Assembly: GCA_964550955.1 (NCBI GenBank)
Contig: CAZKAF010000002.1
Location: 9,335 to 73,334 of the forward strand
Source of the DNA: an uncultured Candidatus Saccharibacteria bacterium
Lineage (GTDB): Bacteria > Patescibacteriota > Minisyncoccia > Phycocordibacterales > CAIZLB01
DNA: 64,000 bases
Direction: 5' to 3'
Numbering within the stretch: position 1 is the stretch's first letter; every line of letters starts with the position of its first letter. The notes beneath the pieces were generated by a model, which was not told where the DNA came from, did no database searches, and saw nothing but the letters and a program-made list of their open reading frames with translations. The position numbers and the translations under genes were made by a program. Positions 1 to 64,000 of the stretch are shown piece after piece.

Positions 1-774
1 AACCTGCTTGTCAAAGTCAGCAACGGCGCAGGCCTGAGCAACGAGGTGACGCACGTGATTCAGATGCCTTCGGGCGATCCGCTGATCACCACGGACGCGA
101 ACTACATCAGATGGCTGCTGAACGGAGACGTATCGACAAGCACCGCAACGACATCCCAGCCGGTTCAGCAGCAAGGCAGCAGCAACGGGCTGAACAGCTC
201 GTCAGGCAAGGTTGAGACCGAAGGCGACAGCTCGACGACGGGCGGAATCGAGAAGCTCATCGAGCTCAAGAAGCAGCTGAACCCCTTGGCAAAGATGAAG
301 ATTGAGAACAGCGAGAAGCTCATGGGCCTCATCATGGGCGGCGGTTCCGGCGGCAGCGGAGGAGGAGGCCTGGGCGGCGGAGGGAGCACCGGCGGAACCA
401 CGGGAGGAGGCGAAGCGGGCGGCGGTGGCGGCACGGCTACGCACTTCGGCGGGCAGATAAGCCAGGTAACATACTGCACGTGCAGCGGCTCGATACTTCT
501 CGGCATTCAGGATATTGCTACCAGCCAAAACATGCAGGTCATGTATCAATACGGACAGTCGACATTGCATTCAAACTACAACATCTTCATGAGCGGCATC
601 AATGTCATAGGGGGCGTCAACCAGAGCGGAGGCCAATGCCAGGTATACAGCGGAACGTCCTGCACCACTGAAGGCAATGCGCAGTACACCATAGACACGC
701 TTCGAGGCGTGGGAACTGCAACATTGCCTGCGGGCGGCGCCGGTGGCGCGGGCGGTGGAGCCGGAGGAGTTTAA
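1..774 (+). CDS. Glycine-rich secreted/surface protein, C-terminal fragment. The ORF is open to the window start, so the gene begins upstream.
   Basis: The reading frame has no stop from nt 1 to 774. It contains long GGSGGSGGGG and GGGGTATHFGG tracts and a Cys-containing C-terminal part. A terminator hairpin follows the stop. Confidence 0.45.
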   Translation, partial: NLLVKVSNGAGLSNEVTHVIQMPSGDPLITTDANYIRWLLNGDVSTSTATTSQPVQQQGSSNGLNSSSGKVETEGDSSTTGGIEKLIELKKQLNPLAKMKIENSEKLMGLIMGGGSGGSGGGGLGGGGSTGGTTGGGEAGGGGGTATHFGGQISQVTYCTCSGSILLGIQDIATSQNMQVMYQYGQSTLHSNYNIFMSGINVIGGVNQSGGQCQVYSGTSCTTEGNAQYTIDTLRGVGTATLPAGGAGGAGGGAGGV

Positions 775-821
775 TAATGTTTAGCAGACGACTCTCTATT
801 TCTTTTAAGTCACGTCAACAT

Positions 822-852
822 AAAAAAACCTCCATTCGCTGGAGGTTTTTTT
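822..852. terminator. Bidirectional Rho-independent terminator (A-run, then aacctcca-ttcgc-tggaggtt hairpin, then T-run)
   Basis: A perfect 8-bp GC-containing stem is flanked by A7 and T7 runs. It lies downstream of the 1..774 CDS on the + strand and downstream of the tRNA on the - strand. Confidence 0.6.
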
Positions 853-864
853 ATTGCTTTCTTT

Positions 865-940
865 TGGAGCCGCCTCCCAGATTCGAACTGGGGACCGACT
901 GTTTACAAAACAGTTGCTCTACCAACTGAGCTAAGGCGGC
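865..940 (-). tRNA. tRNA-Thr (anticodon UGU), with encoded CCA
   Basis: The reverse complement reads GCCGCCTTAGCTCAGTTGGTAGAGCAACTGTTTTGTAAACAGTCGGTCCCCAGTTCGAATCTGGGAGGCGGCTCCA. It shows a 7-bp acceptor stem, a D-arm GCTC/GAGC, an anticodon stem ACTGT/ACAGT with loop TTTGTAA, and a T-arm CCCAG-TTCGAAT-CTGGG. Confidence 0.85.
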
Positions 941-1004
941 ATGTCTTAAACCATGCATCTGAACGAATCGCGCGATTTATTCAGTAGTTACGATTCTAGC
1001 AGAA

Positions 1005-1406
1005 CTATATTTTTTTGCAACGGCCGGAATCGGCCGACATCCTGCTTTTCTTGCTCGCTTCGACATTCTTGAGGAAGAACGAAACGGAACCCCTGTTTTT
1101 GGGAATGTCCTTGCCCGTGATGATGTCGCTCACGGCCGCGAACCGGTGATTCAGCTTTTCAAACAGGCTGATCATGAGCTTTTCCGATGACAGCAGGGCC
1201 TTCCTGAAAAGCTGCCGGGTGGTCTTGACGCTCGCATGAGTAAGCATGTATATGACGAACTCGACCGTGTCATACACGGCCGTGTCCAGTTCGGGACTGC
1301 CAAGGGAAACCCACGGCTTTCCTCGCGCCACTTCCCTTCTCTTGTTAAGCAATATCAAAGCTGCCAAAAGGAATGCGATTGAAAAAATTGTCAAAGCTAA
1401 ATTCAT
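1005..1406 (-). CDS. Hypothetical membrane-anchored protein
   Basis: 133-aa ORF with an N-terminal hydrophobic helix (LALTIFSIAFLLAALILL). No recognisable family. Confidence 0.35.
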   Translation of the reverse strand: MNLALTIFSIAFLLAALILLNKRREVARGKPWVSLGSPELDTAVYDTVEFVIYMLTHASVKTTRQLFRKALLSSEKLMISLFEKLNHRFAAVSDIITGKDIPKNRGSVSFFLKNVEASKKSRMSADSGRCKKI

Positions 1407-1430
1407 AGATTTGCCCTCTGGGCGTTCCGA

Positions 1431-2024
1431 CTACTTGCCGATCTTCATTCGAACGAATCGGGCTACCTCGATTCGTTCGCCGAACTTCTGAGTGGCATTG
1501 TCAATCAATTGCTTGATCGTGAGATCAGGATTCTTGATGAACGGCTGCTCGAGGAGAATCCTGTCCTTGAAGTACGCGTCGAGCTTGCCCGCGAGAATCT
1601 GTTCCTTGAGATTCTCAGGCTTTCCTTCGACTTCAGCTTGGAAAACTTCGACTGCTTTCGCCTTGTCAGCTTCGCTGATTTCCTCAGTTCGGATGAACTC
1701 GGGATTAGCGGCCGAAATGTGCATGGCGATGTCGTATGCGAGAGTCTTGAACTCGGCGTTGTTCGAGACGAAGTCAGTTTCCGACACGAGCTCTACCATT
1801 GCGCCGATAGTTCCGTTTGAATGAATGTACGCCTGAACCACGCCTGCGCCGAATTCTCGGTCAGACTTCTTCGCCGCGATTTCTGCGCCTTTCTTTCGAA
1901 GAAGGATGAGGGCCTTTTCCTCGTCGCCGCCCGCTTCCTCGAGAGCTTTCTTGCACTGCATGACGGAGATGCCCGTCTTGTCTCGCAGCGCTTTCACTTG
2001 TTCCATTGATACTTCGGATGTCAT
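1431..2024 (-). CDS. tsf: Translation elongation factor Ts (short form)
   Basis: N-terminal UBA-like motif VKALRDKTGISVMQCKKALEEAGGD. 197 aa. Lies immediately downstream of rpsB in the conserved rpsB-tsf order. Confidence 0.9.
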   Translation of the reverse strand: MTSEVSMEQVKALRDKTGISVMQCKKALEEAGGDEEKALILLRKKGAEIAAKKSDREFGAGVVQAYIHSNGTIGAMVELVSETDFVSNNAEFKTLAYDIAMHISAANPEFIRTEEISEADKAKAVEVFQAEVEGKPENLKEQILAGKLDAYFKDRILLEQPFIKNPDLTIKQLIDNATQKFGERIEVARFVRMKIGK

Positions 2025-2107
2025 AGTTTTGGCTTAGGTATATTATATCAGATTTATAAGTAAGATAGAAAACAAAAAAACAGGCAGCGACATGCGCGCC
2101 CGATTGA

Positions 2108-2866
2108 TTATTTGACTTCCGGCTTGACTGCTTCAGGCTTCACGGCAAGCTTCTTTCCCTCAGCATAGGCTTCGGAAACCTTGTCCGTAAAGTATTTGAC
2201 GCTGTCGATTGAAGAATCGTTCGCCACGACAGGATAATTGACGACGGAGACGTCGCAGTCAGATCCCGCGAGCGCGATGACCGGAATCTTCTTTTCAATG
2301 GCTTCAGCGACGGCGATATGCTCTTTCTTTGAGTCGACGACGAAGATTGCTCCCGGAAGATGAGGCATGCCGGAGATGCCGCCGAAAAGGTCGTTAAGTC
2401 GCTCGATTTCTCGGTCGATCATCACTCGTTCCTTCTTAGTGTACTTCGTGAGCTCGCCTTTTTCCTTCTGGCTTGTCAGGTCGAGAAGCTTCTCGACTCT
2501 TTTTCGGATAACGTCGAAGTTCGTGAACGTGCCGCCGATCCATCGGCTTGCAACGTATGGCTGCGCGATTCGATCCGCAGCTTCCTTTATAGCCTGCCGC
2601 GCCTCGCTCTTGCTTCCGATGAAGAGAACCTGCTTGCCGGTGCTCGCGACTTTCTGTACGAAGTCGAGGGCCGATTCAAGCTGGCCTTCCGTCTTTTCCA
2701 AGTCGAAAATCTCAATCTTGTTCTTAACGCCGAAGATGAAAGGCTTGACCGTCGGATGCCGTCTTGATTTGATAAATCCGTAATGAGCGCCGATCTTGTA
2801 CATGGCCTCGATTATAGGGTTTTTTGATTCTGTATGTGCTGACATATGTAAATAGGAGTCTATCAC
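2108..2866 (-). CDS. rpsB: 30S ribosomal protein S2. The true start is probably the internal Met at about nt 2845 (MSAHTESK...).
   Basis: S2 signature KIGAHYGF...RRHP...FIFG and a central VLFIGSK...A region. Gene order rpsB-tsf is conserved. Confidence 0.9.
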   Translation of the reverse strand: MIDSYLHMSAHTESKNPIIEAMYKIGAHYGFIKSRRHPTVKPFIFGVKNKIEIFDLEKTEGQLESALDFVQKVASTGKQVLFIGSKSEARQAIKEAADRIAQPYVASRWIGGTFTNFDVIRKRVEKLLDLTSQKEKGELTKYTKKERVMIDREIERLNDLFGGISGMPHLPGAIFVVDSKKEHIAVAEAIEKKIPVIALAGSDCDVSVVNYPVVANDSSIDSVKYFTDKVSEAYAEGKKLAVKPEAVKPEVK

Positions 2867-2986
2867 AGGCCGTCTTTGAGTGCAAATACGACCGGAGGCC
2901 CGAGCAATGGGCTTAATTGCGAGTTTTTACATCTTCCTGACAACAAGGCGTTTTGCGGCAAAAAGGCGCATCAGGCAGGCTTCTTG

Positions 2987-3517
2987 CTATTTCTGCGTAG
3001 CAGATATGCATCGGCCCGAAGCGAAAGCGCCGGCAACTCCCTGTCCCCGCTCGTGCACCTGCTGGAACTGGCCGGAACTATTTGCGACCGAAGTGCCTAT
3101 GAAATACAGGAGATACTCCTCCCTTCCCGAAACAGGACCGCAGTCATAATAGATGCCATCGATGGGATTTACGTGATAATACACGTCAGGAGACGATAGA
3201 AGCGAAACTGGCATGACAGGAGCAGCCTTAATATATTGCGACAGATGCGTATTCACGAGAGCGGCGACTGATATTCCCTCCCCGTCGACGCCGGACGGCG
3301 GCAAGGACTTATTGTCCTGGCGGTACATCTCTATAGCTTGCGAGATTGCGCCGTACTCGCTCTGAACCTTCGCGACTTTCGCCTTCTCCCTTGACTGAGA
3401 CAGCGAGGCAGTTCCCACGCTGGCAAGAAGTCCGATGATGGCGATGACGACGATAAGCTCCATGAGCGTGAAGCCCGCTTCCGACTTATTGTATGCTGAG
3501 TATGTTTTCATGTTCAT
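2987..3517 (-). CDS. Type IV pilin / pseudopilin-like protein
   Basis: Class III (prepilin) signal: short basic leader then G|FTLMELIVVIAIIGLLA with the conserved Glu at +5. Size 176 aa. Confidence 0.75.
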   Translation of the reverse strand: MNMKTYSAYNKSEAGFTLMELIVVIAIIGLLASVGTASLSQSREKAKVAKVQSEYGAISQAIEMYRQDNKSLPPSGVDGEGISVAALVNTHLSQYIKAAPVMPVSLLSSPDVYYHVNPIDGIYYDCGPVSGREEYLLYFIGTSVANSSGQFQQVHERGQGVAGAFASGRCISATQK

Positions 3518-3522
3518 GATGA

Positions 3523-3831
3523 TTATCTGGACCGCCGCGAAGGCAGGGAGTTCAAATAAGCCGCCCGGTCCTGGGCAGGAATCAGGCGCAGTTCCGCCTC
3601 GGTAACGTCTTCCCTGTACGTCGCGTTCATCTCGTTGATCGCGAACGGATTATAAAAAAATTGAATGGCGACGGCGCCGGCCACGCAGACAATCGCGAAA
3701 AACAGCATGAATATCTTTTCCCAGACAGGCTGCGTCGCATAATTTTGAAGCCTGAAGCTGACATTCCGCACTTCGGCTATTTCCTGATCCTTTTCCAAAT
3801 CCCGCTGTTCCTCTTCAAATACGATAGGCAT
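3523..3831 (-). CDS. Hypothetical small membrane protein
   Basis: 102-aa ORF with one TM segment (IFMLFFAIVCVAGAVAIQFF). It is tightly spaced (6 nt) upstream of the pilin gene on the same strand. Confidence 0.3.
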   Translation of the reverse strand: MPIVFEEEQRDLEKDQEIAEVRNVSFRLQNYATQPVWEKIFMLFFAIVCVAGAVAIQFFYNPFAINEMNATYREDVTEAELRLIPAQDRAAYLNSLPSRRSR

Positions 3832-3858
3832 ACCAATATGGTACCATACCGGGATTAA

Positions 3859-4878
3859 TTACTCATCCGCGTCTTCCCCAGCGGACGAGACCCCTCCGTT
3901 CGCCTCGGCGTCGAGGACGGCCTGCACCATCATATCTATGTTTCCGAGCATGATGCTCTCGATATTGTGCCACGACTGCTTGATTCGATGGTCGGTAACC
4001 CGGTCCTGGAGGAAGTTATAGGTCCTGATCTTTTCGGACCTGTCCCCGGTCCCGATCTGATCTTTCCTGTCTTTTGAATATTTCTTCGCCTCCTCTTCTT
4101 CCTTGATGACCTGAAGCTTCGCGGCCAGAATCTGCATGGCCTTCTCCCTGTTCTTCAGCTGGCTTCGCTCCGACGTGCATCGAACATCGACGCCTGTCGG
4201 CTTGTGAATGAGGCGCACCGCCGTTTCCACCTTGTTCACGTTCTGGCCTCCCGCTCCGCCCGATCGCGAAAGCTCCATCTCGACATCGCCGGGACTTATC
4301 TCAAATTTAACTTTTTTCCGAATGGGCAAGATGGCGACTGACGCGGTAGACGTATGGATTCTTCCGGACTTTTCCGTAGCGGGCACTCGCTGCACCCGGT
4401 GAATGCCGGTCTCGTATCTAAAATATTTGTATATCTCCGGCCCCCTCATTTCATACGAAGCCTGCTTGAAGCCCCCAAGGGAACTTTCCGACGAATCGAC
4501 GAGCCTCGAAGACCAGCCCTTCATGATGGTGTAGTTCTGATACATCGAGGAAAGCTGCTCGGCAAAGAGGGCCGCCTCTTCCCCGCCGGTTCCCGCTCGG
4601 ACTTCCAGGATAATTTCGGAAGGATACTGGTCCGCCTCCTCGTCCTCTTTCGTGATCAGATCGATTTTCTCGACGATGCCCTTCAGCTGCTCGTCGATGA
4701 CCCCGAGCTCTTCTCCTGCCAGATCCGCCATCGACGCGTCAGCCGCCATCTGCTCGACTTCGAGCCTCTGGGCAAGCAGCCTCTCGAACTCATACGCGAA
4801 AAAGCCCGTCTTGTGATTCTGCTTCAGCTCGTCGAGCTCGTCTTTGGAATATTTTTCATGGAAGTTGGTTTCGGTCAT
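3859..4878 (-). CDS. prfA: Peptide chain release factor 1. The likely start is MTETNF; the ORF extends to 4950.
   Basis: GGQ motif [11 protein letters not shown]. The RF1-type stop-codon recognition tripeptide PAT is in [17 protein letters not shown] (RF2 would carry SPF). Confidence 0.9.
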
Positions 4879-5027
4879 TTTTTGCTGTTTGTTGTTTCGT
4901 CTTTGTTTCGGGGTTCCTGCGCCGCAGCGCGGGAATGCGATGATGCACATGATACCACCGGCAGATATTCATGTAAAAGAAAAAACTGCCCTGGCTGATG
5001 CATGACGGCAGTTTCTTCCCTGACAAG

Positions 5028-5249
5028 CTACTTCTTCGAAGTCTTTGCGGCCTGAGCTCGTCGAGTGTTGAACTTGTCCACTCGTCCGGCGGCATCAAGC
5101 ACCTTCTCTGTGCCGGTATAGAAAGGATGGCACTTTGAGCAGATTTCAACGCTGACAGACTCCTTGGTTGAACCCATGGTGAACACCGATCCGCATGCGC
5201 ATGTGAATTTAGCTTCTGTATTATATGTAGGATGGATATCTGATTTCAT
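5028..5249 (-). CDS. rpmE: 50S ribosomal protein L31
   Basis: MKSDIHPTY start, Cys pairs CAC...[10 protein letters not shown]. 73 aa. Confidence 0.9.
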
Positions 5250-5366
5250 GACCGCTACTATACCGTATTTTAGTTTTTAAGGCAAATCAAGGCGGTTCCG
5301 AGAACGCCTGAAAGGCGCAGCGGCATCGTCGCCCATCGCCGGAGGCAAAAAAGGACGGAAAAGGCT

Positions 5367-6728
5367 CTATAAGCCGGCAAGGATGTCTATATTGTCCTGA
5401 ATGGACTTGACCCGAGCCATTACCTGGTCGCCATAGAACACGTTCGTGCCCGAGCACGTTCGTCCTGAGTAATACCTGCATGCGGCATTGCGCTCGGTCG
5501 TATACGTCTTGTTATGCGCGCCCAAGTCGCCGAGATACATGGATGATGCCATGAACGCGTCCTGAGGATTCCACGGATCGGAAGCGGGCTTGCCGAGGGC
5601 TACGGCGATCCGCTGGGCAAATATCTGCCATGTGGACGGGATAAACTGAGCCGGACCCATGGCTCCTCCGTACCCGGTACTAAGCGGGCATGAGACCAGG
5701 GTCTTGTAAGGGTCGCGTCCCAGGTCAGCGGTGATTTTCAAGAAAGGCTGAACGTCCCGGTTCGCTTTCATCAAGTTTGAAAACACGGTGCCTGACGTGG
5801 CCCCGACGCCCGCGCCCGTTTCAGGGTTCGTCAGGTAGCACCGGCCCACGTTCGCGCCAAGATTGCTTTCCTGCTGAATGATGGCAAGCACGAACGCCGC
5901 GCGCACGCCCGTCCGAGCCTCGGCAGCCTTCGCATATGTCACCGCGTCGCCGAACTTGATAGGGCCCGCATCTCGAAGCTTGAAGAGCTGGTTTCTGATC
6001 TTGTCCGCTTCCTGCTTCTTGGTCGCTATGACCGTCTGATAGCCTTTCTGCTGATCCTTGTTCAAGCTCAGCAGGCGCTTCTTTTCGGCTTCCGCCTGCT
6101 TGATGACGTTCGTCTCCCTCTCGACGCTTACCTTGATGTCGATTTCCTTGTTTCTCTTGACGTCCAGCTCCTTCTTCACCGTCTCGTTTTCGGATTTGGC
6201 ATCCTTGATGCCGTCCAGATGCGTCTTCAGCGACTGATTAATCGACGCGAACGAATCGAGGTCGATAAAGAACTTCGAGATGTCCTGGTTGCTGAGGATT
6301 GCCTCGACCATGCTGTAATTGTCTATTTCCCTTGTCTTCTCGATAATTTGCGCGAGCGAATCCTTGCCGCTGTCAATTCTCGATCCGAGAGCGGTAATGG
6401 TATTGTTCTTGACCGAGATGTCCTTGCCGAGATTGTTTATGGTCAGCTCATGCTGCCGAATCTTCAGCTGCGCGGTCTTGATCTTGGAATTCAAGATGCT
6501 GACGTCTCGCTCGATGGACGCGCCTTCGGATTGCCTCTGCTTGAGAATCGTTTCCTGGTCCTTGATTTCAGCCTCGATTTGGGCGAGTTCCGCCCTCAGC
6601 TTTTGCTCCTGTTCAGGAGTCAGGTCCTGGGCAAAAATGGAGCCGACGTGAGCTGTAAGGAAAACGAATGCTGAAAATATCGCGATTAAAATGTATGACT
6701 TGCGGATAGTGCCGAACATGAGTTTCAT
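5367..6728 (-). CDS. Secreted coiled-coil protein with a C-terminal lytic transglycosylase (SLT-like) domain
   Basis: Signal peptide, then a roughly 230-aa heptad/charged coiled-coil region. The C-terminal part has the AIIQQESNLGANV catalytic-Glu motif and a GAMGPAQF motif, as in family-1 lytic transglycosylases. Confidence 0.7.
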   Translation of the reverse strand: MKLMFGTIRKSYILIAIFSAFVFLTAHVGSIFAQDLTPEQEQKLRAELAQIEAEIKDQETILKQRQSEGASIERDVSILNSKIKTAQLKIRQHELTINNLGKDISVKNNTITALGSRIDSGKDSLAQIIEKTREIDNYSMVEAILSNQDISKFFIDLDSFASINQSLKTHLDGIKDAKSENETVKKELDVKRNKEIDIKVSVERETNVIKQAEAEKKRLLSLNKDQQKGYQTVIATKKQEADKIRNQLFKLRDAGPIKFGDAVTYAKAAEARTGVRAAFVLAIIQQESNLGANVGRCYLTNPETGAGVGATSGTVFSNLMKANRDVQPFLKITADLGRDPYKTLVSCPLSTGYGGAMGPAQFIPSTWQIFAQRIAVALGKPASDPWNPQDAFMASSMYLGDLGAHNKTYTTERNAACRYYSGRTCSGTNVFYGDQVMARVKSIQDNIDILAGL

Positions 6729-6750
6729 TATATGCTACTTGGCGACATAT

Positions 6751-6787
6751 AAAAAGAGCATGATTATGAAGAATCATGCTCTTTTAT
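6751..6787. terminator. Rho-independent terminator downstream of rplY (agagcatgatt...aatcatgctct + TTTT)
   Basis: Perfect 11-bp inverted repeat flanked by A- and T-runs. Confidence 0.5.
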
Positions 6788-6832
6788 GAAAAACTGCTGA
6801 ACTTTTGAGGGAAAATCCAGAAAAACTGTGGA

Positions 6833-7468
6833 TTACTCGGCAACAGGCTCGCCTTCTTCCTCTTTCTTGCCTTTCTTTTCCGAGATGCCGATGGCAGACA
6901 TGTCGATAGCCGCCGGAGCCTCTTCGACTTCTTCCTTGGCCGCATTCACGAGAGCTACGACTTCGTCCGCATCGATCATCGCTTCGACTCCCTTTGGAAG
7001 CTTGAGGTCTGATACCTTGATTTGAGAATCAAAATCGACGATGGATGACACGTCCACTTCGATAGTGTGAGGAAGGTCTTTCGGAAAGGCTTCAATTTCG
7101 AGCTCGTGCATGACCTTGATAAGCGATCCGCCGAGGTTCTTGGCAGCTGGCGCCTCGCCGACGAATTCGAGAGGGATGGCAACCTGAACCTTCTTGCCCT
7201 TTTCAATTACGTAAAAGTCGACATGCTTGATGATGTCCGTAACCGCGTCTTTTTGGATGTCGTGGATAAGGGCGTCATGATCCTCATCTACTCCCGTAAG
7301 GGTGATGACTGCGGATTCTCCCGCTGATTTCCAAATTTTATTAAATTCTGATGCATTTGTGGCGATAGAAGTAGGCGTAACCTTCGGACCATAGAAAACA
7401 CCCGGGATTTTCCCCTGTGATCTTGTCGTTGCCGCGTCACCGCTTCGCTTTTCAATAGTCAATTTCAT
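6833..7468 (-). CDS. rplY: 50S ribosomal protein L25 / general stress protein Ctc
   Basis: MKLTIEKRSG...GKIPGVFYG N-terminus typical of L25/Ctc. Acidic C-terminal extension. Confidence 0.85.
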   Translation of the reverse strand: MKLTIEKRSGDAATTRSQGKIPGVFYGPKVTPTSIATNASEFNKIWKSAGESAVITLTGVDEDHDALIHDIQKDAVTDIIKHVDFYVIEKGKKVQVAIPLEFVGEAPAAKNLGGSLIKVMHELEIEAFPKDLPHTIEVDVSSIVDFDSQIKVSDLKLPKGVEAMIDADEVVALVNAAKEEVEEAPAAIDMSAIGISEKKGKKEEEGEPVAE

Positions 7469-7561
7469 GGTCTCCTGATTATATATATATTTGTCAAAAA
7501 GGCAAATACTAAAGGATTTGAGGCTCGGCGATGCCTGATCAGGCGATGATTCGGTTCGGAC

Positions 7562-8827
7562 CTACGGCGTCCAGACCCCTCCCGGCTGGCCGGTTGAATC
7601 CCATGTGCACTGGTAGTCGCCTCCGTCCTCCGGATACCAATTATTGCAGGAATATTCCCCTCCTCCGCCCGACGTCCAATAATAGCCGCAGTTGCCGTAG
7701 TCATCGCTCCATTCGGTACCGCACATGGCATTTTCGCATTCATAGGGATCAAGGAACCCAACCTGGCTGCCGCTCGAAGAATCCACGCAATATTCGTACA
7801 TGTCCTCCATGCACATCTCAGACAGGCAGGAAGGCTCGTCGCCGTGCCACGTCACGTTGAAGCCTTGATCTTGGCAATACCCGCCGCCGCCTCCGCCGCC
7901 GCACATGTTGGATTCGCAGGATCCCTGATCAGTCGAGTATCCGTCGCTGCACACGTACACTTCGGACTCGCACTCTTCCTGCGTTCCGTATTGCGCATCA
8001 GAGCATCCGCTCTCGCCGCCGACGATGCCCCCGTCGGAATCTTCCTCGATGCCGCTCGTTATGCCGAGCACCTTGTCAGCCACATACGGGCCGCTGCAAA
8101 AGCTGCCTCCGGAACCTGACGGATTGAAAACTGGATAGTAATCGAGGTTCGCGCTGCCGGTCACCTCGCAGATTGACCGCAAGAAATCGAGCGAAGCAGG
8201 ATCGGAATTTTTAGAAAGCACGAAGCCGATTTTCTTGTTTGCATGCGTAAAGACGTAGCGCTCTTCAAGATACGTGTAAACCGTCAGATTGTTCCCGTCA
8301 GACCAGGCTTTGTAGCAGATGCCTGACTCGGGGCTGTTCCTCGGATCTCGCGGCACGGAACCAAGATTGCCGGCAGCCACCAGCGTGTCGGCCATCGAGT
8401 TGAACCTGGTGCAGCCGGCTGACAGGGACTGCGCGTACGCGACAGGCGTGATCTTGGACAGGAAGCTTTGGACCGCGCCAAACGGCTTGGCCCGAGCGCC
8501 TTCGCCTTTCTCCGGCAGATCCGCCGCGAGCGAGCCGACCTGAAGAGCGTCGCCTTGAGAGAGGGCGGGATAGTTGCCCCTGGCCGTGTAATACACTTCC
8601 AAGGCAATTTTCAGCTGGGCCAATTCCTGAGACCTCTTCGAGTCATTTGCCCTCTTGCGGCCCTCCGAAAGGCTGCCTATTACCGCGGACGAGAGGAGTC
8701 CTATTATGGAAATGACGACCAGGAGCTCGATGAGCGTGAAGCCGAACATGCGCGACTTGGATGCGGCTTTCTTGAGGCATGAATCTTTCCCCGCCTTTCG
8801 TTTTCCAAATATAGGTATTAGTTTCAT
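7562..8827 (-). CDS. Type IV pilin-like protein with a long Cys-, Gly- and Asp-rich C-terminal region
   Basis: Prepilin signal ...SRMFG|FTLIELLVVISIIGLLSS. The 300-aa C-terminus contains many Cys (CSDGYSTDQGSCESNMCGGGGGGGYC...) and ends in W/Y/G-rich repeats. Confidence 0.65.
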   Translation of the reverse strand: MKLIPIFGKRKAGKDSCLKKAASKSRMFGFTLIELLVVISIIGLLSSAVIGSLSEGRKRANDSKRSQELAQLKIALEVYYTARGNYPALSQGDALQVGSLAADLPEKGEGARAKPFGAVQSFLSKITPVAYAQSLSAGCTRFNSMADTLVAAGNLGSVPRDPRNSPESGICYKAWSDGNNLTVYTYLEERYVFTHANKKIGFVLSKNSDPASLDFLRSICEVTGSANLDYYPVFNPSGSGGSFCSGPYVADKVLGITSGIEEDSDGGIVGGESGCSDAQYGTQEECESEVYVCSDGYSTDQGSCESNMCGGGGGGGYCQDQGFNVTWHGDEPSCLSEMCMEDMYEYCVDSSSGSQVGFLDPYECENAMCGTEWSDDYGNCGYYWTSGGGGEYSCNNWYPEDGGDYQCTWDSTGQPGGVWTP

Positions 8828-8842
8828 TGAGATTCGTATCCC

Positions 8843-9139
8843 CTATTGCAATCGTATTATGCCTGAATTTGATGAGGTTCTGTAAAAAATAATAATTGTG
8901 ATTACAATGACGATTACCAAAAATAGTATAACAAACAATTGCGCCTGCGTCTCGGTCTTAACAACACGGGTCTTGAGGATGAGCCGGATGATCATCGGGG
9001 GGGGGTTATCGACGCTCTGAAAACGGTCCTGCTGCATCGAGCGCATGTCGGTCTGATATCCCCTAAAACCCGCTTGCGGCGGCCTTGTCGGCAAAATCGG
9101 GTCTTCTTCGAATTGGAGGTCGGAGCTCATTAGTGTCAT
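8843..9139 (-). CDS. Possible small membrane protein (uncertain). The ORF spans the G9 homopolymer.
   Basis: 98-aa ORF ending in a strongly hydrophobic segment LFVILFLVIVIVITIIIF. No homology recognised, so it may be non-coding. Confidence 0.2.
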   Translation of the reverse strand: MTLMSSDLQFEEDPILPTRPPQAGFRGYQTDMRSMQQDRFQSVDNPPPMIIRLILKTRVVKTETQAQLFVILFLVIVIVITIIIFYRTSSNSGIIRLQ

Positions 9140-9278
9140 TGTATCAATCTATTGATACGGAGCCAAACAAAGGCGTTCTCCGCAATCGCGCGCGATTAGC
9201 GCGACGAGCTTTTCCTGCCCGAATCTTGTGCAAAACGATGCCGAACCCCGGCACATCTCTGTGCTATACTCAATTAAT

Positions 9279-10286
9279 ATGAATATCTTCAAAAAAGCAC
9301 CGGAATTCGTAGCTATCGGAGACATAGTTATCGACGCATTTATCAAGCTCAAGGACGCGCACGAAACCTTGAACAAGGAAACTCAGAAAACTGAAATATG
9401 CATGGTCTTCGGCACGAAGCTTCCTTTCGAATCGGCAGAAGAGGTCGTCGCGGTCGGAAACAGCGCCAACGCGGCCGTTTCGGCATCCAGACTGGGCCTC
9501 GGCTCGGGACTTATCGCCCATCTTGGCGATGACGAGAACGGCAAGAAATGCCTTGCAAAATTGAAGAGCGACAAGGTCGACACCCGCTACATAACAAGCC
9601 ACAAGGGACTCAGGACGAACTACCATTACGTGCTTTGGTTCGGCAGCGAAAGGACCATCCTCATCAAGCATGAGGACTTCCCCCTCACGCTTCCGGACAT
9701 CTCGTCGAGCAAATGGCTGTATCTCAGCTCGCTCAGCGAAAAGTCAGTGGAATTCCACCAGCAGCTTGCCGACTATCTGGAAAAAAATCCGGGCATCAAG
9801 CTCATCTTCCAGCCGGGAACATACCAGATCAAATTCGGAACTGAAAAGATCAAGCGCGTCTACGAAAAGGCGGAGCTTTTCTTCTGCAACCTCGAAGAGG
9901 CTCAGATAATACTCAAAAATAACACGCAGGACGTACGGGCGCTTCTCGAAGGATTGAAGGCTCTCGGCCCGAAGCTTCCGGTCATAACTGACGGACCGAA
10001 CGGCTCTTACGTCATCAACGAATCGAACCAGCTCGTGCACATACCCATCTATCCGGACATTGCCCCTCCGGTAGACCGAACGGGCGCAGGCGACGCGTTC
10101 GCTTCGACGTTCAGCACCGCTATCGCGCTCGGAAAAAGCCCCGAGGAAGCAATGAGATGGGGCTCGATAAACTCGATGAACGTATGCCAGCACGTCGGCG
10201 CCCAGGCAGGACTGCTTTCAAGGGAGCAGATAGAGGAATACGCCAAGAAAGCTCCGGAGAGCTGGAAGACCGAGATTATAAGCTAG
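9279..10286 (+). CDS. PfkB-family carbohydrate kinase (ribokinase-like). The ORF is open from 9228 but the start is probably MNIFKK.
   Basis: C-terminal PfkB signature DRTGAGDAFASTF. N-terminal Gly-rich sugar-binding region AVGNSANAA. Confidence 0.8.
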   Translation: MNIFKKAPEFVAIGDIVIDAFIKLKDAHETLNKETQKTEICMVFGTKLPFESAEEVVAVGNSANAAVSASRLGLGSGLIAHLGDDENGKKCLAKLKSDKVDTRYITSHKGLRTNYHYVLWFGSERTILIKHEDFPLTLPDISSSKWLYLSSLSEKSVEFHQQLADYLEKNPGIKLIFQPGTYQIKFGTEKIKRVYEKAELFFCNLEEAQIILKNNTQDVRALLEGLKALGPKLPVITDGPNGSYVINESNQLVHIPIYPDIAPPVDRTGAGDAFASTFSTAIALGKSPEEAMRWGSINSMNVCQHVGAQAGLLSREQIEEYAKKAPESWKTEIIS

Positions 10287-10311
10287 CCTCGCGCAAGAAT
10301 TTTAAAAGCAC

Positions 10312-12015
10312 ATGAACATTGAAAGCAAGCCATCGGCTGATCTGATACATTTTCTTGCCGCCAAGCAATACGACTTCAGCATGGACGAGTCGGTCCTTGA
10401 CTTGCATTCCAAAGACGCGAGCGTCTTTGTCGTTCCGCCATCCATCATCGTGTATCCCCGGAACGATGTCGAGATACGGGCCCTGGTACGAAAAGTCGGC
10501 GAAATAGATGCCGAGCATCGAAAAAACGCAAGCGGAAAGAAGTCGAAGCTCGAATCATTTTTCGAGTTCCTGAATCTCGGCACGCCCAAGCTGAATCAGG
10601 CTGCAATAACGCTTTCGACGAGAGCGGGAGGCACGTGCATGTCGGGAGGATCGCTGAGCACGGGTCTCATACTGAACCTCACCAAATACATGAACGCCTT
10701 CAAGGTGGACTACGAAAACAAGACGGCCTTAGTGGAAATGGGAGTGATGTACCGGGACCTGGAAACGGAGATGAACACCCGCAACCTTTTCTTTGCGGGA
10801 TACACTTCGTCGAAAGACATCTGCGGCATCGGCGGAATGATCGGAAACAATTCATCCGGCGAGAAGAGCCTCCTGTACGGGGCGACCATCGAAAATGTCG
10901 AGTCGGTCAAGGTCGTTCTCGCTGACGGAAACCTGTACTCATTCGGACCGATCCGGCCGGAAGAATTCGTGGCAAAAAGAGAGCGAGACGATGCCGAAGG
11001 GCTGATATACAGGAGAATCGGGGAAATTCTAAAGGAATATTCGTTCGAGATTCACGGCCTCAAGCATCCCGTTCCAAAATGCTCGTCCGGATACAGGATC
11101 GAAAAAATTTACAATAAGGACACGGGAGAATTCAACATCGCCCCGCTCTTCGTCGGAAGCCAGTCCACTTTGGGAATCGTCACCGAGGCGAAGATCAGGC
11201 TGCACGAATCGCGGAAGGCGCATGCCCTGCTCGCCATACCGGTCGAGTCGCTCGGCGATCTTCCGAAGATTCTCGGATTGACCATGTCATACGGGCCGGA
11301 ATCAGTCGAGACATTCGACATAAACACGCTGAACAGCGCCCAAAAATTCAAGCCGAACGAGGCGGGAATCGCGCGCACGTTTTTCAAGCAGAACACCGAG
11401 CTTATCATCCTTGCCGAGTTTGCCGGCGACACGATCGAGCAGGTTAACGCCTTGGCGGAAATCGTCAGGCAGCAGCTGGCGGTAAGCTCGACCGCATCCC
11501 CCGCTCATGTCGAGGACGTGCTCACGTACAAGAGCCTGTGGGCCATCAGGCGCTTCAGCTTCGGCGCCATGAGAGATGACGCGGACGGAACGCATCATGC
11601 GGTGCCCTGCATTGAGGACATCATCGTGCCCATTCAGAAGTTCGACGTGTTCATTCCCGAGCTGATCTCGATACTCAAGGAAAGAGGCATCAAGTACGGC
11701 TTTCACGGGCACATAGGCGACGGGGCCCTTCGCGTCATCCCGATATTCGACATGAGCCGGCCCGACGTGGTCGACCGCATCGCCGATTTGTCCAAGGCAG
11801 TCTTCGGCCTGGTCAGGAAGATGGGAGGAAACATGAGCGCCGACCACAGCGACGGAATAATCCGCTCTCCTTTTCTGAAGGCATTTTATGGCGCGCGGAC
11901 ATACAAGCTGTTCATGGACATAAAGAAGACATTCGATCCGGACAACATATGGAATCCGAACAAGAAAGTCGGAGGAACTGTCGCGGACATAGAAAAATAC
12001 ATCATCAGAAAATAG
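10312..12015 (+). CDS. FAD-linked oxidase / FAD-binding PCMH-domain dehydrogenase (GlcD / D-lactate dehydrogenase-like)
   Basis: RAGGTCMSGGS and GGMIGNNSSGEKSLLYG motifs, typical of the FAD-binding domain of the vanillyl-alcohol-oxidase/GlcD family. 567 aa. Confidence 0.8.
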   Translation: MNIESKPSADLIHFLAAKQYDFSMDESVLDLHSKDASVFVVPPSIIVYPRNDVEIRALVRKVGEIDAEHRKNASGKKSKLESFFEFLNLGTPKLNQAAITLSTRAGGTCMSGGSLSTGLILNLTKYMNAFKVDYENKTALVEMGVMYRDLETEMNTRNLFFAGYTSSKDICGIGGMIGNNSSGEKSLLYGATIENVESVKVVLADGNLYSFGPIRPEEFVAKRERDDAEGLIYRRIGEILKEYSFEIHGLKHPVPKCSSGYRIEKIYNKDTGEFNIAPLFVGSQSTLGIVTEAKIRLHESRKAHALLAIPVESLGDLPKILGLTMSYGPESVETFDINTLNSAQKFKPNEAGIARTFFKQNTELIILAEFAGDTIEQVNALAEIVRQQLAVSSTASPAHVEDVLTYKSLWAIRRFSFGAMRDDADGTHHAVPCIEDIIVPIQKFDVFIPELISILKERGIKYGFHGHIGDGALRVIPIFDMSRPDVVDRIADLSKAVFGLVRKMGGNMSADHSDGIIRSPFLKAFYGARTYKLFMDIKKTFDPDNIWNPNKKVGGTVADIEKYIIRK

Positions 12016-12023
12016 CGGACAGG

Positions 12024-12064
12024 AAAAAGCCCGCGACATGCATGGGATGCGCGGGCTTTTTTTA
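12024..12064. terminator. Bidirectional Rho-independent terminator between convergent genes
   Basis: aaaaa-GCCCGCG-...-CGCGGGC-ttttttt hairpin. Confidence 0.6.
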
Positions 12065-12091
12065 TTATTGAAACTAAGGACAAACTAAAAT

Positions 12092-13177
12092 CTACTTTCG
12101 GGCCAGCGCCTTGCGCACCGCCTCCTTTATATGGCTTTCCCCCATCTCATAATGCTCGATAAGCTGGTCCGGAGTTCCCGATTGGCCGAACTGATCGCGC
12201 ACTCCGACAAACTCCAGGGGAATAGGCAGGGACTCGGCCAAAAACTCGGCCACCGCGCTTCCCATGCCGCCGGCAACCTGATGCTCCTCGACGGTGACGA
12301 GCGCTCCGGTTTCCTTGGCCAATTGGTAAATGGCTTCGGTGTCCAGCGGCTTGATCGTCGAGAGATTCATGACGGTGACCGCGACCCCTTCCGCCTTGAG
12401 CGACTCGGCAACTCGGATTGCCTTGTGAACGAGCGACCCGCAGGCGATGATGCCCACGTCATGCTTTATATTGTGCTCGCCGTCGAGCTTGAAAGTGACG
12501 GATCCGCTGCTTTTCCTTGACTTGGTCTCGACGAACTCTTCCTCGCTGAGCGAGTACAGGATCTGAGCCTTGCCGATCTGAAAAGGAGTCTCGTCCGTCG
12601 TTATGACCGGAGTCTTCTCGCGGGCCAGGCGCAGATACACGGGCGTCGATACTCCCCCTTCCTCCGTGGTCAGCGCCGAAGCCTCAGTCGCCTTGCGCGC
12701 CTCGATGGCATCGCACGGCACGATGACGGTCATGTTCGGAATGACTCTCGTGATGGCGATGTCTTCTATTGCCTGATGCGTTCCGCCGTCCGGACCGACC
12801 GACACTCCGGCATGAGATCCGGCGATGATTACCTTGCGATCGTTGTACGCGACGGTAGTCCGTATCTGCTCCCAATTTCTTCCCGGACTGAACATCGCGT
12901 ACGAAGTCATGAACGGAATCTTGCCCATGGCCGCCATGCCGGAAGCGACGGATGCCATGTTCTGCTCAGCGATGCCTATCTCGACGAACCGCCCGGGAAA
13001 TTTCTTCTTGAATTCGAGCATCTGAGTGGACTCGGTCAGGTCCGCGCAGAGCCCGACGACAGCCGGATTCTTTTCGGCGGCCAGCACGAGCCCTTCGCCG
13101 AACCCCTTTCGAATGGGAACCTGCTCGATGTCTTCGTCGAATATTTTCGGATTTAGATTTTGCTTGTTGTTTTGCAT
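12092..13177 (-). CDS. Transketolase, C-terminal subunit (pyrimidine-binding plus C-terminal domains)
   Basis: EIGIAEQNMASVASGMA and HAGVSVGPDGGTHQ motifs. Sits adjacent to the N-terminal subunit gene, i.e. a split transketolase. Confidence 0.9.
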   Translation of the reverse strand: MQNNKQNLNPKIFDEDIEQVPIRKGFGEGLVLAAEKNPAVVGLCADLTESTQMLEFKKKFPGRFVEIGIAEQNMASVASGMAAMGKIPFMTSYAMFSPGRNWEQIRTTVAYNDRKVIIAGSHAGVSVGPDGGTHQAIEDIAITRVIPNMTVIVPCDAIEARKATEASALTTEEGGVSTPVYLRLAREKTPVITTDETPFQIGKAQILYSLSEEEFVETKSRKSSGSVTFKLDGEHNIKHDVGIIACGSLVHKAIRVAESLKAEGVAVTVMNLSTIKPLDTEAIYQLAKETGALVTVEEHQVAGGMGSAVAEFLAESLPIPLEFVGVRDQFGQSGTPDQLIEHYEMGESHIKEAVRKALARK

Positions 13178-13196
13178 GAGCGTGATGATTAAAATT

Positions 13197-14063
13197 CTAA
13201 ACCTTCAAATCTTCCAGGGCCTTCTGCACCTGCTCGGCCTTGTCCGGCGCGCCCGAAACGTTCGAGATGCCGGGAGGAGTGCCGTGCCATTCGTATCTCC
13301 GTTCCATATATGAGACGCCCTTGCCGGGAATGGTATGAGCGATGATTACCGAAGGTCGCTCAAAGACGGCCTGAGCCTCCTTCATCGCCCCGACGATGGA
13401 CCTCATGTCATGCCCGTCTATCTCCTGAACATGCCATCCGAATGCTTTCCACTTGTCATAGACCGGAGCCAAAGGCATCACGTCTTCGGTGTATCCGTCA
13501 ATCTGGATGTTGTTCCTGTCGACTATCGCTATCAAATTTCCCAATTTCTCCTTCGAGGCAAGCATGATGGCTTCCCAGTTCTGCCCCTCATTGAGCTCGC
13601 CGTCGCCGAGAGAGCAGTACACGAACCGCGGAATCATTCTTCCGAAATCCATCTTGTCCGCGATGGCCATGCCGACTGCCTGCGACAAGCCCGAGCCGAG
13701 CGGGCCGGAGCTGTTTTCGAGCGCCGGCAGGAATTCCCTATGAGGATGACCCTGAAGCCTGCTTCCGAACTTTCTCAAGGTCTTCAATTCTTCCACCGGA
13801 AAATAGCCCGAATGAGCCATCGTCGAGTAAAGGACCGGGCAAATATGACCGTTCGACAGGATGAACCTGTCCCGTTCCGGCCATGACGGATTCTTCGGAT
13901 CGTGCTTCAGGACATTGAAGTACAGCGCGGCGAAGACATCGGCCATGCCGAGCGGGCCGCCGGGATGTCCCGACTTCGCCTCGGCGAGCATTTCGATGAT
14001 GCTCACCCGAATGCCTCGGGCTTTCTCTTCCAGCTCCTTTACTTGTTCGTCCGTAAGAAACAT
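13197..14063 (-). CDS. Transketolase, N-terminal subunit (thiamine-diphosphate-binding)
   Basis: SGHPGGPLGMADV and GDGELNEG TPP-binding motifs. 288 aa. Confidence 0.9.
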   Translation of the reverse strand: MFLTDEQVKELEEKARGIRVSIIEMLAEAKSGHPGGPLGMADVFAALYFNVLKHDPKNPSWPERDRFILSNGHICPVLYSTMAHSGYFPVEELKTLRKFGSRLQGHPHREFLPALENSSGPLGSGLSQAVGMAIADKMDFGRMIPRFVYCSLGDGELNEGQNWEAIMLASKEKLGNLIAIVDRNNIQIDGYTEDVMPLAPVYDKWKAFGWHVQEIDGHDMRSIVGAMKEAQAVFERPSVIIAHTIPGKGVSYMERRYEWHGTPPGISNVSGAPDKAEQVQKALEDLKV

Positions 14064-14150
14064 ATTGCGTACAGTATACCAACAAAACGCGCAGATATAA
14101 AATAATTCATGAAATGACTCGCGATGATTCGCGCCGTCAAGGGCAAATAT

Positions 14151-14891
14151 TTAAAATTCCATGTCGCCGCAGACTTCTTCAAGCCGCTCGATAGTATCTC
14201 TCGGCATTTCAGATTCGAATATGAGCGATCCCGAGACAAGCCTCGAAGCGCCCGCGTCGACAAGCGCCCGGGCATTGTCCAAGCTGACGGCGCCGTCAAC
14301 CGAGATGAGGAGGTCCGGCCATTCCTTATGGATGTCAGAAATGAGCTTCAGGACTTTCGGATTGAATTCCTGATTCTGAAAGCCGACCCTGTCGATGCCC
14401 ATGCACTGTATGCCGTCAAGCAGGCCGTATCCCGCCACGCCGTCAACATAATCCCTGACCGATTCAATCGTTTCGCTCGGCTCGAATGCGATCATGAACT
14501 CGACGCCCTTGTCCTTGATGACATGCGCCAATTTCAGGCATGATTCCTTGTCGATATTTCTCTTGTGCACGATTACCCTCGAAGCGCCGGCGGCAATCCA
14601 TTGGTCGACTGCGAATTCAGGATTCTGCGCCATCACGTCGACTTCGAACTCGACGTCTTCCCAGCGGGGAATGCCGACCTCCTGCCGGACTATTTTTGAA
14701 AATTCGCCCTTTCCGTCGCCGGCATCGCCTTCGGTAAAGGGCCAGGTCTTGTTCGTGCCGAATGACCCGTCGACGACGTCTATCTGCACCCAAGGGACGA
14801 TGTCCGCGACAAGGTCGAGCTGCTCCGTGAAATGCGCGTAGCTTCTTGCCATCACGGCCGGGATAACATGCCTGATTTGCTCTTTATTCAT
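14151..14891 (-). CDS. rpe: Ribulose-phosphate 3-epimerase family protein
   Basis: IDVVDG motif (compare H-x-D-V-M-DG in Rpe) and a predicted TIM-barrel layout. Lies in a pentose-phosphate cluster with tkt and rpiB. Confidence 0.75.
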   Translation of the reverse strand: MNKEQIRHVIPAVMARSYAHFTEQLDLVADIVPWVQIDVVDGSFGTNKTWPFTEGDAGDGKGEFSKIVRQEVGIPRWEDVEFEVDVMAQNPEFAVDQWIAAGASRVIVHKRNIDKESCLKLAHVIKDKGVEFMIAFEPSETIESVRDYVDGVAGYGLLDGIQCMGIDRVGFQNQEFNPKVLKLISDIHKEWPDLLISVDGAVSLDNARALVDAGASRLVSGSLIFESEMPRDTIERLEEVCGDMEF

Positions 14892-15423
14892 ACAATGGTT
14901 TGTGTTTTATTTCTTCTATGTCGTGTAATCTTCTGACATGCCTCGAATCCCCGGAAAAAGGAGCGTTCAGCCACTTGAGGACGAGCTCCAGCGCCTGATC
15001 GCTCGAAAGGAATCTCGCGCCGAGCGACAGGACATTCGCGTCGTTATGCTCGCGCGAAAGGGTCACGATGTCTTCGGCCGGCTCGCCTCCGTAGCAAAGC
15101 GCGGCCCGCACATGCGGAAACTTGTTCGCCACTATCGCCTCTCCCTGTCCCGATCCTCCGATGACGATTCCGCGCGTAACATTCGAATGCCCCGCCTCTC
15201 TCGATTCCGCGACCAGGCTCGAGGAATCGTCATCTGATTTTTGAATCGCTTCGGCTTCTGATACGGCGCGAGCCACTTTTGAAATGAAAAGCGGGTAATC
15301 GTCAGTCGGCTGATAGGCATATGCGCCGCAGTCTATGACCCGATATCCGATGTCGCCCAAAGACTCCCTTAAGAATTCCTTAAGCTCGAAGCCGGCATGA
15401 TCTGATCCGATGAATATGTTCAT
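14884..15423 (-). CDS. rpiB: Ribose-5-phosphate isomerase B (RpiB/LacAB family)
   Basis: MNIFIGSDHAGFELK N-terminus and VIGGSGQGEAIVANK motif. Confidence 0.85.
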   Translation of the reverse strand: MNIFIGSDHAGFELKEFLRESLGDIGYRVIDCGAYAYQPTDDYPLFISKVARAVSEAEAIQKSDDDSSSLVAESREAGHSNVTRGIVIGGSGQGEAIVANKFPHVRAALCYGGEPAEDIVTLSREHNDANVLSLGARFLSSDQALELVLKWLNAPFSGDSRHVRRLHDIEEIKHKPLYE

Positions 15424-15453
15424 GATTTATTTTAATTGGCCGGCAGGCTTGGG

Positions 15454-15777
15454 CTAATTGTCGAGACCTTTTTCCATGGCCCGGCGAATCGCATCCGCCG
15501 CCGCTTCCTTGGCATCAGCGGTCGTCGTCTCCGACAGATATGTTCGCACGAACTCGTTAAATCTGGGCGCATGCTCGTCGGGAATGAAGGCGACTTCCGC
15601 AGGGCTCCTTCCGGTAACTCGCGCGAGCGCGTCAGCTATCCGCTGCTGCGTCTCGATGTCAAGCTGCTTCCAGCTTTCGGCAAGGCGTCCTCCGACGTCA
15701 TCGAACATGCCGACTTTTTCTTCCTCCATCTTTCCATCTTCCTCTTCTGCGGGTATGTGAGATTCAAATCTGCTCAT
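15454..15777 (-). CDS. Hypothetical acidic protein
   Basis: ORF without recognisable motifs. The start is taken as MSRFESH; the ORF extends to 15825. Confidence 0.3.
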   Translation of the reverse strand: MSRFESHIPAEEEDGKMEEEKVGMFDDVGGRLAESWKQLDIETQQRIADALARVTGRSPAEVAFIPDEHAPRFNEFVRTYLSETTTADAKEAAADAIRRAMEKGLDN

Positions 15778-15824
15778 TTTTTTTCGATTCGTGAATTTGA
15801 TGAATAAGAAAACGGCAGCCTGCA

Positions 15825-16853
15825 CTATACGAGCTTCGCCGCCTCGACCACGTGCTTTACGAGCGCGTGAGTATACCCCGCTTCGTTGTCATACCACGCA
15901 AGAACCTTTACGAGATTGCCGTCCACGACTCGAGTCATCTTGAGATCGGCGATGGACGCATGCGGATTGCCGATGATGTCCCTTGAAACCAGCTCATCGT
16001 CAGTCGCGTCGAATACTCCTTCCCATCGGCTTTCCTTCGCGGCCGTCCGAAGCAAGTCGTTCACCTCATCGACCGTCGTAGGCCTCTTCGCGATAAATGT
16101 CACGTCAACAAGGGAACCCGTAATGACCGGAACCCGAACGGCGATGCCGTCGAACTTGCCCTTGAGGTCCGTGATGACTTTCGTGGTCGCGATAGCCGCG
16201 CCTGTCGAAGACGGAGCCATGTTCATGGCAGCCGCCCTTCCCTCTCTCCAGTCTTTCTTGTTCGGAGCGTCGACGAGCGCCTGGCTCGCGGTATATGCAT
16301 GAGTAGTATTGAGGATGGCTTTTTCGATGCCTATCTTCTCATGCAGGATGGAGATAAGCGGACTCGCGGCATTCGTCGTGCATGACGCGTTCGAAGAGAT
16401 GGGGCATGTTGCCATCTCGGCGACATTGATGCCCATGAGCACCGTAGCGGCTTGCTGCGCGCCCGCCTCATCCTTTGTAGGGGCGGAAATGACGACTCGC
16501 TTGGCGCCCGCCGCTATGTGAGCGCTGGCTTTTTCGTACGAAGTGAAAAGCCCCGTCGATTCGAGCACGATGTCAACCTCCAAATCTTTCCAAGGCAAGT
16601 TCGCGGGATCCTTCTCGCTCAAGTACTTGACCTCCGAACCGTTAATGACGAGAATGTTCTTTTCAGTGTCCGCCTTTATGTCGAGATTGCTTCTTCCGTA
16701 TGCGCTGTCATATTTCATCAAGTATGCGATGTTTCCGATTTCGGCGAGGTCATTGATAGCAACTACTTGCAAATCCGGATTTTCAACTGCTAATTTCAGG
16801 AACGCTCTTCCGATTCTGCCGGCACCGTTGATTGCTATTTTTTTCTGTGACAT
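15825..16853 (-). CDS. gap: Glyceraldehyde-3-phosphate dehydrogenase
   Basis: NAD-binding INGAGRIGR motif and active-site ASCTTN motif. Confidence 0.9.
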   Translation of the reverse strand: MSQKKIAINGAGRIGRAFLKLAVENPDLQVVAINDLAEIGNIAYLMKYDSAYGRSNLDIKADTEKNILVINGSEVKYLSEKDPANLPWKDLEVDIVLESTGLFTSYEKASAHIAAGAKRVVISAPTKDEAGAQQAATVLMGINVAEMATCPISSNASCTTNAASPLISILHEKIGIEKAILNTTHAYTASQALVDAPNKKDWREGRAAAMNMAPSSTGAAIATTKVITDLKGKFDGIAVRVPVITGSLVDVTFIAKRPTTVDEVNDLLRTAAKESRWEGVFDATDDELVSRDIIGNPHASIADLKMTRVVDGNLVKVLAWYDNEAGYTHALVKHVVEAAKLV

Positions 16854-16878
16854 GAGTATTTCTTGCTATTTTAAATTA

Positions 16879-17430
16879 TTATTCCGAAGTTGAAGTTCCC
16901 TGGCTGGTCGAGTTTGAGCTAGTCTGAGTCGTGTTCGTGCCCGAAGCAGCTCCGCCTTGAGGCCTTTGAAGGACGACAGGAAGAATGTTCACGATCTTGT
17001 TCCTTGAAGGACTGTATACGATCGCCTTTCCGCTCGTGACATATAGGAGAATCTTGTCGCCCGTGATGACGCCGGCAAGATTCGGCTGCTCCTTGATGGC
17101 CAATTCCGCATCGTTGATAGTGAGGACTTCAGGAACCTCGTCTCCTTCGGGAAGAAGGGCTATCTGCGAAGCTTGAGCCGCGACCTCAACCGCTTCCTTT
17201 CGCGCAACTTCAGCTGCCGCAGCGGGATCCCTGAGCATCTTCAGCTCGTTTCGCTTTTCATAATACATGTATCCGAGCGCCGCGACGGCGATGATTAGGA
17301 TGATGTTCAGAATCTTGCCAAGCACCCTTTTCGGCTTCTTCTTTTTCTGGCTTGCAATGGGCGACCCTGTTGTCTGCGATTCGACTTGCGAAGGCATGAC
17401 CGGTTCTTTTGATATTTCTTGAGGTGACAT
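16879..17430 (-). CDS. Hypothetical membrane-anchored protein with a Ser/Thr-rich C-terminus
   Basis: Single TM helix (ILNIILIIAVAALGYMYY) after a basic stretch. C-terminal TNTTQTSSNSTSQGTSTSE. Confidence 0.4.
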   Translation of the reverse strand: MSPQEISKEPVMPSQVESQTTGSPIASQKKKKPKRVLGKILNIILIIAVAALGYMYYEKRNELKMLRDPAAAAEVARKEAVEVAAQASQIALLPEGDEVPEVLTINDAELAIKEQPNLAGVITGDKILLYVTSGKAIVYSPSRNKIVNILPVVLQRPQGGAASGTNTTQTSSNSTSQGTSTSE

Positions 17431-17533
17431 TTTTATTTCAATAAATAATTAATAAGATATGCATACAATTGTATCATATTTCCTTTTTGAGAGCCCGCAA
17501 ATTGTGAATACAGCCCGCAGCGCGGCGCGCGTC

Positions 17534-20500
17534 TTATGCAGACGGATTATCCGGTCCGGACGCCGGAGCAGGAGTCGGCTCCGGAGCAGTAGCTGGAGTT
17601 TCAGGACCAGGAGCCGGTTCCTCAGGAGGCGTGGTAAGCCCGGAAGCCGGAGGCGTCACGGAATCCCCGCCCCCTTGCTGGTCCTCGTCGGCAAGCTCGT
17701 CAGCTTCTTCTTCAGCCGGAATTTCCTCAGGCTCGTCAGGAATGGTCACCGGGTCAGGCGCGACCGTCGGCGCAGGAGCAGGGACAGTTCCGCACTTGCC
17801 CGGAACGCTGACCATCGAGCCGCCCTTCATCTTCAAGCAGTACGGCTCGTTCGTCGTCTCGTCGTAGATGGTGATGCCGGCAGGCTTCTCCCGGCTTCCG
17901 ACCGTCAAGCCTTCGACGGATATCTTCGCGAAGTAAACGATGCCGTTCTTGACCTCCTTGGCAATTCCGTCCACTTTCACCTTGAGCTCCTTCACCGCCT
18001 CTATAAGAAGACCGACAAGGTTCGCGATCTTGACCGACTTGTATTCGCCGCCTGATGACACCACTTCCGGAACCACCTGCTCCACTTCCTGGGCGATGAC
18101 GCCTATCTCGGTGGAAGTGCCGAATCGCGCCTTGTCGAGCCATTCGTATGAGACTCCCCTGAGCTGCATCACCTTGTCGAGCGCCCCTTCTATGGTATTG
18201 ATATTTTCCTTGAGCGACTCGTCCGAAGGAGACCGGATGATGTTTCCGTTCGCGTCCGTCGAGAGCGTCGTCGCGCCTCCGAGAAGGTTGGACGCGAAGA
18301 TGGTTCCGGCCACGGACAGCTTCTGCGCCGGAGTGGACGTGCCTATTCCGACATTGCCTCCCGACGTGATCCTGAGCCATTCGGTGTTGCCGCCGGCAGC
18401 GAACGTGAGGTTCCCGGCGGATCTCATTCCGAATTCGGATGCCGTATTGGCCGCAATGAAGTAAGCGGCAGATCCGACGTATCCGACATCGGAAGAGCCG
18501 TTGTTCCATGTCGTATATCCGCCATACTGGCCCTCGAACCTTCCGACGAGGCCTCCCGGATCAAGAGTCTTGACGTGGAGCGGAGCGACAGGGGTCGAGA
18601 TGCCTATTCCGACATAGCCGCTTTCGTGAATGGTGAGGTATTCATTGTCACCGCCGAGGTTGGAGAACTTCGCCGTGCCGGTAAACACCGAGCTGCCTGC
18701 CACCGCAAACGCAGTGGTAGGATCGGCGCTGCCGGTCAAGCTGTATGTCTGCATCTCGCAGCCTATCTTCGTGCCTCCGTCGTTACAGTTGGTGGCGCTC
18801 GCGGCCTTCGTGATGAATACATGGCCGTTTGCCACGAAGACGTCGTTGAAGGCGGCGGAATCAAATCCGGCATTGACGCTGCCCGATGCATCCGCGCCCG
18901 CAACATAGCGCGGAACGGCAGGATTGGAGATATCGAATACCATCAGCTCGCAGCCAGTGCCGTCCGCAAGCGAACATTCAGCAGCGCTCGCGCCTTTTGT
19001 AACATACAGATATTTGCCCGAGATGAACAAGTCATCGAATGCGAGGGTCGACGTGCCTCCATTTGCAGTACCCGAAGAGTCCGCGCCTCCCACAAGCACG
19101 GGATTGGCCGGATTAGAAACATTGAAAATCTTAAGCTCGCAGCCGAGCCTTACGAGACCGCAATCGCTGTTGTTTCCGGCCTGTCCCACATACGCGTATC
19201 CGTTTCGCACGACCACGGCATTGAATGCGATGCTTCCCGCTCCGGAATTTGTCGCGCCGGAGGAATCAGCACCGCTGACAAAGACAGGGCTGGCAGGGTT
19301 GCTGACATCCCAAATCTGAAGCTCGCAGCCGTTCCTGTTAGCGCCGGCATCGCAGGTAGTAGCGTTCGCCTTCGCGATATACATGTAGTTGCCCGAAACG
19401 AACACGTCATTGAAGGCGCTGTTCGTCGTTCCGGTTGCCACCTGACCGGACGCGTCGATGCCGGTAACGTAAGACGGCGCGGTAGAAGAAGAGACATTGT
19501 AGATGTGCAGCTCGCAGCCTATCTTCGTGCTTCCGTCGTTACAGTTGGTAGCGTTTCCGAGCTTTGCGACGAACGCATAGTTGCCGGAGACGAAGACGGT
19601 GCGGAAAGCGAGGCTTCCCGCGCCTGAATTAACCGAGCCGGACGCGTCGATGCCGCTCTGATATACCGGGTTGGAGGGATCGCTGACGTCCCAAATCTGG
19701 AATTCGCAGCCGGCCCGGTTGGCGCCGTTATCGCACGTGGTAGCAGCAGCCTTTCCTATATATGCATAGTTGCCGGAGACGAAGACGCTGTTGAAGGCAA
19801 CGTTGCCCACGCCGGCGTTCGCGGCACCGGCCGCGTCGGCTCCGCCGACATAGACGGGAGTCGCAGGATTGGAGACGTCATATATCTGAAGCTCGCAGCC
19901 CGCCTTGTTGTTCGCAGTGTTACAGTTGGTGGCAAGGGCAGCTTTCGCCACGAACGCATAGTTGCCGGAGACGAAGACGTCGGACAAGATGCCGCTGACG
20001 GTTCCGGTCGCTGTCAGGCTCGAAGCGTCCACGCCGCTGGCATACGCAAGCACCGGCGGTTCGGACAAGGAGCCCTGCACGGAAAGCTTTGCCGCAGGCG
20101 AGTCCGTTCCGATTCCCACGTTGCCTGCATTATAAGAAGCGATGTCTACTCCATGAGTAATCCACTGCGCCGCGCCTCCGTCCGCCGTGAAGAGCACCCC
20201 ATTCTGGTAGATATTGCCCGTGAAGTTGATGTCGCCGGCGACCGTCAGCGTATGGCTCGGGCTGCTGGTTCCGATTCCCACGTTGCCGGTCGACCTTAAT
20301 GTCATGACCTCGGTCAGCGAATTGCCGAGCTTGAAGGCAAGGTTCCAAACTCCGCCAGTTCTCGAAAGGGCTTCTATGGAAGCGCCGTTATACGCTCCCG
20401 CGCCGTTTGATGAGCCCGTGAACAATATGCCAGGACTGCCCCAGCTTCCCGATGAATCTATCCTGATGGCATGCGTCGAGGAAGCCGGCTCAAATCCGTA

Positions 20501-23500
20501 ATTCGTAGGATCGACAATGGTCAGTCCGTGCGTAGGAGTAGTTGTCCCGATTCCGACATTTCCGTTCTGAGTTATGGCAAACAGGCTTGTTCCGGTAGAA
20601 GACGCGACATTGAACGGATTGATTCCGGCGAGGCCTTTCTGGTCGAATGCGTACTGAGGGCTGTTATTGTTGACGCCGACTCTTCCGAACCTGTTGACCG
20701 TAAACGCCTCGGAGCCATGATCGTACGGCCTGACGTTGAACACGCTGGCTGATCCGAGATCGATGTTGACGGCGCCGCTGTTGCCTACCCCAACTGTAGT
20801 ATTCGCTCCTCCCTGAAGCCTCATGACATTGCTTGAGGCTCCGACATATCCTATGTCAGTTCCGGCTGTCGTAAATAGGACCTGATTGAAGCCGAGAGGA
20901 TTGCTGTTGACCATCATGAATCGGGTATTTGCACTTCCTCCAAAGCTCATCTGGGCATCGTTCTCAATTGGATTGACCGTAAAATACGTGTTCGTGTTGC
21001 CCGCATTGATGCTGAGACGCGCGCCCGGAGTAGATGTTCCGATTCCCACGTTTCCAGTGCTCTTGATGGTAAAGAGCCTCGCGTTCGTAGAGGACGCGAC
21101 GGTAAAGATGTCGGCCGTTCCAGCCGTTCCCGTGATCGCGAGCTTCGCGGACGGGGTGGTGGTGCCGATTCCGATATTTCCGGTGCTCTTGACGGTAAGG
21201 AGCTGCGCGTTCGTCGAGGAGGCGACGATAAAAACATCGCTTGTGCCCGCAGTGCCGGTAACGGCGAGCCGTGCCATCGGCGTGGTCGTGCCGATTCCGG
21301 TGAATCCGGTCGAAAGTATCGTGAGCTTCGCGCTGTTGTTCGGGCCTATCATGAGGCTGCCCCCGGTGGAGTTCGAGATATTGCCTCCGAACGCGAACGT
21401 GGCCGAACCGCCGTTCACGCTATTTCCGTATCCGAACGCGTAAGATGTCTGACTGTAAACATTATTTCCGTATCCGAACGATCCCGAATAAGCACTGTAG
21501 ACGCCGTTCGCGTATCCGACTATCGTGGAGTAATCGACCCACCCTGACATGGCATTGCTCGTGCCGATGACCGTAGGCGAATACGTGCCGGATACCGAGA
21601 CGCTGTTTCTGTAACCGATCGCGATTCCTTCATATGAATGCAGTACGTTCTGATAGCCGATCGCGATGGTATAGTCATCGGATGTCTCATTGAGATCTCC
21701 TAATATGTATGAATAGGAAGCATAGGCAGCGTTACTGAATCCCAAGGCAATTGAATAGACGGAATCGGCTGAAATCGTGTTGCTCTTTCCAAATGCATAG
21801 GACACGTATCCGTGCACCGTATTGGTTGATCCGATAGCGCTCGATTCGGTCCCGCCGGCATAATTTCCATATCCGGCGGCAAGTCCGTACGTCGACGCAA
21901 TATTCTGAACGCCAAGAGCGGTCGCGTACTGTCCGGCAGCTTGGTTCAAGTGGCCAAGAGCCGTAGCCCCGAGGCCCGCAGTGGTGTTCGCCGCGCCGAA
22001 TGCCGAAGAATCGGTACCGGTGACCGTATTCCTATTTCCGACAGCCGTGGATCTGACGCCCGAAGCAACCTGGCCGGCAGATACTCGGAAAGCCTGCATG
22101 TCAAGCGAGTTCGTATTGCGCGTATTGCCAGTCACGTCTCCGATGATTACAGGACTCGTGCCTGTTCCCATTCTGAGCGGACCCGTTATGTGGGCATTGC
22201 CTGCCACAACCAGCGTTGAGCCGGGCGTCGTAGTTCCGATGCCAACCGCTCCGGCAAACGTGCTCGTCGCCGTCGTGGAAGTGGCGACGAAGAAGGCGGC
22301 GCGGATAGCGTCAGTCGAAGTCGCCGTGGCGAGGAAGCCGCTGCCGAGCGTCAGGTAGTTTGAAGATGATCCGCCGGAAATGCCAAGCGTCGATGTTGCG
22401 ACCCACTTGGTGCCGGTGCCGGTAGTCTGAAGCACCATGCCGGCGGTGCCGGCCGATGAAAGCCCGTCGTAAAATATCCCCTGAAGTTCCATGTTTCCGT
22501 ACACCTCAAGGCCCACGGTGTCTACGCCCTGTACGGATACGCTGTTTCCCAGGAATCCGAGAGCGTTTACGTAACCAGTAACCGTGGCGCTTCCCGCTAC
22601 GGTCAGTTTATCCGTAGGAGTAGACGTCCCAATCCCGACGTTTCCAGTGCTCTTGACGGTAAAGAGCCTCGCGTTCGTAGAGGACGCGACGGTAAAGATG
22701 TCGGCCGTTCCAGCCGTTCCCGTGATCGCGAGCTTCGCGGACGGGGTGGTGGTGCCGATTCCTACGCTGCCTTGAAAGTAATTTCTTCCGCCTTCCGCAT
22801 AAACTGAGTAGCCGCTTGAATTATCCTGAAGGGCATAAAGCGCCTGGCCTCCCGATGCGTTGCTGTAGCCGGAAACGCCGATATGGCCTTCTCCTCGCAC
22901 GCCCTGGTACCCGCCGGTACCCAGCACTCCGGCAGATCCGAAATAGATGGACGGAGCGTAGCCGTAGATGGCATATGTGCCTGGCCCGTCGCTGTCAGCA
23001 TCCGGCACTTCAGCATACACGCCATATGTACTGCCAAAATCCCCGACATTGCCCGATATGATGGAGCGTATGCCGGACACGGACTGGTCAGGAATTGCCG
23101 AAGTCACGACAACCAGCTTCGAGCCGGGCGTCGTTGTTCCGATTCCGAAAGACCCGTTTGCCGTAACAACGCTTAGCGAACTCGAAGCCGCATCCTGCCA
23201 TTCCTGGAGGTTCGCAGTTTGAGAAGTGAAGCCTCGAACGATGAGGGCTCTTTGTCCGGCTGAAGTGGTATGAATCTCAGCTCTTGCGATATTCGCCACG
23301 CTCTCGCTTGAAAGAGAACTTACGAGCTTCAACGTAGCGCTTACCTCAAACGCGACCCTGCCCATCGAGTTGGCGATGAGGGTCGTGCCGGCAACTCCAG
23401 CATTGCCGTCCAATCGAGTCGGAAGATAGAGACCGTTGCTGAACCGGACAGATTCCGCTTGAAACCAGATGGCGCTTTGACCGCCTGCGCCCAATGTGTA

Positions 23501-25210
23501 TGTCTGAATTGACGCCTCACGACCAGTACTGTCCGTAAAACGTATTAATTTTGTAGCGTTAGCGAGATTGGATCGGAACAAAGTTCCATTTCCCTCCACA
23601 GCAAGAGTTGTGCTGCCGTTGGACCCTTGCCATTCCTGAATATTTGAAGTCTGAGTCGAATTAGCTCTTACTATTAACTGAGGTATGTCTGTTGAACCCT
23701 GGATGTGAAGCCGTGCGGCCGGAGTAGTAGTGCCTATGCCTACGCTGCCGTTGAATATTCCGCCGTGCGCACTAATGGTCGCAAACCCAGAATCATCCGC
23801 GAGTCGGAAATCGATTCCTGCTCCATTTCGCTTGATTGCAGGGAAAGACGAAGTCGTTCCTCCAAACGAAAGTCGTCCGAATGAAGTGCCTGCATTATCG
23901 TACAGCACTATATTGCCCACTCCATTAGGCCAAATGGAGGCATTGTTCTTGAGCAAAAGACCTCTGGTTTCTCCGACGGTTATATCCCAATTTGAAACAA
24001 TGGCCCCAGATGAAATGGACAATGAGCTAAGTGCACCTGTAAAAGATCCAGTACCCTGAACGGTGAGATTGCTGCCCGGCGTCGTTGTTCCGATTCCCAC
24101 GTTTCCAGTGCTCTTGATGGTAAAGAGCCTCGCGTTCGTAGAGGACGCGACGGCGAAGATGTCGGCCGTTCCGGCCGTTCCCGTGATCGCGAGCTTGGCT
24201 GATGGTGTAGTACTGCCGATACCGACGTCGCCCGTATTGTAATAAATATTTGCGCCGGAGGTTATCCACTGGCTGCTCACCTTGCTCGCCCACTCGGTCG
24301 TAGACGCGGTGAGAGGGATGGTATAGCCGACAGCAAGAGCCAGATCTCCCGTACCTGCAGTGTATGTCAGCCCTGTCGCAGAGCTCGAAAACATATTCCG
24401 GATAGTCGTGCTTGCAAGGCCTATTCGAGCGTCAGCTCGTTCGTTCGTGAAGTACAAGTTCGTGCCTTCTGCGATGTCAGTCGTGATGAGCCCGAGCGTC
24501 GAAGTCGAGATGGCGGAAACGGAACCGTTCGTGCCAACGAGCAGTCCTGTCAGCGAGCTGATTCGAAGCGTGCCAGTAACATTCGTAGTGCTTGCCGTGA
24601 GATTCGCCGCGTAAAAATTAGTACTCGTCGCATTCGTCGTCCTCAAGTTAGTCGACGTCGCATTCGTCGCATCAAGAGCTTTTGCAGTGTCAGCGACAAA
24701 GGCAGTCGGCACGGACGCGAACTTCTTTCGCGGAGACATCTCGCCGTCCCATGAAGGCGAAGCCGTTCCTCCGATATTCACGCCGAGGTAGATTGCCTGA
24801 TCGAAGTTGATGCCGGCAAGCGAGCTCACTGAGCCGAGAAGGACGCTGAAGAGTCCGTTCGTGACCTGGACCCTGTTGCCGCCCGTTCGAGTCTCAGTCC
24901 AGATGGCAGTTCCGCCGGAAGAAACCGTATAGAGCTTGAACTCCATGTTGTAGATGCCGTCAGGCACCGCGACGTTCGAAGACGTCATGAGCTTGCCCTG
25001 ATAGTTGATCTCGGTCGCCGCCTCCGCGCTTCCCGCAAGCGAAGGATGAACGAGGCTCGCCAGGATGATGACATTTGAAAAAATTAATAACACCGCACAT
25101 AAAAAATGGGCAGTGAGAGTCTTTTTGCTTTTTGGTGAAAAAATACCGTATTTCATGAAAAGGTTTCCGGCCGTTTTTTCGCAAGACTTTGATACCTGCT
25201 CGGTTATCAT
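17534..25210 (-). CDS. Giant (about 2558 aa) cell-surface protein. It combines tail-fibre-like GNVGIGTTTP repeats, LVIVD-type beta-propeller repeats, a C-terminal intramolecular-chaperone (endosialidase-chaperone / peptidase S74-like) domain, and a Pro/Glu-rich tail.
   Basis: The signal peptide/TM segment is near MKYGIFSPKSKKTLTAHFLCAVLLIF (start likely about 25156). There are more than 8 copies of G(N/T)VGIGT(T/S)TP(S/G)AKL(A/S)I.GTAGT(A/S)D(I/V)F.VASSTNA.L(F/L)T(I/V)KSTGN(V/I)GIGT. Six or seven tandem copies, about 75 aa each, carry VFVSGNYAY(I/V)...GCE(L/F)QI(W/Y)DVSNP..PV, which is LVIVD-like. The C-terminus has SDESLKENINTIEGALDKVMQLRGVSYEW, matching the tail-fibre intramolecular-chaperone motif, and then a PAPAPTVAPDP...PEEPAPGPETP tail. 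Confidence 0.85.
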   Translation of the reverse strand: MITEQVSKSCEKTAGNLFMKYGIFSPKSKKTLTAHFLCAVLLIFSNVIILASLVHPSLAGSAEAATEINYQGKLMTSSNVAVPDGIYNMEFKLYTVSSGGTAIWTETRTGGNRVQVTNGLFSVLLGSVSSLAGINFDQAIYLGVNIGGTASPSWDGEMSPRKKFASVPTAFVADTAKALDATNATSTNLRTTNATSTNFYAANLTASTTNVTGTLRISSLTGLLVGTNGSVSAISTSTLGLITTDIAEGTNLYFTNERADARIGLASTTIRNMFSSSATGLTYTAGTGDLALAVGYTIPLTASTTEWASKVSSQWITSGANIYYNTGDVGIGSTTPSAKLAITGTAGTADIFAVASSTNARLFTIKSTGNVGIGTTTPGSNLTVQGTGSFTGALSSLSISSGAIVSNWDITVGETRGLLLKNNASIWPNGVGNIVLYDNAGTSFGRLSFGGTTSSFPAIKRNGAGIDFRLADDSGFATISAHGGIFNGSVGIGTTTPAARLHIQGSTDIPQLIVRANSTQTSNIQEWQGSNGSTTLAVEGNGTLFRSNLANATKLIRFTDSTGREASIQTYTLGAGGQSAIWFQAESVRFSNGLYLPTRLDGNAGVAGTTLIANSMGRVAFEVSATLKLVSSLSSESVANIARAEIHTTSAGQRALIVRGFTSQTANLQEWQDAASSSLSVVTANGSFGIGTTTPGSKLVVVTSAIPDQSVSGIRSIISGNVGDFGSTYGVYAEVPDADSDGPGTYAIYGYAPSIYFGSAGVLGTGGYQGVRGEGHIGVSGYSNASGGQALYALQDNSSGYSVYAEGGRNYFQGSVGIGTTTPSAKLAITGTAGTADIFTVASSTNARLFTVKSTGNVGIGTSTPTDKLTVAGSATVTGYVNALGFLGNSVSVQGVDTVGLEVYGNMELQGIFYDGLSSAGTAGMVLQTTGTGTKWVATSTLGISGGSSSNYLTLGSGFLATATSTDAIRAAFFVATSTTATSTFAGAVGIGTTTPGSTLVVAGNAHITGPLRMGTGTSPVIIGDVTGNTRNTNSLDMQAFRVSAGQVASGVRSTAVGNRNTVTGTDSSAFGAANTTAGLGATALGHLNQAAGQYATALGVQNIASTYGLAAGYGNYAGGTESSAIGSTNTVHGYVSYAFGKSNTISADSVYSIALGFSNAAYASYSYILGDLNETSDDYTIAIGYQNVLHSYEGIAIGYRNSVSVSGTYSPTVIGTSNAMSGWVDYSTIVGYANGVYSAYSGSFGYGNNVYSQTSYAFGYGNSVNGGSATFAFGGNISNSTGGSLMIGPNNSAKLTILSTGFTGIGTTTPMARLAVTGTAGTSDVFIVASSTNAQLLTVKSTGNIGIGTTTPSAKLAITGTAGTADIFTVASSTNARLFTIKSTGNVGIGTSTPGARLSINAGNTNTYFTVNPIENDAQMSFGGSANTRFMMVNSNPLGFNQVLFTTAGTDIGYVGASSNVMRLQGGANTTVGVGNSGAVNIDLGSASVFNVRPYDHGSEAFTVNRFGRVGVNNNSPQYAFDQKGLAGINPFNVASSTGTSLFAITQNGNVGIGTTTPTHGLTIVDPTNYGFEPASSTHAIRIDSSGSWGSPGILFTGSSNGAGAYNGASIEALSRTGGVWNLAFKLGNSLTEVMTLRSTGNVGIGTSSPSHTLTVAGDINFTGNIYQNGVLFTADGGAAQWITHGVDIASYNAGNVGIGTDSPAAKLSVQGSLSEPPVLAYASGVDASSLTATGTVSGILSDVFVSGNYAFVAKAALATNCNTANNKAGCELQIYDVSNPATPVYVGGADAAGAANAGVGNVAFNSVFVSGNYAYIGKAAATTCDNGANRAGCEFQIWDVSDPSNPVYQSGIDASGSVNSGAGSLAFRTVFVSGNYAFVAKLGNATNCNDGSTKIGCELHIYNVSSSTAPSYVTGIDASGQVATGTTNSAFNDVFVSGNYMYIAKANATTCDAGANRNGCELQIWDVSNPASPVFVSGADSSGATNSGAGSIAFNAVVVRNGYAYVGQAGNNSDCGLVRLGCELKIFNVSNPANPVLVGGADSSGTANGGTSTLAFDDLFISGKYLYVTKGASAAECSLADGTGCELMVFDISNPAVPRYVAGADASGSVNAGFDSAAFNDVFVANGHVFITKAASATNCNDGGTKIGCEMQTYSLTGSADPTTAFAVAGSSVFTGTAKFSNLGGDNEYLTIHESGYVGIGISTPVAPLHVKTLDPGGLVGRFEGQYGGYTTWNNGSSDVGYVGSAAYFIAANTASEFGMRSAGNLTFAAGGNTEWLRITSGGNVGIGTSTPAQKLSVAGTIFASNLLGGATTLSTDANGNIIRSPSDESLKENINTIEGALDKVMQLRGVSYEWLDKARFGTSTEIGVIAQEVEQVVPEVVSSGGEYKSVKIANLVGLLIEAVKELKVKVDGIAKEVKNGIVYFAKISVEGLTVGSREKPAGITIYDETTNEPYCLKMKGGSMVSVPGKCGTVPAPAPTVAPDPVTIPDEPEEIPAEEEADELADEDQQGGGDSVTPPASGLTTPPEEPAPGPETPATAPEPTPAPASGPDNPSA

Positions 25211-25235
25211 TAATCTTTTTGGATGTCAAAACTGA

Positions 25236-26786
25236 CTACTCGCGAGACGCTCTCTTTTGCAAGAACCGTATAGCTAAAACGACTATGAGAAGAAGGAACG
25301 AAAATGAAAGAATCTTTCGAAAATCGATTCCAAACAGGGCACTTTGTCGATCAGCGCTTGAGTGCTGCTTGATTGTAAATTCTCCGCTGGCCAAAACGGT
25401 CTCTTTACTCTTATATTTTAGCATTCCGACGTAAAATTCATAGCTGTGCGTGCTGAAAAATGTGGGTATCTCCACTTCAAATTTTCGCGTTGCCGTGTTG
25501 TAAGAAAACATGTACCCCCTGCGCACTTCCGGAATGCGATTATTGATGCAAAATGCCAGCGCGCGAGCGTCATCGAGCGCCGCGTCGGTCGCATTCAGCT
25601 CGATTCGAACGGGCAGATTCGGTTCCAGGACAATCCTTGAATTCGTGAACGATATTTTCTTTCCGGCCTGAGTGATGGACAGGTCTTCGATCCTGATTTC
25701 CCTCAATCCCTTGTTCGAAAATCCGCCTTTGGAATTGCAGAACGTGTATTCGTAAAACGGATTGCTGTAATCGGGCACGACGTACGGGAAATTGTCATCG
25801 AGAAGAGGATCGTATGGCACGCCGGTTCCGTCAGGACCCATGCCCGGACCCGTGACAGGATCGGACGAATCGTCAGGATTGATCGGGTCAGTATCCAGAT
25901 TCGTTTTCGGACCCTTGTCATCGGGACTGAGCGGATAATACACCGCGGCTATGGCGGGCGCGGAGACGTTGCCGCTGCGGTCATACGCGAAGAGCGAATA
26001 AAAATACAGCGTGCCCGGCACCAGGCTGCTGTCAGTCACCTGAGTGCCTCTTCCTTCGTACACAACCTTTCCTTCAAGCGGAGTGCGCGGATAGAAGATA
26101 TCAGACCTCACGAGCCTCACGTACGAGAAGTCAGAGTCCGTAGGAACTTTCCAGTTCAGGACTATCTGGTTCGCATTCAGATACGCCGCGAGATCGGCCG
26201 GGGCGCTCGGAGGCGAGACGTCAGGCAAGCTCAGCGTGGTGAACTGGCCTAAATAATTTATCGTATCGCCGAGAGAATCCTTCAGGGTCAGGTTGAAATA
26301 ATAGCGAGTGCCTGGCTTCAGGTTCTCTATCTTGACGTTGAAGTCGTTGTGATACCAGGCCTCGGAAAGGCTTCCTATCTCGTAGTCGGGAGTCTCTCCC
26401 CACGAGATGGACGCGATCGAGGCGAAAAGAGTCTTCAGACTCAGGGTGGCGCTGTAAAAATCAGGCGAAATCTGTATGTTCCTGATTTCGTTCGGAGTGG
26501 TGCTTGTCGAAGACGTGACCGTTGAGCCTGACCCGCCTCCTACGGGCGGCGTCGAAGTCGGAGCGGGCGGCGCGGGACAGTCGCTCGGACATGACAGGTA
26601 ATCTTCGCCGATAACGTCTTCGCATATCGCATTGTTGTTGCAGATGAGGACCTGAAGCTGCACCGTGGTCGAATTGGCGGCAGCCTGTTTCGGGCTGACG
26701 CCGCCGAAGGAAGCCAGGCCGATGAGAACGAGAAAAAAGCAAGCGAGCAGGAAACCTTCGAATTTTTTAGCAAGCTTGTCAGGCAC
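25236..26786 (-). CDS. Surface protein with fibronectin type III-like domains and a C-terminal TM anchor
   Basis: N-terminal signal/TM segment, a Cys-containing stalk, then two FN3-like modules (one with WKVP...YVRLVRSD...GTLYFYSLFAYDRSGNVSAP), then a C-terminal hydrophobic helix plus KRASRE. Confidence 0.6.
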   Translation of the reverse strand: MPDKLAKKFEGFLLACFFLVLIGLASFGGVSPKQAAANSTTVQLQVLICNNNAICEDVIGEDYLSCPSDCPAPPAPTSTPPVGGGSGSTVTSSTSTTPNEIRNIQISPDFYSATLSLKTLFASIASISWGETPDYEIGSLSEAWYHNDFNVKIENLKPGTRYYFNLTLKDSLGDTINYLGQFTTLSLPDVSPPSAPADLAAYLNANQIVLNWKVPTDSDFSYVRLVRSDIFYPRTPLEGKVVYEGRGTQVTDSSLVPGTLYFYSLFAYDRSGNVSAPAIAAVYYPLSPDDKGPKTNLDTDPINPDDSSDPVTGPGMGPDGTGVPYDPLLDDNFPYVVPDYSNPFYEYTFCNSKGGFSNKGLREIRIEDLSITQAGKKISFTNSRIVLEPNLPVRIELNATDAALDDARALAFCINNRIPEVRRGYMFSYNTATRKFEVEIPTFFSTHSYEFYVGMLKYKSKETVLASGEFTIKQHSSADRQSALFGIDFRKILSFSFLLLIVVLAIRFLQKRASRE

Positions 26787-26904
26787 GAAAACAGTATACC
26801 ATTCGAATAATAAAAATATCCAATTGCTTTTGCGGAGCGAGCTATCGATGTCCGGAACCGAAGTCGGAGTCGGCGGTCCTTGCTCGCCGGCAGGGCGCCG
26901 AAGA

Positions 26905-27669
26905 TTAAAGCGCGGTCGCAGTCACGGTAATCGACGCCGAATATCCGGAAGACGAATCCTGAATCACGTCAGCGCCGATATGCACCCTGTACTTGATTGT
27001 TGTCGTCGCGCCGGAGGGCTCGTTTGCCGTGGCGCCTTGAGAAATAATTTTCGGAGTCGTCGAGAATCCGTCCCAGCATGCATTCGCGGTATCGCCTGAG
27101 CCGAAATTGCAGACCGATCCGTTGTCCTTATACTTGCCGAGGATGTCGACGCCTTCCGGACTGAAGCCGAAAGAGCTCGATGCGGTCGAGGCGCTGTATG
27201 CAAAATCAGGATCGGCCCCTGACGGAGAATAATCGGCAATGCTCGATTGGCTCGCCCGCAATGCCGGGTTAGTCGAGGCTGAAACCGTCAGCTGATACCC
27301 GAGCGCATTGTTCGTGGTGACGTTCCATGAAGAAGAGCTCGTGCTTTGACCTCCGATCAATCCGCTGATAGATCCAAGATCGACGTCATCGACCGCGTTT
27401 ATGGAAACGTACGTGTCCTCCGGTATCCAGTATCCGGCCGACATGCGGTAATTGGTCGAGGATGAAAACCCGGTGCCCGCTTCGCCGACGGTCGAGCCGA
27501 GAGAGTAGCTGCTGCTTGTCGAGAACGATGTCCCTCCGGAATTTATGCTGTCCGTGTCGATGCGATAATTGGAGCTGCCCATGGTGTACGCGTCGATGCA
27601 GAAAGGAAGCAGCCCGATAAGCGAGAGCACGAAGAGGACGTATATTTTTCTAAGCAGCGGAATGTTCAT
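26905..27669 (-). CDS. Secreted Ser/Thr-rich surface protein, paralogue of the 28794..29450 gene
   Basis: Signal peptide. Shares blocks with the paralogue: SSWNVTTNNALGYQLTVSASTNPALRAS..SIADY and a C-terminal SGYSASITVTATAL. Shows a WxL-domain-like alternating pattern but lacks the tryptophans. Confidence 0.5.
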   Translation of the reverse strand: MNIPLLRKIYVLFVLSLIGLLPFCIDAYTMGSSNYRIDTDSINSGGTSFSTSSSYSLGSTVGEAGTGFSSSTNYRMSAGYWIPEDTYVSINAVDDVDLGSISGLIGGQSTSSSSWNVTTNNALGYQLTVSASTNPALRASQSSIADYSPSGADPDFAYSASTASSSFGFSPEGVDILGKYKDNGSVCNFGSGDTANACWDGFSTTPKIISQGATANEPSGATTTIKYRVHIGADVIQDSSSGYSASITVTATAL

Positions 27670-27762
27670 ATTTTAAAGCCGGCCCTTTTCGCCCGTCAAT
27701 TCGCCCGGCAAGTTCTGACAAAAATCACGTCTTCGCAGGCCGGAGCGAGTTGGCGGCAGGGC

Positions 27763-28719
27763 CTATTTTCTCTTGAGCTCAAACTTCTTGCCGAACAGGT
27801 ACATGCCAGTCACGACCAGGAAGACGACGAGAACCAGGCCTGCGACGTATTTCCATGGAATTGCCCAGAAGGATATTTTCTGCTCGTCAACGACGTCGCC
27901 GTAACCTCGATTCAGGGAAAGGGTCGCGGTATATCGCCCGAAGAGAGTTTCCTTGTCCCAATTGACCTGACGATACCTGAGCGAATCAGGAAGCGAGAAA
28001 TACGCATCTACGGGAACCGCGGCAACTTCCCTGCCGAAGATGTTTCTCACCTTGACCATGCCGTATGGCACCAAGTGCACGCTTCCCTCGTTCTTGTAAA
28101 GTATTTCGAAAGTAATCGGACCATTTTGAATGATTCCGGGCTTCGGACCCTTGGCCCTGAAGTCTTCGAGCCTTCCTGATTCGTTGACCGGGCCGTTTAC
28201 CCTGATGAAGAAGAGGACTCCGAGTCGGGAGACGATTCTGGTTCTGCCCGCCGAAACGTCGGATGCGTTATCGGGAGGGATGCTGGCAACGATGACCGAA
28301 GAGTAGTAACCGCCCGGCGCAGTTTCCGCAGGAACCGTTATGGTCACGGGAATCTGAATTCTCTGGCCCAAGTCAAGGGAGAAATTGTCAACGCTGGGAT
28401 TGATGTTGTTTCGGAAAGAGTGAGGGCTCGAGTCGTCGTCAAGAAGAAGCACCGGAGTCTCGGGATCCTGCGTGCCGACGAAGTCTTCAGTCACCACTTG
28501 GAATCGCGTGTTCGGCGCGAGGCGGCTGATTACGGAAATGTTCTTAGTGACCGTCTCCCCCGGATTAAGGAAAACCTCTATCTTTCCGGGCTCCAGAACG
28601 AAGTCTCCTCGCGCGTCGACGCCTGTCGGAGTTATGGCCTGGGCGAAAGATTCGCTAGCCGCCGAAAACAGCAATGCGACCAAGAGTGCGGATGTTGCTA
28701 TTTTTCGGAAGGGGTTCAT
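27763..28719 (-). CDS. CscA/DUF916-like cell-surface protein (signal peptide plus C-terminal TM anchor with a KRK tail)
   Basis: Signal peptide. A central NFSLDLGQRIQIPVTITVPAETAPGGYY block resembles the DUF916 core. The C-terminus has a hydrophobic helix followed by KKFELKRK. It is flanked by two paralogous secreted proteins, as in Gram-positive csc (WxL) clusters. Confidence 0.5.
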   Translation of the reverse strand: MNPFRKIATSALLVALLFSAASESFAQAITPTGVDARGDFVLEPGKIEVFLNPGETVTKNISVISRLAPNTRFQVVTEDFVGTQDPETPVLLLDDDSSPHSFRNNINPSVDNFSLDLGQRIQIPVTITVPAETAPGGYYSSVIVASIPPDNASDVSAGRTRIVSRLGVLFFIRVNGPVNESGRLEDFRAKGPKPGIIQNGPITFEILYKNEGSVHLVPYGMVKVRNIFGREVAAVPVDAYFSLPDSLRYRQVNWDKETLFGRYTATLSLNRGYGDVVDEQKISFWAIPWKYVAGLVLVVFLVVTGMYLFGKKFELKRK

Positions 28720-28793
28720 ATGTGGAAGATTATACCAGAAACTTAGCTAAGTAAAGATTGCCCGAAGAGCAGTCAAATACTCCGGATTGGCTT

Positions 28794-29450
28794 TTAAGAA
28801 GCGGTTGCCGTCGCGGTGATTATCGCCTGATACGTTCCTGACGGGATATAGAATGTGTTCTGTCCGACGGCATAGCATACGGTCGTGTCGATGCCGGTAG
28901 TAGTTGTCGTCGAAGTTCTCGTGAGCACGGTAAAGTTGGACGTAGTGAATCCCTTATAGTTCAAGGTCGTTGACGGGATATGGGCACCGCCTGATGCGCA
29001 AGTCGAGCCAGTTCCCCATGTGCCGGTAACAACGCCCGTTCCGAATACTGAGTATCCGAACGCCGCCGCGCCGGGAGAAACGGACCATGTGTTAGGCGAT
29101 CCTGTCTGGTAGTCCGCAATCGAAGCGGAAGTCGTGGCTTCCCTCATTGCCGGAGAAGTGGAAGCTCGGAGGGCCAGGGTATAGCCTGCCGAGTTGTTCG
29201 TCTTCACGTTCCATGTCGTCGTGCCTACGGCAGTGTCGGAAGAGACGCCGAGCGACGTGCTCATCGTTGAGTCAGCAGGAGAAGTGATTGAAATACCAGT
29301 CGTAACATTCAAAGTAATAACGACGGTGTCAGTAGCTTGAGCCTCTGACAGCGAAGGTTCAATTAAGGTAAAGCCCAGCATCAGGCAGAGCGTCGTGATG
29401 AGGGTTGAACTAATTATTTTTTTCATGTTTTTTTTCATTTGTAAATGCAA
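28794..29450 (-). CDS. Secreted Thr/Ser-rich surface protein, paralogue of the 26905..27669 gene
   Basis: Signal peptide. Shares blocks TTWNVKTNNSAGYTLALRASTSPAMRE..SIADY and a C-terminal GTYQAIITATATAS. Confidence 0.5.
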   Translation of the reverse strand: MHLQMKKNMKKIISSTLITTLCLMLGFTLIEPSLSEAQATDTVVITLNVTTGISITSPADSTMSTSLGVSSDTAVGTTTWNVKTNNSAGYTLALRASTSPAMREATTSASIADYQTGSPNTWSVSPGAAAFGYSVFGTGVVTGTWGTGSTCASGGAHIPSTTLNYKGFTTSNFTVLTRTSTTTTTGIDTTVCYAVGQNTFYIPSGTYQAIITATATAS

Positions 29451-29463
29451 CTTGGTAATTTAT

Positions 29464-29510
29464 AGTAAATATTATACCCGATATTTACTATGATAGCACC
29501 CCCCCCCCCC
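29464..29510. promoter_or_regulatory. Promoter-region elements upstream of the surface-protein locus: a 10-bp inverted repeat (TAGTAAATAT-N8-ATATTTACTA) followed by a C12 homopolymer (29499..29510). This is a candidate slipped-strand phase-variation site.
   Basis: Read directly from the sequence. The tract lies 49-60 bp upstream of the ATG at 29450 (minus strand) and downstream of the gatB stop. Confidence 0.4.
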
Positions 29511-29619
29511 GCAAAAGAAGCGTTTACCTGTGGACAACTGCAGCGACCTGTCAAAGCTCTCTCGATTCAATCCTTGAGCCGCTCATCAGGCATCAGGCGC
29601 GATTGCTTCAATTATTTAT

Positions 29620-31371
29620 TTAATTTTTATTTAAAAATTCTACAACCGCCTCTTTGGCAAGCTGCGGATTTACCGAGCCTTTGCTCAATTTCATGATTTG
29701 CCCGACAAAAAACTGAAGCGAGGCCTCCTTGCCGCCGAGATAATCTGCCACGACTGTCGGATGAGCGGAGACGAGCCCCTCAACCATCTTTTTCAGGGCT
29801 TCCGGGTCGTTTTTCTGAATCATCCCCTTCTCTTCGGCAATCTGCGCCGGTTTCTTTCCAACAAACTTCTCGCCATCAAGAAACGCGTCCTTAGGGTCCG
29901 TGACAGCCACTCCGTATTCGGCAAACAGACTTGCAGACCACAGATGCGCCAGAAGATCCTTGGCGCCTCGCGAAATGATGTCGCCTTTCTTGAGCATTTC
30001 CACTATCTGCGCGAAATCATCAGTCGAAACGCAAATGTCACCGGCATGCTTCGCGCCCGAAGTCTTGCCGGCAGTTTCGCCGACAAGCTTCGTCGTCTTC
30101 GCAACAAGCCCCGCGATGTCAGACGTGATGTAGTTGACCGCCAGCTTGGTCTTCTCGACGCCGGCAGCATCTGAGCCGAATGCGGCCGCGACAGTTTCGA
30201 AAAATGTCCTGAACTTCTCATTCTGCACGAACATTTCCGCGTCCTCTTCCTTCATGCCGAACGTCTCAACGTATCGGGACCGCAATTCCCATGGCAGCGC
30301 GGCCATCTCGGCCCGAAGAAGCTCGGGCTTGAATTCCGGAATCTCCGAAATCATCAGCTTCGGAAGATCCGGGTCCGGAAAATATCGGTAGTCATGCGAA
30401 TCCTCCTTCGCTCTCTGAGAAAAGGTTTTTCCTGTCGTCTCATCGAAGCCCCTTGTCTCCTGGACAATGACCAGTCCGGCTTTTTTCAGGTCATCTTCCG
30501 TCACGGCGCTGCCACTCCCCGCGCCAGTACTTGCACTTGCATCAAGCTCGACAGCCCTCCGTTCAAGGATGTCTATATGTCGTTCAATTTCGAACTCGAT
30601 CGCCCGTTCGACCGACTTGAACGAGTTAAGGTTCTTGACTTCGACTTTTCTGCCGAAATTTTTCAGATCGTATGGCAGCTGATGAGCAAGCGGATTTTCC
30701 GAAACGGAAATGTTCGCTTCCACGCGCATCTCTCCCTTTTCCATGTTCGCATCGCCCGCTCCGAGCGACCGGAGAAGCAGCTGCAGCTCTTTCGCGAAGT
30801 TCGCGGCGGTCTTGGCATCGTAAATGACAGGCTCAGTTACAAGCTCCATCAGCGGAAGTCCGGCTCGATTGAAATCGACGAGGCTGTACGAGCTGCCATC
30901 CGTATCTTTCGGCGCGTCGTGAGACGAGCTCGCCGTATCTTCTTCCAAGTGGATGCGGGTCAGCTCGACTCTCTGAAGCTTGGCCTGATTGGTTGCAGGG
31001 TCGACATCCTTAGGATCGCCCTTAACCAGAAGAGAGCCTCCTTTTATGAGCGGATATGCGAACTGGCTGATCTGGTACCCTTTCGGAATGTCAGGATAAA
31101 AATAATTCTTTCGATCCCATTCCGTGTAATCCGCAATTTCAGATCCGAGCGCCAGGCCGGCCTTGAGCACGTGCTTGATCGCCTGCTTGTTCAGCGTCGG
31201 CAGCGTTCCGGGATGCCCCATGCAGATGGCGCAAATGTTAGCGTTCGGCTTTTCTTCATCCGGGTCATTCCTGCAGCTGCAAAACATCTTTGACTTGGTC
31301 TTGAGCTCGGCATGTATCTCGAGTCCGATGACCGGATAATATTTTTTTCCGTTTGGCCTGATGATTACCAT
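29620..31371 (-). CDS. gatB: Asp-tRNA(Asn)/Glu-tRNA(Gln) amidotransferase subunit B
   Basis: YYPVIGLEIHAELKT N-terminus, CAICMGHPGTLP motif, C-terminal YqeY-like GatB domain. Confidence 0.9.
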   Translation of the reverse strand: MVIIRPNGKKYYPVIGLEIHAELKTKSKMFCSCRNDPDEEKPNANICAICMGHPGTLPTLNKQAIKHVLKAGLALGSEIADYTEWDRKNYFYPDIPKGYQISQFAYPLIKGGSLLVKGDPKDVDPATNQAKLQRVELTRIHLEEDTASSSHDAPKDTDGSSYSLVDFNRAGLPLMELVTEPVIYDAKTAANFAKELQLLLRSLGAGDANMEKGEMRVEANISVSENPLAHQLPYDLKNFGRKVEVKNLNSFKSVERAIEFEIERHIDILERRAVELDASASTGAGSGSAVTEDDLKKAGLVIVQETRGFDETTGKTFSQRAKEDSHDYRYFPDPDLPKLMISEIPEFKPELLRAEMAALPWELRSRYVETFGMKEEDAEMFVQNEKFRTFFETVAAAFGSDAAGVEKTKLAVNYITSDIAGLVAKTTKLVGETAGKTSGAKHAGDICVSTDDFAQIVEMLKKGDIISRGAKDLLAHLWSASLFAEYGVAVTDPKDAFLDGEKFVGKKPAQIAEEKGMIQKNDPEALKKMVEGLVSAHPTVVADYLGGKEASLQFFVGQIMKLSKGSVNPQLAKEAVVEFLNKN

Positions 31372-31440
31372 TTTTTTATTGCGTTATTTGGGATTACGGC
31401 TGATTTTGGCTGCCCTGATCCAATTGCCCTCGATTATATC

Positions 31441-32427
31441 TTATTTTTTGTTCGTAATATATTCCCCGAACGTTTTCAGCGCCTCGATGTCATAAACTGA
31501 TATGGCCTGAACCTCCTTGCCTTCCCATTCCGGAACGGCCTTTCTGATCGAGACCAGCCGAGCCTCAAGCTCGTCGGGAGGAACGACGTCAGTTTTCGTG
31601 AGAAGGATGATTTCTTCCTTCTTGCCGAGTTCAGGGTCATACGACTCAAGCTCGTTCCTGATTGTCTTGTATGCGCTCGCTATCTCCTCGGCCGTTTCGT
31701 GCTCAAGCGAAATGCAGTGTATGAGTTTTTTAGTCCTTCTAATATGTCTTAAAAATTTATGCCCGAGCCCCTTGCCTTCCGAAGCGCCCTCGATGAGGCC
31801 GGGAATGTCCGCCAAGATGTATCCGTACAGGCTTCCGAGGTTCGGCTCAAGCGTCGTGAACTGGTACGCGCCGACTTTCACGTTCGCTTTCGTCAGCGCG
31901 TTCAGAAGGGATGACTTGCCGGCATTCGGCAGCCCGATGAAGCCGGCATCGGCAATAAGTTCCACCTCTATATAAAAAGTCGCCTCCTCGCCGTTTTTGC
32001 CCGGAGTCCATTGTTCAGGCCTCTGGTTGGTCGAACCTTTAAAGTGCTCATTGCCAAGCCCGCCGTTTCCGCCCTTAAGAAGAAGGATCTCCTGGCCCTC
32101 CTCGTCGAGGCGATACACCTCGTCCGTCGAAAGGTTCTTGATGATGCTTCCGACAGGCAATTCTACGTACATCGCCTCGCCGTTTGCCCCATGCTTGCTG
32201 TTCCCTCCTCCCGGCTCGCCGTTCTCGGCCTGAAACTCCTTGGTGTTCTTGTACCGTACCAGCATCAGGGCATCATGAACGCCTCGTACATATATATGTC
32301 CGCCTCGGCCGCCGTCGCCTCCCGAAGGACCGCCGAATTCCTTGAACTTCTCGTGAAGCCATCGAACGACGCCGTTTCCCCCTCTTCCAGCCCTCATATG
32401 AACCGTCATTTCATCGATAAATGCCAT
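31441..32427 (-). CDS. obg: GTPase Obg/CgtA
   Basis: Gly-rich Obg fold (GGDGGRGGHIY, GGNGGLGNEHF) and G-domain motifs GLPNAGKSS, DIPGLIEGA and TKTD. Confidence 0.9.
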   Translation of the reverse strand: MAFIDEMTVHMRAGRGGNGVVRWLHEKFKEFGGPSGGDGGRGGHIYVRGVHDALMLVRYKNTKEFQAENGEPGGGNSKHGANGEAMYVELPVGSIIKNLSTDEVYRLDEEGQEILLLKGGNGGLGNEHFKGSTNQRPEQWTPGKNGEEATFYIEVELIADAGFIGLPNAGKSSLLNALTKANVKVGAYQFTTLEPNLGSLYGYILADIPGLIEGASEGKGLGHKFLRHIRRTKKLIHCISLEHETAEEIASAYKTIRNELESYDPELGKKEEIILLTKTDVVPPDELEARLVSIRKAVPEWEGKEVQAISVYDIEALKTFGEYITNKK

Positions 32428-32437
32428 AGTTGTATGA

Positions 32438-32674
32438 CTATATCATATTATCGGGAGAATTGGGCTTTTTGACATGCGCGTGATTTCCGAGCGCCGAAAA
32501 TGCCGCTTTGAGGTAATTTCCGACAGAAAAATCCAGCAATTCGATTCCCACGATTTTTGATTCTTCATTGAAATCAAGAATGACTTTTTCAGTAAGCGCC
32601 TTCGTTCTCTGGATGGAGTCCTTTCTTATTTTTACATACGCGCTTTTTGTCTCCTTATCGTAGGTTATGTTCAT
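32438..32674 (-). CDS. DUF2283-family small protein (putative antitoxin partner)
   Basis: 78 aa. YDKETKSAYVKI...VGIELLDFS pattern typical of DUF2283. Its start overlaps the stop of the upstream DUF4258-like ORF by 4 nt. Confidence 0.5.
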   Translation of the reverse strand: MNITYDKETKSAYVKIRKDSIQRTKALTEKVILDFNEESKIVGIELLDFSVGNYLKAAFSALGNHAHVKKPNSPDNMI

Positions 32675-32892
32675 ATGTAGTATGACGTGATTATAATGTA
32701 AGTATTACCCATTTTATTGGCCACAACAAGCAGGTTTTCATCCCCAATTCCCTTAATAAACCTAAGTTTTGATATATCTTTCCTGTCGACCTCCACTGAG
32801 TCTGGCTCCTTCAAGCATTTCCTTATCTTTTCAATGCTTATGCCCCGCTCGAACAGCCGAATCTGGGCATGATAGGTCAGAACGAGATTCAT
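32671..32892 (-). CDS. DUF4258-family small protein (putative toxin partner)
   Basis: 73 aa. HAQIRLFERGIS motif, as in DUF4258 (RelE-fold-like) proteins that are commonly paired with DUF2283. Confidence 0.5.
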   Translation of the reverse strand: MNLVLTYHAQIRLFERGISIEKIRKCLKEPDSVEVDRKDISKLRFIKGIGDENLLVVANKMGNTYIIITSYYI

Positions 32893-33004
32893 CCCTGATA
32901 CAATAAATAACCAGGATTAAGAACGCATAAATTGTAGATGAAAACCGAATCCAGCGGCCATCCATGGACAAAAGAAGCGCCCTCTGCTAATATGGACACC
33001 AACG

Positions 33005-33238
33005 ATGGAAACGCAAGCCATTCTGCCTATTATTCAAATAATCCTAGCGATACTCCTAACGGTCGCAGTCCTTTTTCAGCAGTCTGAAGCGGGCGCTGGC
33101 GGTGCCTTTGGCGGCGGAAGCGATTCCGTCTCTTCATGGAGAACCCGACGAGGCTTTGAAAAAACTCTGTTTACCGCAACAATCATCCTTGCCGCCCTTT
33201 TCGTGGCGTCAGCAATAGTTGCCCTCAGAATCGCATAG
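33005..33238 (+). CDS. secG: Preprotein translocase subunit SecG
   Basis: 77 aa. Two TM helices separated by a Gly-rich loop: LAILLTVAVLFQQSEAGAGGAFGGGSD...RGFEKTLFTATIILAALFVA. Confidence 0.75.
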   Translation: METQAILPIIQIILAILLTVAVLFQQSEAGAGGAFGGGSDSVSSWRTRRGFEKTLFTATIILAALFVASAIVALRIA

Positions 33239-33333
33239 CCTGACCGCCCCGAGCGGGCTGCAAGTCAGCATTTGTGAAAATAGGTAAATCAACCCCGTTT
33301 CTCATCACATTCAACCGTTCGTAAGTACAAATA

Positions 33334-35109
33334 TTGCGTTCTTTCTGCTGTACTCTACCTCCTCATTACTATAACAACCCACCTATCGTGAAAAAACTGA
33401 TTAACGCTCTCCGTCCGACGGAAAGACTTCTCTTCTTCGCATGCGGATTCCTTCTGGTCCTGAGCGGCCTTTACATACTCGACCGAGTCAATAAGAACTA
33501 TTCCGTGGAGATTCCCGTTCAAGGCGGATCTTACATCGAGGGAATCGTCGGATACGCGCGATACATAAACCCCGTCCTCGCATATACTGATGCCGACAAG
33601 GACATGATTCACCTGGTCTACTCGGGCCTCCTCAAGCCTTCGGCCGAAGGGCGGCTCGTGGGCGACCTTGCCGAATCGTGGAATATCTCCGAAGACGGGC
33701 TGACATACTCGTTCAAGCTGAAGCCGGACCTGACTTTTCACAACAACGCCCCCCTGACGACCGAGGACATCGCGTTCACGATCGAGAAGATGCGCGATCC
33801 CGCAACCAAGAGTCCCAAGGCGGACATCTGGAACGGAGTCAAGGTAGAGACGATCAGCGATCAGGAAATCACCTTTACCCTGAAGACGGCGTATTCGCCT
33901 TTTCTTGAAAACCTCACCTTCGGCGTCCTGCCGAAAAGCCTTTGGAGAAATATCCAGCCAGAAGCGTTCGACATCAACACCCTCAACCGCGAGCCTGTCG
34001 GATCGGGACCGTACATGATCAAGAAGGCGCACAAGAACGCCGAGGGAATTTATGAATACTACGACCTCGTGCCGTTCAGGAAGCACAGCCTCGGCACCGC
34101 GTACATCAAAAGCCTGAGGATCAAGTTCTTCAAGAGCGAGCAAGACGCTCTTGCCGCGTACAAGGAACGATCCATCGACGCGCTCGGAGGAATCGATCCC
34201 AAATCCGCGTCCGAACTGAAGGAAGCGGGATACAACGTCACGAGCGCTTCCCTGCCGAGGACATTTGCCGTCTTCCTCAATCAGAGCGAATCTCCGGTGC
34301 TTCTCAACAAGGAAGTGCGCGAGGCGCTGAACGTTTCGGTGGACAGAGGCGAACTGATAGACACCGTCCTCAGCACGTGGGGCGTGCCGGTGACAGGACC
34401 GATACCGGTAGACTTGGTGAATCAGGAAACCGGGCAATCCCTGACGAACAGCTCTTCGACGACCTCGTCGGACTTCGTCGAAGCAGGAAAATCAATCCTG
34501 GCTCAAAAAGGCTGGACGGCGAACGAGAACGGAATCCTTCAGAAGCAGGTCAGGAACGGGACAAGGACCGACACCCAGCTGCTTCAGTTCTCCATCTCGA
34601 CTTCGAACACGCCCGAATTGAAAGCGAGCGCGGAATTCCTGCAGCAAACTTGGACAAAATTGGGAGCCGATGTTAAAGTTGAAGTATTCGAACCATCTGA
34701 TCTGACCCAGAAAATCATTCGCCCGAGAAAATACCAATCCCTTCTCTTCGGAAACGTGATAGGGCGAGACCTGGACCTCTATCCGTTCTGGCATTCATCC
34801 GAACGAAACGATCCCGGCCTCAACATCGCGCTTTACACGAATATCAAGGCAGACAAGGCTCTCGAGACGCTCAGAAGCACTTCGGAAGAATCGAAGAAAC
34901 TGGAATCAAGGCAGGCTTTCCAAGCAGAGATGCAGAATGATATCCCGGCAATATTCCTCTACTCGCCAAGCTATATCTACGCCACGCACAAGAAGGTCAA
35001 GGACGTGACGCTGACGAACATGACTTCGACTTCGGAGCGGTTCATGAACGTCGAGCAATGGTATATCGAGACGGAGCGAGTCTGGAATTTCTTCCTTGCG
35101 ACGAAATAG
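33334..35109 (+). CDS. ABC transporter substrate-binding protein, family 5 (peptide/nickel, Opp/Dpp-like), membrane-anchored. The start is possibly GTG at 33388.
   Basis: N-terminal TM anchor, then the SBP_bac_5 architecture (LVGDLAESWNISEDGLTYSFKLKPDLTFHNNAPLTTEDIAFTIE, GSGPYMIKK). Confidence 0.8.
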   Translation: MRSFCCTLPPHYYNNPPIVKKLINALRPTERLLFFACGFLLVLSGLYILDRVNKNYSVEIPVQGGSYIEGIVGYARYINPVLAYTDADKDMIHLVYSGLLKPSAEGRLVGDLAESWNISEDGLTYSFKLKPDLTFHNNAPLTTEDIAFTIEKMRDPATKSPKADIWNGVKVETISDQEITFTLKTAYSPFLENLTFGVLPKSLWRNIQPEAFDINTLNREPVGSGPYMIKKAHKNAEGIYEYYDLVPFRKHSLGTAYIKSLRIKFFKSEQDALAAYKERSIDALGGIDPKSASELKEAGYNVTSASLPRTFAVFLNQSESPVLLNKEVREALNVSVDRGELIDTVLSTWGVPVTGPIPVDLVNQETGQSLTNSSSTTSSDFVEAGKSILAQKGWTANENGILQKQVRNGTRTDTQLLQFSISTSNTPELKASAEFLQQTWTKLGADVKVEVFEPSDLTQKIIRPRKYQSLLFGNVIGRDLDLYPFWHSSERNDPGLNIALYTNIKADKALETLRSTSEESKKLESRQAFQAEMQNDIPAIFLYSPSYIYATHKKVKDVTLTNMTSTSERFMNVEQWYIETERVWNFFLATK

Positions 35110-35186
35110 AGAGCGGAAACGGGCAGGCGAAAAGCAAAGACGGATGGAAAAAATTTAATATTACAAGATAAAAACACTTAACAATC

Positions 35187-37319
35187 ATGAACAACAGAAA
35201 ACCATATCACGGCCGACCCAATGACAGCCGCCCCGCAGAGCGAGGCGGATATTCGTCAGGACCAAGAAGGCCGCGGATAGACAATCGACCGCAAATCGCC
35301 CCTATCACCGCGCCGGTGCTTACTCCTCCGGCCGCAAGAAATCCGAGCTCTCAAGCGGCACCTCGGCAGAATGCTCCAGCTTCAAGCGCGGCAAGCAGCC
35401 GAGCGCCTCTCGGGCGACCGCTCCTCGTTCCGACAAGGCCGAGCGCGAGGCCTGCCAGCCAGGCAAATCGCGGCGAGCGCCCGCAAGGCGCGGCAGGCAA
35501 TCGATCTGACAAGAAGCCGTCAGGAGGCGGAGGCAACGGCGGAAACCGAAGAAGGATGATGCGCCGGCCCGAACCGCCTCAAAAGCGGCTCACGGGCGTC
35601 GTCAACCGGCCAAACGAAACCGGCCACTTGCCGAAAGTAGCCGAAGGAAACATCAGGATCATTCCGCTTGGCGGAGTGGAGAAAATCGGCATGAACATGA
35701 CCGCCATTGAAATCGGCAATGACATCATCGTCATTGACGCGGGCTTTGCCTTCACCGACGAAGGAACGCCTGGCGTGGACTACATCCTTCCGAACACGAA
35801 ATACCTCGAGGAGCGAAGGGACCGAGTCAAGGCCATCATCATCACGCACGGGCACCTCGACCATATCGGAGGCATTCCGTACATCATGGAGCGAATCGGC
35901 AATCCTCCGATGTACACGAGAAACCTGACCGCCCTGATGATCAAGAAGAGGCAGACCGAATTCCCTCACCTCGAGCCGATCGACTACAAGATCGTGGAGA
36001 AGAACGACCGGATCAAGATCGGAGAGGTTTCAGTCCAGTTCTTCGGCATCACCCACACCATCCCCGACTGCATCGGCATCGCCATCAACACGCCGCACGG
36101 ATACATCGTCACTCCGGGCGACTTCAAGCTCGATCACGTCGACGAAAAGCCGACGGACGAGGAAGAGAAGGCGTATGCGTTCTTCGACGACAAGAAAGTG
36201 CTCCTGCTTCTCGCCGACTCGACGAACGTCGAGAACCCGGGCTTCTCTACCCCGGAACGAATCGTGCTTGAAAACCTCGACACCATCGTGAGGGACATAA
36301 AAGGACGGCTCATCGTGGGCATGTTCGCGTCGCATTTCCACAGATGCGCGGCCATCATCGCGTCTGCCGAGAAATACGGAAAGAAAGTCATCATCGAGGG
36401 CAGAAGCATGAAGAACAACGTGGACGTTGCCATTCAGGCAGGAATGCTCATCATCAAGAAAGGAACGATCATCGCTCCGCAGGATATCGACAGCTACCCG
36501 CCTGACAAGGTAGTGGTGCTCGCGACAGGCGCGCAAGGCGACGAATTCGCCGCGCTCATGCGAATGGCCACGGGCAGCTACAAGCATTTCAAGCTCAGCA
36601 ACAAGGACACCGTCCTTCTCTCCTCATCCATCATTCCCGGCAACGAGCGGGCCGTGGACAAGCTCAAGGACAGGCTGGCGAGAATGGGCGCGAAAATTAT
36701 CCATTACAGAACGTCTGAAGTTTTCATCCACTCTACGGGACATGCGAACCGGGGCGAGCTCGAATGGCTGCACCGAAAGCTCAAGCCGAGATTCTTCGTT
36801 CCGATTCACGGAACCCACTACAAGCTCAAGCTGCACGCTGAGCTCGCGATGCAGCTCGGCATGCCGGCCGACCACATCGTAGTTCCGGACAACGGAACGA
36901 TTATCGAAGTGCGGGACAACGGCGAAAAGCTCGTCAGGCTTTCTGAAAAAGCTCCGGACAACGTCGTCATGGTTGACGGATTCACCATCGGCGACATCCA
37001 GGACGTCGTGATCCGGGACCGGCAAGTGCTCTCCCAGGACGGCATCTTCGTCGTCATCGCGCTCATAAACGCGGCGACGGGAAAGCTCAAGAAGTCTCCG
37101 GACATCATCTCGAGAGGGTCAGTATACCTTCGGGAATCTCAGGACCTTCTTCGGGAGACGCGACACCTCGTCAAGCACGTGGTCGAGCAGACAACCGAGA
37201 ACATGCATCCTATCAACATCGATTACGTCAAGGATTCCGTATCCGAAGCCCTCAGCAAGTTCATCTTCCAGCACACGGCAAAGCGGCCGATTGTCATTCC
37301 GGTGATGATCTGCGTCTAA
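35187..37319 (+). CDS. rnj: Ribonuclease J, with an N-terminal extension of about 150 aa that is low-complexity and Arg/Pro/Ala-rich
   Basis: Metallo-beta-lactamase motif IITHGHLDHIGG, the beta-CASP region and the RNase J C-terminal domain. The N-terminal extension is read from the sequence. Confidence 0.9.
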   Translation: MNNRKPYHGRPNDSRPAERGGYSSGPRRPRIDNRPQIAPITAPVLTPPAARNPSSQAAPRQNAPASSAASSRAPLGRPLLVPTRPSARPASQANRGERPQGAAGNRSDKKPSGGGGNGGNRRRMMRRPEPPQKRLTGVVNRPNETGHLPKVAEGNIRIIPLGGVEKIGMNMTAIEIGNDIIVIDAGFAFTDEGTPGVDYILPNTKYLEERRDRVKAIIITHGHLDHIGGIPYIMERIGNPPMYTRNLTALMIKKRQTEFPHLEPIDYKIVEKNDRIKIGEVSVQFFGITHTIPDCIGIAINTPHGYIVTPGDFKLDHVDEKPTDEEEKAYAFFDDKKVLLLLADSTNVENPGFSTPERIVLENLDTIVRDIKGRLIVGMFASHFHRCAAIIASAEKYGKKVIIEGRSMKNNVDVAIQAGMLIIKKGTIIAPQDIDSYPPDKVVVLATGAQGDEFAALMRMATGSYKHFKLSNKDTVLLSSSIIPGNERAVDKLKDRLARMGAKIIHYRTSEVFIHSTGHANRGELEWLHRKLKPRFFVPIHGTHYKLKLHAELAMQLGMPADHIVVPDNGTIIEVRDNGEKLVRLSEKAPDNVVMVDGFTIGDIQDVVIRDRQVLSQDGIFVVIALINAATGKLKKSPDIISRGSVYLRESQDLLRETRHLVKHVVEQTTENMHPINIDYVKDSVSEALSKFIFQHTAKRPIVIPVMICV

Positions 37320-37347
37320 GGCTGACAATATTTACAGAAAAGGGTCG

Positions 37348-37385
37348 AAAAGCGCGCTTGGCTAAAACTTGCCAAGCGCGCTTTT
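37348..37385. terminator. Rho-independent terminator after rnj
   Basis: aaaAGCGCGCTTGGC-taaaactt-GCCAAGCGCGCTtttc hairpin. Confidence 0.55.
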
Positions 37386-37461
37386 CGCTTCCGGAGGAAT
37401 TTCTCAAACAGGGGCCATGCTGTGAACAGCCGGGACGGCGCGCCATGCTACAATACTGGGC

Positions 37462-38655
37462 ATGGAACACGTATTCGGAAAGCTCAAGAACATTCAGGCA
37501 ATGGTGTTAGTGTTTATGTCAGTATTGCTACTTTCATTCCATTACTCTTTCGTCTATTTTATAAACTCAACTTATTTAGCAACGTATTTCGGGACCGAGA
37601 ACATCGGATACATATTCACCGCCGGCGCCATTCTCAACATAGCGGTTTTCCTGTATGCGCCCAAATATCTCAGGAAGCATGGAAATTTCAAGATGACGGT
37701 GATATTGACGCTGCTGGAGCTGCTTGCGCTCCTGGGCCTGGCCTTCATACCGAACGCCTTCGTGGCAGTAGCTCTTTTCATAATCCACCAGGCCGCGGGA
37801 CCGACCCTTTTCTATTGCATGGACATCTTCATAGAAAGGTATGCTGACATCAAGGAAATGGGCAACGTCCGAGGCGTGTACCTCACGATGCAGAACATAC
37901 CGCCGATCATCACCCCCTTCATTTCCGGGCTCATACTGGTCCGGCCGGAATACTGGAAGCTCTATCTCATAGGCGTCGTGTTCCTCATACCGTTCCTGAT
38001 CGTCGTCGGACTGAACTTCAGGCAATTCAACGACCAGAAATATCCCATCATCAGCCTCAAGGAAGCGGCGAAGAAATTCTACGCGGACAAGAACGTGTTC
38101 GACATCTTCGTGGACCATTTCCTGCTTCACATGTTCTACGGCTGGACCGTCATCTACATGCCGCTGTACCTGAACCGATACATCGGCTTCGAATGGTCTG
38201 AAATCGGCATCATACTCAGCGTCATGCTGCTTCCTTTCATCCTGTTTCAGATTCCCATCGGCAGGATGGAAGACAGGTACAATGACGAGAAGCAGGTGCT
38301 CATGATCGGATTCTGCATCATGGCGGGAAGCTTCATGCTCATTCCGTTCATTCAGGAGAAAAGCATCGTCCTCTGGGCGGCAGTGCTCTTTATCAGCCGT
38401 ATCGGCGCAAGCTTCGTCGAGGTATCGAGCGAGAGCTATTTCTTCAAGCACGTGAATTCATCGAACGCGGGATTCATCAGCTTCTTCAGAATGACCCGAG
38501 CGCTGCCGTATCTCGTAAGCCCGATCATAGTCGGCATCACGCTCTCGTTCCTCGAGTTCAAGTACATATTCTTCGTGGCGGGAGCGATCATGCTCATCGG
38601 AGTCAGGTACACCCTGCTTCTCAGCGATGACAAGAAATCCGCGTCGGCCGAATAG
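37462..38655 (+). CDS. MFS-type transporter
   Basis: About 12 predicted TM helices in two halves of six. 397 aa. Confidence 0.7.
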   Translation: MEHVFGKLKNIQAMVLVFMSVLLLSFHYSFVYFINSTYLATYFGTENIGYIFTAGAILNIAVFLYAPKYLRKHGNFKMTVILTLLELLALLGLAFIPNAFVAVALFIIHQAAGPTLFYCMDIFIERYADIKEMGNVRGVYLTMQNIPPIITPFISGLILVRPEYWKLYLIGVVFLIPFLIVVGLNFRQFNDQKYPIISLKEAAKKFYADKNVFDIFVDHFLLHMFYGWTVIYMPLYLNRYIGFEWSEIGIILSVMLLPFILFQIPIGRMEDRYNDEKQVLMIGFCIMAGSFMLIPFIQEKSIVLWAAVLFISRIGASFVEVSSESYFFKHVNSSNAGFISFFRMTRALPYLVSPIIVGITLSFLEFKYIFFVAGAIMLIGVRYTLLLSDDKKSASAE

Positions 38656-38666
38656 CGGCAAATGCC

Positions 38667-39704
38667 TTATGCGGGATATTCTTCAAGCCCCGCGCACGTA
38701 TTGAAAGCCCTGACGCTGGCGTTGTATTCGGCGATGCTGTCCTTCAGGGAGTTCAGCTTGAGGTTGTATTCCGTGACGAGCACGTTGTATTCCGTCGCGA
38801 CTTTGGTGTATTCATCGCCCGTCGCCTTTTCCGTTTCGATTCTTTTGGCATTGATTGAGGATTCCATGACCACGATGTCCGACTTGATATTTTCTATGTG
38901 ATTCTTGGCCGTCGCGTTAGGCGAAGAGCAGGCGGAAAGGGGCTTGCCGAACTGCTGCACGATGAGCCACTGCCTCCTTCCCTGATATGTCCCCTGCCCG
39001 ACCGCCACTCCGATATCCTGATACCTGACGTCGAGAATGTTTTTCCTATGTCCGGGCGAGGCCATCCATGCGGCCACGACCTGATCGTCTCCGGCAAAAA
39101 CCCCGAGCGCCAAGTTCTCGCCGACGACGATGAATTCATATCCGGCCCTCTTGGCGACGTCCGAGACGCTCTCGCCTTTCGGCGACACGTGCTGAAAATA
39201 CTGATTCTGAAACATGTCCTGAAGCTTCATCTCGGCCGCCCTCGTAAGCTCGGAATCGCTCGCGAGAAATCCGAGCTTGGCTTTCGCGCGCTCCTGATTC
39301 GTGTATGAAATGATGTTCTTGACCGAAAGCCTCTCTTCGGCCTGATTCGAAGTGACCGGAAGCATCGAGGCGCCGTCATCATAAGCCGAGGCACCGGGTT
39401 TCGGCACGCTGCCGACCGTGGACACCGTTGACCCGTTGGTCTGCGTTACGGGAGTGATGGCAGGAACAGTGGTCGATCCGGTCACTGTCGAGCTGCCGAG
39501 AACCGAAGGAAAATAGTCAACCAGGCCGCCGAGCACCGACGTCGAAGAGGCATTTATGATTCCCTTGAACGTTTCCTTGAACGAGTCCGAATAATCCGAA
39601 TGCAGGGCGCCGAACTTCGCCGGAAGGGCCTGCAAGGGCTCCCTGAAATAATAAAGTCCGCCGAAAAACACCAGAAGAATGATAAGCGGGCGGATTAAAA
39701 ACAT
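38667..39704 (-). CDS. Membrane-anchored CAP-domain protein (SCP/PR-1-like)
   Basis: N-terminal TM anchor and Thr/Ser-rich linker. CAP motifs SPGHRKNIL and GYEFIVVGENLA, plus HV..Q.F.. motifs. Confidence 0.7.
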   Translation of the reverse strand: MFLIRPLIILLVFFGGLYYFREPLQALPAKFGALHSDYSDSFKETFKGIINASSTSVLGGLVDYFPSVLGSSTVTGSTTVPAITPVTQTNGSTVSTVGSVPKPGASAYDDGASMLPVTSNQAEERLSVKNIISYTNQERAKAKLGFLASDSELTRAAEMKLQDMFQNQYFQHVSPKGESVSDVAKRAGYEFIVVGENLALGVFAGDDQVVAAWMASPGHRKNILDVRYQDIGVAVGQGTYQGRRQWLIVQQFGKPLSACSSPNATAKNHIENIKSDIVVMESSINAKRIETEKATGDEYTKVATEYNVLVTEYNLKLNSLKDSIAEYNASVRAFNTCAGLEEYPA

Positions 39705-39776
39705 ATGTACACTATTCTAGGCTATCCAGGGGCGAAATGCCAGCTTTTGCCTATTTTGACCTACACGGAAGTTTGC

Positions 39777-40847
39777 TTAAGCCTCTTCTTCGTCATACAG
39801 CCGCATCAGCGCGAACAAGACGCTGATGATGAGCGGGCCGAGAATGAATCCTTCCGGACCGAAGAACTGAAGGCCGCCGAGAATCGAGAACAGGATGAGA
39901 AGCGGGTGTATGTTTATTCCCTTGTTTATGACGTACGGGGCAAGGACATTGTCGACCATTCCGACGAACACCGCCGACCAGATGAGCTGGCCGAGCCATG
40001 CGAATCCTCCGAATGCAGTGCTGTAAAATGCAAGATAAATGATTATCGGAGCGGAGACGATGCCGGTGCCAAGACCGGGAATGAGCGCCGCGAGTCCCGC
40101 TACCGTTCCCCAAAGCACCGGATTCGGAACGCCGAAGATCATGAAGCCGATGGTGCTCAGGATGCCCTGAACGACGGCGACGACGAGCGACCCGAGAACG
40201 ACCGACTTCACGGAGTTCTTGATGGCCGATTCGATTTTCTTGTCCTTGTCATCCGTAAAAGGGCTGATGACCTTGAGGCTCTTCTTGAACGCCTCGCCGT
40301 CCCGCAGGAAGTAGAAGAGCGCTATGAGAAACAGGAACGTCTTGAGGCCGAAATCCAGCGTTCCGGTGAATATCCCTCCGAGCCTGTCCACTACCCATGA
40401 AGAGAAAGTCGTCAGATACTGCCTCGTATCAAGCTTGAATTCCGGAATGAATTGCTGGACCAGCTCCTCGACTTTCAGGGTCGCGGCATCGGCGTTATAT
40501 GAAAATCTGCCGGGATTCGACTGGACGACGCCGTCAACCGTCACTGTCTGGGAAGGCGTGGAGAGCCTTGCATACAGGCCCTGCGCCTCGCTGACAATCT
40601 GATTTCCTAAAAACCAAAGCGGCGATCCGACGAGCACGAAAAGGAGGAGGATGGTTATGACGGCCGAAATCCCCTTGAGCTTGACATAAGAAAGAATCTT
40701 CCTGTCTACCGGCGCGAGCATGATTGCCAAAACCGCGGCCAAGGACAAGATGACGAGAAACGGCCAGAATATAAGAGTGGAGGCGACAAGCGCAATTAAT
40801 AAGAGGCTTACGTAAAAGACTGTCTGATACTTGGAAGTATTGCTCAT
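39777..40847 (-). CDS. AI-2E family transporter (UPF0118 / PerM-like permease)
   Basis: Eight predicted TM helices, with the conserved pattern FLRDGEAFKKSL ... GLGTGIVSAPI. Confidence 0.75.
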   Translation of the reverse strand: MSNTSKYQTVFYVSLLLIALVASTLIFWPFLVILSLAAVLAIMLAPVDRKILSYVKLKGISAVITILLLFVLVGSPLWFLGNQIVSEAQGLYARLSTPSQTVTVDGVVQSNPGRFSYNADAATLKVEELVQQFIPEFKLDTRQYLTTFSSWVVDRLGGIFTGTLDFGLKTFLFLIALFYFLRDGEAFKKSLKVISPFTDDKDKKIESAIKNSVKSVVLGSLVVAVVQGILSTIGFMIFGVPNPVLWGTVAGLAALIPGLGTGIVSAPIIIYLAFYSTAFGGFAWLGQLIWSAVFVGMVDNVLAPYVINKGINIHPLLILFSILGGLQFFGPEGFILGPLIISVLFALMRLYDEEEA

Positions 40848-40967
40848 GATGCCTATAGTATACGCTGTTCAATCGGTATTTCAAATTTCAGGCGCGAGCG
40901 CCTGCTTGCCACCGTCGAGGAAGCAGGCAGAAATCGGCACTGGCAGCAGAAAAGGCGCCGGGCAAAT

Positions 40968-43634
40968 CTAAGCCCCGTGGCACTTCTTGAACTTCTTTCC
41001 GCTTCCGCAAGGGCACGGATCGTTCCTGCCGATATTCGCGTATGCGCCCTGGACGGAAGCTCCGGGACCGGATACGATTCTCGCATCTCTGACGGACGTG
41101 CCTGAGCCGGAACCGTTTTGAGCGTCAATATCCGGAATGCCCGTTATGTATTCGTCCGCGTCAGGCCGAAGCTCTATCACGGGCGTGTTCTGGCCCGCAG
41201 TGACCTCGCCCTGGACCTGCGCGAGAATCCGAATGATTTCCTGATCGACTGACTGTTCCATATCCTTGAACATCCGAAGGCCCTCCTTCTTGTATTCGAC
41301 GAGCGGATCCCGCTGGCCGTACGCGCGCAAGTTAACGCTTGACCGAAGATGATCCATCATCTCAAGATGGTCAATCCAGAACAAGTCGATGGACTGAAGC
41401 ATCACGCCCTTCGCGGTTCTTGAGAACGCCATGATTTCCCCCGTCTTGGCATCAGGCTGCTCGCCCATGCTTCTTGCCAGGTCATTGAAGCGGACCCTGT
41501 TCTCGGTGATGAGCTTCTTCTCCTCATCGGTCGCCTTCTCAAGGACAGCTTCGAGAACGGCATTCAGCTCGGCAGGCTCGCCGGTCAGAATTCGCATTCT
41601 TCGCCTGTACACTTTCATTCGCTGCTGGTTCAGGACATCGTCGTATTCGAGAACATGCTTTCGCGAATCGAAATGCATGCCTTCTATCTTCGTCTGGGCC
41701 GTTTCGAGAGACCGGCTGATGATTCCGTGCATGATGGGCTCGTCTTCCGGAATGTTCAGCCGGGCCATCATCTTCTTGACCGTGTCGCTGGCGAAGATTC
41801 GCATCAGGTCGTCTTCGAGCGAGACGTAAAACTGAGTTTCTCCGGGATCGCCCTGTCGTCCGGACCGGCCTCGAAGCTGGTTGTCGATGCGGCGCGCTTC
41901 ATGCCGCTCGGTACCGATGACATAGAGGCCTCCCAGCGCCTTGATAGCCTCCGTTCTCTTCTTCGCGTCTTCAGCGGAAATATCGACGCTCGGAGCGCCG
42001 CCGAGCTTGATGTCCACGCCTCGCCCCGCCATGTTGGTGGCGATGGTAACCGCGCCTTTCTTGCCGGCTTCGGCAACGGTTTCTCCTTCGCGTTCCGCGA
42101 ACTCCGGCTTCGCGTTCAGGAGCGCATGAGGCACGCCCGCTTTCTTGAGATGATCCGAGAGCATCTGGTTCTTCTCGATGGAGACGGTACCGACGAGAAC
42201 CGGCTGGCCCTTTTCATGAAGCTCCTTGATTTTCTTCGTGATGGCCGCGAACTTGCCTTTCTCCGTCTGGAAAATGAAGTCGTTCTTGTCGATTCGGGCA
42301 ATGGGCCGATGCGTCGGAACTTCTATGACATCCAGCCCGTATACCTTGAGGAATTCTTCGGCGCTCGTCATGCCCGTTCCGGTCATGCCTGCGAGCTTCG
42401 GATACATCCTGAAATAGTTTTGGAACGTGATGGACGCATATGTCCGAGATTCTTTCTGGATGGCAACCCGTTCCTTGGCTTCGATTGCCTGGTGAAGGCC
42501 TTCCGACCACCTTCTGCCGGGCTGAAGTCGTCCCGTAGAAGGGTCGACGATGATGACCTCGTTGTCCTTCACGATGTATTCGACGTCGTTCGTGTACAGC
42601 GCCTTGGCCCGCACGGCAGTCTCGAGATGATGCACGTACTTGATGCCGCCTTCCGTATAGATATTTGACACGCCGAGAAGCTTTTCCGCCAAGTCGATGC
42701 CCGCGTCAGTCATGGCGATGCTCTTGAATTTTTCATCGACAGTATAATGAGTGTCCTTTTCCAGCTGCTTGGCGATGTCAGCAAAAGTCTCATACAGCTT
42801 TTCGGAGTCCACGGTCGGCGCGGAAATGATGAGGGGCGTTCGGGCCTCGTCGATGAGGATGGAGTCGACCTCGTCGACGATGGCGAAGCTGAATTCCCTC
42901 TGCCTCAGGCTCTCCGCCGAATGCTCGATGTTGTCCCGGAGGTAGTCGAAGCCGAACTGGTTGTTCGTGCCGTACGTGATGTCCGCGTGATACGCGTCGC
43001 GCTTTTCGCACGGCCTCAGGAACTCGTACCCTACCTTATATGAGCCCATGACGTCTTCGGCCTCGTCGGCCTTCTTGATGTCCGCGTCATCGGCTGCGGA
43101 AGCGTCGGTTCCGTCAGAATCTTTCTTGCCCGCATGCTGGATATCGAATACGTATGAGGCGTTGTCATTGACGACGCCGACGGAAAGTCCGAGCGCGTCG
43201 TAAATCTGTCCCATCCAAGTCGCGTCTCGCCGCGCGAGATAGTCGTTGACCGTTACGAGATGAACGCCCTTTCCGCCGAGCGCATTCAGATACACGGCAA
43301 GAGTCGCCATGAGCGTCTTTCCTTCGCCCGTCTTCATCTCAGCAATGCGCCCATCATGAAGGATCATGCCTCCGATAAGCTGAACGTCGTAATGCCGCTG
43401 GCCCAGAGTCCTATGCGAAGCTTCCCTGACTACCGCAAAAGCTTCCGGCAAGAGAGCGTCAAGGGACTCTCCTTCGGAATGCCGCTTTTTAAATTCTTCG
43501 GTTTTAGCCCTGAGCTCGACATTCGAAAGGGCCTTGATCGATTCTTCAAGAGCATTGACCTTGGCAACGACCGTCCTGTAACGGTTTACCTGCCTTACGG
43601 AATTGGACGGAAAAAGTGTTTTAAAAATATTCAT
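40968..43634 (-). CDS. secA: Preprotein translocase ATPase SecA
   Basis: Walker A MKTGEGKTL, DEVDSILIDEARTPLIIS, IATNMAGRGVDIKLGG, and a C-terminal Zn finger CPCGSGKKFKKCHG. Confidence 0.95.
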   Translation of the reverse strand: MNIFKTLFPSNSVRQVNRYRTVVAKVNALEESIKALSNVELRAKTEEFKKRHSEGESLDALLPEAFAVVREASHRTLGQRHYDVQLIGGMILHDGRIAEMKTGEGKTLMATLAVYLNALGGKGVHLVTVNDYLARRDATWMGQIYDALGLSVGVVNDNASYVFDIQHAGKKDSDGTDASAADDADIKKADEAEDVMGSYKVGYEFLRPCEKRDAYHADITYGTNNQFGFDYLRDNIEHSAESLRQREFSFAIVDEVDSILIDEARTPLIISAPTVDSEKLYETFADIAKQLEKDTHYTVDEKFKSIAMTDAGIDLAEKLLGVSNIYTEGGIKYVHHLETAVRAKALYTNDVEYIVKDNEVIIVDPSTGRLQPGRRWSEGLHQAIEAKERVAIQKESRTYASITFQNYFRMYPKLAGMTGTGMTSAEEFLKVYGLDVIEVPTHRPIARIDKNDFIFQTEKGKFAAITKKIKELHEKGQPVLVGTVSIEKNQMLSDHLKKAGVPHALLNAKPEFAEREGETVAEAGKKGAVTIATNMAGRGVDIKLGGAPSVDISAEDAKKRTEAIKALGGLYVIGTERHEARRIDNQLRGRSGRQGDPGETQFYVSLEDDLMRIFASDTVKKMMARLNIPEDEPIMHGIISRSLETAQTKIEGMHFDSRKHVLEYDDVLNQQRMKVYRRRMRILTGEPAELNAVLEAVLEKATDEEKKLITENRVRFNDLARSMGEQPDAKTGEIMAFSRTAKGVMLQSIDLFWIDHLEMMDHLRSSVNLRAYGQRDPLVEYKKEGLRMFKDMEQSVDQEIIRILAQVQGEVTAGQNTPVIELRPDADEYITGIPDIDAQNGSGSGTSVRDARIVSGPGASVQGAYANIGRNDPCPCGSGKKFKKCHGA

Positions 43635-43773
43635 ATATGACTGGATTTTAGCATATTTTTACCCCTGTTGCCCATGCAGAATATGTTGCATAATTTATCA
43701 AGGGCTGGCCGTGCCAGAGAATAAAAAAATCCCGCTCTTTCGAATGGGATTTTTTTAAAGATTTTGCTTGAGA

Positions 43774-43875
43774 TTATTTTCTCTTAGCTGTTTTCTTCTT
43801 CGCTGCTTTCTTTGCAACTTTCTTGACTGCTTTCTTTACAGTCTTCTTAGCTGCTTTCTTCTTTTTTGCTGCCAT
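43774..43875 (-). CDS. Possible small Lys/Ala-rich basic protein (33 aa: MAAKKKKAAKKTVKKAVKKVAKKAAKKKTAKRK)
   Basis: Hand translation of the minus strand. It is shorter than the ORF-track cutoff. Composition resembles small histone-H1-like or ribosome-associated basic proteins. No SD sequence was checked. Confidence 0.3.
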   Translation of the reverse strand: MAAKKKKAAKKTVKKAVKKVAKKAAKKKTAKRK

Positions 43876-44151
43876 GTTAGTGGTTGAAAGGAACAATTAT
43901 TTGTAAGTGTTCAACATGCCGACTCGCATATGAACCATGTAGTAATTATCTTTCACATTTCACTTACTCGCAATATTTTTTTGAGAAAAAGTGTGGATAA
44001 CTTTTTTTATTTAAAAAAGTTTTTTTGTTTCATTTATTTTATTTTTATTTTTTAGAAAGGATCTTTTTGTTTTTTAAAGTTTAATTTACTTTAATTTATC
44101 CTTGATGCGCGCACAGACGACCGCCAGCTTCCATCCGCGCAACTCTTGCAC

Positions 44152-44185
44152 AAAAGCCATATAGCAAATTTGCTATATGGCTTTT
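44152..44185. terminator. 34-bp perfect palindrome AAAAGCCATATAGCAAA|TTTGCTATATGGCTTTT. Candidate bidirectional terminator or dimeric-regulator operator.
   Basis: Read directly: the sequence equals its own reverse complement. It lies about 110 bp downstream of the fcl stop, next to a strongly AT-rich stretch at 43980..44100. Confidence 0.35.
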
Positions 44186-44297
44186 GACTTAACTTAACTG
44201 CGGACATCCGGATGAGAATGCCGGGCTGTCGAAGAGAGACGGGCTGATGACATGGATGACGAAACCGGCAAATCAACGAATCGATAAGCCGGCGGCG

Positions 44298-45251
44298 CTA
44301 ATCCAGCGATCCGTTTTCAGCCGCTTCCTTATATACGGATTCGATTCCCTGCCGAAGCCCTATGGAATGCTTCCAGCCGAGAGCGTGCAGCCTGCTTACG
44401 TCCATGAGCTTCCTCGGCGTGCCGTCAGGCTTCGTGGCATCAAACGCCAATGAGCCTTCATACCCGACGATGTTCGCCACCAATTCGGCCAAATCCCTGA
44501 TAGTAATGTCTTCGCCTACGCCGATATTTATGAAATCCATGCCATCATACGCATTCATCAGAAACACGCAGGCGGAAGCCAAATCGTCCACATGCATGAA
44601 TTCCCTGTACGGCGCGCCGGTCCCCCAAAGCTCCACCGTCGGCGCGCCTGACTTCTTTGCGGCATGGAACTTTCGCATGAGAGCAGGGAGGACGTGCGAA
44701 GTTTGCAGATCGTAATTATCATTCGGACCGTACAGGTTCGTCGGCATTACGGAAATGAAATTGTCGCCGTATTGATTCCTGTACGATTCGCACATCTTGA
44801 TGCCGGCAATCTTTGCGACCGCGTACGGCTCGTTCGTGTATTCAAGCGGGCCGGTCAGCAGGCTCTCTTCCTTGAGCGGCTGCGGAGCAAGCTTGGGGTA
44901 AATGCACGATGACCCGAGAAACAGCAGCTTCTTTCCTTTCGAAGAATCCTCCTTGTGAATCAGATGAGTCGCATGAATGACGTTGGACTGGATCATCAGG
45001 TTCTCATAAATGAAATCCGCGCGATACGCATCGTTCGCGACAATTCCTCCCACCTTGGCCGCGGCAAGAAAGACATATTCGGGCTTCTCTGATTTGAAGA
45101 ACTCAAGCACGGCAGCCTGATTCTTCAGGTCCAGTTCTTTCGAAGTTCGGCAGACGATGTTCGCGTATCCTTCGCGCTCCAAATGCCGCTTGATGGCAGA
45201 GCCGACCATGCCCTTGTGACCGGCTATATATATTTTTGATTCCTTATTCAT
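44298..45251 (-). CDS. fcl: GDP-L-fucose synthase (GDP-4-keto-6-deoxy-D-mannose 3,5-epimerase/4-reductase)
   Basis: [15 protein letters not shown] Rossmann motif, YAVAKIAG catalytic YxxxK, extended-SDR architecture. Lies directly downstream of gmd. Confidence 0.85.
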
Positions 45252-46362
45252 GCTGAAGCGGAACGTCAAATCCCCCGTTTTTCATATGCAGCTCTTTTTC
45301 AACTTCAGCCATGTCGGAAAGGACCATTTCTTTTACTAATTCATCAAGGCTGTATGTCGGAACCCAGCCGAGCTTTTCCCGCGCCTTCGTCGCGTCGCCG
45401 ACAAGCAAATCCACTTCAGCCGGCCTGAAGTACTCCGGGCTTACTTTTACGAGGACTTTCCCCGTCGCCTTGTCCGTACCGACCTCTTCAATGTCCGCGC
45501 CGCTCCATTCGATCTGAATGCCGGCATGCGCGAACGCCTTTGCCACGAATTCCCTTACGGATATCTTCTGGCCCGTCGCGAGCACGTAATCTTCAGGCGT
45601 TTCCTGCTGCAGAATCCTCCACATTCCTTCAACATAATCCTTGGCATGTCCCCAGTCCCGGAGCGAATTCAAATTTCCAAGATACAGGACTTCCTGCAAG
45701 CCGTGCTTGATTCGCGCGGCCGCTCTCGTAATCTTCCGAGTCACGAACGTCTCGCCACGAATGGGGCTTTCATGGTTAAACAATATGCCGTTTGTCGCAT
45801 ACATTCCATACGCCTCCCTGTAATTCTTCGTAATCCAATACCCGTACAGTTTTGCAACGCCGTACGGAGAACGCGGATAGAAAGGAGTCGTCTCTTTTTG
45901 AGGAACTTCCTGAACGAGGCCGTACAGTTCGGAAGTCGAAGCCTGATAGAAGCGGGTCTTCTTTTCAAGACCGAGAATCCTGATCGCCTCGAGAATGCGA
46001 AGCACGCCGATGCCGTCCGCATTGGCCGTATACTCGGGCGTTTCGAAAGACACCTGCACGTGCGACTGCGCGGCAAGATTGTATATTTCATCCGGCTGAA
46101 CCTGCTGAACGAGCCGGATCAGGTTAGTGGAATCGGTCATGTCGCCGTAATGCAGGAAAAACCGCACGCCCGCTTCATGCCGATCCTTGTACAGATGATC
46201 GATGCGGTCAGTGTTAAGAAGCGACGAGCGGCGCTTCATGCCGTGCACGACGTATCCTTTTTCCAAAAGGAGCTCTGCCAGATATGCGCCGTCCTGTCCC
46301 GTAATGCCGGTAATCAGCGCCACCTTGCCAGTGCCGCCGCTTTTTTGTTCGGATGAATTCAT
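45244..46362 (-). CDS. gmd: GDP-mannose 4,6-dehydratase
   Basis: [31 protein letters not shown] (YxxxK) and the NHESPIRG Gmd signature. Confidence 0.9.
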
Positions 46363-46393
46363 GAGGACATTATAAAGTACTTGTGAATTAATA

Positions 46394-46421
46394 CAAAAAG
46401 CCCCTCAAAAGGGGCTTTTTG
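46394..46421. terminator. Rho-independent terminator downstream of the 46458..48107 gene
   Basis: aaaaAGCCCCT-caaa-AGGGGCTtttt hairpin. Confidence 0.6.
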
Positions 46422-46457
46422 TATTAGGCAACTTTTAGGCTTAATCGAATCCGACCA

Positions 46458-48107
46458 TTAATCCTGACACTGGGCAGGATTGTATTGAGGGCAGTTGCTG
46501 TCGCAGGCATCAGCGTATCTGCAATCTTCCTCACGATCATCCTGACAATCAGGATCATCCCCGTCTACGTACCCATCGCCGTCGTTATCAATGCCGTCAT
46601 TGCAGATTTCCCCGGTAGGCGTCGGGCAATCGCGCGTGTCGGCCCTGTCTATGAGACCGTCGGCATCATTATCGATGCCGTCAACGCATGCATGCACTTC
46701 CGGATTGTAAGGAACCGCCCGTTCATTTTTTTCAGATATAGGGTACTGCGCCATTGCGCCGTAAGAACAATAAATGACGTATTGCTGAGCGGTTTCACTG
46801 TCCGTTCGATATCGCCACCCCACAGTCTGACCTTGGGCCAAAGGAACCCACCCAGGGGCTTTATTGAAATCATCCACTGTTGTACCAAGAGGCATCCACA
46901 CCAGCCTGTGGTTATTTATCATGGCACTGCAGTCAGGGACAACTAGCGGGTTATACGGAGTAGCGGGTACATTTTTAATATCATCCCATGTACCTGGCGG
47001 CGGCATGGAACCGTTGCCAGAACCGCCAGGACCTGAACCGCCCGCGCTATTTCCAGAACCGGTCGCCCCGGGATCCCTGAGAGAGACCTGTACGCCCGTG
47101 AGCTTCGCATACTGGGCCCGAAGTTGCTGAAGATATGCTTCTTCCGCCGTTCCTGCCAGCTGTATTGTCGCCCCGCCGCAGATGAATCCTCCCGAAGCCG
47201 CAAGCTTGGTTGCGAGCTTTGGCTGCTCCGTCTGCGCTTTCTTCAAATCGCCCTCAAGCTTCTTGAGAGCGGCCTTGTCGGCAGCAAGAGTCTTCTTCAC
47301 CGCGGCAAGCTCGGTCTGCTTCTGCGCGACCTTCGTTTTGGTATCCGAATAATCGGCATAATAGAACTTGAGTTCCTTTATCCTGGCTTCAATTGCAAAA
47401 ATATCAGATTCCGCCTTTGCAATCGCCTGCTTCTTTGCTCCGACCTGTGCCGGAAGGCTTGAGAGCTGTGACTGATACGCCTGAAGCGAATCGTAGTCAG
47501 CCTGCTTGATGCAGACGCACGACTTCTTTTTTGCATTAGCCAACTCAGTAGTGACGCTTGAGATTTGGGTCACAATGCCGTTTACCGCAGCCCTCGATTG
47601 AGCTGACTTGGCACGCAACTCCGCTATCTCCGCCTCTGTCGGCTGAGGAGGGCGCTGCGCCGCAGCCCGACTTGAGAGGTCTTGCATGGTCTTGATTTGC
47701 GCAGCCAGATCTCTTATTTCGCGATCGTCGCGCGCGGTCCTGTTCTTCTTTGCGACCAATTGGTCATGGTTTGCCTGCAGGCGATCCAAATCTCTCTGGA
47801 TCGTGAGGGCTGGAGCGAACGCGGCATTCGAAGCCGATCGCTCAATATCCCTCAGACGAATCGAGTATCTTTCGGACTCCGTGGACAATTCCATGTATCT
47901 CGAAGTAAGCTCCGCTTTTTTGGACTCAAGCGCCGCTATGTCTGCGGGCGTGTAGCATGACTTGGCAACGCCTGCCACCATCGCCTTCAATGCGGTTACC
48001 GGATTGAGGCTTCCGCCTACCTGAGCGGAGACGAACAAGGCTGACGCCGTTATGCCGACTACCGCCCCTGAAAGGGCGAGCGCTTTGGAAATTTTTGATG
48101 TAAACAT
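46458..48107 (-). CDS. Secreted coiled-coil protein with a C-terminal Cys/Asp-rich calcium-binding-like repeat region
   Basis: Signal peptide, then about 300 aa of heptad-like charged/Ala-rich sequence, then a Gly-rich linker, then a C-terminus with CVDGIDNDADGLIDRADTRDC and CNDGIDNDGDGYVDGDDPDC (thrombospondin-type-3 / putative metal-binding-motif-like repeats). Confidence 0.6.
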   Translation of the reverse strand: MFTSKISKALALSGAVVGITASALFVSAQVGGSLNPVTALKAMVAGVAKSCYTPADIAALESKKAELTSRYMELSTESERYSIRLRDIERSASNAAFAPALTIQRDLDRLQANHDQLVAKKNRTARDDREIRDLAAQIKTMQDLSSRAAAQRPPQPTEAEIAELRAKSAQSRAAVNGIVTQISSVTTELANAKKKSCVCIKQADYDSLQAYQSQLSSLPAQVGAKKQAIAKAESDIFAIEARIKELKFYYADYSDTKTKVAQKQTELAAVKKTLAADKAALKKLEGDLKKAQTEQPKLATKLAASGGFICGGATIQLAGTAEEAYLQQLRAQYAKLTGVQVSLRDPGATGSGNSAGGSGPGGSGNGSMPPPGTWDDIKNVPATPYNPLVVPDCSAMINNHRLVWMPLGTTVDDFNKAPGWVPLAQGQTVGWRYRTDSETAQQYVIYCSYGAMAQYPISEKNERAVPYNPEVHACVDGIDNDADGLIDRADTRDCPTPTGEICNDGIDNDGDGYVDGDDPDCQDDREEDCRYADACDSNCPQYNPAQCQD

Positions 48108-48238
48108 GATTATGACTTATTGGTAAATCTTCATATTAAATTCACAAGGAATTCATATGGGAACAACTGTGTCTAATAATAACGCCTATATCTGGCAAGC
48201 AACACCCTCAAGCTGTTGATAACATGCGAACCCCGGGC

Positions 48239-50536
48239 TTATTGTCCCGAAGACGGGTCCCTCCCTGCCTGAATGTCTCGGATGTACGCCTCGCCCTGCT
48301 CCTTGAAGTCAGGCACGAGCCCGATCACCTTCCGAATTTCAGCAATGGCATTCGCGGGCTGCTTCGCCCTGATGTACGCTCCCGCGAGCAGCATCTTGAA
48401 CTGGGGATTGCCCGGTTCAGAATCCGCCTTCATCTTCGCGACCCTGATCAGCTCGGCAAAATTCTTCGTCTCTTCGAGCACGCTGAGAACTCGCGAGTCC
48501 GTCCAGAGGTCCGTGCTCGAGCCGAAGAGAGCCTGCGTCTCGCTTAATTTGCCGACGTATATGAGCGAGATGCCGTAGAGCGTTTTTGCCTCCGGATTTT
48601 CCTCATGCAGCTCGTACGCTTTCCTGAAGACGTCGGACGCTTCGGTCATTTTCTGCTGCGCGACAAGCGTCAGGCCTTTCTGATACAGGAACGACTGCTT
48701 GGTCGGAGAAAGCGCGATGGCCCTGTCGATGTATGTCAGGGCGTCGTCATGCAATCCGAGGCGCTGGAAATACATGCCGTAGAATATGAACGGCCGCGGG
48801 TCCAGCGGAGTTTCCTTGAGCGACTGCTCATATCGGGCGGCCACGAGCTGAATCCATTCTTTCGCGGTCGCCTCGTTCTCGCCCATCTGAATCATCTGAG
48901 GCGCGATTTCGGCAATTCGCTCATTGATTTCGGTCGAAGCGAACGTGTTGTACGAAAGGGCTTTCTTGTAGAGACCGAGGAGGCGTTCCGGCGTCGCGCT
49001 TGTCGGCATGGGCTTCCCCTCGCTCGCGCCCTGAAGGGCCTGCGCGACCTGACTCTGAAGCTGCAGGGCCTGGATGAGCGTCCTGCCCGCCATGTATGGC
49101 TTGTAAACTATGGCATATGCCCCGGCGAGGAAGACAATAACCACGACAGTTCCGGCCACGTACTGAACAGGCTCCTTCGAGACAAGCGGTTCGGCGGCGA
49201 GAGACCTGATATCCGCTTCGGTCCTGCCGTCATGGCGAGCCGTAACGTACGCAAGAACCAGGAAGAACAATATGTAGCTCGTGAGATTGTCGAACACGAA
49301 CAGGTTGTGGACGAAGTATGCCGTGAGAAATCCGGTAATGATTGCCCGCTCAGTGATGGTCCATTCCGCTTCGGACGATCGCCGGATCCATATCATGTAG
49401 AGCACGGTTCCGAAAAGGCCGAGGTAGCTGATCAGGCCGAGAAAGCCGGACGCTATCAGCCAGTCCATGAACACGTTATGCGTCCGGTCGAACCACTGTT
49501 CCTGACCGTACATCGCGGGGTCATAGTATTTTGCAAATACGAATCCGAAGTTATCCTGTCCCCAGCCGACAAGCGGCCGTTCCTTGACGCCTTCCCAGGA
49601 CATTGCCCAGAGCATCTTTCGGGCCTTGCCCTGATCCTCGAGCACGCCAGCAACGTCAGTGGTAATCAGCGAGCTGAATCGATACAGCAGGTCATTGCCC
49701 TTGATGAATGCCGTGTTTTTCGACGCGCCGAGAATGGCGACGAAGACGAGAACGAGCGCAAGCAGGCCGACAGCCGATTTCCTGTACAGCTTGTTGCCCT
49801 TTTCAAAGATCGCCACGAGAACGGTGGCGACGAAGAGGCCTGCGACAAGGCCGGCGAACGATCCTCGGGTACCGGTGCTGTACATCACGATAAGGTTGAA
49901 CAATCCGATGGCGCCGACGCCGATGTATCTGCCGGGCGCCTCGACGAACGGCTTGACCTTAAGCAGGCATGTCACGAAGTAAATCGCGATGAAGACGTGC
50001 ATCAATGAATATATTCCAAGATACGACGAGTTGCCGAGCGCCCCTGACATTCGGAACGATCCGAAGATGCCGTTTTTGTCCGCAAGCTCGGAAAATCCCT
50101 GAAGGCCGACGGCGACGCTTGCGAGAAGCGACATTGAAAACAGCGTCGCCCACATGGCCCTCGTCCTAAGCACCGAAGCCGAGACTACGAAGAATGCCAG
50201 CAAGTGAAGAATGGTCACGTACCCCTCCATTCGCTCGAAATTGCTCCAGAACGATTTGAACGGATCGACGGACGTCATCGTGGCGATGCCGAGGATTGCC
50301 GCGAACGCGATGACGGACCAAAGGACGATGCTTTTTCTCGGCAGGAAAGACCGGTCCCTCATGATGAGGATGAGGTATGCGGCGGTCGCGACGAGCACCA
50401 GGAGCCTGAAGAGATGCGCCTTGCCCGTTATGTACGGGAAGAAAAGCGAAGTGCTGACAACGAGCGGAACGAGCAAAGTCAGGAAAATCGAGGAGACTGA
50501 CGTGTACTCCAGGATCTTGTTAAAGGTTCGGTTCAT
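48239..50536 (-). CDS. O-antigen ligase-family (Wzy_C domain) membrane protein fused to C-terminal TPR repeats. Could be WaaL/Wzy-like or a PglL-type O-oligosaccharyltransferase.
   Basis: About 12 TM helices with the Wzy_C-type loop YSTGTRGSFAGL. The C-terminal 280 aa are TPR-like (YKKALSYN, AIALSP, AYELHEENPEAK). Confidence 0.75.
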   Translation of the reverse strand: MNRTFNKILEYTSVSSIFLTLLVPLVVSTSLFFPYITGKAHLFRLLVLVATAAYLILIMRDRSFLPRKSIVLWSVIAFAAILGIATMTSVDPFKSFWSNFERMEGYVTILHLLAFFVVSASVLRTRAMWATLFSMSLLASVAVGLQGFSELADKNGIFGSFRMSGALGNSSYLGIYSLMHVFIAIYFVTCLLKVKPFVEAPGRYIGVGAIGLFNLIVMYSTGTRGSFAGLVAGLFVATVLVAIFEKGNKLYRKSAVGLLALVLVFVAILGASKNTAFIKGNDLLYRFSSLITTDVAGVLEDQGKARKMLWAMSWEGVKERPLVGWGQDNFGFVFAKYYDPAMYGQEQWFDRTHNVFMDWLIASGFLGLISYLGLFGTVLYMIWIRRSSEAEWTITERAIITGFLTAYFVHNLFVFDNLTSYILFFLVLAYVTARHDGRTEADIRSLAAEPLVSKEPVQYVAGTVVVIVFLAGAYAIVYKPYMAGRTLIQALQLQSQVAQALQGASEGKPMPTSATPERLLGLYKKALSYNTFASTEINERIAEIAPQMIQMGENEATAKEWIQLVAARYEQSLKETPLDPRPFIFYGMYFQRLGLHDDALTYIDRAIALSPTKQSFLYQKGLTLVAQQKMTEASDVFRKAYELHEENPEAKTLYGISLIYVGKLSETQALFGSSTDLWTDSRVLSVLEETKNFAELIRVAKMKADSEPGNPQFKMLLAGAYIRAKQPANAIAEIRKVIGLVPDFKEQGEAYIRDIQAGRDPSSGQ

Positions 50537-50621
50537 ACGGTCTATATATGTATTACTTATTTAATATGACAAGAAGTATACCATACCCAAGGAAGGGCAA
50601 AAGCTGGTATAATGAAGAAAA

Positions 50622-51947
50622 ATGGAATCTAATATGCATACTGAAGCCAATCCTGTCAGCCTGAAAAGCCGAATAATCAATTATCTGTCGCATGAAGGAT
50701 TCCAGAAATATTTTTGGAATACCGGCTGGCTATTCATCGGCCGAATCGCGAGCCTTGTCGTATCTTTCTTTGTCACCGCCTTCATCGTCAGGAGCCTCGG
50801 ACCTGCGAACTACGGCGAGCTCAGTTACGCGGTAAGCTTTATCTCGATTTTTTCATTCATCGCGACGCTCGGACTCGACACCGTCTTATATAGAGACATC
50901 ATCAAGTATCCTGAGCGTGCAGGAAGATACCTCGGAACGGCATTGATACTTCGAATTCTGGCTGGCGCGATCGGAGTCATCACCTGCCTGGCATTCGCCT
51001 TCTTCTCTTCGGTACAGGGAGACGTTTCGTATCTTCTCATAAGCATCCTGTCGCTCACGTTCGTCTTCAATTCGTTCAGCATATTGGGATACGAATTTCA
51101 GGCCAAAGTTCAGTCGAAGCATCTTTCCATCGCCTCGTTCATAATCCTGATAGCGCTGAATGCTCTTAAGATTGCGGCAATCCTGTCCGGCAAAGGCGTC
51201 ATATACCTCGCCTTGATCCTATTGTTCGAGCCGATACTTACCGGAATCGTATTTGTCACATACAGAGTCGCGCTATACGGCAGATTCAAGGATTGGAACT
51301 ATGACAGGGCAATTGCGCTGGACCTCCTGAAAAACTCATGGCCGATGATGCTGGCCGGAGCGTTTGCGGTCATATATTCGCGAATAGACCAAATATTCAT
51401 AAAGCACCTCCTTGACGCGTCAGCCGTCGGCTTCTATGATGCGGCAGTCAGAATATCCGAGGCGTGGCTTTTCATTCCGACAATCATCGTCTCCTCGCTG
51501 TTCCCGGCAATCATCAACGCAAGCAAGGTTTCGGACCTCGAATACTCGAAACGGCTCAAGCGGCTGTCCCTCCTGCTCTTCTGGATCGCAATCGGAATCG
51601 CGATTCCGATGACAGTTTTTGCGCCGCTTGTCATCTCGCTCTTATACGGGCCGGCATTCGTAAGCCAATCGACGATTATCTTGCAAATATATGTATGGGG
51701 CGGGGTCGGCCTGTCCGTCGGAGCGCTTACGACAAATTACCTCATCGCGGAGAATCTCAGAAAGGCCATTTTCGTATCGTCGCTCATAACGATGGCGCTG
51801 AACATCGCATTGAACATGATGCTCATTCCGAAGTACGGCATCGAAGGATCGGCATGGGCGACGGCGATCTCATACGCGGCGGTGCCTCTTTCGATCCTGC
51901 TATTCAAAATCCCGAGGCGGCGGATTTCCAGCATATTAAAGATATAA
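50622..51947 (+). CDS. wzx: Wzx-type polysaccharide flippase (MOP/PST family)
   Basis: 441 aa, about 12-14 TM helices, the typical polysaccharide-biosynthesis-protein N-terminus, and KYGIEGSAWATAISY near the C-terminus. Confidence 0.8.
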   Translation: MESNMHTEANPVSLKSRIINYLSHEGFQKYFWNTGWLFIGRIASLVVSFFVTAFIVRSLGPANYGELSYAVSFISIFSFIATLGLDTVLYRDIIKYPERAGRYLGTALILRILAGAIGVITCLAFAFFSSVQGDVSYLLISILSLTFVFNSFSILGYEFQAKVQSKHLSIASFIILIALNALKIAAILSGKGVIYLALILLFEPILTGIVFVTYRVALYGRFKDWNYDRAIALDLLKNSWPMMLAGAFAVIYSRIDQIFIKHLLDASAVGFYDAAVRISEAWLFIPTIIVSSLFPAIINASKVSDLEYSKRLKRLSLLLFWIAIGIAIPMTVFAPLVISLLYGPAFVSQSTIILQIYVWGGVGLSVGALTTNYLIAENLRKAIFVSSLITMALNIALNMMLIPKYGIEGSAWATAISYAAVPLSILLFKIPRRRISSILKI

Positions 51948-51971
51948 GATTTAGGTATATAATAGAAAACC

Positions 51972-53666
51972 ATGACAAACTCAGACTCGCCGAAAAGATC
52001 AATCATCACGTCCGCTTCAAGCAAATTCTTCCCTTCCTTGCTGAATCTCATCGGTTCCATCAAGAAAAACTATCCCGATCATCCCCCAATATATGTGTAT
52101 AATCTCGGGCTGTTCCCGACTTACAAGGCTGAATTGAAATCCATAGAGGGAGTCAGCCTCGTCGAGATGCCGAGGTTCTGCAGCTTTTGGAGAAAATGCT
52201 ACACATGGAAGACGTACATATTCAAGCATCCGTTCACTTCCACGACCCTGTACCTTGATGCCGGAAACGAGGTTTTGAAGCCGCTGAATCCGCTGTTCGA
52301 TCAGATAGAGCGAAACGGATATTTGGCCGTGCAGCAAGGCATAGAAAGCAAGGCGATAATACCCGAAGACTACGTCTCGCTTTTCGGCATCGACAAGGAA
52401 ATTTTGGGCAAGAAAGTGATAACGGCGGGCATTTTCGGATTCGATACGACAAGCGCGCTCGTGAAAAAGATTATCGCCGATCTGCATGACGCGTCGCTTG
52501 CAGGACTTTGCCTCGGCTATTCCCGGACTGAACTTTGGAAAAACAAGCATCCCAACAACAACTTCTTTGTTCGAAACTGCGCCCATTTCCGGCACGACAC
52601 GACGCTTCTGACAATCCTGCTATATGCTAGGATTCCGAACCTGATTTCAGAAGACGAATACAAGTTCGGGGCGCAGCGCGGCGAGCACAACAAGGCAGAT
52701 CAGATTATCCACAATCTGAGGATGAATTATGACACCCTTCATAACATACGAAGGTCGGTTCTCAAGCCGAAGGCCGTCCTGGCGGCGCAGGCGAATCGAT
52801 TCTTAATCAACGGCTTCTTCGTCCTGAAGAGAGCCAACAAGGCGGTCAAGGGCATCCTGCTTAACAGGAATATCTTCTCCCCGATATTCGGGGAGAACCT
52901 GAACATTGTCATGGATTCTTTTCATGAGTACCCGGGCGGACCTGAAAAGCTGTTTTCAAATGTTAGGCTATATCATCACCAAAAGGCATACATATGCAGC
53001 AAGTTCATCGAGAAGGAGGCATCCGCATCGGGAGCATTTCTTGATGCTGGCGCAGGAACCGGACCATACAGCAGAATAGCTTCGCCCTTGTACGGAAAGG
53101 TGTATGCATACGAATACAACGAGGCAGAACTCGAAAAGGCCAGGGAAAATTTAAAAAGCTCCCGAAACATCGAGTTCGGAGAGGTTGACCTCAGAAAGAT
53201 ACCTTTGGAGGACGAATCAATCGATGTTTTCATATGCTCGGAAGTGCTTGAGCACATACAAGACGAAGAACTCGCCGCAAAGGAGCTATTCAGGATACTT
53301 AAGCCGGGAGGCAAGGCCCTGATTTCCATGCCAAATAAAAATAGCATCTTCTACAGAAAGATAGCCCGGATGACTCAGGATCTGGTCTTGAAAAAGAGCA
53401 GCGGCGAAGAACTGTCGTACGGCGAATGGGAACGAATAAGGCACATAAGCTTCGGTTCGGCTGACATTGAAAAGATCGTGACGGACGCCGGATTTCGAAT
53501 AACGAAAAGGCATGGGGCGAATCTCATTCCGCTTCCTACCCCCATCAGAAAGTTTCTCATGACGAAGATGCCGGCGCTATTCTACATTTGGGCGATTCTC
53601 GAAAGGAACTTGTCAAAGCTGGCCCCTTCTTCTTGCTCATTTTATTTCGTGGAAATCGAGAAATAA
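51972..53666 (+). CDS. Bifunctional protein: N-terminal nucleotide-sugar glycosyltransferase-like domain fused to a C-terminal class I SAM-dependent methyltransferase
   Basis: The C-terminal domain has the SAM motif I FLDAGAGTGPYS, the acidic loop, and the post-I motif ICSEVLEHIQD...LKPGGKALISMPNKNS. The N-terminal 330 aa have a YLDAG (DxD-like) motif, but the family is not confidently recognised. Confidence 0.65.
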   Translation: MTNSDSPKRSIITSASSKFFPSLLNLIGSIKKNYPDHPPIYVYNLGLFPTYKAELKSIEGVSLVEMPRFCSFWRKCYTWKTYIFKHPFTSTTLYLDAGNEVLKPLNPLFDQIERNGYLAVQQGIESKAIIPEDYVSLFGIDKEILGKKVITAGIFGFDTTSALVKKIIADLHDASLAGLCLGYSRTELWKNKHPNNNFFVRNCAHFRHDTTLLTILLYARIPNLISEDEYKFGAQRGEHNKADQIIHNLRMNYDTLHNIRRSVLKPKAVLAAQANRFLINGFFVLKRANKAVKGILLNRNIFSPIFGENLNIVMDSFHEYPGGPEKLFSNVRLYHHQKAYICSKFIEKEASASGAFLDAGAGTGPYSRIASPLYGKVYAYEYNEAELEKARENLKSSRNIEFGEVDLRKIPLEDESIDVFICSEVLEHIQDEELAAKELFRILKPGGKALISMPNKNSIFYRKIARMTQDLVLKKSSGEELSYGEWERIRHISFGSADIEKIVTDAGFRITKRHGANLIPLPTPIRKFLMTKMPALFYIWAILERNLSKLAPSSCSFYFVEIEK

Positions 53667-53686
53667 AGGCGTGCTATAATTCCACC

Positions 53687-54406
53687 ATGAGAGCAAGCCT
53701 CATATCATCCCTCTACCGTACCGACGCCTACATACAGGCATGGCACCGACGAACGCGAAAAGTGCTTGACCAGCTCAATGCGTCAAATATTGAGGCCGAA
53801 ATAGTGGTAGTGGCAAATGACCCGACCAAAAAAGAGATGGCCGTGTTGGAACAGCTCAAGGAGGATTCAAGATTCAAAGTCCTGATTGTCGGGCGAGAAA
53901 GCATCTATGCATCTTGGAATCGGGGCTTGTCCGAATCTTCCGGAGACATCTGCGGCTTCTGGAACGTGGACGACGTCAGGTTCAGCAAGGCGATCATCGA
54001 TGCCGCGGAAAGATTTTCAAAGGGCGCGAGTCTCGTATACTTCCCTTTCATCTACAAGCGCTATGTCAAAGCGTTCGGTTTCTCAATATTGGCCAAGATA
54101 AAAATATTCAAACCGCCCGCGTACGATTCCGAAATTTTCAGAAAAGAGATGCATTGCGGTCCTTTTTTCATGTTTAAAAAGGACTTCTTCCAAAAAGTCG
54201 GGAATTTTGATGAGTCATATAAGATTTCCGGAGATTATGAATGGTGCACGCGCGCCGCAAAGATAAGCGCATTTGAGAAATCAGATACGCTTGGCGGAAT
54301 CTTCACCAATGACGGCACGACATTGAGCGGAAGCAAAAGCAAGCTTCAGGAAGAGGAGAACGCGCGGGTAATCAGCGAGCAGCCGAAGAACAATCAAATC
54401 GCATGA
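53687..54406 (+). CDS. Small GT2-like glycosyltransferase (family uncertain)
   Basis: Start chosen at MRASLIS; the ORF is open from 53588 and overlaps the previous gene. Contains DD-type motifs FWNVDDVRF and ISGDYEWC. Confidence 0.5.
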   Translation: MRASLISSLYRTDAYIQAWHRRTRKVLDQLNASNIEAEIVVVANDPTKKEMAVLEQLKEDSRFKVLIVGRESIYASWNRGLSESSGDICGFWNVDDVRFSKAIIDAAERFSKGASLVYFPFIYKRYVKAFGFSILAKIKIFKPPAYDSEIFRKEMHCGPFFMFKKDFFQKVGNFDESYKISGDYEWCTRAAKISAFEKSDTLGGIFTNDGTTLSGSKSKLQEEENARVISEQPKNNQIA

Positions 54407-55371
54407 ACAATCAAGCAAATTCAATGAAAGTCATCGTGCTGATGCCGACAAAAAATGAGGAGTGGATAATCGATTCAACCTTGAAAACTCTCAGTGCTTT
54501 TGCTGATCACATCATAATTGCGGACCAGCATTCGACCGACAGGACTCGCAAAATATGCGCCAATTACCCGAAAGTCCGCGTCGTTGACAACCATGAGACA
54601 TGTCATAGCAATAAAGTAAGATGGCTGCTTCTGGATGAAGCAAGGAAAATGCCGGGCGAAAACTTAATCTTGTGCGTGGATGCCGACGAGATGATTTCCA
54701 AATCATCAATTCAAAAAGTGCTTGAAAAGGCAGCCGAAGCCGGACCCGGTACGGCGTTCAGCTTTCCTTGGATTCAGCTTTGGAAAAACACCTCGCAGCA
54801 CAGAATCGACGGAGCATGGAACAGGAATTTCAAGATTGCAGGATTTTACGATGGCCGGACAACGGATTATCAGAGGACTTTCGTAATCAACGATCACACG
54901 AACAGAGTGCCGCTGAACCAAGAGGCCGGGATTATCGCGATGGAAGCCCCCCTTCTCCACTTTCAGTTTGCCGCATGGAACAGAACCCGGATAAAGCAAG
55001 CGTGGTACAGATGCTCGGAACTCATCGCGACGCCCGGAGCCGAACGCCGAATCAATCAGAAATACTCGCCAAGCGATGATTCGGAGACGGTAAAAACAGA
55101 ATCGGTGCCATCGAGCTGGACCGAGGGCATTTTCCTGCCCGAACAGGAAGTCCTTCAGGATACCGACGATGCGCGCAAAAAAGAGATATTGGGATGGTTC
55201 GACAAATACGGCATCTTATTTTTCGAAGGCCTGCAGATATGGCACGTTGACGAGCTTGAGCGGCTTTTTGTTTCAAGAATCGGCCGGCCGCCCAAACCGA
55301 AGACTTTTCCAAGAATGCTGGTAAAATTGAACGCATTGAAGAATTTCATTATAAGCAGGATAAAAGCGTAG
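54403..55371 (+). CDS. Glycosyltransferase family 2
   Basis: VIVLMPTKNEEWII N-terminus, a DxD at VDADEMIS, and a GT-A fold signature. The start codon overlaps the previous stop (ATGA). Confidence 0.75.
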   Translation: MNNQANSMKVIVLMPTKNEEWIIDSTLKTLSAFADHIIIADQHSTDRTRKICANYPKVRVVDNHETCHSNKVRWLLLDEARKMPGENLILCVDADEMISKSSIQKVLEKAAEAGPGTAFSFPWIQLWKNTSQHRIDGAWNRNFKIAGFYDGRTTDYQRTFVINDHTNRVPLNQEAGIIAMEAPLLHFQFAAWNRTRIKQAWYRCSELIATPGAERRINQKYSPSDDSETVKTESVPSSWTEGIFLPEQEVLQDTDDARKKEILGWFDKYGILFFEGLQIWHVDELERLFVSRIGRPPKPKTFPRMLVKLNALKNFIISRIKA

Positions 55372-55374
55372 ACA

Positions 55375-56277
55375 ATGCACAAGATAAAAAACATCATCCG
55401 AAACTTGGTCGAAAAAATGACGGGCAGGAAATTAATCTTCGCTCGAGACAAAGGCAGGCACACGGCCGCCCTGTCAAAGCTGGGCTTTTGGTATGCGGGA
55501 AACGTGTTTGATACCGCGGATATCGCATACGGCATATCGCAAAACGGCGTCGTCGAAGAGGAAGAGACGAATCTGGTAATACGAATAATGGATTTCCTGA
55601 CGAGCAAAAATGCGCTGACATCATTTTACGATATCGGCGCGAACACCGGATATTACGGAATCCTTGCTGGCTACAGATATGGAGCGTCAGTCGAAGTCAA
55701 TTCCTTCGAGCCCATCGAAGAACATGCGGACTGCATCAAGAAAAGCATGTATCTGAACAGGCTGGAAAGCATCATGCGGGTTCACAGCCTGGCGCTTGGC
55801 AATGAAAACAAGACTGAAAAGATATATGTTGCCGGATCCGGAACTTCCCTGAACAAGGATTTCATACAGGGCAATTTTGAATCGACCGCGCAAATCGAAG
55901 TCAGAAGGCTTGACGATATCGTCCTCGGAGGCAAAGAGGGTAAATCATCAATTAGGCTTCCGGACTTCGTCAAGATAGATGTCGAGGGATATGAGCAGCA
56001 GGTGCTTGAAGGAGCGATGACGACGCTGAGAGAAGGACTGCCCGTTCTTTATGTCGAAATCGCCAAAACTCTCAAGAACTTAGGAAGAGACGGTTTTGAA
56101 AGTTCTTCTTGCTTGGAAACATTCGGCCTCTTGAGCAAGCTCGGGTACGAGCCATTCATTCTCAAAGAATCCAAGATTGCAAAGTTTGATCCGGCAAACT
56201 TTGCAGACGGAGTGATGATGTATCTGTTCCTTCATGCGGCCAAGCACAAGGACATAAGGGAGATGCTCTTGCAATAA
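55375..56277 (+). CDS. FkbM-family SAM-dependent methyltransferase
   Basis: FYDIGANTGYYG and the FkbM signature FVKIDVEGYEQQVLEGA. Confidence 0.8.
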   Translation: MHKIKNIIRNLVEKMTGRKLIFARDKGRHTAALSKLGFWYAGNVFDTADIAYGISQNGVVEEEETNLVIRIMDFLTSKNALTSFYDIGANTGYYGILAGYRYGASVEVNSFEPIEEHADCIKKSMYLNRLESIMRVHSLALGNENKTEKIYVAGSGTSLNKDFIQGNFESTAQIEVRRLDDIVLGGKEGKSSIRLPDFVKIDVEGYEQQVLEGAMTTLREGLPVLYVEIAKTLKNLGRDGFESSSCLETFGLLSKLGYEPFILKESKIAKFDPANFADGVMMYLFLHAAKHKDIREMLLQ

Positions 56278-56278
56278 C

Positions 56279-57571
56279 ATGACAAGCCTCAGAACGAAAA
56301 TCAAAAAGGTCGCATTGCTGCTGCCCAAACCAGCAAGGATTCTGGCGATAAGAACATACGAAAGTTTTTTCTTCCATAAGACCCTCTACAGGGTTCGGAA
56401 TGAATTAAGCACGAAAGACCTGTTCAGCGCGCATGTGCAGAACAAGAAGCCTCGCGTTTTGTTCTACCACGTATCCGGCTTAAGCTTCGGCGGCACTGAA
56501 AAGTTTCTGCAGATTATCGCCAAGCACATAGACAAAAACAAATACGATGCCTATTTCATGTATTCGCCGAAACCGAGAGGCAGTTCCGGGAACATTCGTC
56601 TTGACGGAAGAAAAGAATACGTCAATGAGACAGACATCGAGCTCATTGAATTTGATTATCAGGCAATCGAGCTGGCATATCCGCATGTTGTCACGGAAAT
56701 GAAGCCGAGCATTTTTAATATTTTGAAAGAAAGAAATATCGACTTATTAATCACGACAGGCGCCGGTTACAGCGAATATCCGTTCAATATAATTAGAAAT
56801 ATTCCGATAATCCTTATTAACATATTCGGATCTCCGGCAATTCAGGACAATATTTCAAAGCACATATCAATATCAAAAGCGGTGGATTCAAAAATAAAAT
56901 CGATAATACCGACAAGCAAAAGAGATGTCATCTACATACAATCAGAGCGGCCCGATCCAAGTTACAAGGCGGCGGGGCAAGAGCTGAGGAAAAAGTTCGG
57001 AATCAAGGAAACTGACACGGTGTTCGGAAGAATCGGCAGGGCTGACGACGGCATATTTGATCCGATAGGAATAATGGCTTTCAAGTCCGTCGTAAGGAAC
57101 AATCCAGATGCGCATTACATCGTCATGTCGCCGCCTCCTGTTCTTATCGAACTCGTAAAAACCGAGAACATTCAGAATGTTCATTACTGCACGACTAGTG
57201 CAGTAGAGCGAGATGTGTGGAGCTTTCATTATTCGCTTGACGCCCTGGCCCATTTCAGGCTCGACGGCGAATCTTTCGGGCTCAATATTGCAGAATCAAT
57301 GATTGCCGGAAATCCGATCATCACGCACAAATCTCATATCTGGAATGGGCATCTGGAATATCTTGATTCTGCATTCAGTTTCGTAGCGGAAAAGGATGAC
57401 GTGAAAAAGTATGCGGAACACATGGAATCAATCATCAAGGCGAAGAAGGACGGAACGATTGCGCAAATGAAGGAAGCATCTCTCAGGGCCGGAGAAAGGC
57501 TATTCCTTGTTGAGAACTCTATTGGTAAGATAGAAGGCCTAATCGACGAAGCCATAGCTAATTTCAAATAA
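56279..57571 (+). CDS. Glycosyltransferase, GT-B fold (GT4-like)
   Basis: C-terminal E-x7-E motif ESFGLNIAESMIAGNPII. Confidence 0.75.
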   Translation: MTSLRTKIKKVALLLPKPARILAIRTYESFFFHKTLYRVRNELSTKDLFSAHVQNKKPRVLFYHVSGLSFGGTEKFLQIIAKHIDKNKYDAYFMYSPKPRGSSGNIRLDGRKEYVNETDIELIEFDYQAIELAYPHVVTEMKPSIFNILKERNIDLLITTGAGYSEYPFNIIRNIPIILINIFGSPAIQDNISKHISISKAVDSKIKSIIPTSKRDVIYIQSERPDPSYKAAGQELRKKFGIKETDTVFGRIGRADDGIFDPIGIMAFKSVVRNNPDAHYIVMSPPPVLIELVKTENIQNVHYCTTSAVERDVWSFHYSLDALAHFRLDGESFGLNIAESMIAGNPIITHKSHIWNGHLEYLDSAFSFVAEKDDVKKYAEHMESIIKAKKDGTIAQMKEASLRAGERLFLVENSIGKIEGLIDEAIANFK

Positions 57572-57574
57572 CCC

Positions 57575-58513
57575 ATGCTCATCATCTACACTCGACCCAA
57601 CGGCATATTCAAGAAAGAGCGCCTGAAGCACGTCCTTTCGCGCATTACCGGAAAGCTCCGGGGACCGAGGGCCGTGCTTGAAAGCATGAGGCGCGGATTG
57701 AATGCGCTTCATGTTCCCTACCGCGTCAACCCGTCGTACAGGAAAATACGGCCCGAGGATGTCGTTCATGTCGTGTCAGGCGCCGAAACCTTGAGGGAAT
57801 GCGTCGAGCTGAAGAAGCAAGGCATCATCAGGAAACTGATCGCCGGGCCGAGCATCGCCGTCATTCCGAGCGAAGAGCAAGAACTGCTTCTTGACCCGAG
57901 CATAGACGCGGTGCTCGTGCCTTCGGATTGGGTAAAGGACCTGTACGCGCGCCTGAATCCTGAATTGTCGGGAAAGACATTCGCATGGTTCGCGGGCGTC
58001 AATGTCTCAAAGTCGAAACCGAGAAAGAATTCTGAAAAGGAAATCGACTATCTCATTTATTACAAGAACGCTGATCCGTCGCTCCTGACATTCGTCGAGT
58101 CGCAGCTCGTGAAGCGGCACAAGAGCTTCAAGAAAGTCATCTACGGAGAATTCGAGCAGGCTGATTTTTTCAGGAAGCTCAAGAAATCAAAAGCCATGAT
58201 CTATCTCTCGCCTTCCGAAAGCCAGGGACTGGCATTGAACGAGGCCTGGATGCGCGACGTTCCGACGCTCGTATGGGACCGCGGATATTGGGAATACAAG
58301 GACGTCAGATGGGAACATGAGAAGATAAGCGCGCCGTACCTGACGGACGAGCTCGGACTGACATTCGGCGGAGAATCTGACTTTGTCCAGAAGCTGGAAC
58401 TCTTCGAACTGAAGCTTGCGGATTTCAGGCCGAAAGAATATTCCCTTGAGCACTTTACCGACGAGAAATCCGTCCAGAACCTCTTGGGCATAATCGATTC
58501 AAATAACGTATAA
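57575..58513 (+). CDS. Putative glycosyltransferase (GT-B-like C-terminal half)
   Basis: SESQGLALNEAWMRDVPTL resembles the E-x7-E donor-binding motif of GT4/GT1 enzymes. The N-terminal part is divergent. Confidence 0.5.
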   Translation: MLIIYTRPNGIFKKERLKHVLSRITGKLRGPRAVLESMRRGLNALHVPYRVNPSYRKIRPEDVVHVVSGAETLRECVELKKQGIIRKLIAGPSIAVIPSEEQELLLDPSIDAVLVPSDWVKDLYARLNPELSGKTFAWFAGVNVSKSKPRKNSEKEIDYLIYYKNADPSLLTFVESQLVKRHKSFKKVIYGEFEQADFFRKLKKSKAMIYLSPSESQGLALNEAWMRDVPTLVWDRGYWEYKDVRWEHEKISAPYLTDELGLTFGGESDFVQKLELFELKLADFRPKEYSLEHFTDEKSVQNLLGIIDSNNV

Positions 58514-58541
58514 TGAGTCCCATATAACAAACCAAAGACCA

Positions 58542-59300
58542 ATGAACCACCTTCTGCAGAATTCAAAAGAGCTTATCAAGAAAGCTATCAGGTACTCCCT
58601 GTCCCCCTTTATCCTCGGAGATTATTACGCATACAAGAAAGTGAGAGGGTCGGACCGCTTCATGGTCAGCCCCGCAGATTTCTACCCGTGCATCAAGGAC
58701 AAGACGATCGCGACCGGATTCGACCGGCATTATGTGTACCACACTTCCTGGGCGGCGCGAGTAGTCAGGGAAATAAACCCCGAATATCATGTGGACATTT
58801 CATCAAGCCTGTTCTTTTGCGGAATAGTCTCCGCATTCGTTCCGGTTCGCTTTTATGACTACCGGCCGGCTGACCTCAGGCTGAGCGGCCTGGAAACGGA
58901 ACGAGCGGACCTGCACGACCTCCAGTTCCCGGATGAAAGCGTCAAGTCGCTCTCATGCATGCATACCCTCGAGCATATCGGCCTCGGCAGATACGGCGAC
59001 CCCATCGATGCCGAAGGCGACCTCAAGGCCATCGAGAGCTTGAAACGAGTGACGGCGAAAGACGGCTCGCTTCTGATAGTAGTCCCTATCGGCAAGCCGA
59101 AAATCGAGTTCAACGCGCATCGCATTTATTCATACGAGCAAATCATTTCATACTTTGCAGACGAAGACATGTACCTTCACGAATTCTCATTTATCCCCGA
59201 ATTCGAAAAAGACGGCGGCCTCGTAAGAAACGCCGATCCGAAAATTTCCGAGAACGAGCACTATGCATGCGGATGTTTTTGGTTTAAAAAGAAAGCGTAG
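58542..59300 (+). CDS. DUF268-family putative sugar O-methyltransferase
   Basis: HTLEHIGLGRYGDPID motif characteristic of DUF268 methyltransferase-fold proteins. Confidence 0.5.
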   Translation: MNHLLQNSKELIKKAIRYSLSPFILGDYYAYKKVRGSDRFMVSPADFYPCIKDKTIATGFDRHYVYHTSWAARVVREINPEYHVDISSSLFFCGIVSAFVPVRFYDYRPADLRLSGLETERADLHDLQFPDESVKSLSCMHTLEHIGLGRYGDPIDAEGDLKAIESLKRVTAKDGSLLIVVPIGKPKIEFNAHRIYSYEQIISYFADEDMYLHEFSFIPEFEKDGGLVRNADPKISENEHYACGCFWFKKKA

Positions 59301-59406
59301 TCTGGTGGCAGCAGTCGAGTCGTGTCGTCGCGACAATCGCGCCGTCGCGTCCAGAACGCATGACAATGGACAAGGTCGGCCCCGAAAGAGCCGGCGTTGA
59401 AAGTTT

Positions 59407-60267
59407 TTACTTAGTGAACAGATAGTCGCATGCCTTTGACTCGACAAGCGAGAATCCTGCGTCCTGAATCAGCCCGATGCATTTGTCACGATTCCTGTCG
59501 CTGATTTCTATCATCATATACGAGCCCGCTGGCATTGCGGCCAGGGTCGCAGTCATGCCTGACAAGACTTCGAACTCGAAGCCCTCCACGTCCATTTTCA
59601 CGAAGTCGATTTCGGATTGGCGCATGTTCTGGTCAAGGCACAGCGCGTCGACGGGCACGGCCTGTACGGTCACGACGGTGTCCCAGACAGCACCGGATTC
59701 CTTGTCCACGATTCTCCCTCCTCCCAAGTGCCGGGTATCGACTTCAAAGGTGACCGGGTCCGCATTATTGCTGACAGCTTTTTGAACGAGGGTGACTTTG
59801 TCTTCGAGATCATTGAGCCCGATATTTGCCTTCAAGACATCAAACGTAATCGGGTTCGCCTCGACGGCAACAGTTCTCTCATAGCCGAATGCCAGCGCGG
59901 CGAGCAGCGAATAGCGTCCGATGTTCGCGCCAATATCCAGCGCGATTCTTTTCTGCTTGGGCATGCCGACCCAGCGCCTCAAATCTGACTCGAAATACGG
60001 AGCGGAGATGGTGAAGCTGTCATTGAACGGCCGTACCAGAAATTTGCCGACGCTGTTTGAAATCACGAATCGCTTGGCCGAATTGTCCAGAAGATGCGCG
60101 ACCGGCGCCGGAAACTTTCGGAGCGCCGACTTGGCAACATTCACGCCATGCGTGAGGAAAAAATAAAATATAAATGAAAGCTTGCCTCCTTTGATGACTT
60201 TGGTCTGGAATGCAGTGTCCCATATCTGGCTGATTTTGTTCAATTTCATGCCCAAATTATATACCAT
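59407..60267 (-). CDS. FkbM-family SAM-dependent methyltransferase (second copy, opposite strand)
   Basis: LDIGANIGRYS and FVKMDVEGFEFEVLSG motifs. Confidence 0.8.
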   Translation of the reverse strand: MVYNLGMKLNKISQIWDTAFQTKVIKGGKLSFIFYFFLTHGVNVAKSALRKFPAPVAHLLDNSAKRFVISNSVGKFLVRPFNDSFTISAPYFESDLRRWVGMPKQKRIALDIGANIGRYSLLAALAFGYERTVAVEANPITFDVLKANIGLNDLEDKVTLVQKAVSNNADPVTFEVDTRHLGGGRIVDKESGAVWDTVVTVQAVPVDALCLDQNMRQSEIDFVKMDVEGFEFEVLSGMTATLAAMPAGSYMMIEISDRNRDKCIGLIQDAGFSLVESKACDYLFTK

Positions 60268-60356
60268 CGAGGGCGTATTGGCAGGCCCGGCAGGCCGTCG
60301 CGCCTGGCCAGCCGTCCGGCTTGACCTCCGCTTTCTTATGCTATGATATTTCCCAT

Positions 60357-61307
60357 ATGATAGTCCTCAAGCTCAAAGCCGGCCTCGGAAACCAGATGTT
60401 TCAATATGCCTATGCAAGAGCCCTCGCGCTTAGAAGCAACGCCGAGCTTGCCTTAGATTTAAGCTGGTTTAACAGCGTATCTGAACGCGACACGAAGCGG
60501 GAGTATGGCTTGCATCATTTCAACATAGGCGCGGACGTCAGGATCAAGGCTGAATTGCCCGGCAAGACCGAGAAAGGATCCGCCGGAAAACTATTTCACA
60601 GAATCTTAAATAAGATGCGCCGACTTGCGCTCAACAGAAGGGATTATGTTTTCTATCCGGCGCTTATCCGTCCGCGGAAACATGCCGTAGTAGAGGGATA
60701 TTGGAATTCCGAAAAGTATTTTAAGGACTTCGCGGACGCGATCAGGGACGAACTTTCCATAAAGGCCCAGCTCGGGCGGGGCGCGATGGCCGCGCATGAA
60801 GAATTGATAAAATTAAAAGAAACAAATGCTCTGACATGCATCCATGTTCGGCGAGGCGACTACGTAAGCAGCAGCCGCGCTTCCGCGCATCACGGCCTGT
60901 CGGGAGTCGAATACTACGAGAAAGCCGTCGAGGTTCTGGTCGAGAAAATGAAAAATCATTCAGCTTCTTCAACAGCCTCAACGGCTTCAAGACCGCTGAT
61001 GTTCATTCTGGCATCGGACGACATCGAATGGACGAAGGAAAACATCGTGCCCTTGCTCCCCGAAGGATCAGCGCACAGGGCGATTTCGAACCCTGCCGAA
61101 ATAAAGGATTACGAGGAAATGCATCTCATGTCTCTGTGCGATCACTTCATAATCGCGAACAGCACGTTCAGCTGGTGGCCGGCATGGCTGTCGGAGAGCG
61201 CGGAAAAGTCAGGACAAGAAAAAATCGTAATCGGACCGAAGCGCTGGATCGCCGATCCGTCCGCAGACACGACAGATGTGATGCCCGAAAGGTGGATTAG
61301 GATTTAA
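60357..61307 (+). CDS. Alpha-1,2-fucosyltransferase (glycosyltransferase family 11). The start is probably MIVLKLK; the ORF is open from 60321.
   Basis: GT11 N-terminal signature IVLKLKAGLGNQMFQYAYARALA, GYWNSEKYF, HVRRGDYV and SDDIEW motifs. Confidence 0.8.
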   Translation: MIVLKLKAGLGNQMFQYAYARALALRSNAELALDLSWFNSVSERDTKREYGLHHFNIGADVRIKAELPGKTEKGSAGKLFHRILNKMRRLALNRRDYVFYPALIRPRKHAVVEGYWNSEKYFKDFADAIRDELSIKAQLGRGAMAAHEELIKLKETNALTCIHVRRGDYVSSSRASAHHGLSGVEYYEKAVEVLVEKMKNHSASSTASTASRPLMFILASDDIEWTKENIVPLLPEGSAHRAISNPAEIKDYEEMHLMSLCDHFIIANSTFSWWPAWLSESAEKSGQEKIVIGPKRWIADPSADTTDVMPERWIRI

Positions 61308-61317
61308 ATAAGCAAAA

Positions 61318-61962
61318 ATGCAAACAGAATACAAAGAAATACTGGGCAATCAAAATATAAAAGGCCTGCTGGTTGATTTTGACAACACGATATACAAATA
61401 CGACCCCTGTCACGACAAGGCAATAAAGGCAGTCCACTCGAACCATTTTTCAGATATTGAATTTGAGGAATTCAACGACTCATACAAAGCCGCCCAGAAA
61501 CAGGTAAAGGCGAGGATACCGAATCAGGCAGCGAGCCATTCGAGACTTCTTTATTTTCAGAACCTGTTAGAAAAAATGGAGGGCAAGAGCAATCCAAAAA
61601 AATCCCTCGTCCTGGAGGACGAATACTGGTCTGCGTTCAGGGAGCAGATGGAAATCGATCCTGAGATAATTGATTTCATCGGACTTTGCCGGAAAAACGG
61701 CCTGAAAATATGCATGGTGACGGACTTGACCGCCTCGGTACAATTCCATAAGATGTGCGCATCAGGGATATCCGAACTCTTCGATTTCATCGTAACTTCA
61801 GAGGAAGCCGGCGCCGAAAAGCCTGGTAAAGCCATATTTCAACTTGCTCTTGAGAAAATGAGGCTTTCAGAGTCAGAAGTCGTCATGATTGGCGACGACG
61901 ACACAAAAGACATATATGGAGCGAACACACTTGGAATTAAAGCATATTCTGTCAAGAATTGA
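61318..61962 (+). CDS. HAD-superfamily hydrolase
   Basis: Motif I LLVDFDNTIY, motif III K, and motif IV IGDDDTKDIYGA. Confidence 0.75.
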   Translation: MQTEYKEILGNQNIKGLLVDFDNTIYKYDPCHDKAIKAVHSNHFSDIEFEEFNDSYKAAQKQVKARIPNQAASHSRLLYFQNLLEKMEGKSNPKKSLVLEDEYWSAFREQMEIDPEIIDFIGLCRKNGLKICMVTDLTASVQFHKMCASGISELFDFIVTSEEAGAEKPGKAIFQLALEKMRLSESEVVMIGDDDTKDIYGANTLGIKAYSVKN

Positions 61963-64000
61963 GGCCACGCTCGCTGCAGGCAAAGAGGCCTTTTTGCCGA
62001 TTTTAAGATCCCCGCTCTTCTTGATTCCTCTTTCGATTAAAATTATCGCGAGCTTTTTCTTTGCATCAGGCGCGGCCGTCGATTCCTTCATTCCTTTCTT
62101 GAAATATTTTGCGCTGGCAAATGTCGCAGACATATATTCGCATGCCGCAACGCTAAATCCGGAAATGCTTTTTCCGTATCCAAACCCGGTGCCGTGGATT
62201 TTTTCAATCGCATACGCGTCAGGATCATTCTTTTTCGGAACGGCGCTGGCTGCAGTGACACATTTGGACCTATTCTTGCTCAGGATACCCGTACTGCTGG
62301 CTGACACGGGCATACTTCTGATATTGGTCGCATGGTTCAAAAATAAGGAAAAAGCATTGCTCGCGCTTTACTGGTGCTCGCCGATTACCTTTTACATAAG
62401 CTACGTGCACGGGCAATTGGACGCAGTTCCCGTGTTTTTCTTATTTTGCTTTCTATACCTTTTCTTCAGGGAAAGAGATTGGGCGGCCCTCTTCTTCTTA
62501 GGACTATCCATTGCTTCAAAAACCGGGATGATCCTTGTCCTCCCTTTCACCTTCCTGTATTTCTTGAGAGAAAGGGGCTTCAGCATCAAGACTCTGTTAA
62601 AAATACTCCTGCCGCCGGCAATATTTCTAATGCTGAACGCGGCGAATCTGCTAAATCCGCATTTCATCGATTCGGCGCTCATCAACCAGCAGCAGCTCAG
62701 GATATTCGATTTAAGAATAATGTTCAACGAGAAAACCGTCTTGTACGTGCTGCCTATCGTATACACGATGCTCCTGTTTAAATTTGCGACGTTCAAGCGT
62801 TACAGCAGGGACCTGTTTATGACTTTTCTCGGATTCAGCTTTTTTACCATCACTCTTTTCATACCACCAATACCAGGGCTGTATTTTTGGATAATCCCTT
62901 TTGCCGTTTATTTCTTCGCGAAGGCGGAGGGCAGGCAAAGAACGCTGTACCACCTGCTTTCTTTTGCATATTTTCTCTTCTTCATCATGACGCAAGACTC
63001 GGACCTGATCGAATCCTTTCGTCCGTTCGCCGAATCCGATATTGAGAACGTTTATGCCTTCATGGAGGCAAATTGGTCTTCACCCGCAATCATAAGCAAC
63101 CTGTCATTCACCTTTTTGCAGGGAGTATTGCTCGCAAACATATATTGGATTTCAAAGAAAGGCATAGAGCAGTATACGAGATACAAGATGCACTATAAGC
63201 CATTCTTGATCGGGGTTGCCGGAGATTCCGGAAGCGGAAAGAGCACTTTTGCGGACCTGATGGTTGACATATTTGCCCAAAAGCACGTTTCCGTAATTGC
63301 GGGAGATGATATGCACAAATGGGAACGCGGCGATGAAAAATGGACAAGGTACACCCACCTTGACCCTCAGGCCAATGAGCTGCATTCAGAGATAAACTGC
63401 CTCTACAAGCTGAGAGACGGGTCTTCCATCATCAGGCGCAATTATGACCATGCTTCCGGAAAGTTCGCATTGCCCAAGGTGCATGATTCGAAGAGGCTGG
63501 TTATCTTCGAAGGCCTTCATTCATTATTTTTGGAAAAAGCCAGGGAGATATTCGACCTCAAGGTATTTATCTCGCCGGAAGAGCAGCTGAAATTGCACTG
63601 GAAAATCATGCGGGACCAGGCAAAGAGAGGCTACACGAAAGAAGCGGTTTTGGAGCAGGTCAAATCGAGGCAAGGCGATGTCGAAAAATACATCAACGTG
63701 CAGGAAAAGCATTCCGACATATCGATTTCGCTAAAAAATACTTTTGATTTGGGCGACCGCATCGGCAATCAGGATGTCGAATTATGCCTGTATCTTGAGA
63801 TTGGCTGCACGAACAATGTCAATCTGGCCCCGCTGCTGGAAGAGCTCTCGGCTCACTTGGACACGGATTTCAAGGTAAATGATGAAAGGCAGACAATGAA
63901 ATTTTCAGGCAATATTGACCGGGAATCCCTTGACAGGATTTCAAGAATTGCGGTTCCAGAATTAGACGAAATCGGAATCAGCCAAAGAAAGTGGAGCGAC
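61916..64000 (+). CDS. 3'-partial ORF that continues past the window end: polytopic membrane domain fused to a phosphoribulokinase/uridine-kinase-family P-loop domain. Not present in the supplied ORF track.
   Basis: Hand translation of the frame with codon starts congruent to 2 mod 3. It is open from the stop at 61886 to nt 64000. The first ATG is at 61916 (overlapping the HAD gene by 47 nt); another ATG is at 62165. The first roughly 330 aa form about 10 hydrophobic helices. Then comes the Walker A KPFLIGVAGDSGSGKSTFADLM (compare PRK VIIGVAADSGCGKST and Udk IGIAGGSGSGKTT), followed by ISPEEQLKLHWKIMRD. The start is uncertain. Confidence 0.6.
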   Translation, partial: MERTHLELKHILSRIEATLAAGKEAFLPILRSPLFLIPLSIKIIASFFFASGAAVDSFIPFLKYFALANVADIYSHAATLNPEMLFPYPNPVPWIFSIAYASGSFFFGTALAAVTHLDLFLLRIPVLLADTGILLILVAWFKNKEKALLALYWCSPITFYISYVHGQLDAVPVFFLFCFLYLFFRERDWAALFFLGLSIASKTGMILVLPFTFLYFLRERGFSIKTLLKILLPPAIFLMLNAANLLNPHFIDSALINQQQLRIFDLRIMFNEKTVLYVLPIVYTMLLFKFATFKRYSRDLFMTFLGFSFFTITLFIPPIPGLYFWIIPFAVYFFAKAEGRQRTLYHLLSFAYFLFFIMTQDSDLIESFRPFAESDIENVYAFMEANWSSPAIISNLSFTFLQGVLLANIYWISKKGIEQYTRYKMHYKPFLIGVAGDSGSGKSTFADLMVDIFAQKHVSVIAGDDMHKWERGDEKWTRYTHLDPQANELHSEINCLYKLRDGSSIIRRNYDHASGKFALPKVHDSKRLVIFEGLHSLFLEKAREIFDLKVFISPEEQLKLHWKIMRDQAKRGYTKEAVLEQVKSRQGDVEKYINVQEKHSDISISLKNTFDLGDRIGNQDVELCLYLEIGCTNNVNLAPLLEELSAHLDTDFKVNDERQTMKFSGNIDRESLDRISRIAVPELDEIGISQRKWSD

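What the first reader, a model, noticed from the sequence alone, without database searches (positions are those of the whole stretch)
61916..64000. Unannotated long ORF at the window end: polytopic membrane domain fused to a PRK/uridine-kinase-like P-loop kinase
Hand translation shows an open frame from the stop at 61886 to the window end, more than 690 codons with no stop. It is missing from the supplied ORF track because it has no in-window stop. The first roughly 330 aa are strongly hydrophobic and multi-helical. They are followed by KPFLIGVAGDSGSGKSTFADLM, which closely matches the Walker A of phosphoribulokinase/uridine kinase family enzymes, and by further conserved PRK/UK-like blocks. 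A membrane-embedded nucleotide/sugar kinase at the end of a glycan locus is unusual. It could phosphorylate a lipid-linked intermediate or a sugar, or it could be a GT-C-like transferase fused to its own substrate kinase.
Basis: partly seen in the sequence, partly recalled or inferred. Interest (0 to 1): 0.6.

Follow-up and report, generated by a model that had tools for sequence, protein, structure and literature searches.

The report
Membrane glycosyltransferase fused to phosphoribulokinase
The open frame is a real gene, cut off by the window end, that joins a membrane glycosyltransferase-type domain to a phosphoribulokinase-type sugar kinase; it belongs to a widespread gene set that nobody has characterised and that probably turns a pentose phosphate into a lipid-carried sugar for decorating the cell surface.

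Summary
There is no stop codon from 61889 to 64000. The start is ATG 61916, and about 27 C-terminal residues lie beyond the window.

Residues 1-~410 form a polytopic GT-C-fold module. Its closest relatives are GPI mannosyltransferase I/PIG-M, ALG6, ArnT and PimE. Residues ~429-695 form a cytoplasmic phosphoribulokinase-type kinase. The ATP motifs and the residues that bind the ribulose-5-phosphate phosphate are invariant across the family.

New here:
- The overlapping upstream HAD gene is most similar to the haloarchaeal ribulose-1,5-bisphosphate 5-phosphatase.
- In 87 homologous loci from many bacterial phyla and DPANN archaea, the fusion travels with that HAD, a class II ketose-1-phosphate aldolase-like gene (sometimes fused), a pair of nucleotidylyltransferases, a small GtrB/ArnC-like GT2, an unknown ~200-aa protein and often GtrA (sometimes fused).

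Best reading: the kinase and HAD make ribulose-1-phosphate from ribulose-5-phosphate. This feeds a Gtr-like system that decorates a surface glycan outside the membrane. The sugar transferred and several steps are inferred.

The canonical acidic motif of loop EL1 is absent, so catalysis by the membrane module is unproven. I found no publication on the fusion or the cassette.

The parts
61916..64000 (+). 3'-truncated gene for a bifunctional membrane protein, GT-C module plus PRK-type kinase. 695 of about 722 codons are in the window.
   Evidence: No stop from 61889 to 64000. The start is fixed by alignment with 25 homologs. 101 homologs were found, typically about 720 aa. The AlphaFold model has pLDDT 89.5 and pTM 0.86.
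61916..62011 (+). N-terminal K/R-rich helix (aa 1-32), inferred to be cytoplasmic.
   Evidence: Helix 2-31 in the model. Family mean is 4.3 K+R against 1.9 D+E.
62012..63142 (+). GT-C-fold transmembrane module (aa 33-409). It carries the invariant residues F61, F86-P-Y88, D130, Y152-W153, P156, Y163, D169 (HGQxD), K202, P210 and P328.
   Evidence: The N-domain model has pLDDT 91.1. Foldseek hits are 9wno GPI-MT-I, 5f15 ArnT, 6snh ALG6, 9dm5 PimE and 9s6r ALG3. The family profile hits GPI mannosyltransferase 1 at E = 0.004. Topology comes from loop charge.
63143..63199 (+). K/R-rich cytoplasmic extension of the last transmembrane helix. It links the membrane module to the kinase (aa 410-428).
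   Evidence: A continuous helix spans 390-424. The segment has 4.1 K+R on average.
63200..63739 (+). PRK-type kinase core (aa 429-608). Walker A GVAGDSGSGKST is at 63212-63247, GDDMHKWER at 63302-63328, NYDHASG at 63440-63460, FEGLHS at 63506-63523 and WKIMRDQAKRG at 63599-63631.
   Evidence: PF00485 at E = 1.6e-40. NCBIfam PRK07429 gives 192 bits. Gap-free alignment to cyanobacterial PRK 6hzk/6kev, E about 1e-37. All motif residues are invariant in 81 sequences.
63740..64000 (+). C-terminal alpha/beta subdomain of the PRK fold (aa 609-695), cut by the window end.
   Evidence: Foldseek aligns 260-300 columns with PRK structures 9qko, 9qkp, 5b3f and 6hzk. Homologs continue for about 27 residues with a conserved GYxGxxQLF tail.
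61318..61962 (+). HAD-family phosphatase gene that overlaps the start of the fusion gene by 47 nt. Its closest model is the ribulose-1,5-bisphosphate 5-phosphatase.
   Evidence: Pfam Hydrolase and HAD_2. NCBIfam NF053830 at E = 1e-52, 179 bits, against a cut-off of 330; the next-best model scores 114 bits. The same best hit is found for the HADs of six homologous loci. An HAD partner is present in 70 of 87 loci.

Best explanation
The gene encodes a two-part inner-membrane enzyme.

Membrane part. Residues 33-409 form a GT-C-fold module, inferred to have about 12 transmembrane helices. Its conserved polar residues (D169, K202, mid-membrane D130) face the outside of the membrane or lie within it.

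Kinase part. Residues 429 to the end form a phosphoribulokinase-type kinase in the cytoplasm.

Proposed pathway, with the status of each step:
1. The kinase converts ribulose-5-phosphate, or a very similar pentulose 5-phosphate, to the 1,5-bisphosphate. This is inferred from the complete conservation of PRK active-site residues.
2. The translationally coupled HAD removes the 5-phosphate to give ribulose-1-phosphate. This is inferred from its closest characterised relative.
3. The class II aldolase-family enzyme encoded just downstream in homologous loci, and fused in some, epimerises, rearranges or cleaves that ketose-1-phosphate. The chemistry is unknown.
4. The paired nucleotidylyltransferases activate the product, and a small GtrB/ArnC-like GT2 loads it on polyprenyl phosphate. 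GtrA brings it across the membrane. All of this is inferred.
5. A GT-C enzyme transfers it to a surface glycan. That enzyme is either this module or one of the variable large membrane proteins in the cassette.

The fusions of GtrA, the GT-C module, PRK and the aldolase in different lineages suggest that these steps form one membrane-bound assembly.

Shown here: domain identities, residue conservation, topology by charge, fusions and gene co-occurrence.
Inferred: every substrate, the order of steps and the sugar transferred.
For: - Kinase identity: PF00485 at 139 bits. Sequence E about 1e-37 to solved PRKs against about 1e-11 to uridine-cytidine kinases. The fold matches PRKs over 260-300 columns.
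- Active site: R471, Y510 and H512 align to Arg64, Tyr103 and His105, which hold the Ru5P phosphate in CrPRK. These residues, the Walker A lysine K442, D464 of the DDxH motif, K563, R566, D567, R571 and R585 are invariant or nearly invariant in 81 sequences.
- Membrane module: the GT-C fold matches have probability 1.00.
- Topology: all K/R-rich loops alternate consistently with a cytoplasmic N-terminus and a cytoplasmic kinase.
- HAD: the best model in all seven tested loci is the RuBP 5-phosphatase, at 150-201 bits; the next-best model scores 133 bits or less. That enzyme was shown to make Ru1P from RuBP (PMC9700705).
- Aldolase partner: it keeps the zinc histidines and the catalytic glutamate. 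It is closest to rhamnulose-1-phosphate aldolase domains.
- Co-occurrence: unbiased clustering of 87 loci gives nucleotidylyltransferase in 80, GT2 in 75, the ~200-aa protein in 74, aldolase in 71, HAD in 70 and GtrA in 25. No other family is in more than 14 loci. Of 39 loci with full flanks, 33 have all five partners.
- Fusions: aldolase fused at the C-terminus (P0044) and GtrA fused at the N-terminus (P0064).
- Obligate pairing: 116 of the 120 long proteins found with the membrane domain alone carry the kinase.
Against: - No enzyme of the cassette has been assayed.
- Ribulose-1-phosphate carries its phosphate on C1, not on the anomeric C2. It is therefore not an ordinary substrate for making a glycosyl donor, and no isomerase was found among the conserved partners.
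- The HAD and kinase scores are below NCBIfam's equivalog cut-offs: 179 against 330, and 192 against 236.
- The GT-C module has no invariant acidic residue in loop EL1, where PIG-M, ALG6 and PimE have their catalytic base. The PIG-M DxD aligns to non-acidic residues.
- 64 of 87 loci hold another large polytopic protein that could be the true transferase.
- About one locus in ten with full flanks lacks the HAD or the aldolase.
- In this window, only the HAD and the fusion gene are visible.
Confidence: 0.5

Rival explanations
1. The membrane module is a GT-C-fold protein that does not catalyse glycosyl transfer. It would bind the polyprenyl-linked intermediate, or scaffold the pathway, as PIG-U does in GPI transamidase. 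The variable large membrane proteins of the cassette would be the real, acceptor-specific transferases. The kinase would still feed the pathway.
For: - No invariant acid in EL1; the column of D56 is acidic in only 52% of sequences.
- The PIG-M DxD position aligns to P-F-x-K.
- PIG-U has the same fold, lacks the DxD and is not a transferase. PIG-U chains are among the fold hits.
- 64 of 87 loci have another large polytopic ORF, and these belong to varying families, like the variable GtrC proteins.
- One such protein gives a weak PMT_2 hit.
Against: - D130, D169 and K202 are invariant in 81 sequences. They align with a conserved D, E and K of GPI mannosyltransferase I.
- D169 and K202 lie in loops predicted to face outside.
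- Other GT-C enzymes place catalytic residues outside EL1 (own knowledge: PglB EL2 and EL5).
Confidence: 0.2
2. The kinase acts at the membrane on a lipid-linked pentose. For example, it could phosphorylate the free primary hydroxyl of a polyprenyl-phospho-pentose. The HAD would later remove that phosphate, by analogy with the DPPR to DPR step of mycobacterial arabinan synthesis.
For: - The kinase is tethered to a polyprenyl-binding fold in nearly all family members.
- The full-length model has pTM 0.86, which suggests a fixed domain arrangement.
- A phosphate about five carbons away from a primary hydroxyl is geometrically similar in Ru5P and in a polyprenyl-P-pentofuranose (inference).
Against: - The closest relatives of the kinase, the HAD and the aldolase all act on soluble pentulose phosphates.
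- Two nucleotidylyltransferases in the cassette imply a soluble sugar phosphate.
- No evidence bears on a lipid site in the kinase.
Confidence: 0.12
3. The kinase, HAD and aldolase form a cleavage route: ribulose-5-phosphate to RuBP to Ru1P to DHAP plus glycolaldehyde. This is the lower half of the haloarchaeal non-carboxylating pentose bisphosphate pathway. Its purpose here would be to supply a C2 or C3 unit for modifying the glycan, not a pentose.
For: - The HAD is closest to the RuBP 5-phosphatase of that pathway, and the partner belongs to the same class II aldolase family as its Ru1P aldolase.
- The aldolase keeps its catalytic residues.
- No isomerase is present that could turn Ru1P into an anomeric sugar phosphate.
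Against: - DHAP is already abundant.
- No conserved enzyme in the cassette would use glycolaldehyde.
- The aldolases match the Ru1P aldolase model only weakly, at 25-28 bits.
- The nucleotidylyltransferase, GT2 and GtrA set points to a sugar carried on lipid.
Confidence: 0.1
4. The kinase is an ordinary phosphoribulokinase that supplies RuBP to a RuBisCO-based pathway, as proposed for PRK homologs in some CPR bacteria. Its fusion to a membrane protein would be incidental.
For: - The PRK active site is complete.
- PRK homologs related to archaeal and divergent cyanobacterial PRKs were reported in CPR genomes and linked to RuBisCO (PMC6389311).
- The best fold matches here are those same divergent cyanobacterial and archaeal PRKs.
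Against: - The fusion and its glycan cassette are conserved in many heterotrophic lineages.
- No RuBisCO or CBB gene is among the conserved neighbours.
- The adjacent HAD would destroy RuBP.
Confidence: 0.04

Closest known systems
Phosphoribulokinase, class II type (cyanobacterial, plant and archaeal), e.g. PDB 6hzk, 6kev, 5b3f; and the divergent 'cyanobacteria specific PRK' 9qko, 9qkn
   Same: - Same fold, including the C-terminal subdomain.
- Gap-free alignment over 178 kinase-core residues at E about 1e-37.
- Same Walker A, DDxH...R, YxH, EGLH and KxxRDxxxR motifs.
   Different: - It is fused behind a membrane domain of about 410 aa.
- The regulatory P-loop cysteine is serine.
- The score is below the NCBIfam PRK cut-off, 192 against 236.
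- The context is a glycan cassette, not CBB genes.
- A minor clade has a degenerate kinase.
GPI mannosyltransferase I (PIG-M/Gpi14, GT50) and other GT-C enzymes (ALG6, ArnT, PimE, ALG3)
   Same: - Best fold match is 9wno, with TM-scores 0.60/0.62.
- It is the only sequence-profile hit in the PDB, at E = 0.004.
- The inferred plan of 12 helices with both ends cytoplasmic matches Gpi14.
- A conserved D, an E or D, and a K align.
   Different: - The catalytic DxD of EL1 is not conserved.
- Sequence identity is 12-15%.
- It is bacterial and carries a kinase.
Three-component extracytoplasmic glycosylation systems: GtrA/GtrB/GtrC; mycobacterial PpgS/Rv3632/Rv3779; and the pentofuranose systems of Kelly et al. 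2024 (PPPRS + MATE + GT136)
   Same: - A small GT2 resembling ArnC, PgfS and PpgS, GtrA and GT-C-fold proteins occur together.
- The concept is a lipid-linked sugar added to a finished glycan outside the membrane (PMC11127046).
   Different: - The donor supply is different. Here it is a PRK-type kinase, a RuBP phosphatase-like HAD, a class II aldolase-like enzyme and two nucleotidylyltransferases. It is not PRPP with a polyprenyl phosphoribose synthase.
- The flippase candidate is GtrA, not a MATE transporter.
- An extra conserved ~200-aa protein of unknown function is present.
Non-carboxylating pentose bisphosphate pathway of halophilic archaea (Sato et al. 2022)
   Same: - A HAD closest to its RuBP 5-phosphatase.
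- A class II FucA-family aldolase next to it.
   Different: - RuBP would come from PRK. The archaeal pathway makes it from nucleosides through ribose-1-phosphate kinase and R15P isomerase, and neither is in the cassette.
- The setting is biosynthetic and membrane-associated, not catabolic.

Membership tests
PRK/uridine kinase family (PF00485) | Match to the family HMM above the gathering score | tested here: met
   139.4 bits against a cut-off of 22, covering residues 431-605 and profile positions 1-188 of 196.
Phosphoribulokinase (EC 2.7.1.19) | Walker A P-loop and Walker B glutamate | tested here: met
   GDSGSGKST at 436-444 and the glutamate of the FEGLHS motif (531-536). G436, S438, G441, K442 and GLH 533-535 are invariant in 81 sequences.
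Phosphoribulokinase (EC 2.7.1.19) | Residues that hold the ribulose-5-phosphate phosphate (CrPRK Arg64, Tyr103, His105) and the catalytic Asp, Lys and Arg set | tested here: met
   R471, Y510 and H512 align to these residues and are invariant. D464, H467, R566, D567, R571 and R585 are also invariant, and K563 nearly so. The R. sphaeroides residue roles are from my own knowledge.
Phosphoribulokinase (EC 2.7.1.19) | Score above the curated NCBIfam PRK cut-off | tested here: not met
   PRK07429 gives 192.1 bits against a cut-off of 236. It is still far above the uridine kinase models, at 75 bits.
Phosphoribulokinase (EC 2.7.1.19) | ATP-dependent phosphorylation of Ru5P to RuBP | not testable with these tools
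   Needs an enzyme assay.
GT-C glycosyltransferase superfamily | GT-C fold of the transmembrane module | tested here: met
   The top Foldseek PDB hits (ranks 1-7, 9, 12 and 14) are GT-C enzymes and ranks 8, 10 and 11 are PIG-U chains with the same fold; ranks 1-11 have probability at least 0.99; TMq is up to 0.65.
GT-C glycosyltransferase superfamily | Conserved acidic catalytic residue in the first external loop | tested here: not met
   No invariant D or E at residues 49-90. The best column (D56) is 52% acidic. The PIG-M DxD aligns to non-acidic residues. Invariant D130, D169 and K202 lie elsewhere.
GT-C glycosyltransferase superfamily | Cytoplasmic N-terminus and a long first external loop with amphipathic helices | tested here: inconclusive
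   Charge distribution fits N-in, 12 transmembrane helices and C-in, provided helix 91-107 is not a full span. Model coordinates could not be inspected.
GT-C glycosyltransferase superfamily | Use of a polyprenyl-phosphate-linked sugar donor | not testable with these tools
   The only support is the association with GtrA and a GtrB-like GT2.
GT50 (PIG-M) and GT87 (PimE/DUF2029) | Family HMM match above cut-off and the family's catalytic motif | tested here: not met
   The window protein has no Pfam hit in the N-domain at E <= 1. Homolog P0078 gives GT87 at 19 bits (cut-off 25) and ALG3 at 24.4 bits, just over its cut-off of 23.6. The DxD is absent.
Gtr-type three-component glycosylation system | GtrA-like protein, GtrB-like GT2 and GT-C transferase encoded together | tested here: met
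   At family level: GT2 in 75 of 87 loci; free GtrA in 25 loci, plus N-terminal fusions. In this window these genes are not visible; by synteny they are expected beyond position 64000.
Haloarchaeal RuBP 5-phosphatase (NF053830) | Score above the equivalog cut-off | tested here: not met
   179 bits against 330. It is the best model by about 65 bits. The same holds in six other loci.

The most novel reading that the evidence does not exclude
A previously unrecognised biosynthetic use of phosphoribulokinase. RuBP made at the membrane would be trimmed to ribulose-1-phosphate. A seven-gene cassette would then convert it into a nucleotide-activated and then lipid-linked pentose or pentulose that decorates surface glycans. 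The carriers would be hundreds of bacterial species from many phyla and some DPANN archaea. The pathway would include an unknown way of turning a ketose-1-phosphate into a transferable unit, possibly involving the uncharacterised ~200-aa protein family.
Probability: 0.35. Interest if true: 0.8.

Novelty: new variant of a known kind. Interest (0 to 1): 0.66.

Why it matters
- PRK and RuBP are textbook markers of CO2 fixation. A conserved role in making cell-surface glycans would be a new function for them.
- It would also be a caution for metagenomic annotation. Sources that name these proteins call them 'uridine kinase' or 'phosphoribulokinase'. PRK homologs in CPR genomes have been read as carbon-metabolism genes.
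- The cassette occurs in cultured bacteria: Acetobacter lovaniensis, Flexibacter flexilis, Paenibacillus tianmuensis, Leptospira ognonensis and Massilia. The pathway, its unknown sugar and the unknown ~200-aa enzyme family are therefore directly testable.
- For CPR bacteria, whose surfaces mediate attachment to hosts, it points to a specific surface modification.

Tried and rejected
- Literature searches for the fusion or the cassette found nothing relevant. A search for the papers behind the 9qkn and 9qko structures also found nothing.
- Pfam, NCBIfam and PDB sequence searches of the conserved ~200-aa protein gave no hit. A homolog search returned more than 1,500 proteins, all unnamed. Its HR...ExDxR...HD pattern reminded me of GDPD/PI-PLC phosphodiesterases. 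That is recollection only and was not tested.
- The large polytopic partner proteins have no family match except one weak PMT_2 hit.
- An RBS test of the three candidate starts was uninformative.
- I looked for other cassette genes inside the window by tblastn. Only the HAD is there.
- I considered that the kinase might be uridine kinase. I rejected this because the PRK models and structures score far higher.
- I considered methionine-salvage-like chemistry (MtnB and HAD). I dropped it because the MtnB scores are marginal.
Full report
**Observation**

Translating 61886-64000 on the + strand gives a TGA followed by 704 sense codons up to the window end. From the window's base composition, a stop-free run of that length has a probability of about 6e-14. 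The ORF lister does not report ORFs that run off the end, so its absence from the ORF track is mechanical.

The start is ATG 61916. MERTHLELKHI aligns with the N-termini of the closest homologs. The ATG overlaps the upstream gene (61318-61962) by 47 nt. The homologous locus L001 has the same overlapping arrangement. Homologs are about 720 aa long, so about 27 C-terminal residues lie beyond the window.

**The kinase half**

- PF00485 matches residues 431-605 at E = 1.6e-40.
- The closest NCBIfam model is a phosphoribulokinase subfamily, at 192 bits. This is below its 236-bit cut-off but far above the uridine kinase models, at 75 bits.
- Against PDB sequences, the kinase core aligns without gaps to cyanobacterial PRK (6hzk, 6kev; E about 1e-37) and to archaeal PRK (5b3f). 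Uridine-cytidine kinases score about 1e-11.
- The full-length AlphaFold model is confident, with pLDDT 89.5 and pTM 0.86. Its C-terminal 270 residues superpose on PRK structures over 260-300 columns, including the C-terminal subdomain.
- In Chlamydomonas PRK, the Ru5P phosphate site is formed by Arg64, Tyr103 and His105. The aligned residues here are R471, Y510 and H512.
- Those three residues, the P-loop residues G436, S438, G441 and K442, D464, H467, GLH 533-535, R566, D567, R571 and R585 are invariant in 81 family members; D465 and K563 are nearly invariant.
- The redox cysteine of photosynthetic PRKs is a serine here.

The domain therefore has everything a PRK needs. Its activity is untested.

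**The membrane half**

The window protein's N-domain has no Pfam match. Homologs give weak ALG3, Alg6_Alg8, GT87 and MptA_B hits.

A separate model of residues 1-425 has pLDDT 91.1. It matches GT-C-fold proteins only:
- GPI mannosyltransferase I (9wno)
- ArnT
- ALG6
- PimE
- ALG3
- STT3
- PIG-U
- ALG12
- ALG9
- EmbB

A profile of eight diverse N-domains hits one PDB family by sequence, GPI mannosyltransferase 1, at E = 0.004. In that alignment D130, D169 and K202 pair with a conserved D, E and K.

Across 81 sequences, the loops at 141-144, 185-187, 219-225, 292-298, 335-338 and 410-428 are rich in K and R, as is the N-terminus. The loops holding D169 and K202 are not. This fits a protein with the N-terminus inside, about 12 membrane spans and the kinase inside. 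Gpi14 has the same plan. It requires that helix 91-107 is not a full span, which I could not check without the coordinates.

One defining feature is missing. There is no invariant acidic residue in the first external loop, and the DxD of PIG-M aligns to non-acidic residues. PIG-U has the same fold without the motif and is not a transferase. Catalysis by this module is therefore plausible but not established.

**Context inside the window**

The gene ends a + strand glycan locus:
- Wzx flippase
- several methyltransferases
- two GT2 genes
- a GT1
- a GT11 fucosyltransferase

On the other strand lie a Wzy_C-TPR protein, GDP-mannose dehydratase and an epimerase.

The overlapping upstream gene is a HAD phosphatase. 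Its best NCBIfam model is the ribulose-1,5-bisphosphate 5-phosphatase: E = 1e-52, 179 bits, with the next-best model at 114 bits and the cut-off at 330. That enzyme was shown in haloarchaea to convert RuBP specifically to ribulose-1-phosphate. A class II aldolase then cleaves the product. No other member of the cassette described below is present in the window.

**Context in relatives**

Seven loci fetched through exact protein matches showed the same neighbours in CPR bacteria, Flexibacter, Muricauda and Martelella:
- the HAD
- a class II aldolase
- two nucleotidylyltransferase-like genes
- a small GT2
- a ~200-aa protein
- GtrA
- a large polytopic protein

The aldolase is fused to the C-terminus in the ~1,058-aa forms. 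GtrA is fused to the N-terminus in the ~840-aa forms. Locus L007 shares wider synteny with this window: SecA, Wzy_C-TPR, GDP-mannose dehydratase, epimerase, HAD and the fusion.

A scan of one genome per GTDB species found at least 322 species with a relative. They include:
- CPR lineages
- Bacteroidota
- Alpha-, Beta- and Gammaproteobacteria
- Acidobacteriota
- Paenibacillus and Clostridium
- Leptospira
- Melainabacteria
- Bdellovibrionota
- Elusimicrobiota
- DPANN archaea

I clustered all ORFs of the 87 loci without prior labels. Number of loci in which each family accompanies the fusion:

| Family | Loci (of 87) |
|---|---|
| Nucleotidylyltransferase | 80 |
| GT2 | 75 |
| ~200-aa protein | 74 |
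| Aldolase | 71 |
| HAD | 70 |
| GtrA | 25 |

No other family occurs in more than 14 loci. Among the 39 loci with full 10-kb flanks, 33 have all five main partners.

Further properties of the partners:
- All seven HADs tested have the RuBP 5-phosphatase as their best model.
- The aldolases keep the zinc histidines and the catalytic glutamate. They are closest to the aldolase half of rhamnulose-1-phosphate aldolase/dehydrogenase proteins.
- The GT2 resembles ArnC, PgfS and PpgS.
- The nucleotidylyltransferases resemble sugar-1-phosphate enzymes.

A search with the membrane domain alone found 462 clusters at E <= 1e-10. Of the best 150 proteins, 120 are long enough to carry the kinase, and 116 of those do. 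The fusion is therefore the rule for this GT-C subfamily.

**Mechanism**

The simplest reading has three parts:
1. The kinase makes RuBP, or a close analogue, from a pentulose 5-phosphate.
2. The HAD removes the 5-phosphate, leaving the phosphate on C1.
3. The aldolase-family enzyme, the nucleotidylyltransferases, the GT2 and GtrA convert this into a lipid-linked unit that a GT-C enzyme adds to a surface glycan.

This would be a Gtr-like three-component system with its own donor-supply branch, related in concept to the pentofuranose systems described in 2024.

The weak point is chemical. Ribulose-1-phosphate is not an anomeric phosphate, and no isomerase is conserved in the cassette. The step that creates a transferable unit is therefore unknown. 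It may involve the aldolase-like enzyme or the uncharacterised ~200-aa protein.

Which membrane protein does the final transfer is also open. 64 of 87 loci contain another large polytopic protein from variable families. This recalls the variable GtrC proteins.

**Rivals**

| Rival | Confidence |
|---|---|
| Non-catalytic scaffold role for the membrane module | 0.2 |
| Kinase acting on a lipid-linked pentose | 0.12 |
| Cleavage route giving DHAP and glycolaldehyde | 0.1 |
| Ordinary PRK feeding RuBisCO, as proposed for CPR PRK homologs | 0.04 |

The last is contradicted by the conserved glycan context and by a neighbour that would destroy RuBP.

**Novelty**

I found no paper on the fusion or on the cassette in the searchable library. 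Sources that name these proteins call them uridine kinase, phosphoribulokinase or hypothetical.

The domains and the general scheme are known kinds. The combination, and a glycan-related role for a PRK, are new. I rate it a new variant of a known kind, with interest 0.66.

Noticed in passing
window 17534-25210 (-): A giant 2,558-aa ORF with LVIVD repeats and a C-terminal Peptidase_S74 (endosialidase chaperone) domain. It is probably a large surface or fibre-like protein.
   Followed up: no
proteins P0205, P0215, P0221, P0232 (relatives, not in the window): A small clade keeps the GT-C module and the C-terminal subdomain and tail. It has lost the Walker A and most kinase motifs, so it looks like a pseudokinase. 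Another group has GKH instead of GK[ST] in the P-loop.
   Followed up: partly
L001:5982-6611, L002:12556-13140, L003:9414-10004, L004:13001-13612, L005:15274-15906: A conserved ~200-aa cytoplasmic protein (IAHRINT...GVEIDxR...HDP) is present in 74 of 87 loci. The family has more than 1,500 members, all unnamed, with no Pfam, NCBIfam or PDB sequence match.
   Followed up: partly
L032, L034, L041: Relatives of the fusion, with parts of the cassette, occur on contigs assigned to DPANN archaea (Micrarchaeia, Woesearchaeota). This suggests transfer between domains.
   Followed up: no
L012: A contig titled 'MAG: Rickettsia typhi' carries a fusion gene 40% identical to the window protein, together with the full cassette. 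The label looks doubtful for an obligate intracellular species.
   Followed up: no
window 44298-46362 (-), 60321-61307 (+), 55375-56277 (+), 59407-60267 (-): GDP-mannose 4,6-dehydratase with an epimerase/reductase gene, a GT11 fucosyltransferase and two FkbM-type methyltransferases. The locus probably builds a fucosylated, methylated glycan.
   Followed up: no
window 57575-58513 (+) and 46458-48107 (-): ORFs of 312 aa and 549 aa inside or next to the glycan locus. The 312-aa ORF has no Pfam match; the 549-aa ORF has only one sub-threshold match.
   Followed up: no
window 9228-10286 (+), 12092-13177 (-): A PfkB-family sugar kinase and a 361-aa ORF with the transketolase pyrimidine-binding and C-terminal domains, which looks like one half of a split transketolase. 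The organism probably has pentose-phosphate interconversion that could supply Ru5P.
   Followed up: no
window 50622-61962 (+), gene starts: Genes of this locus have A-rich leaders and no recognisable Shine-Dalgarno sequence. Several neighbours overlap or abut, which suggests translational coupling.
   Followed up: partly
window 868-940 (-): A single tRNA gene. It is the only Rfam match in the window at gathering threshold.
   Followed up: no
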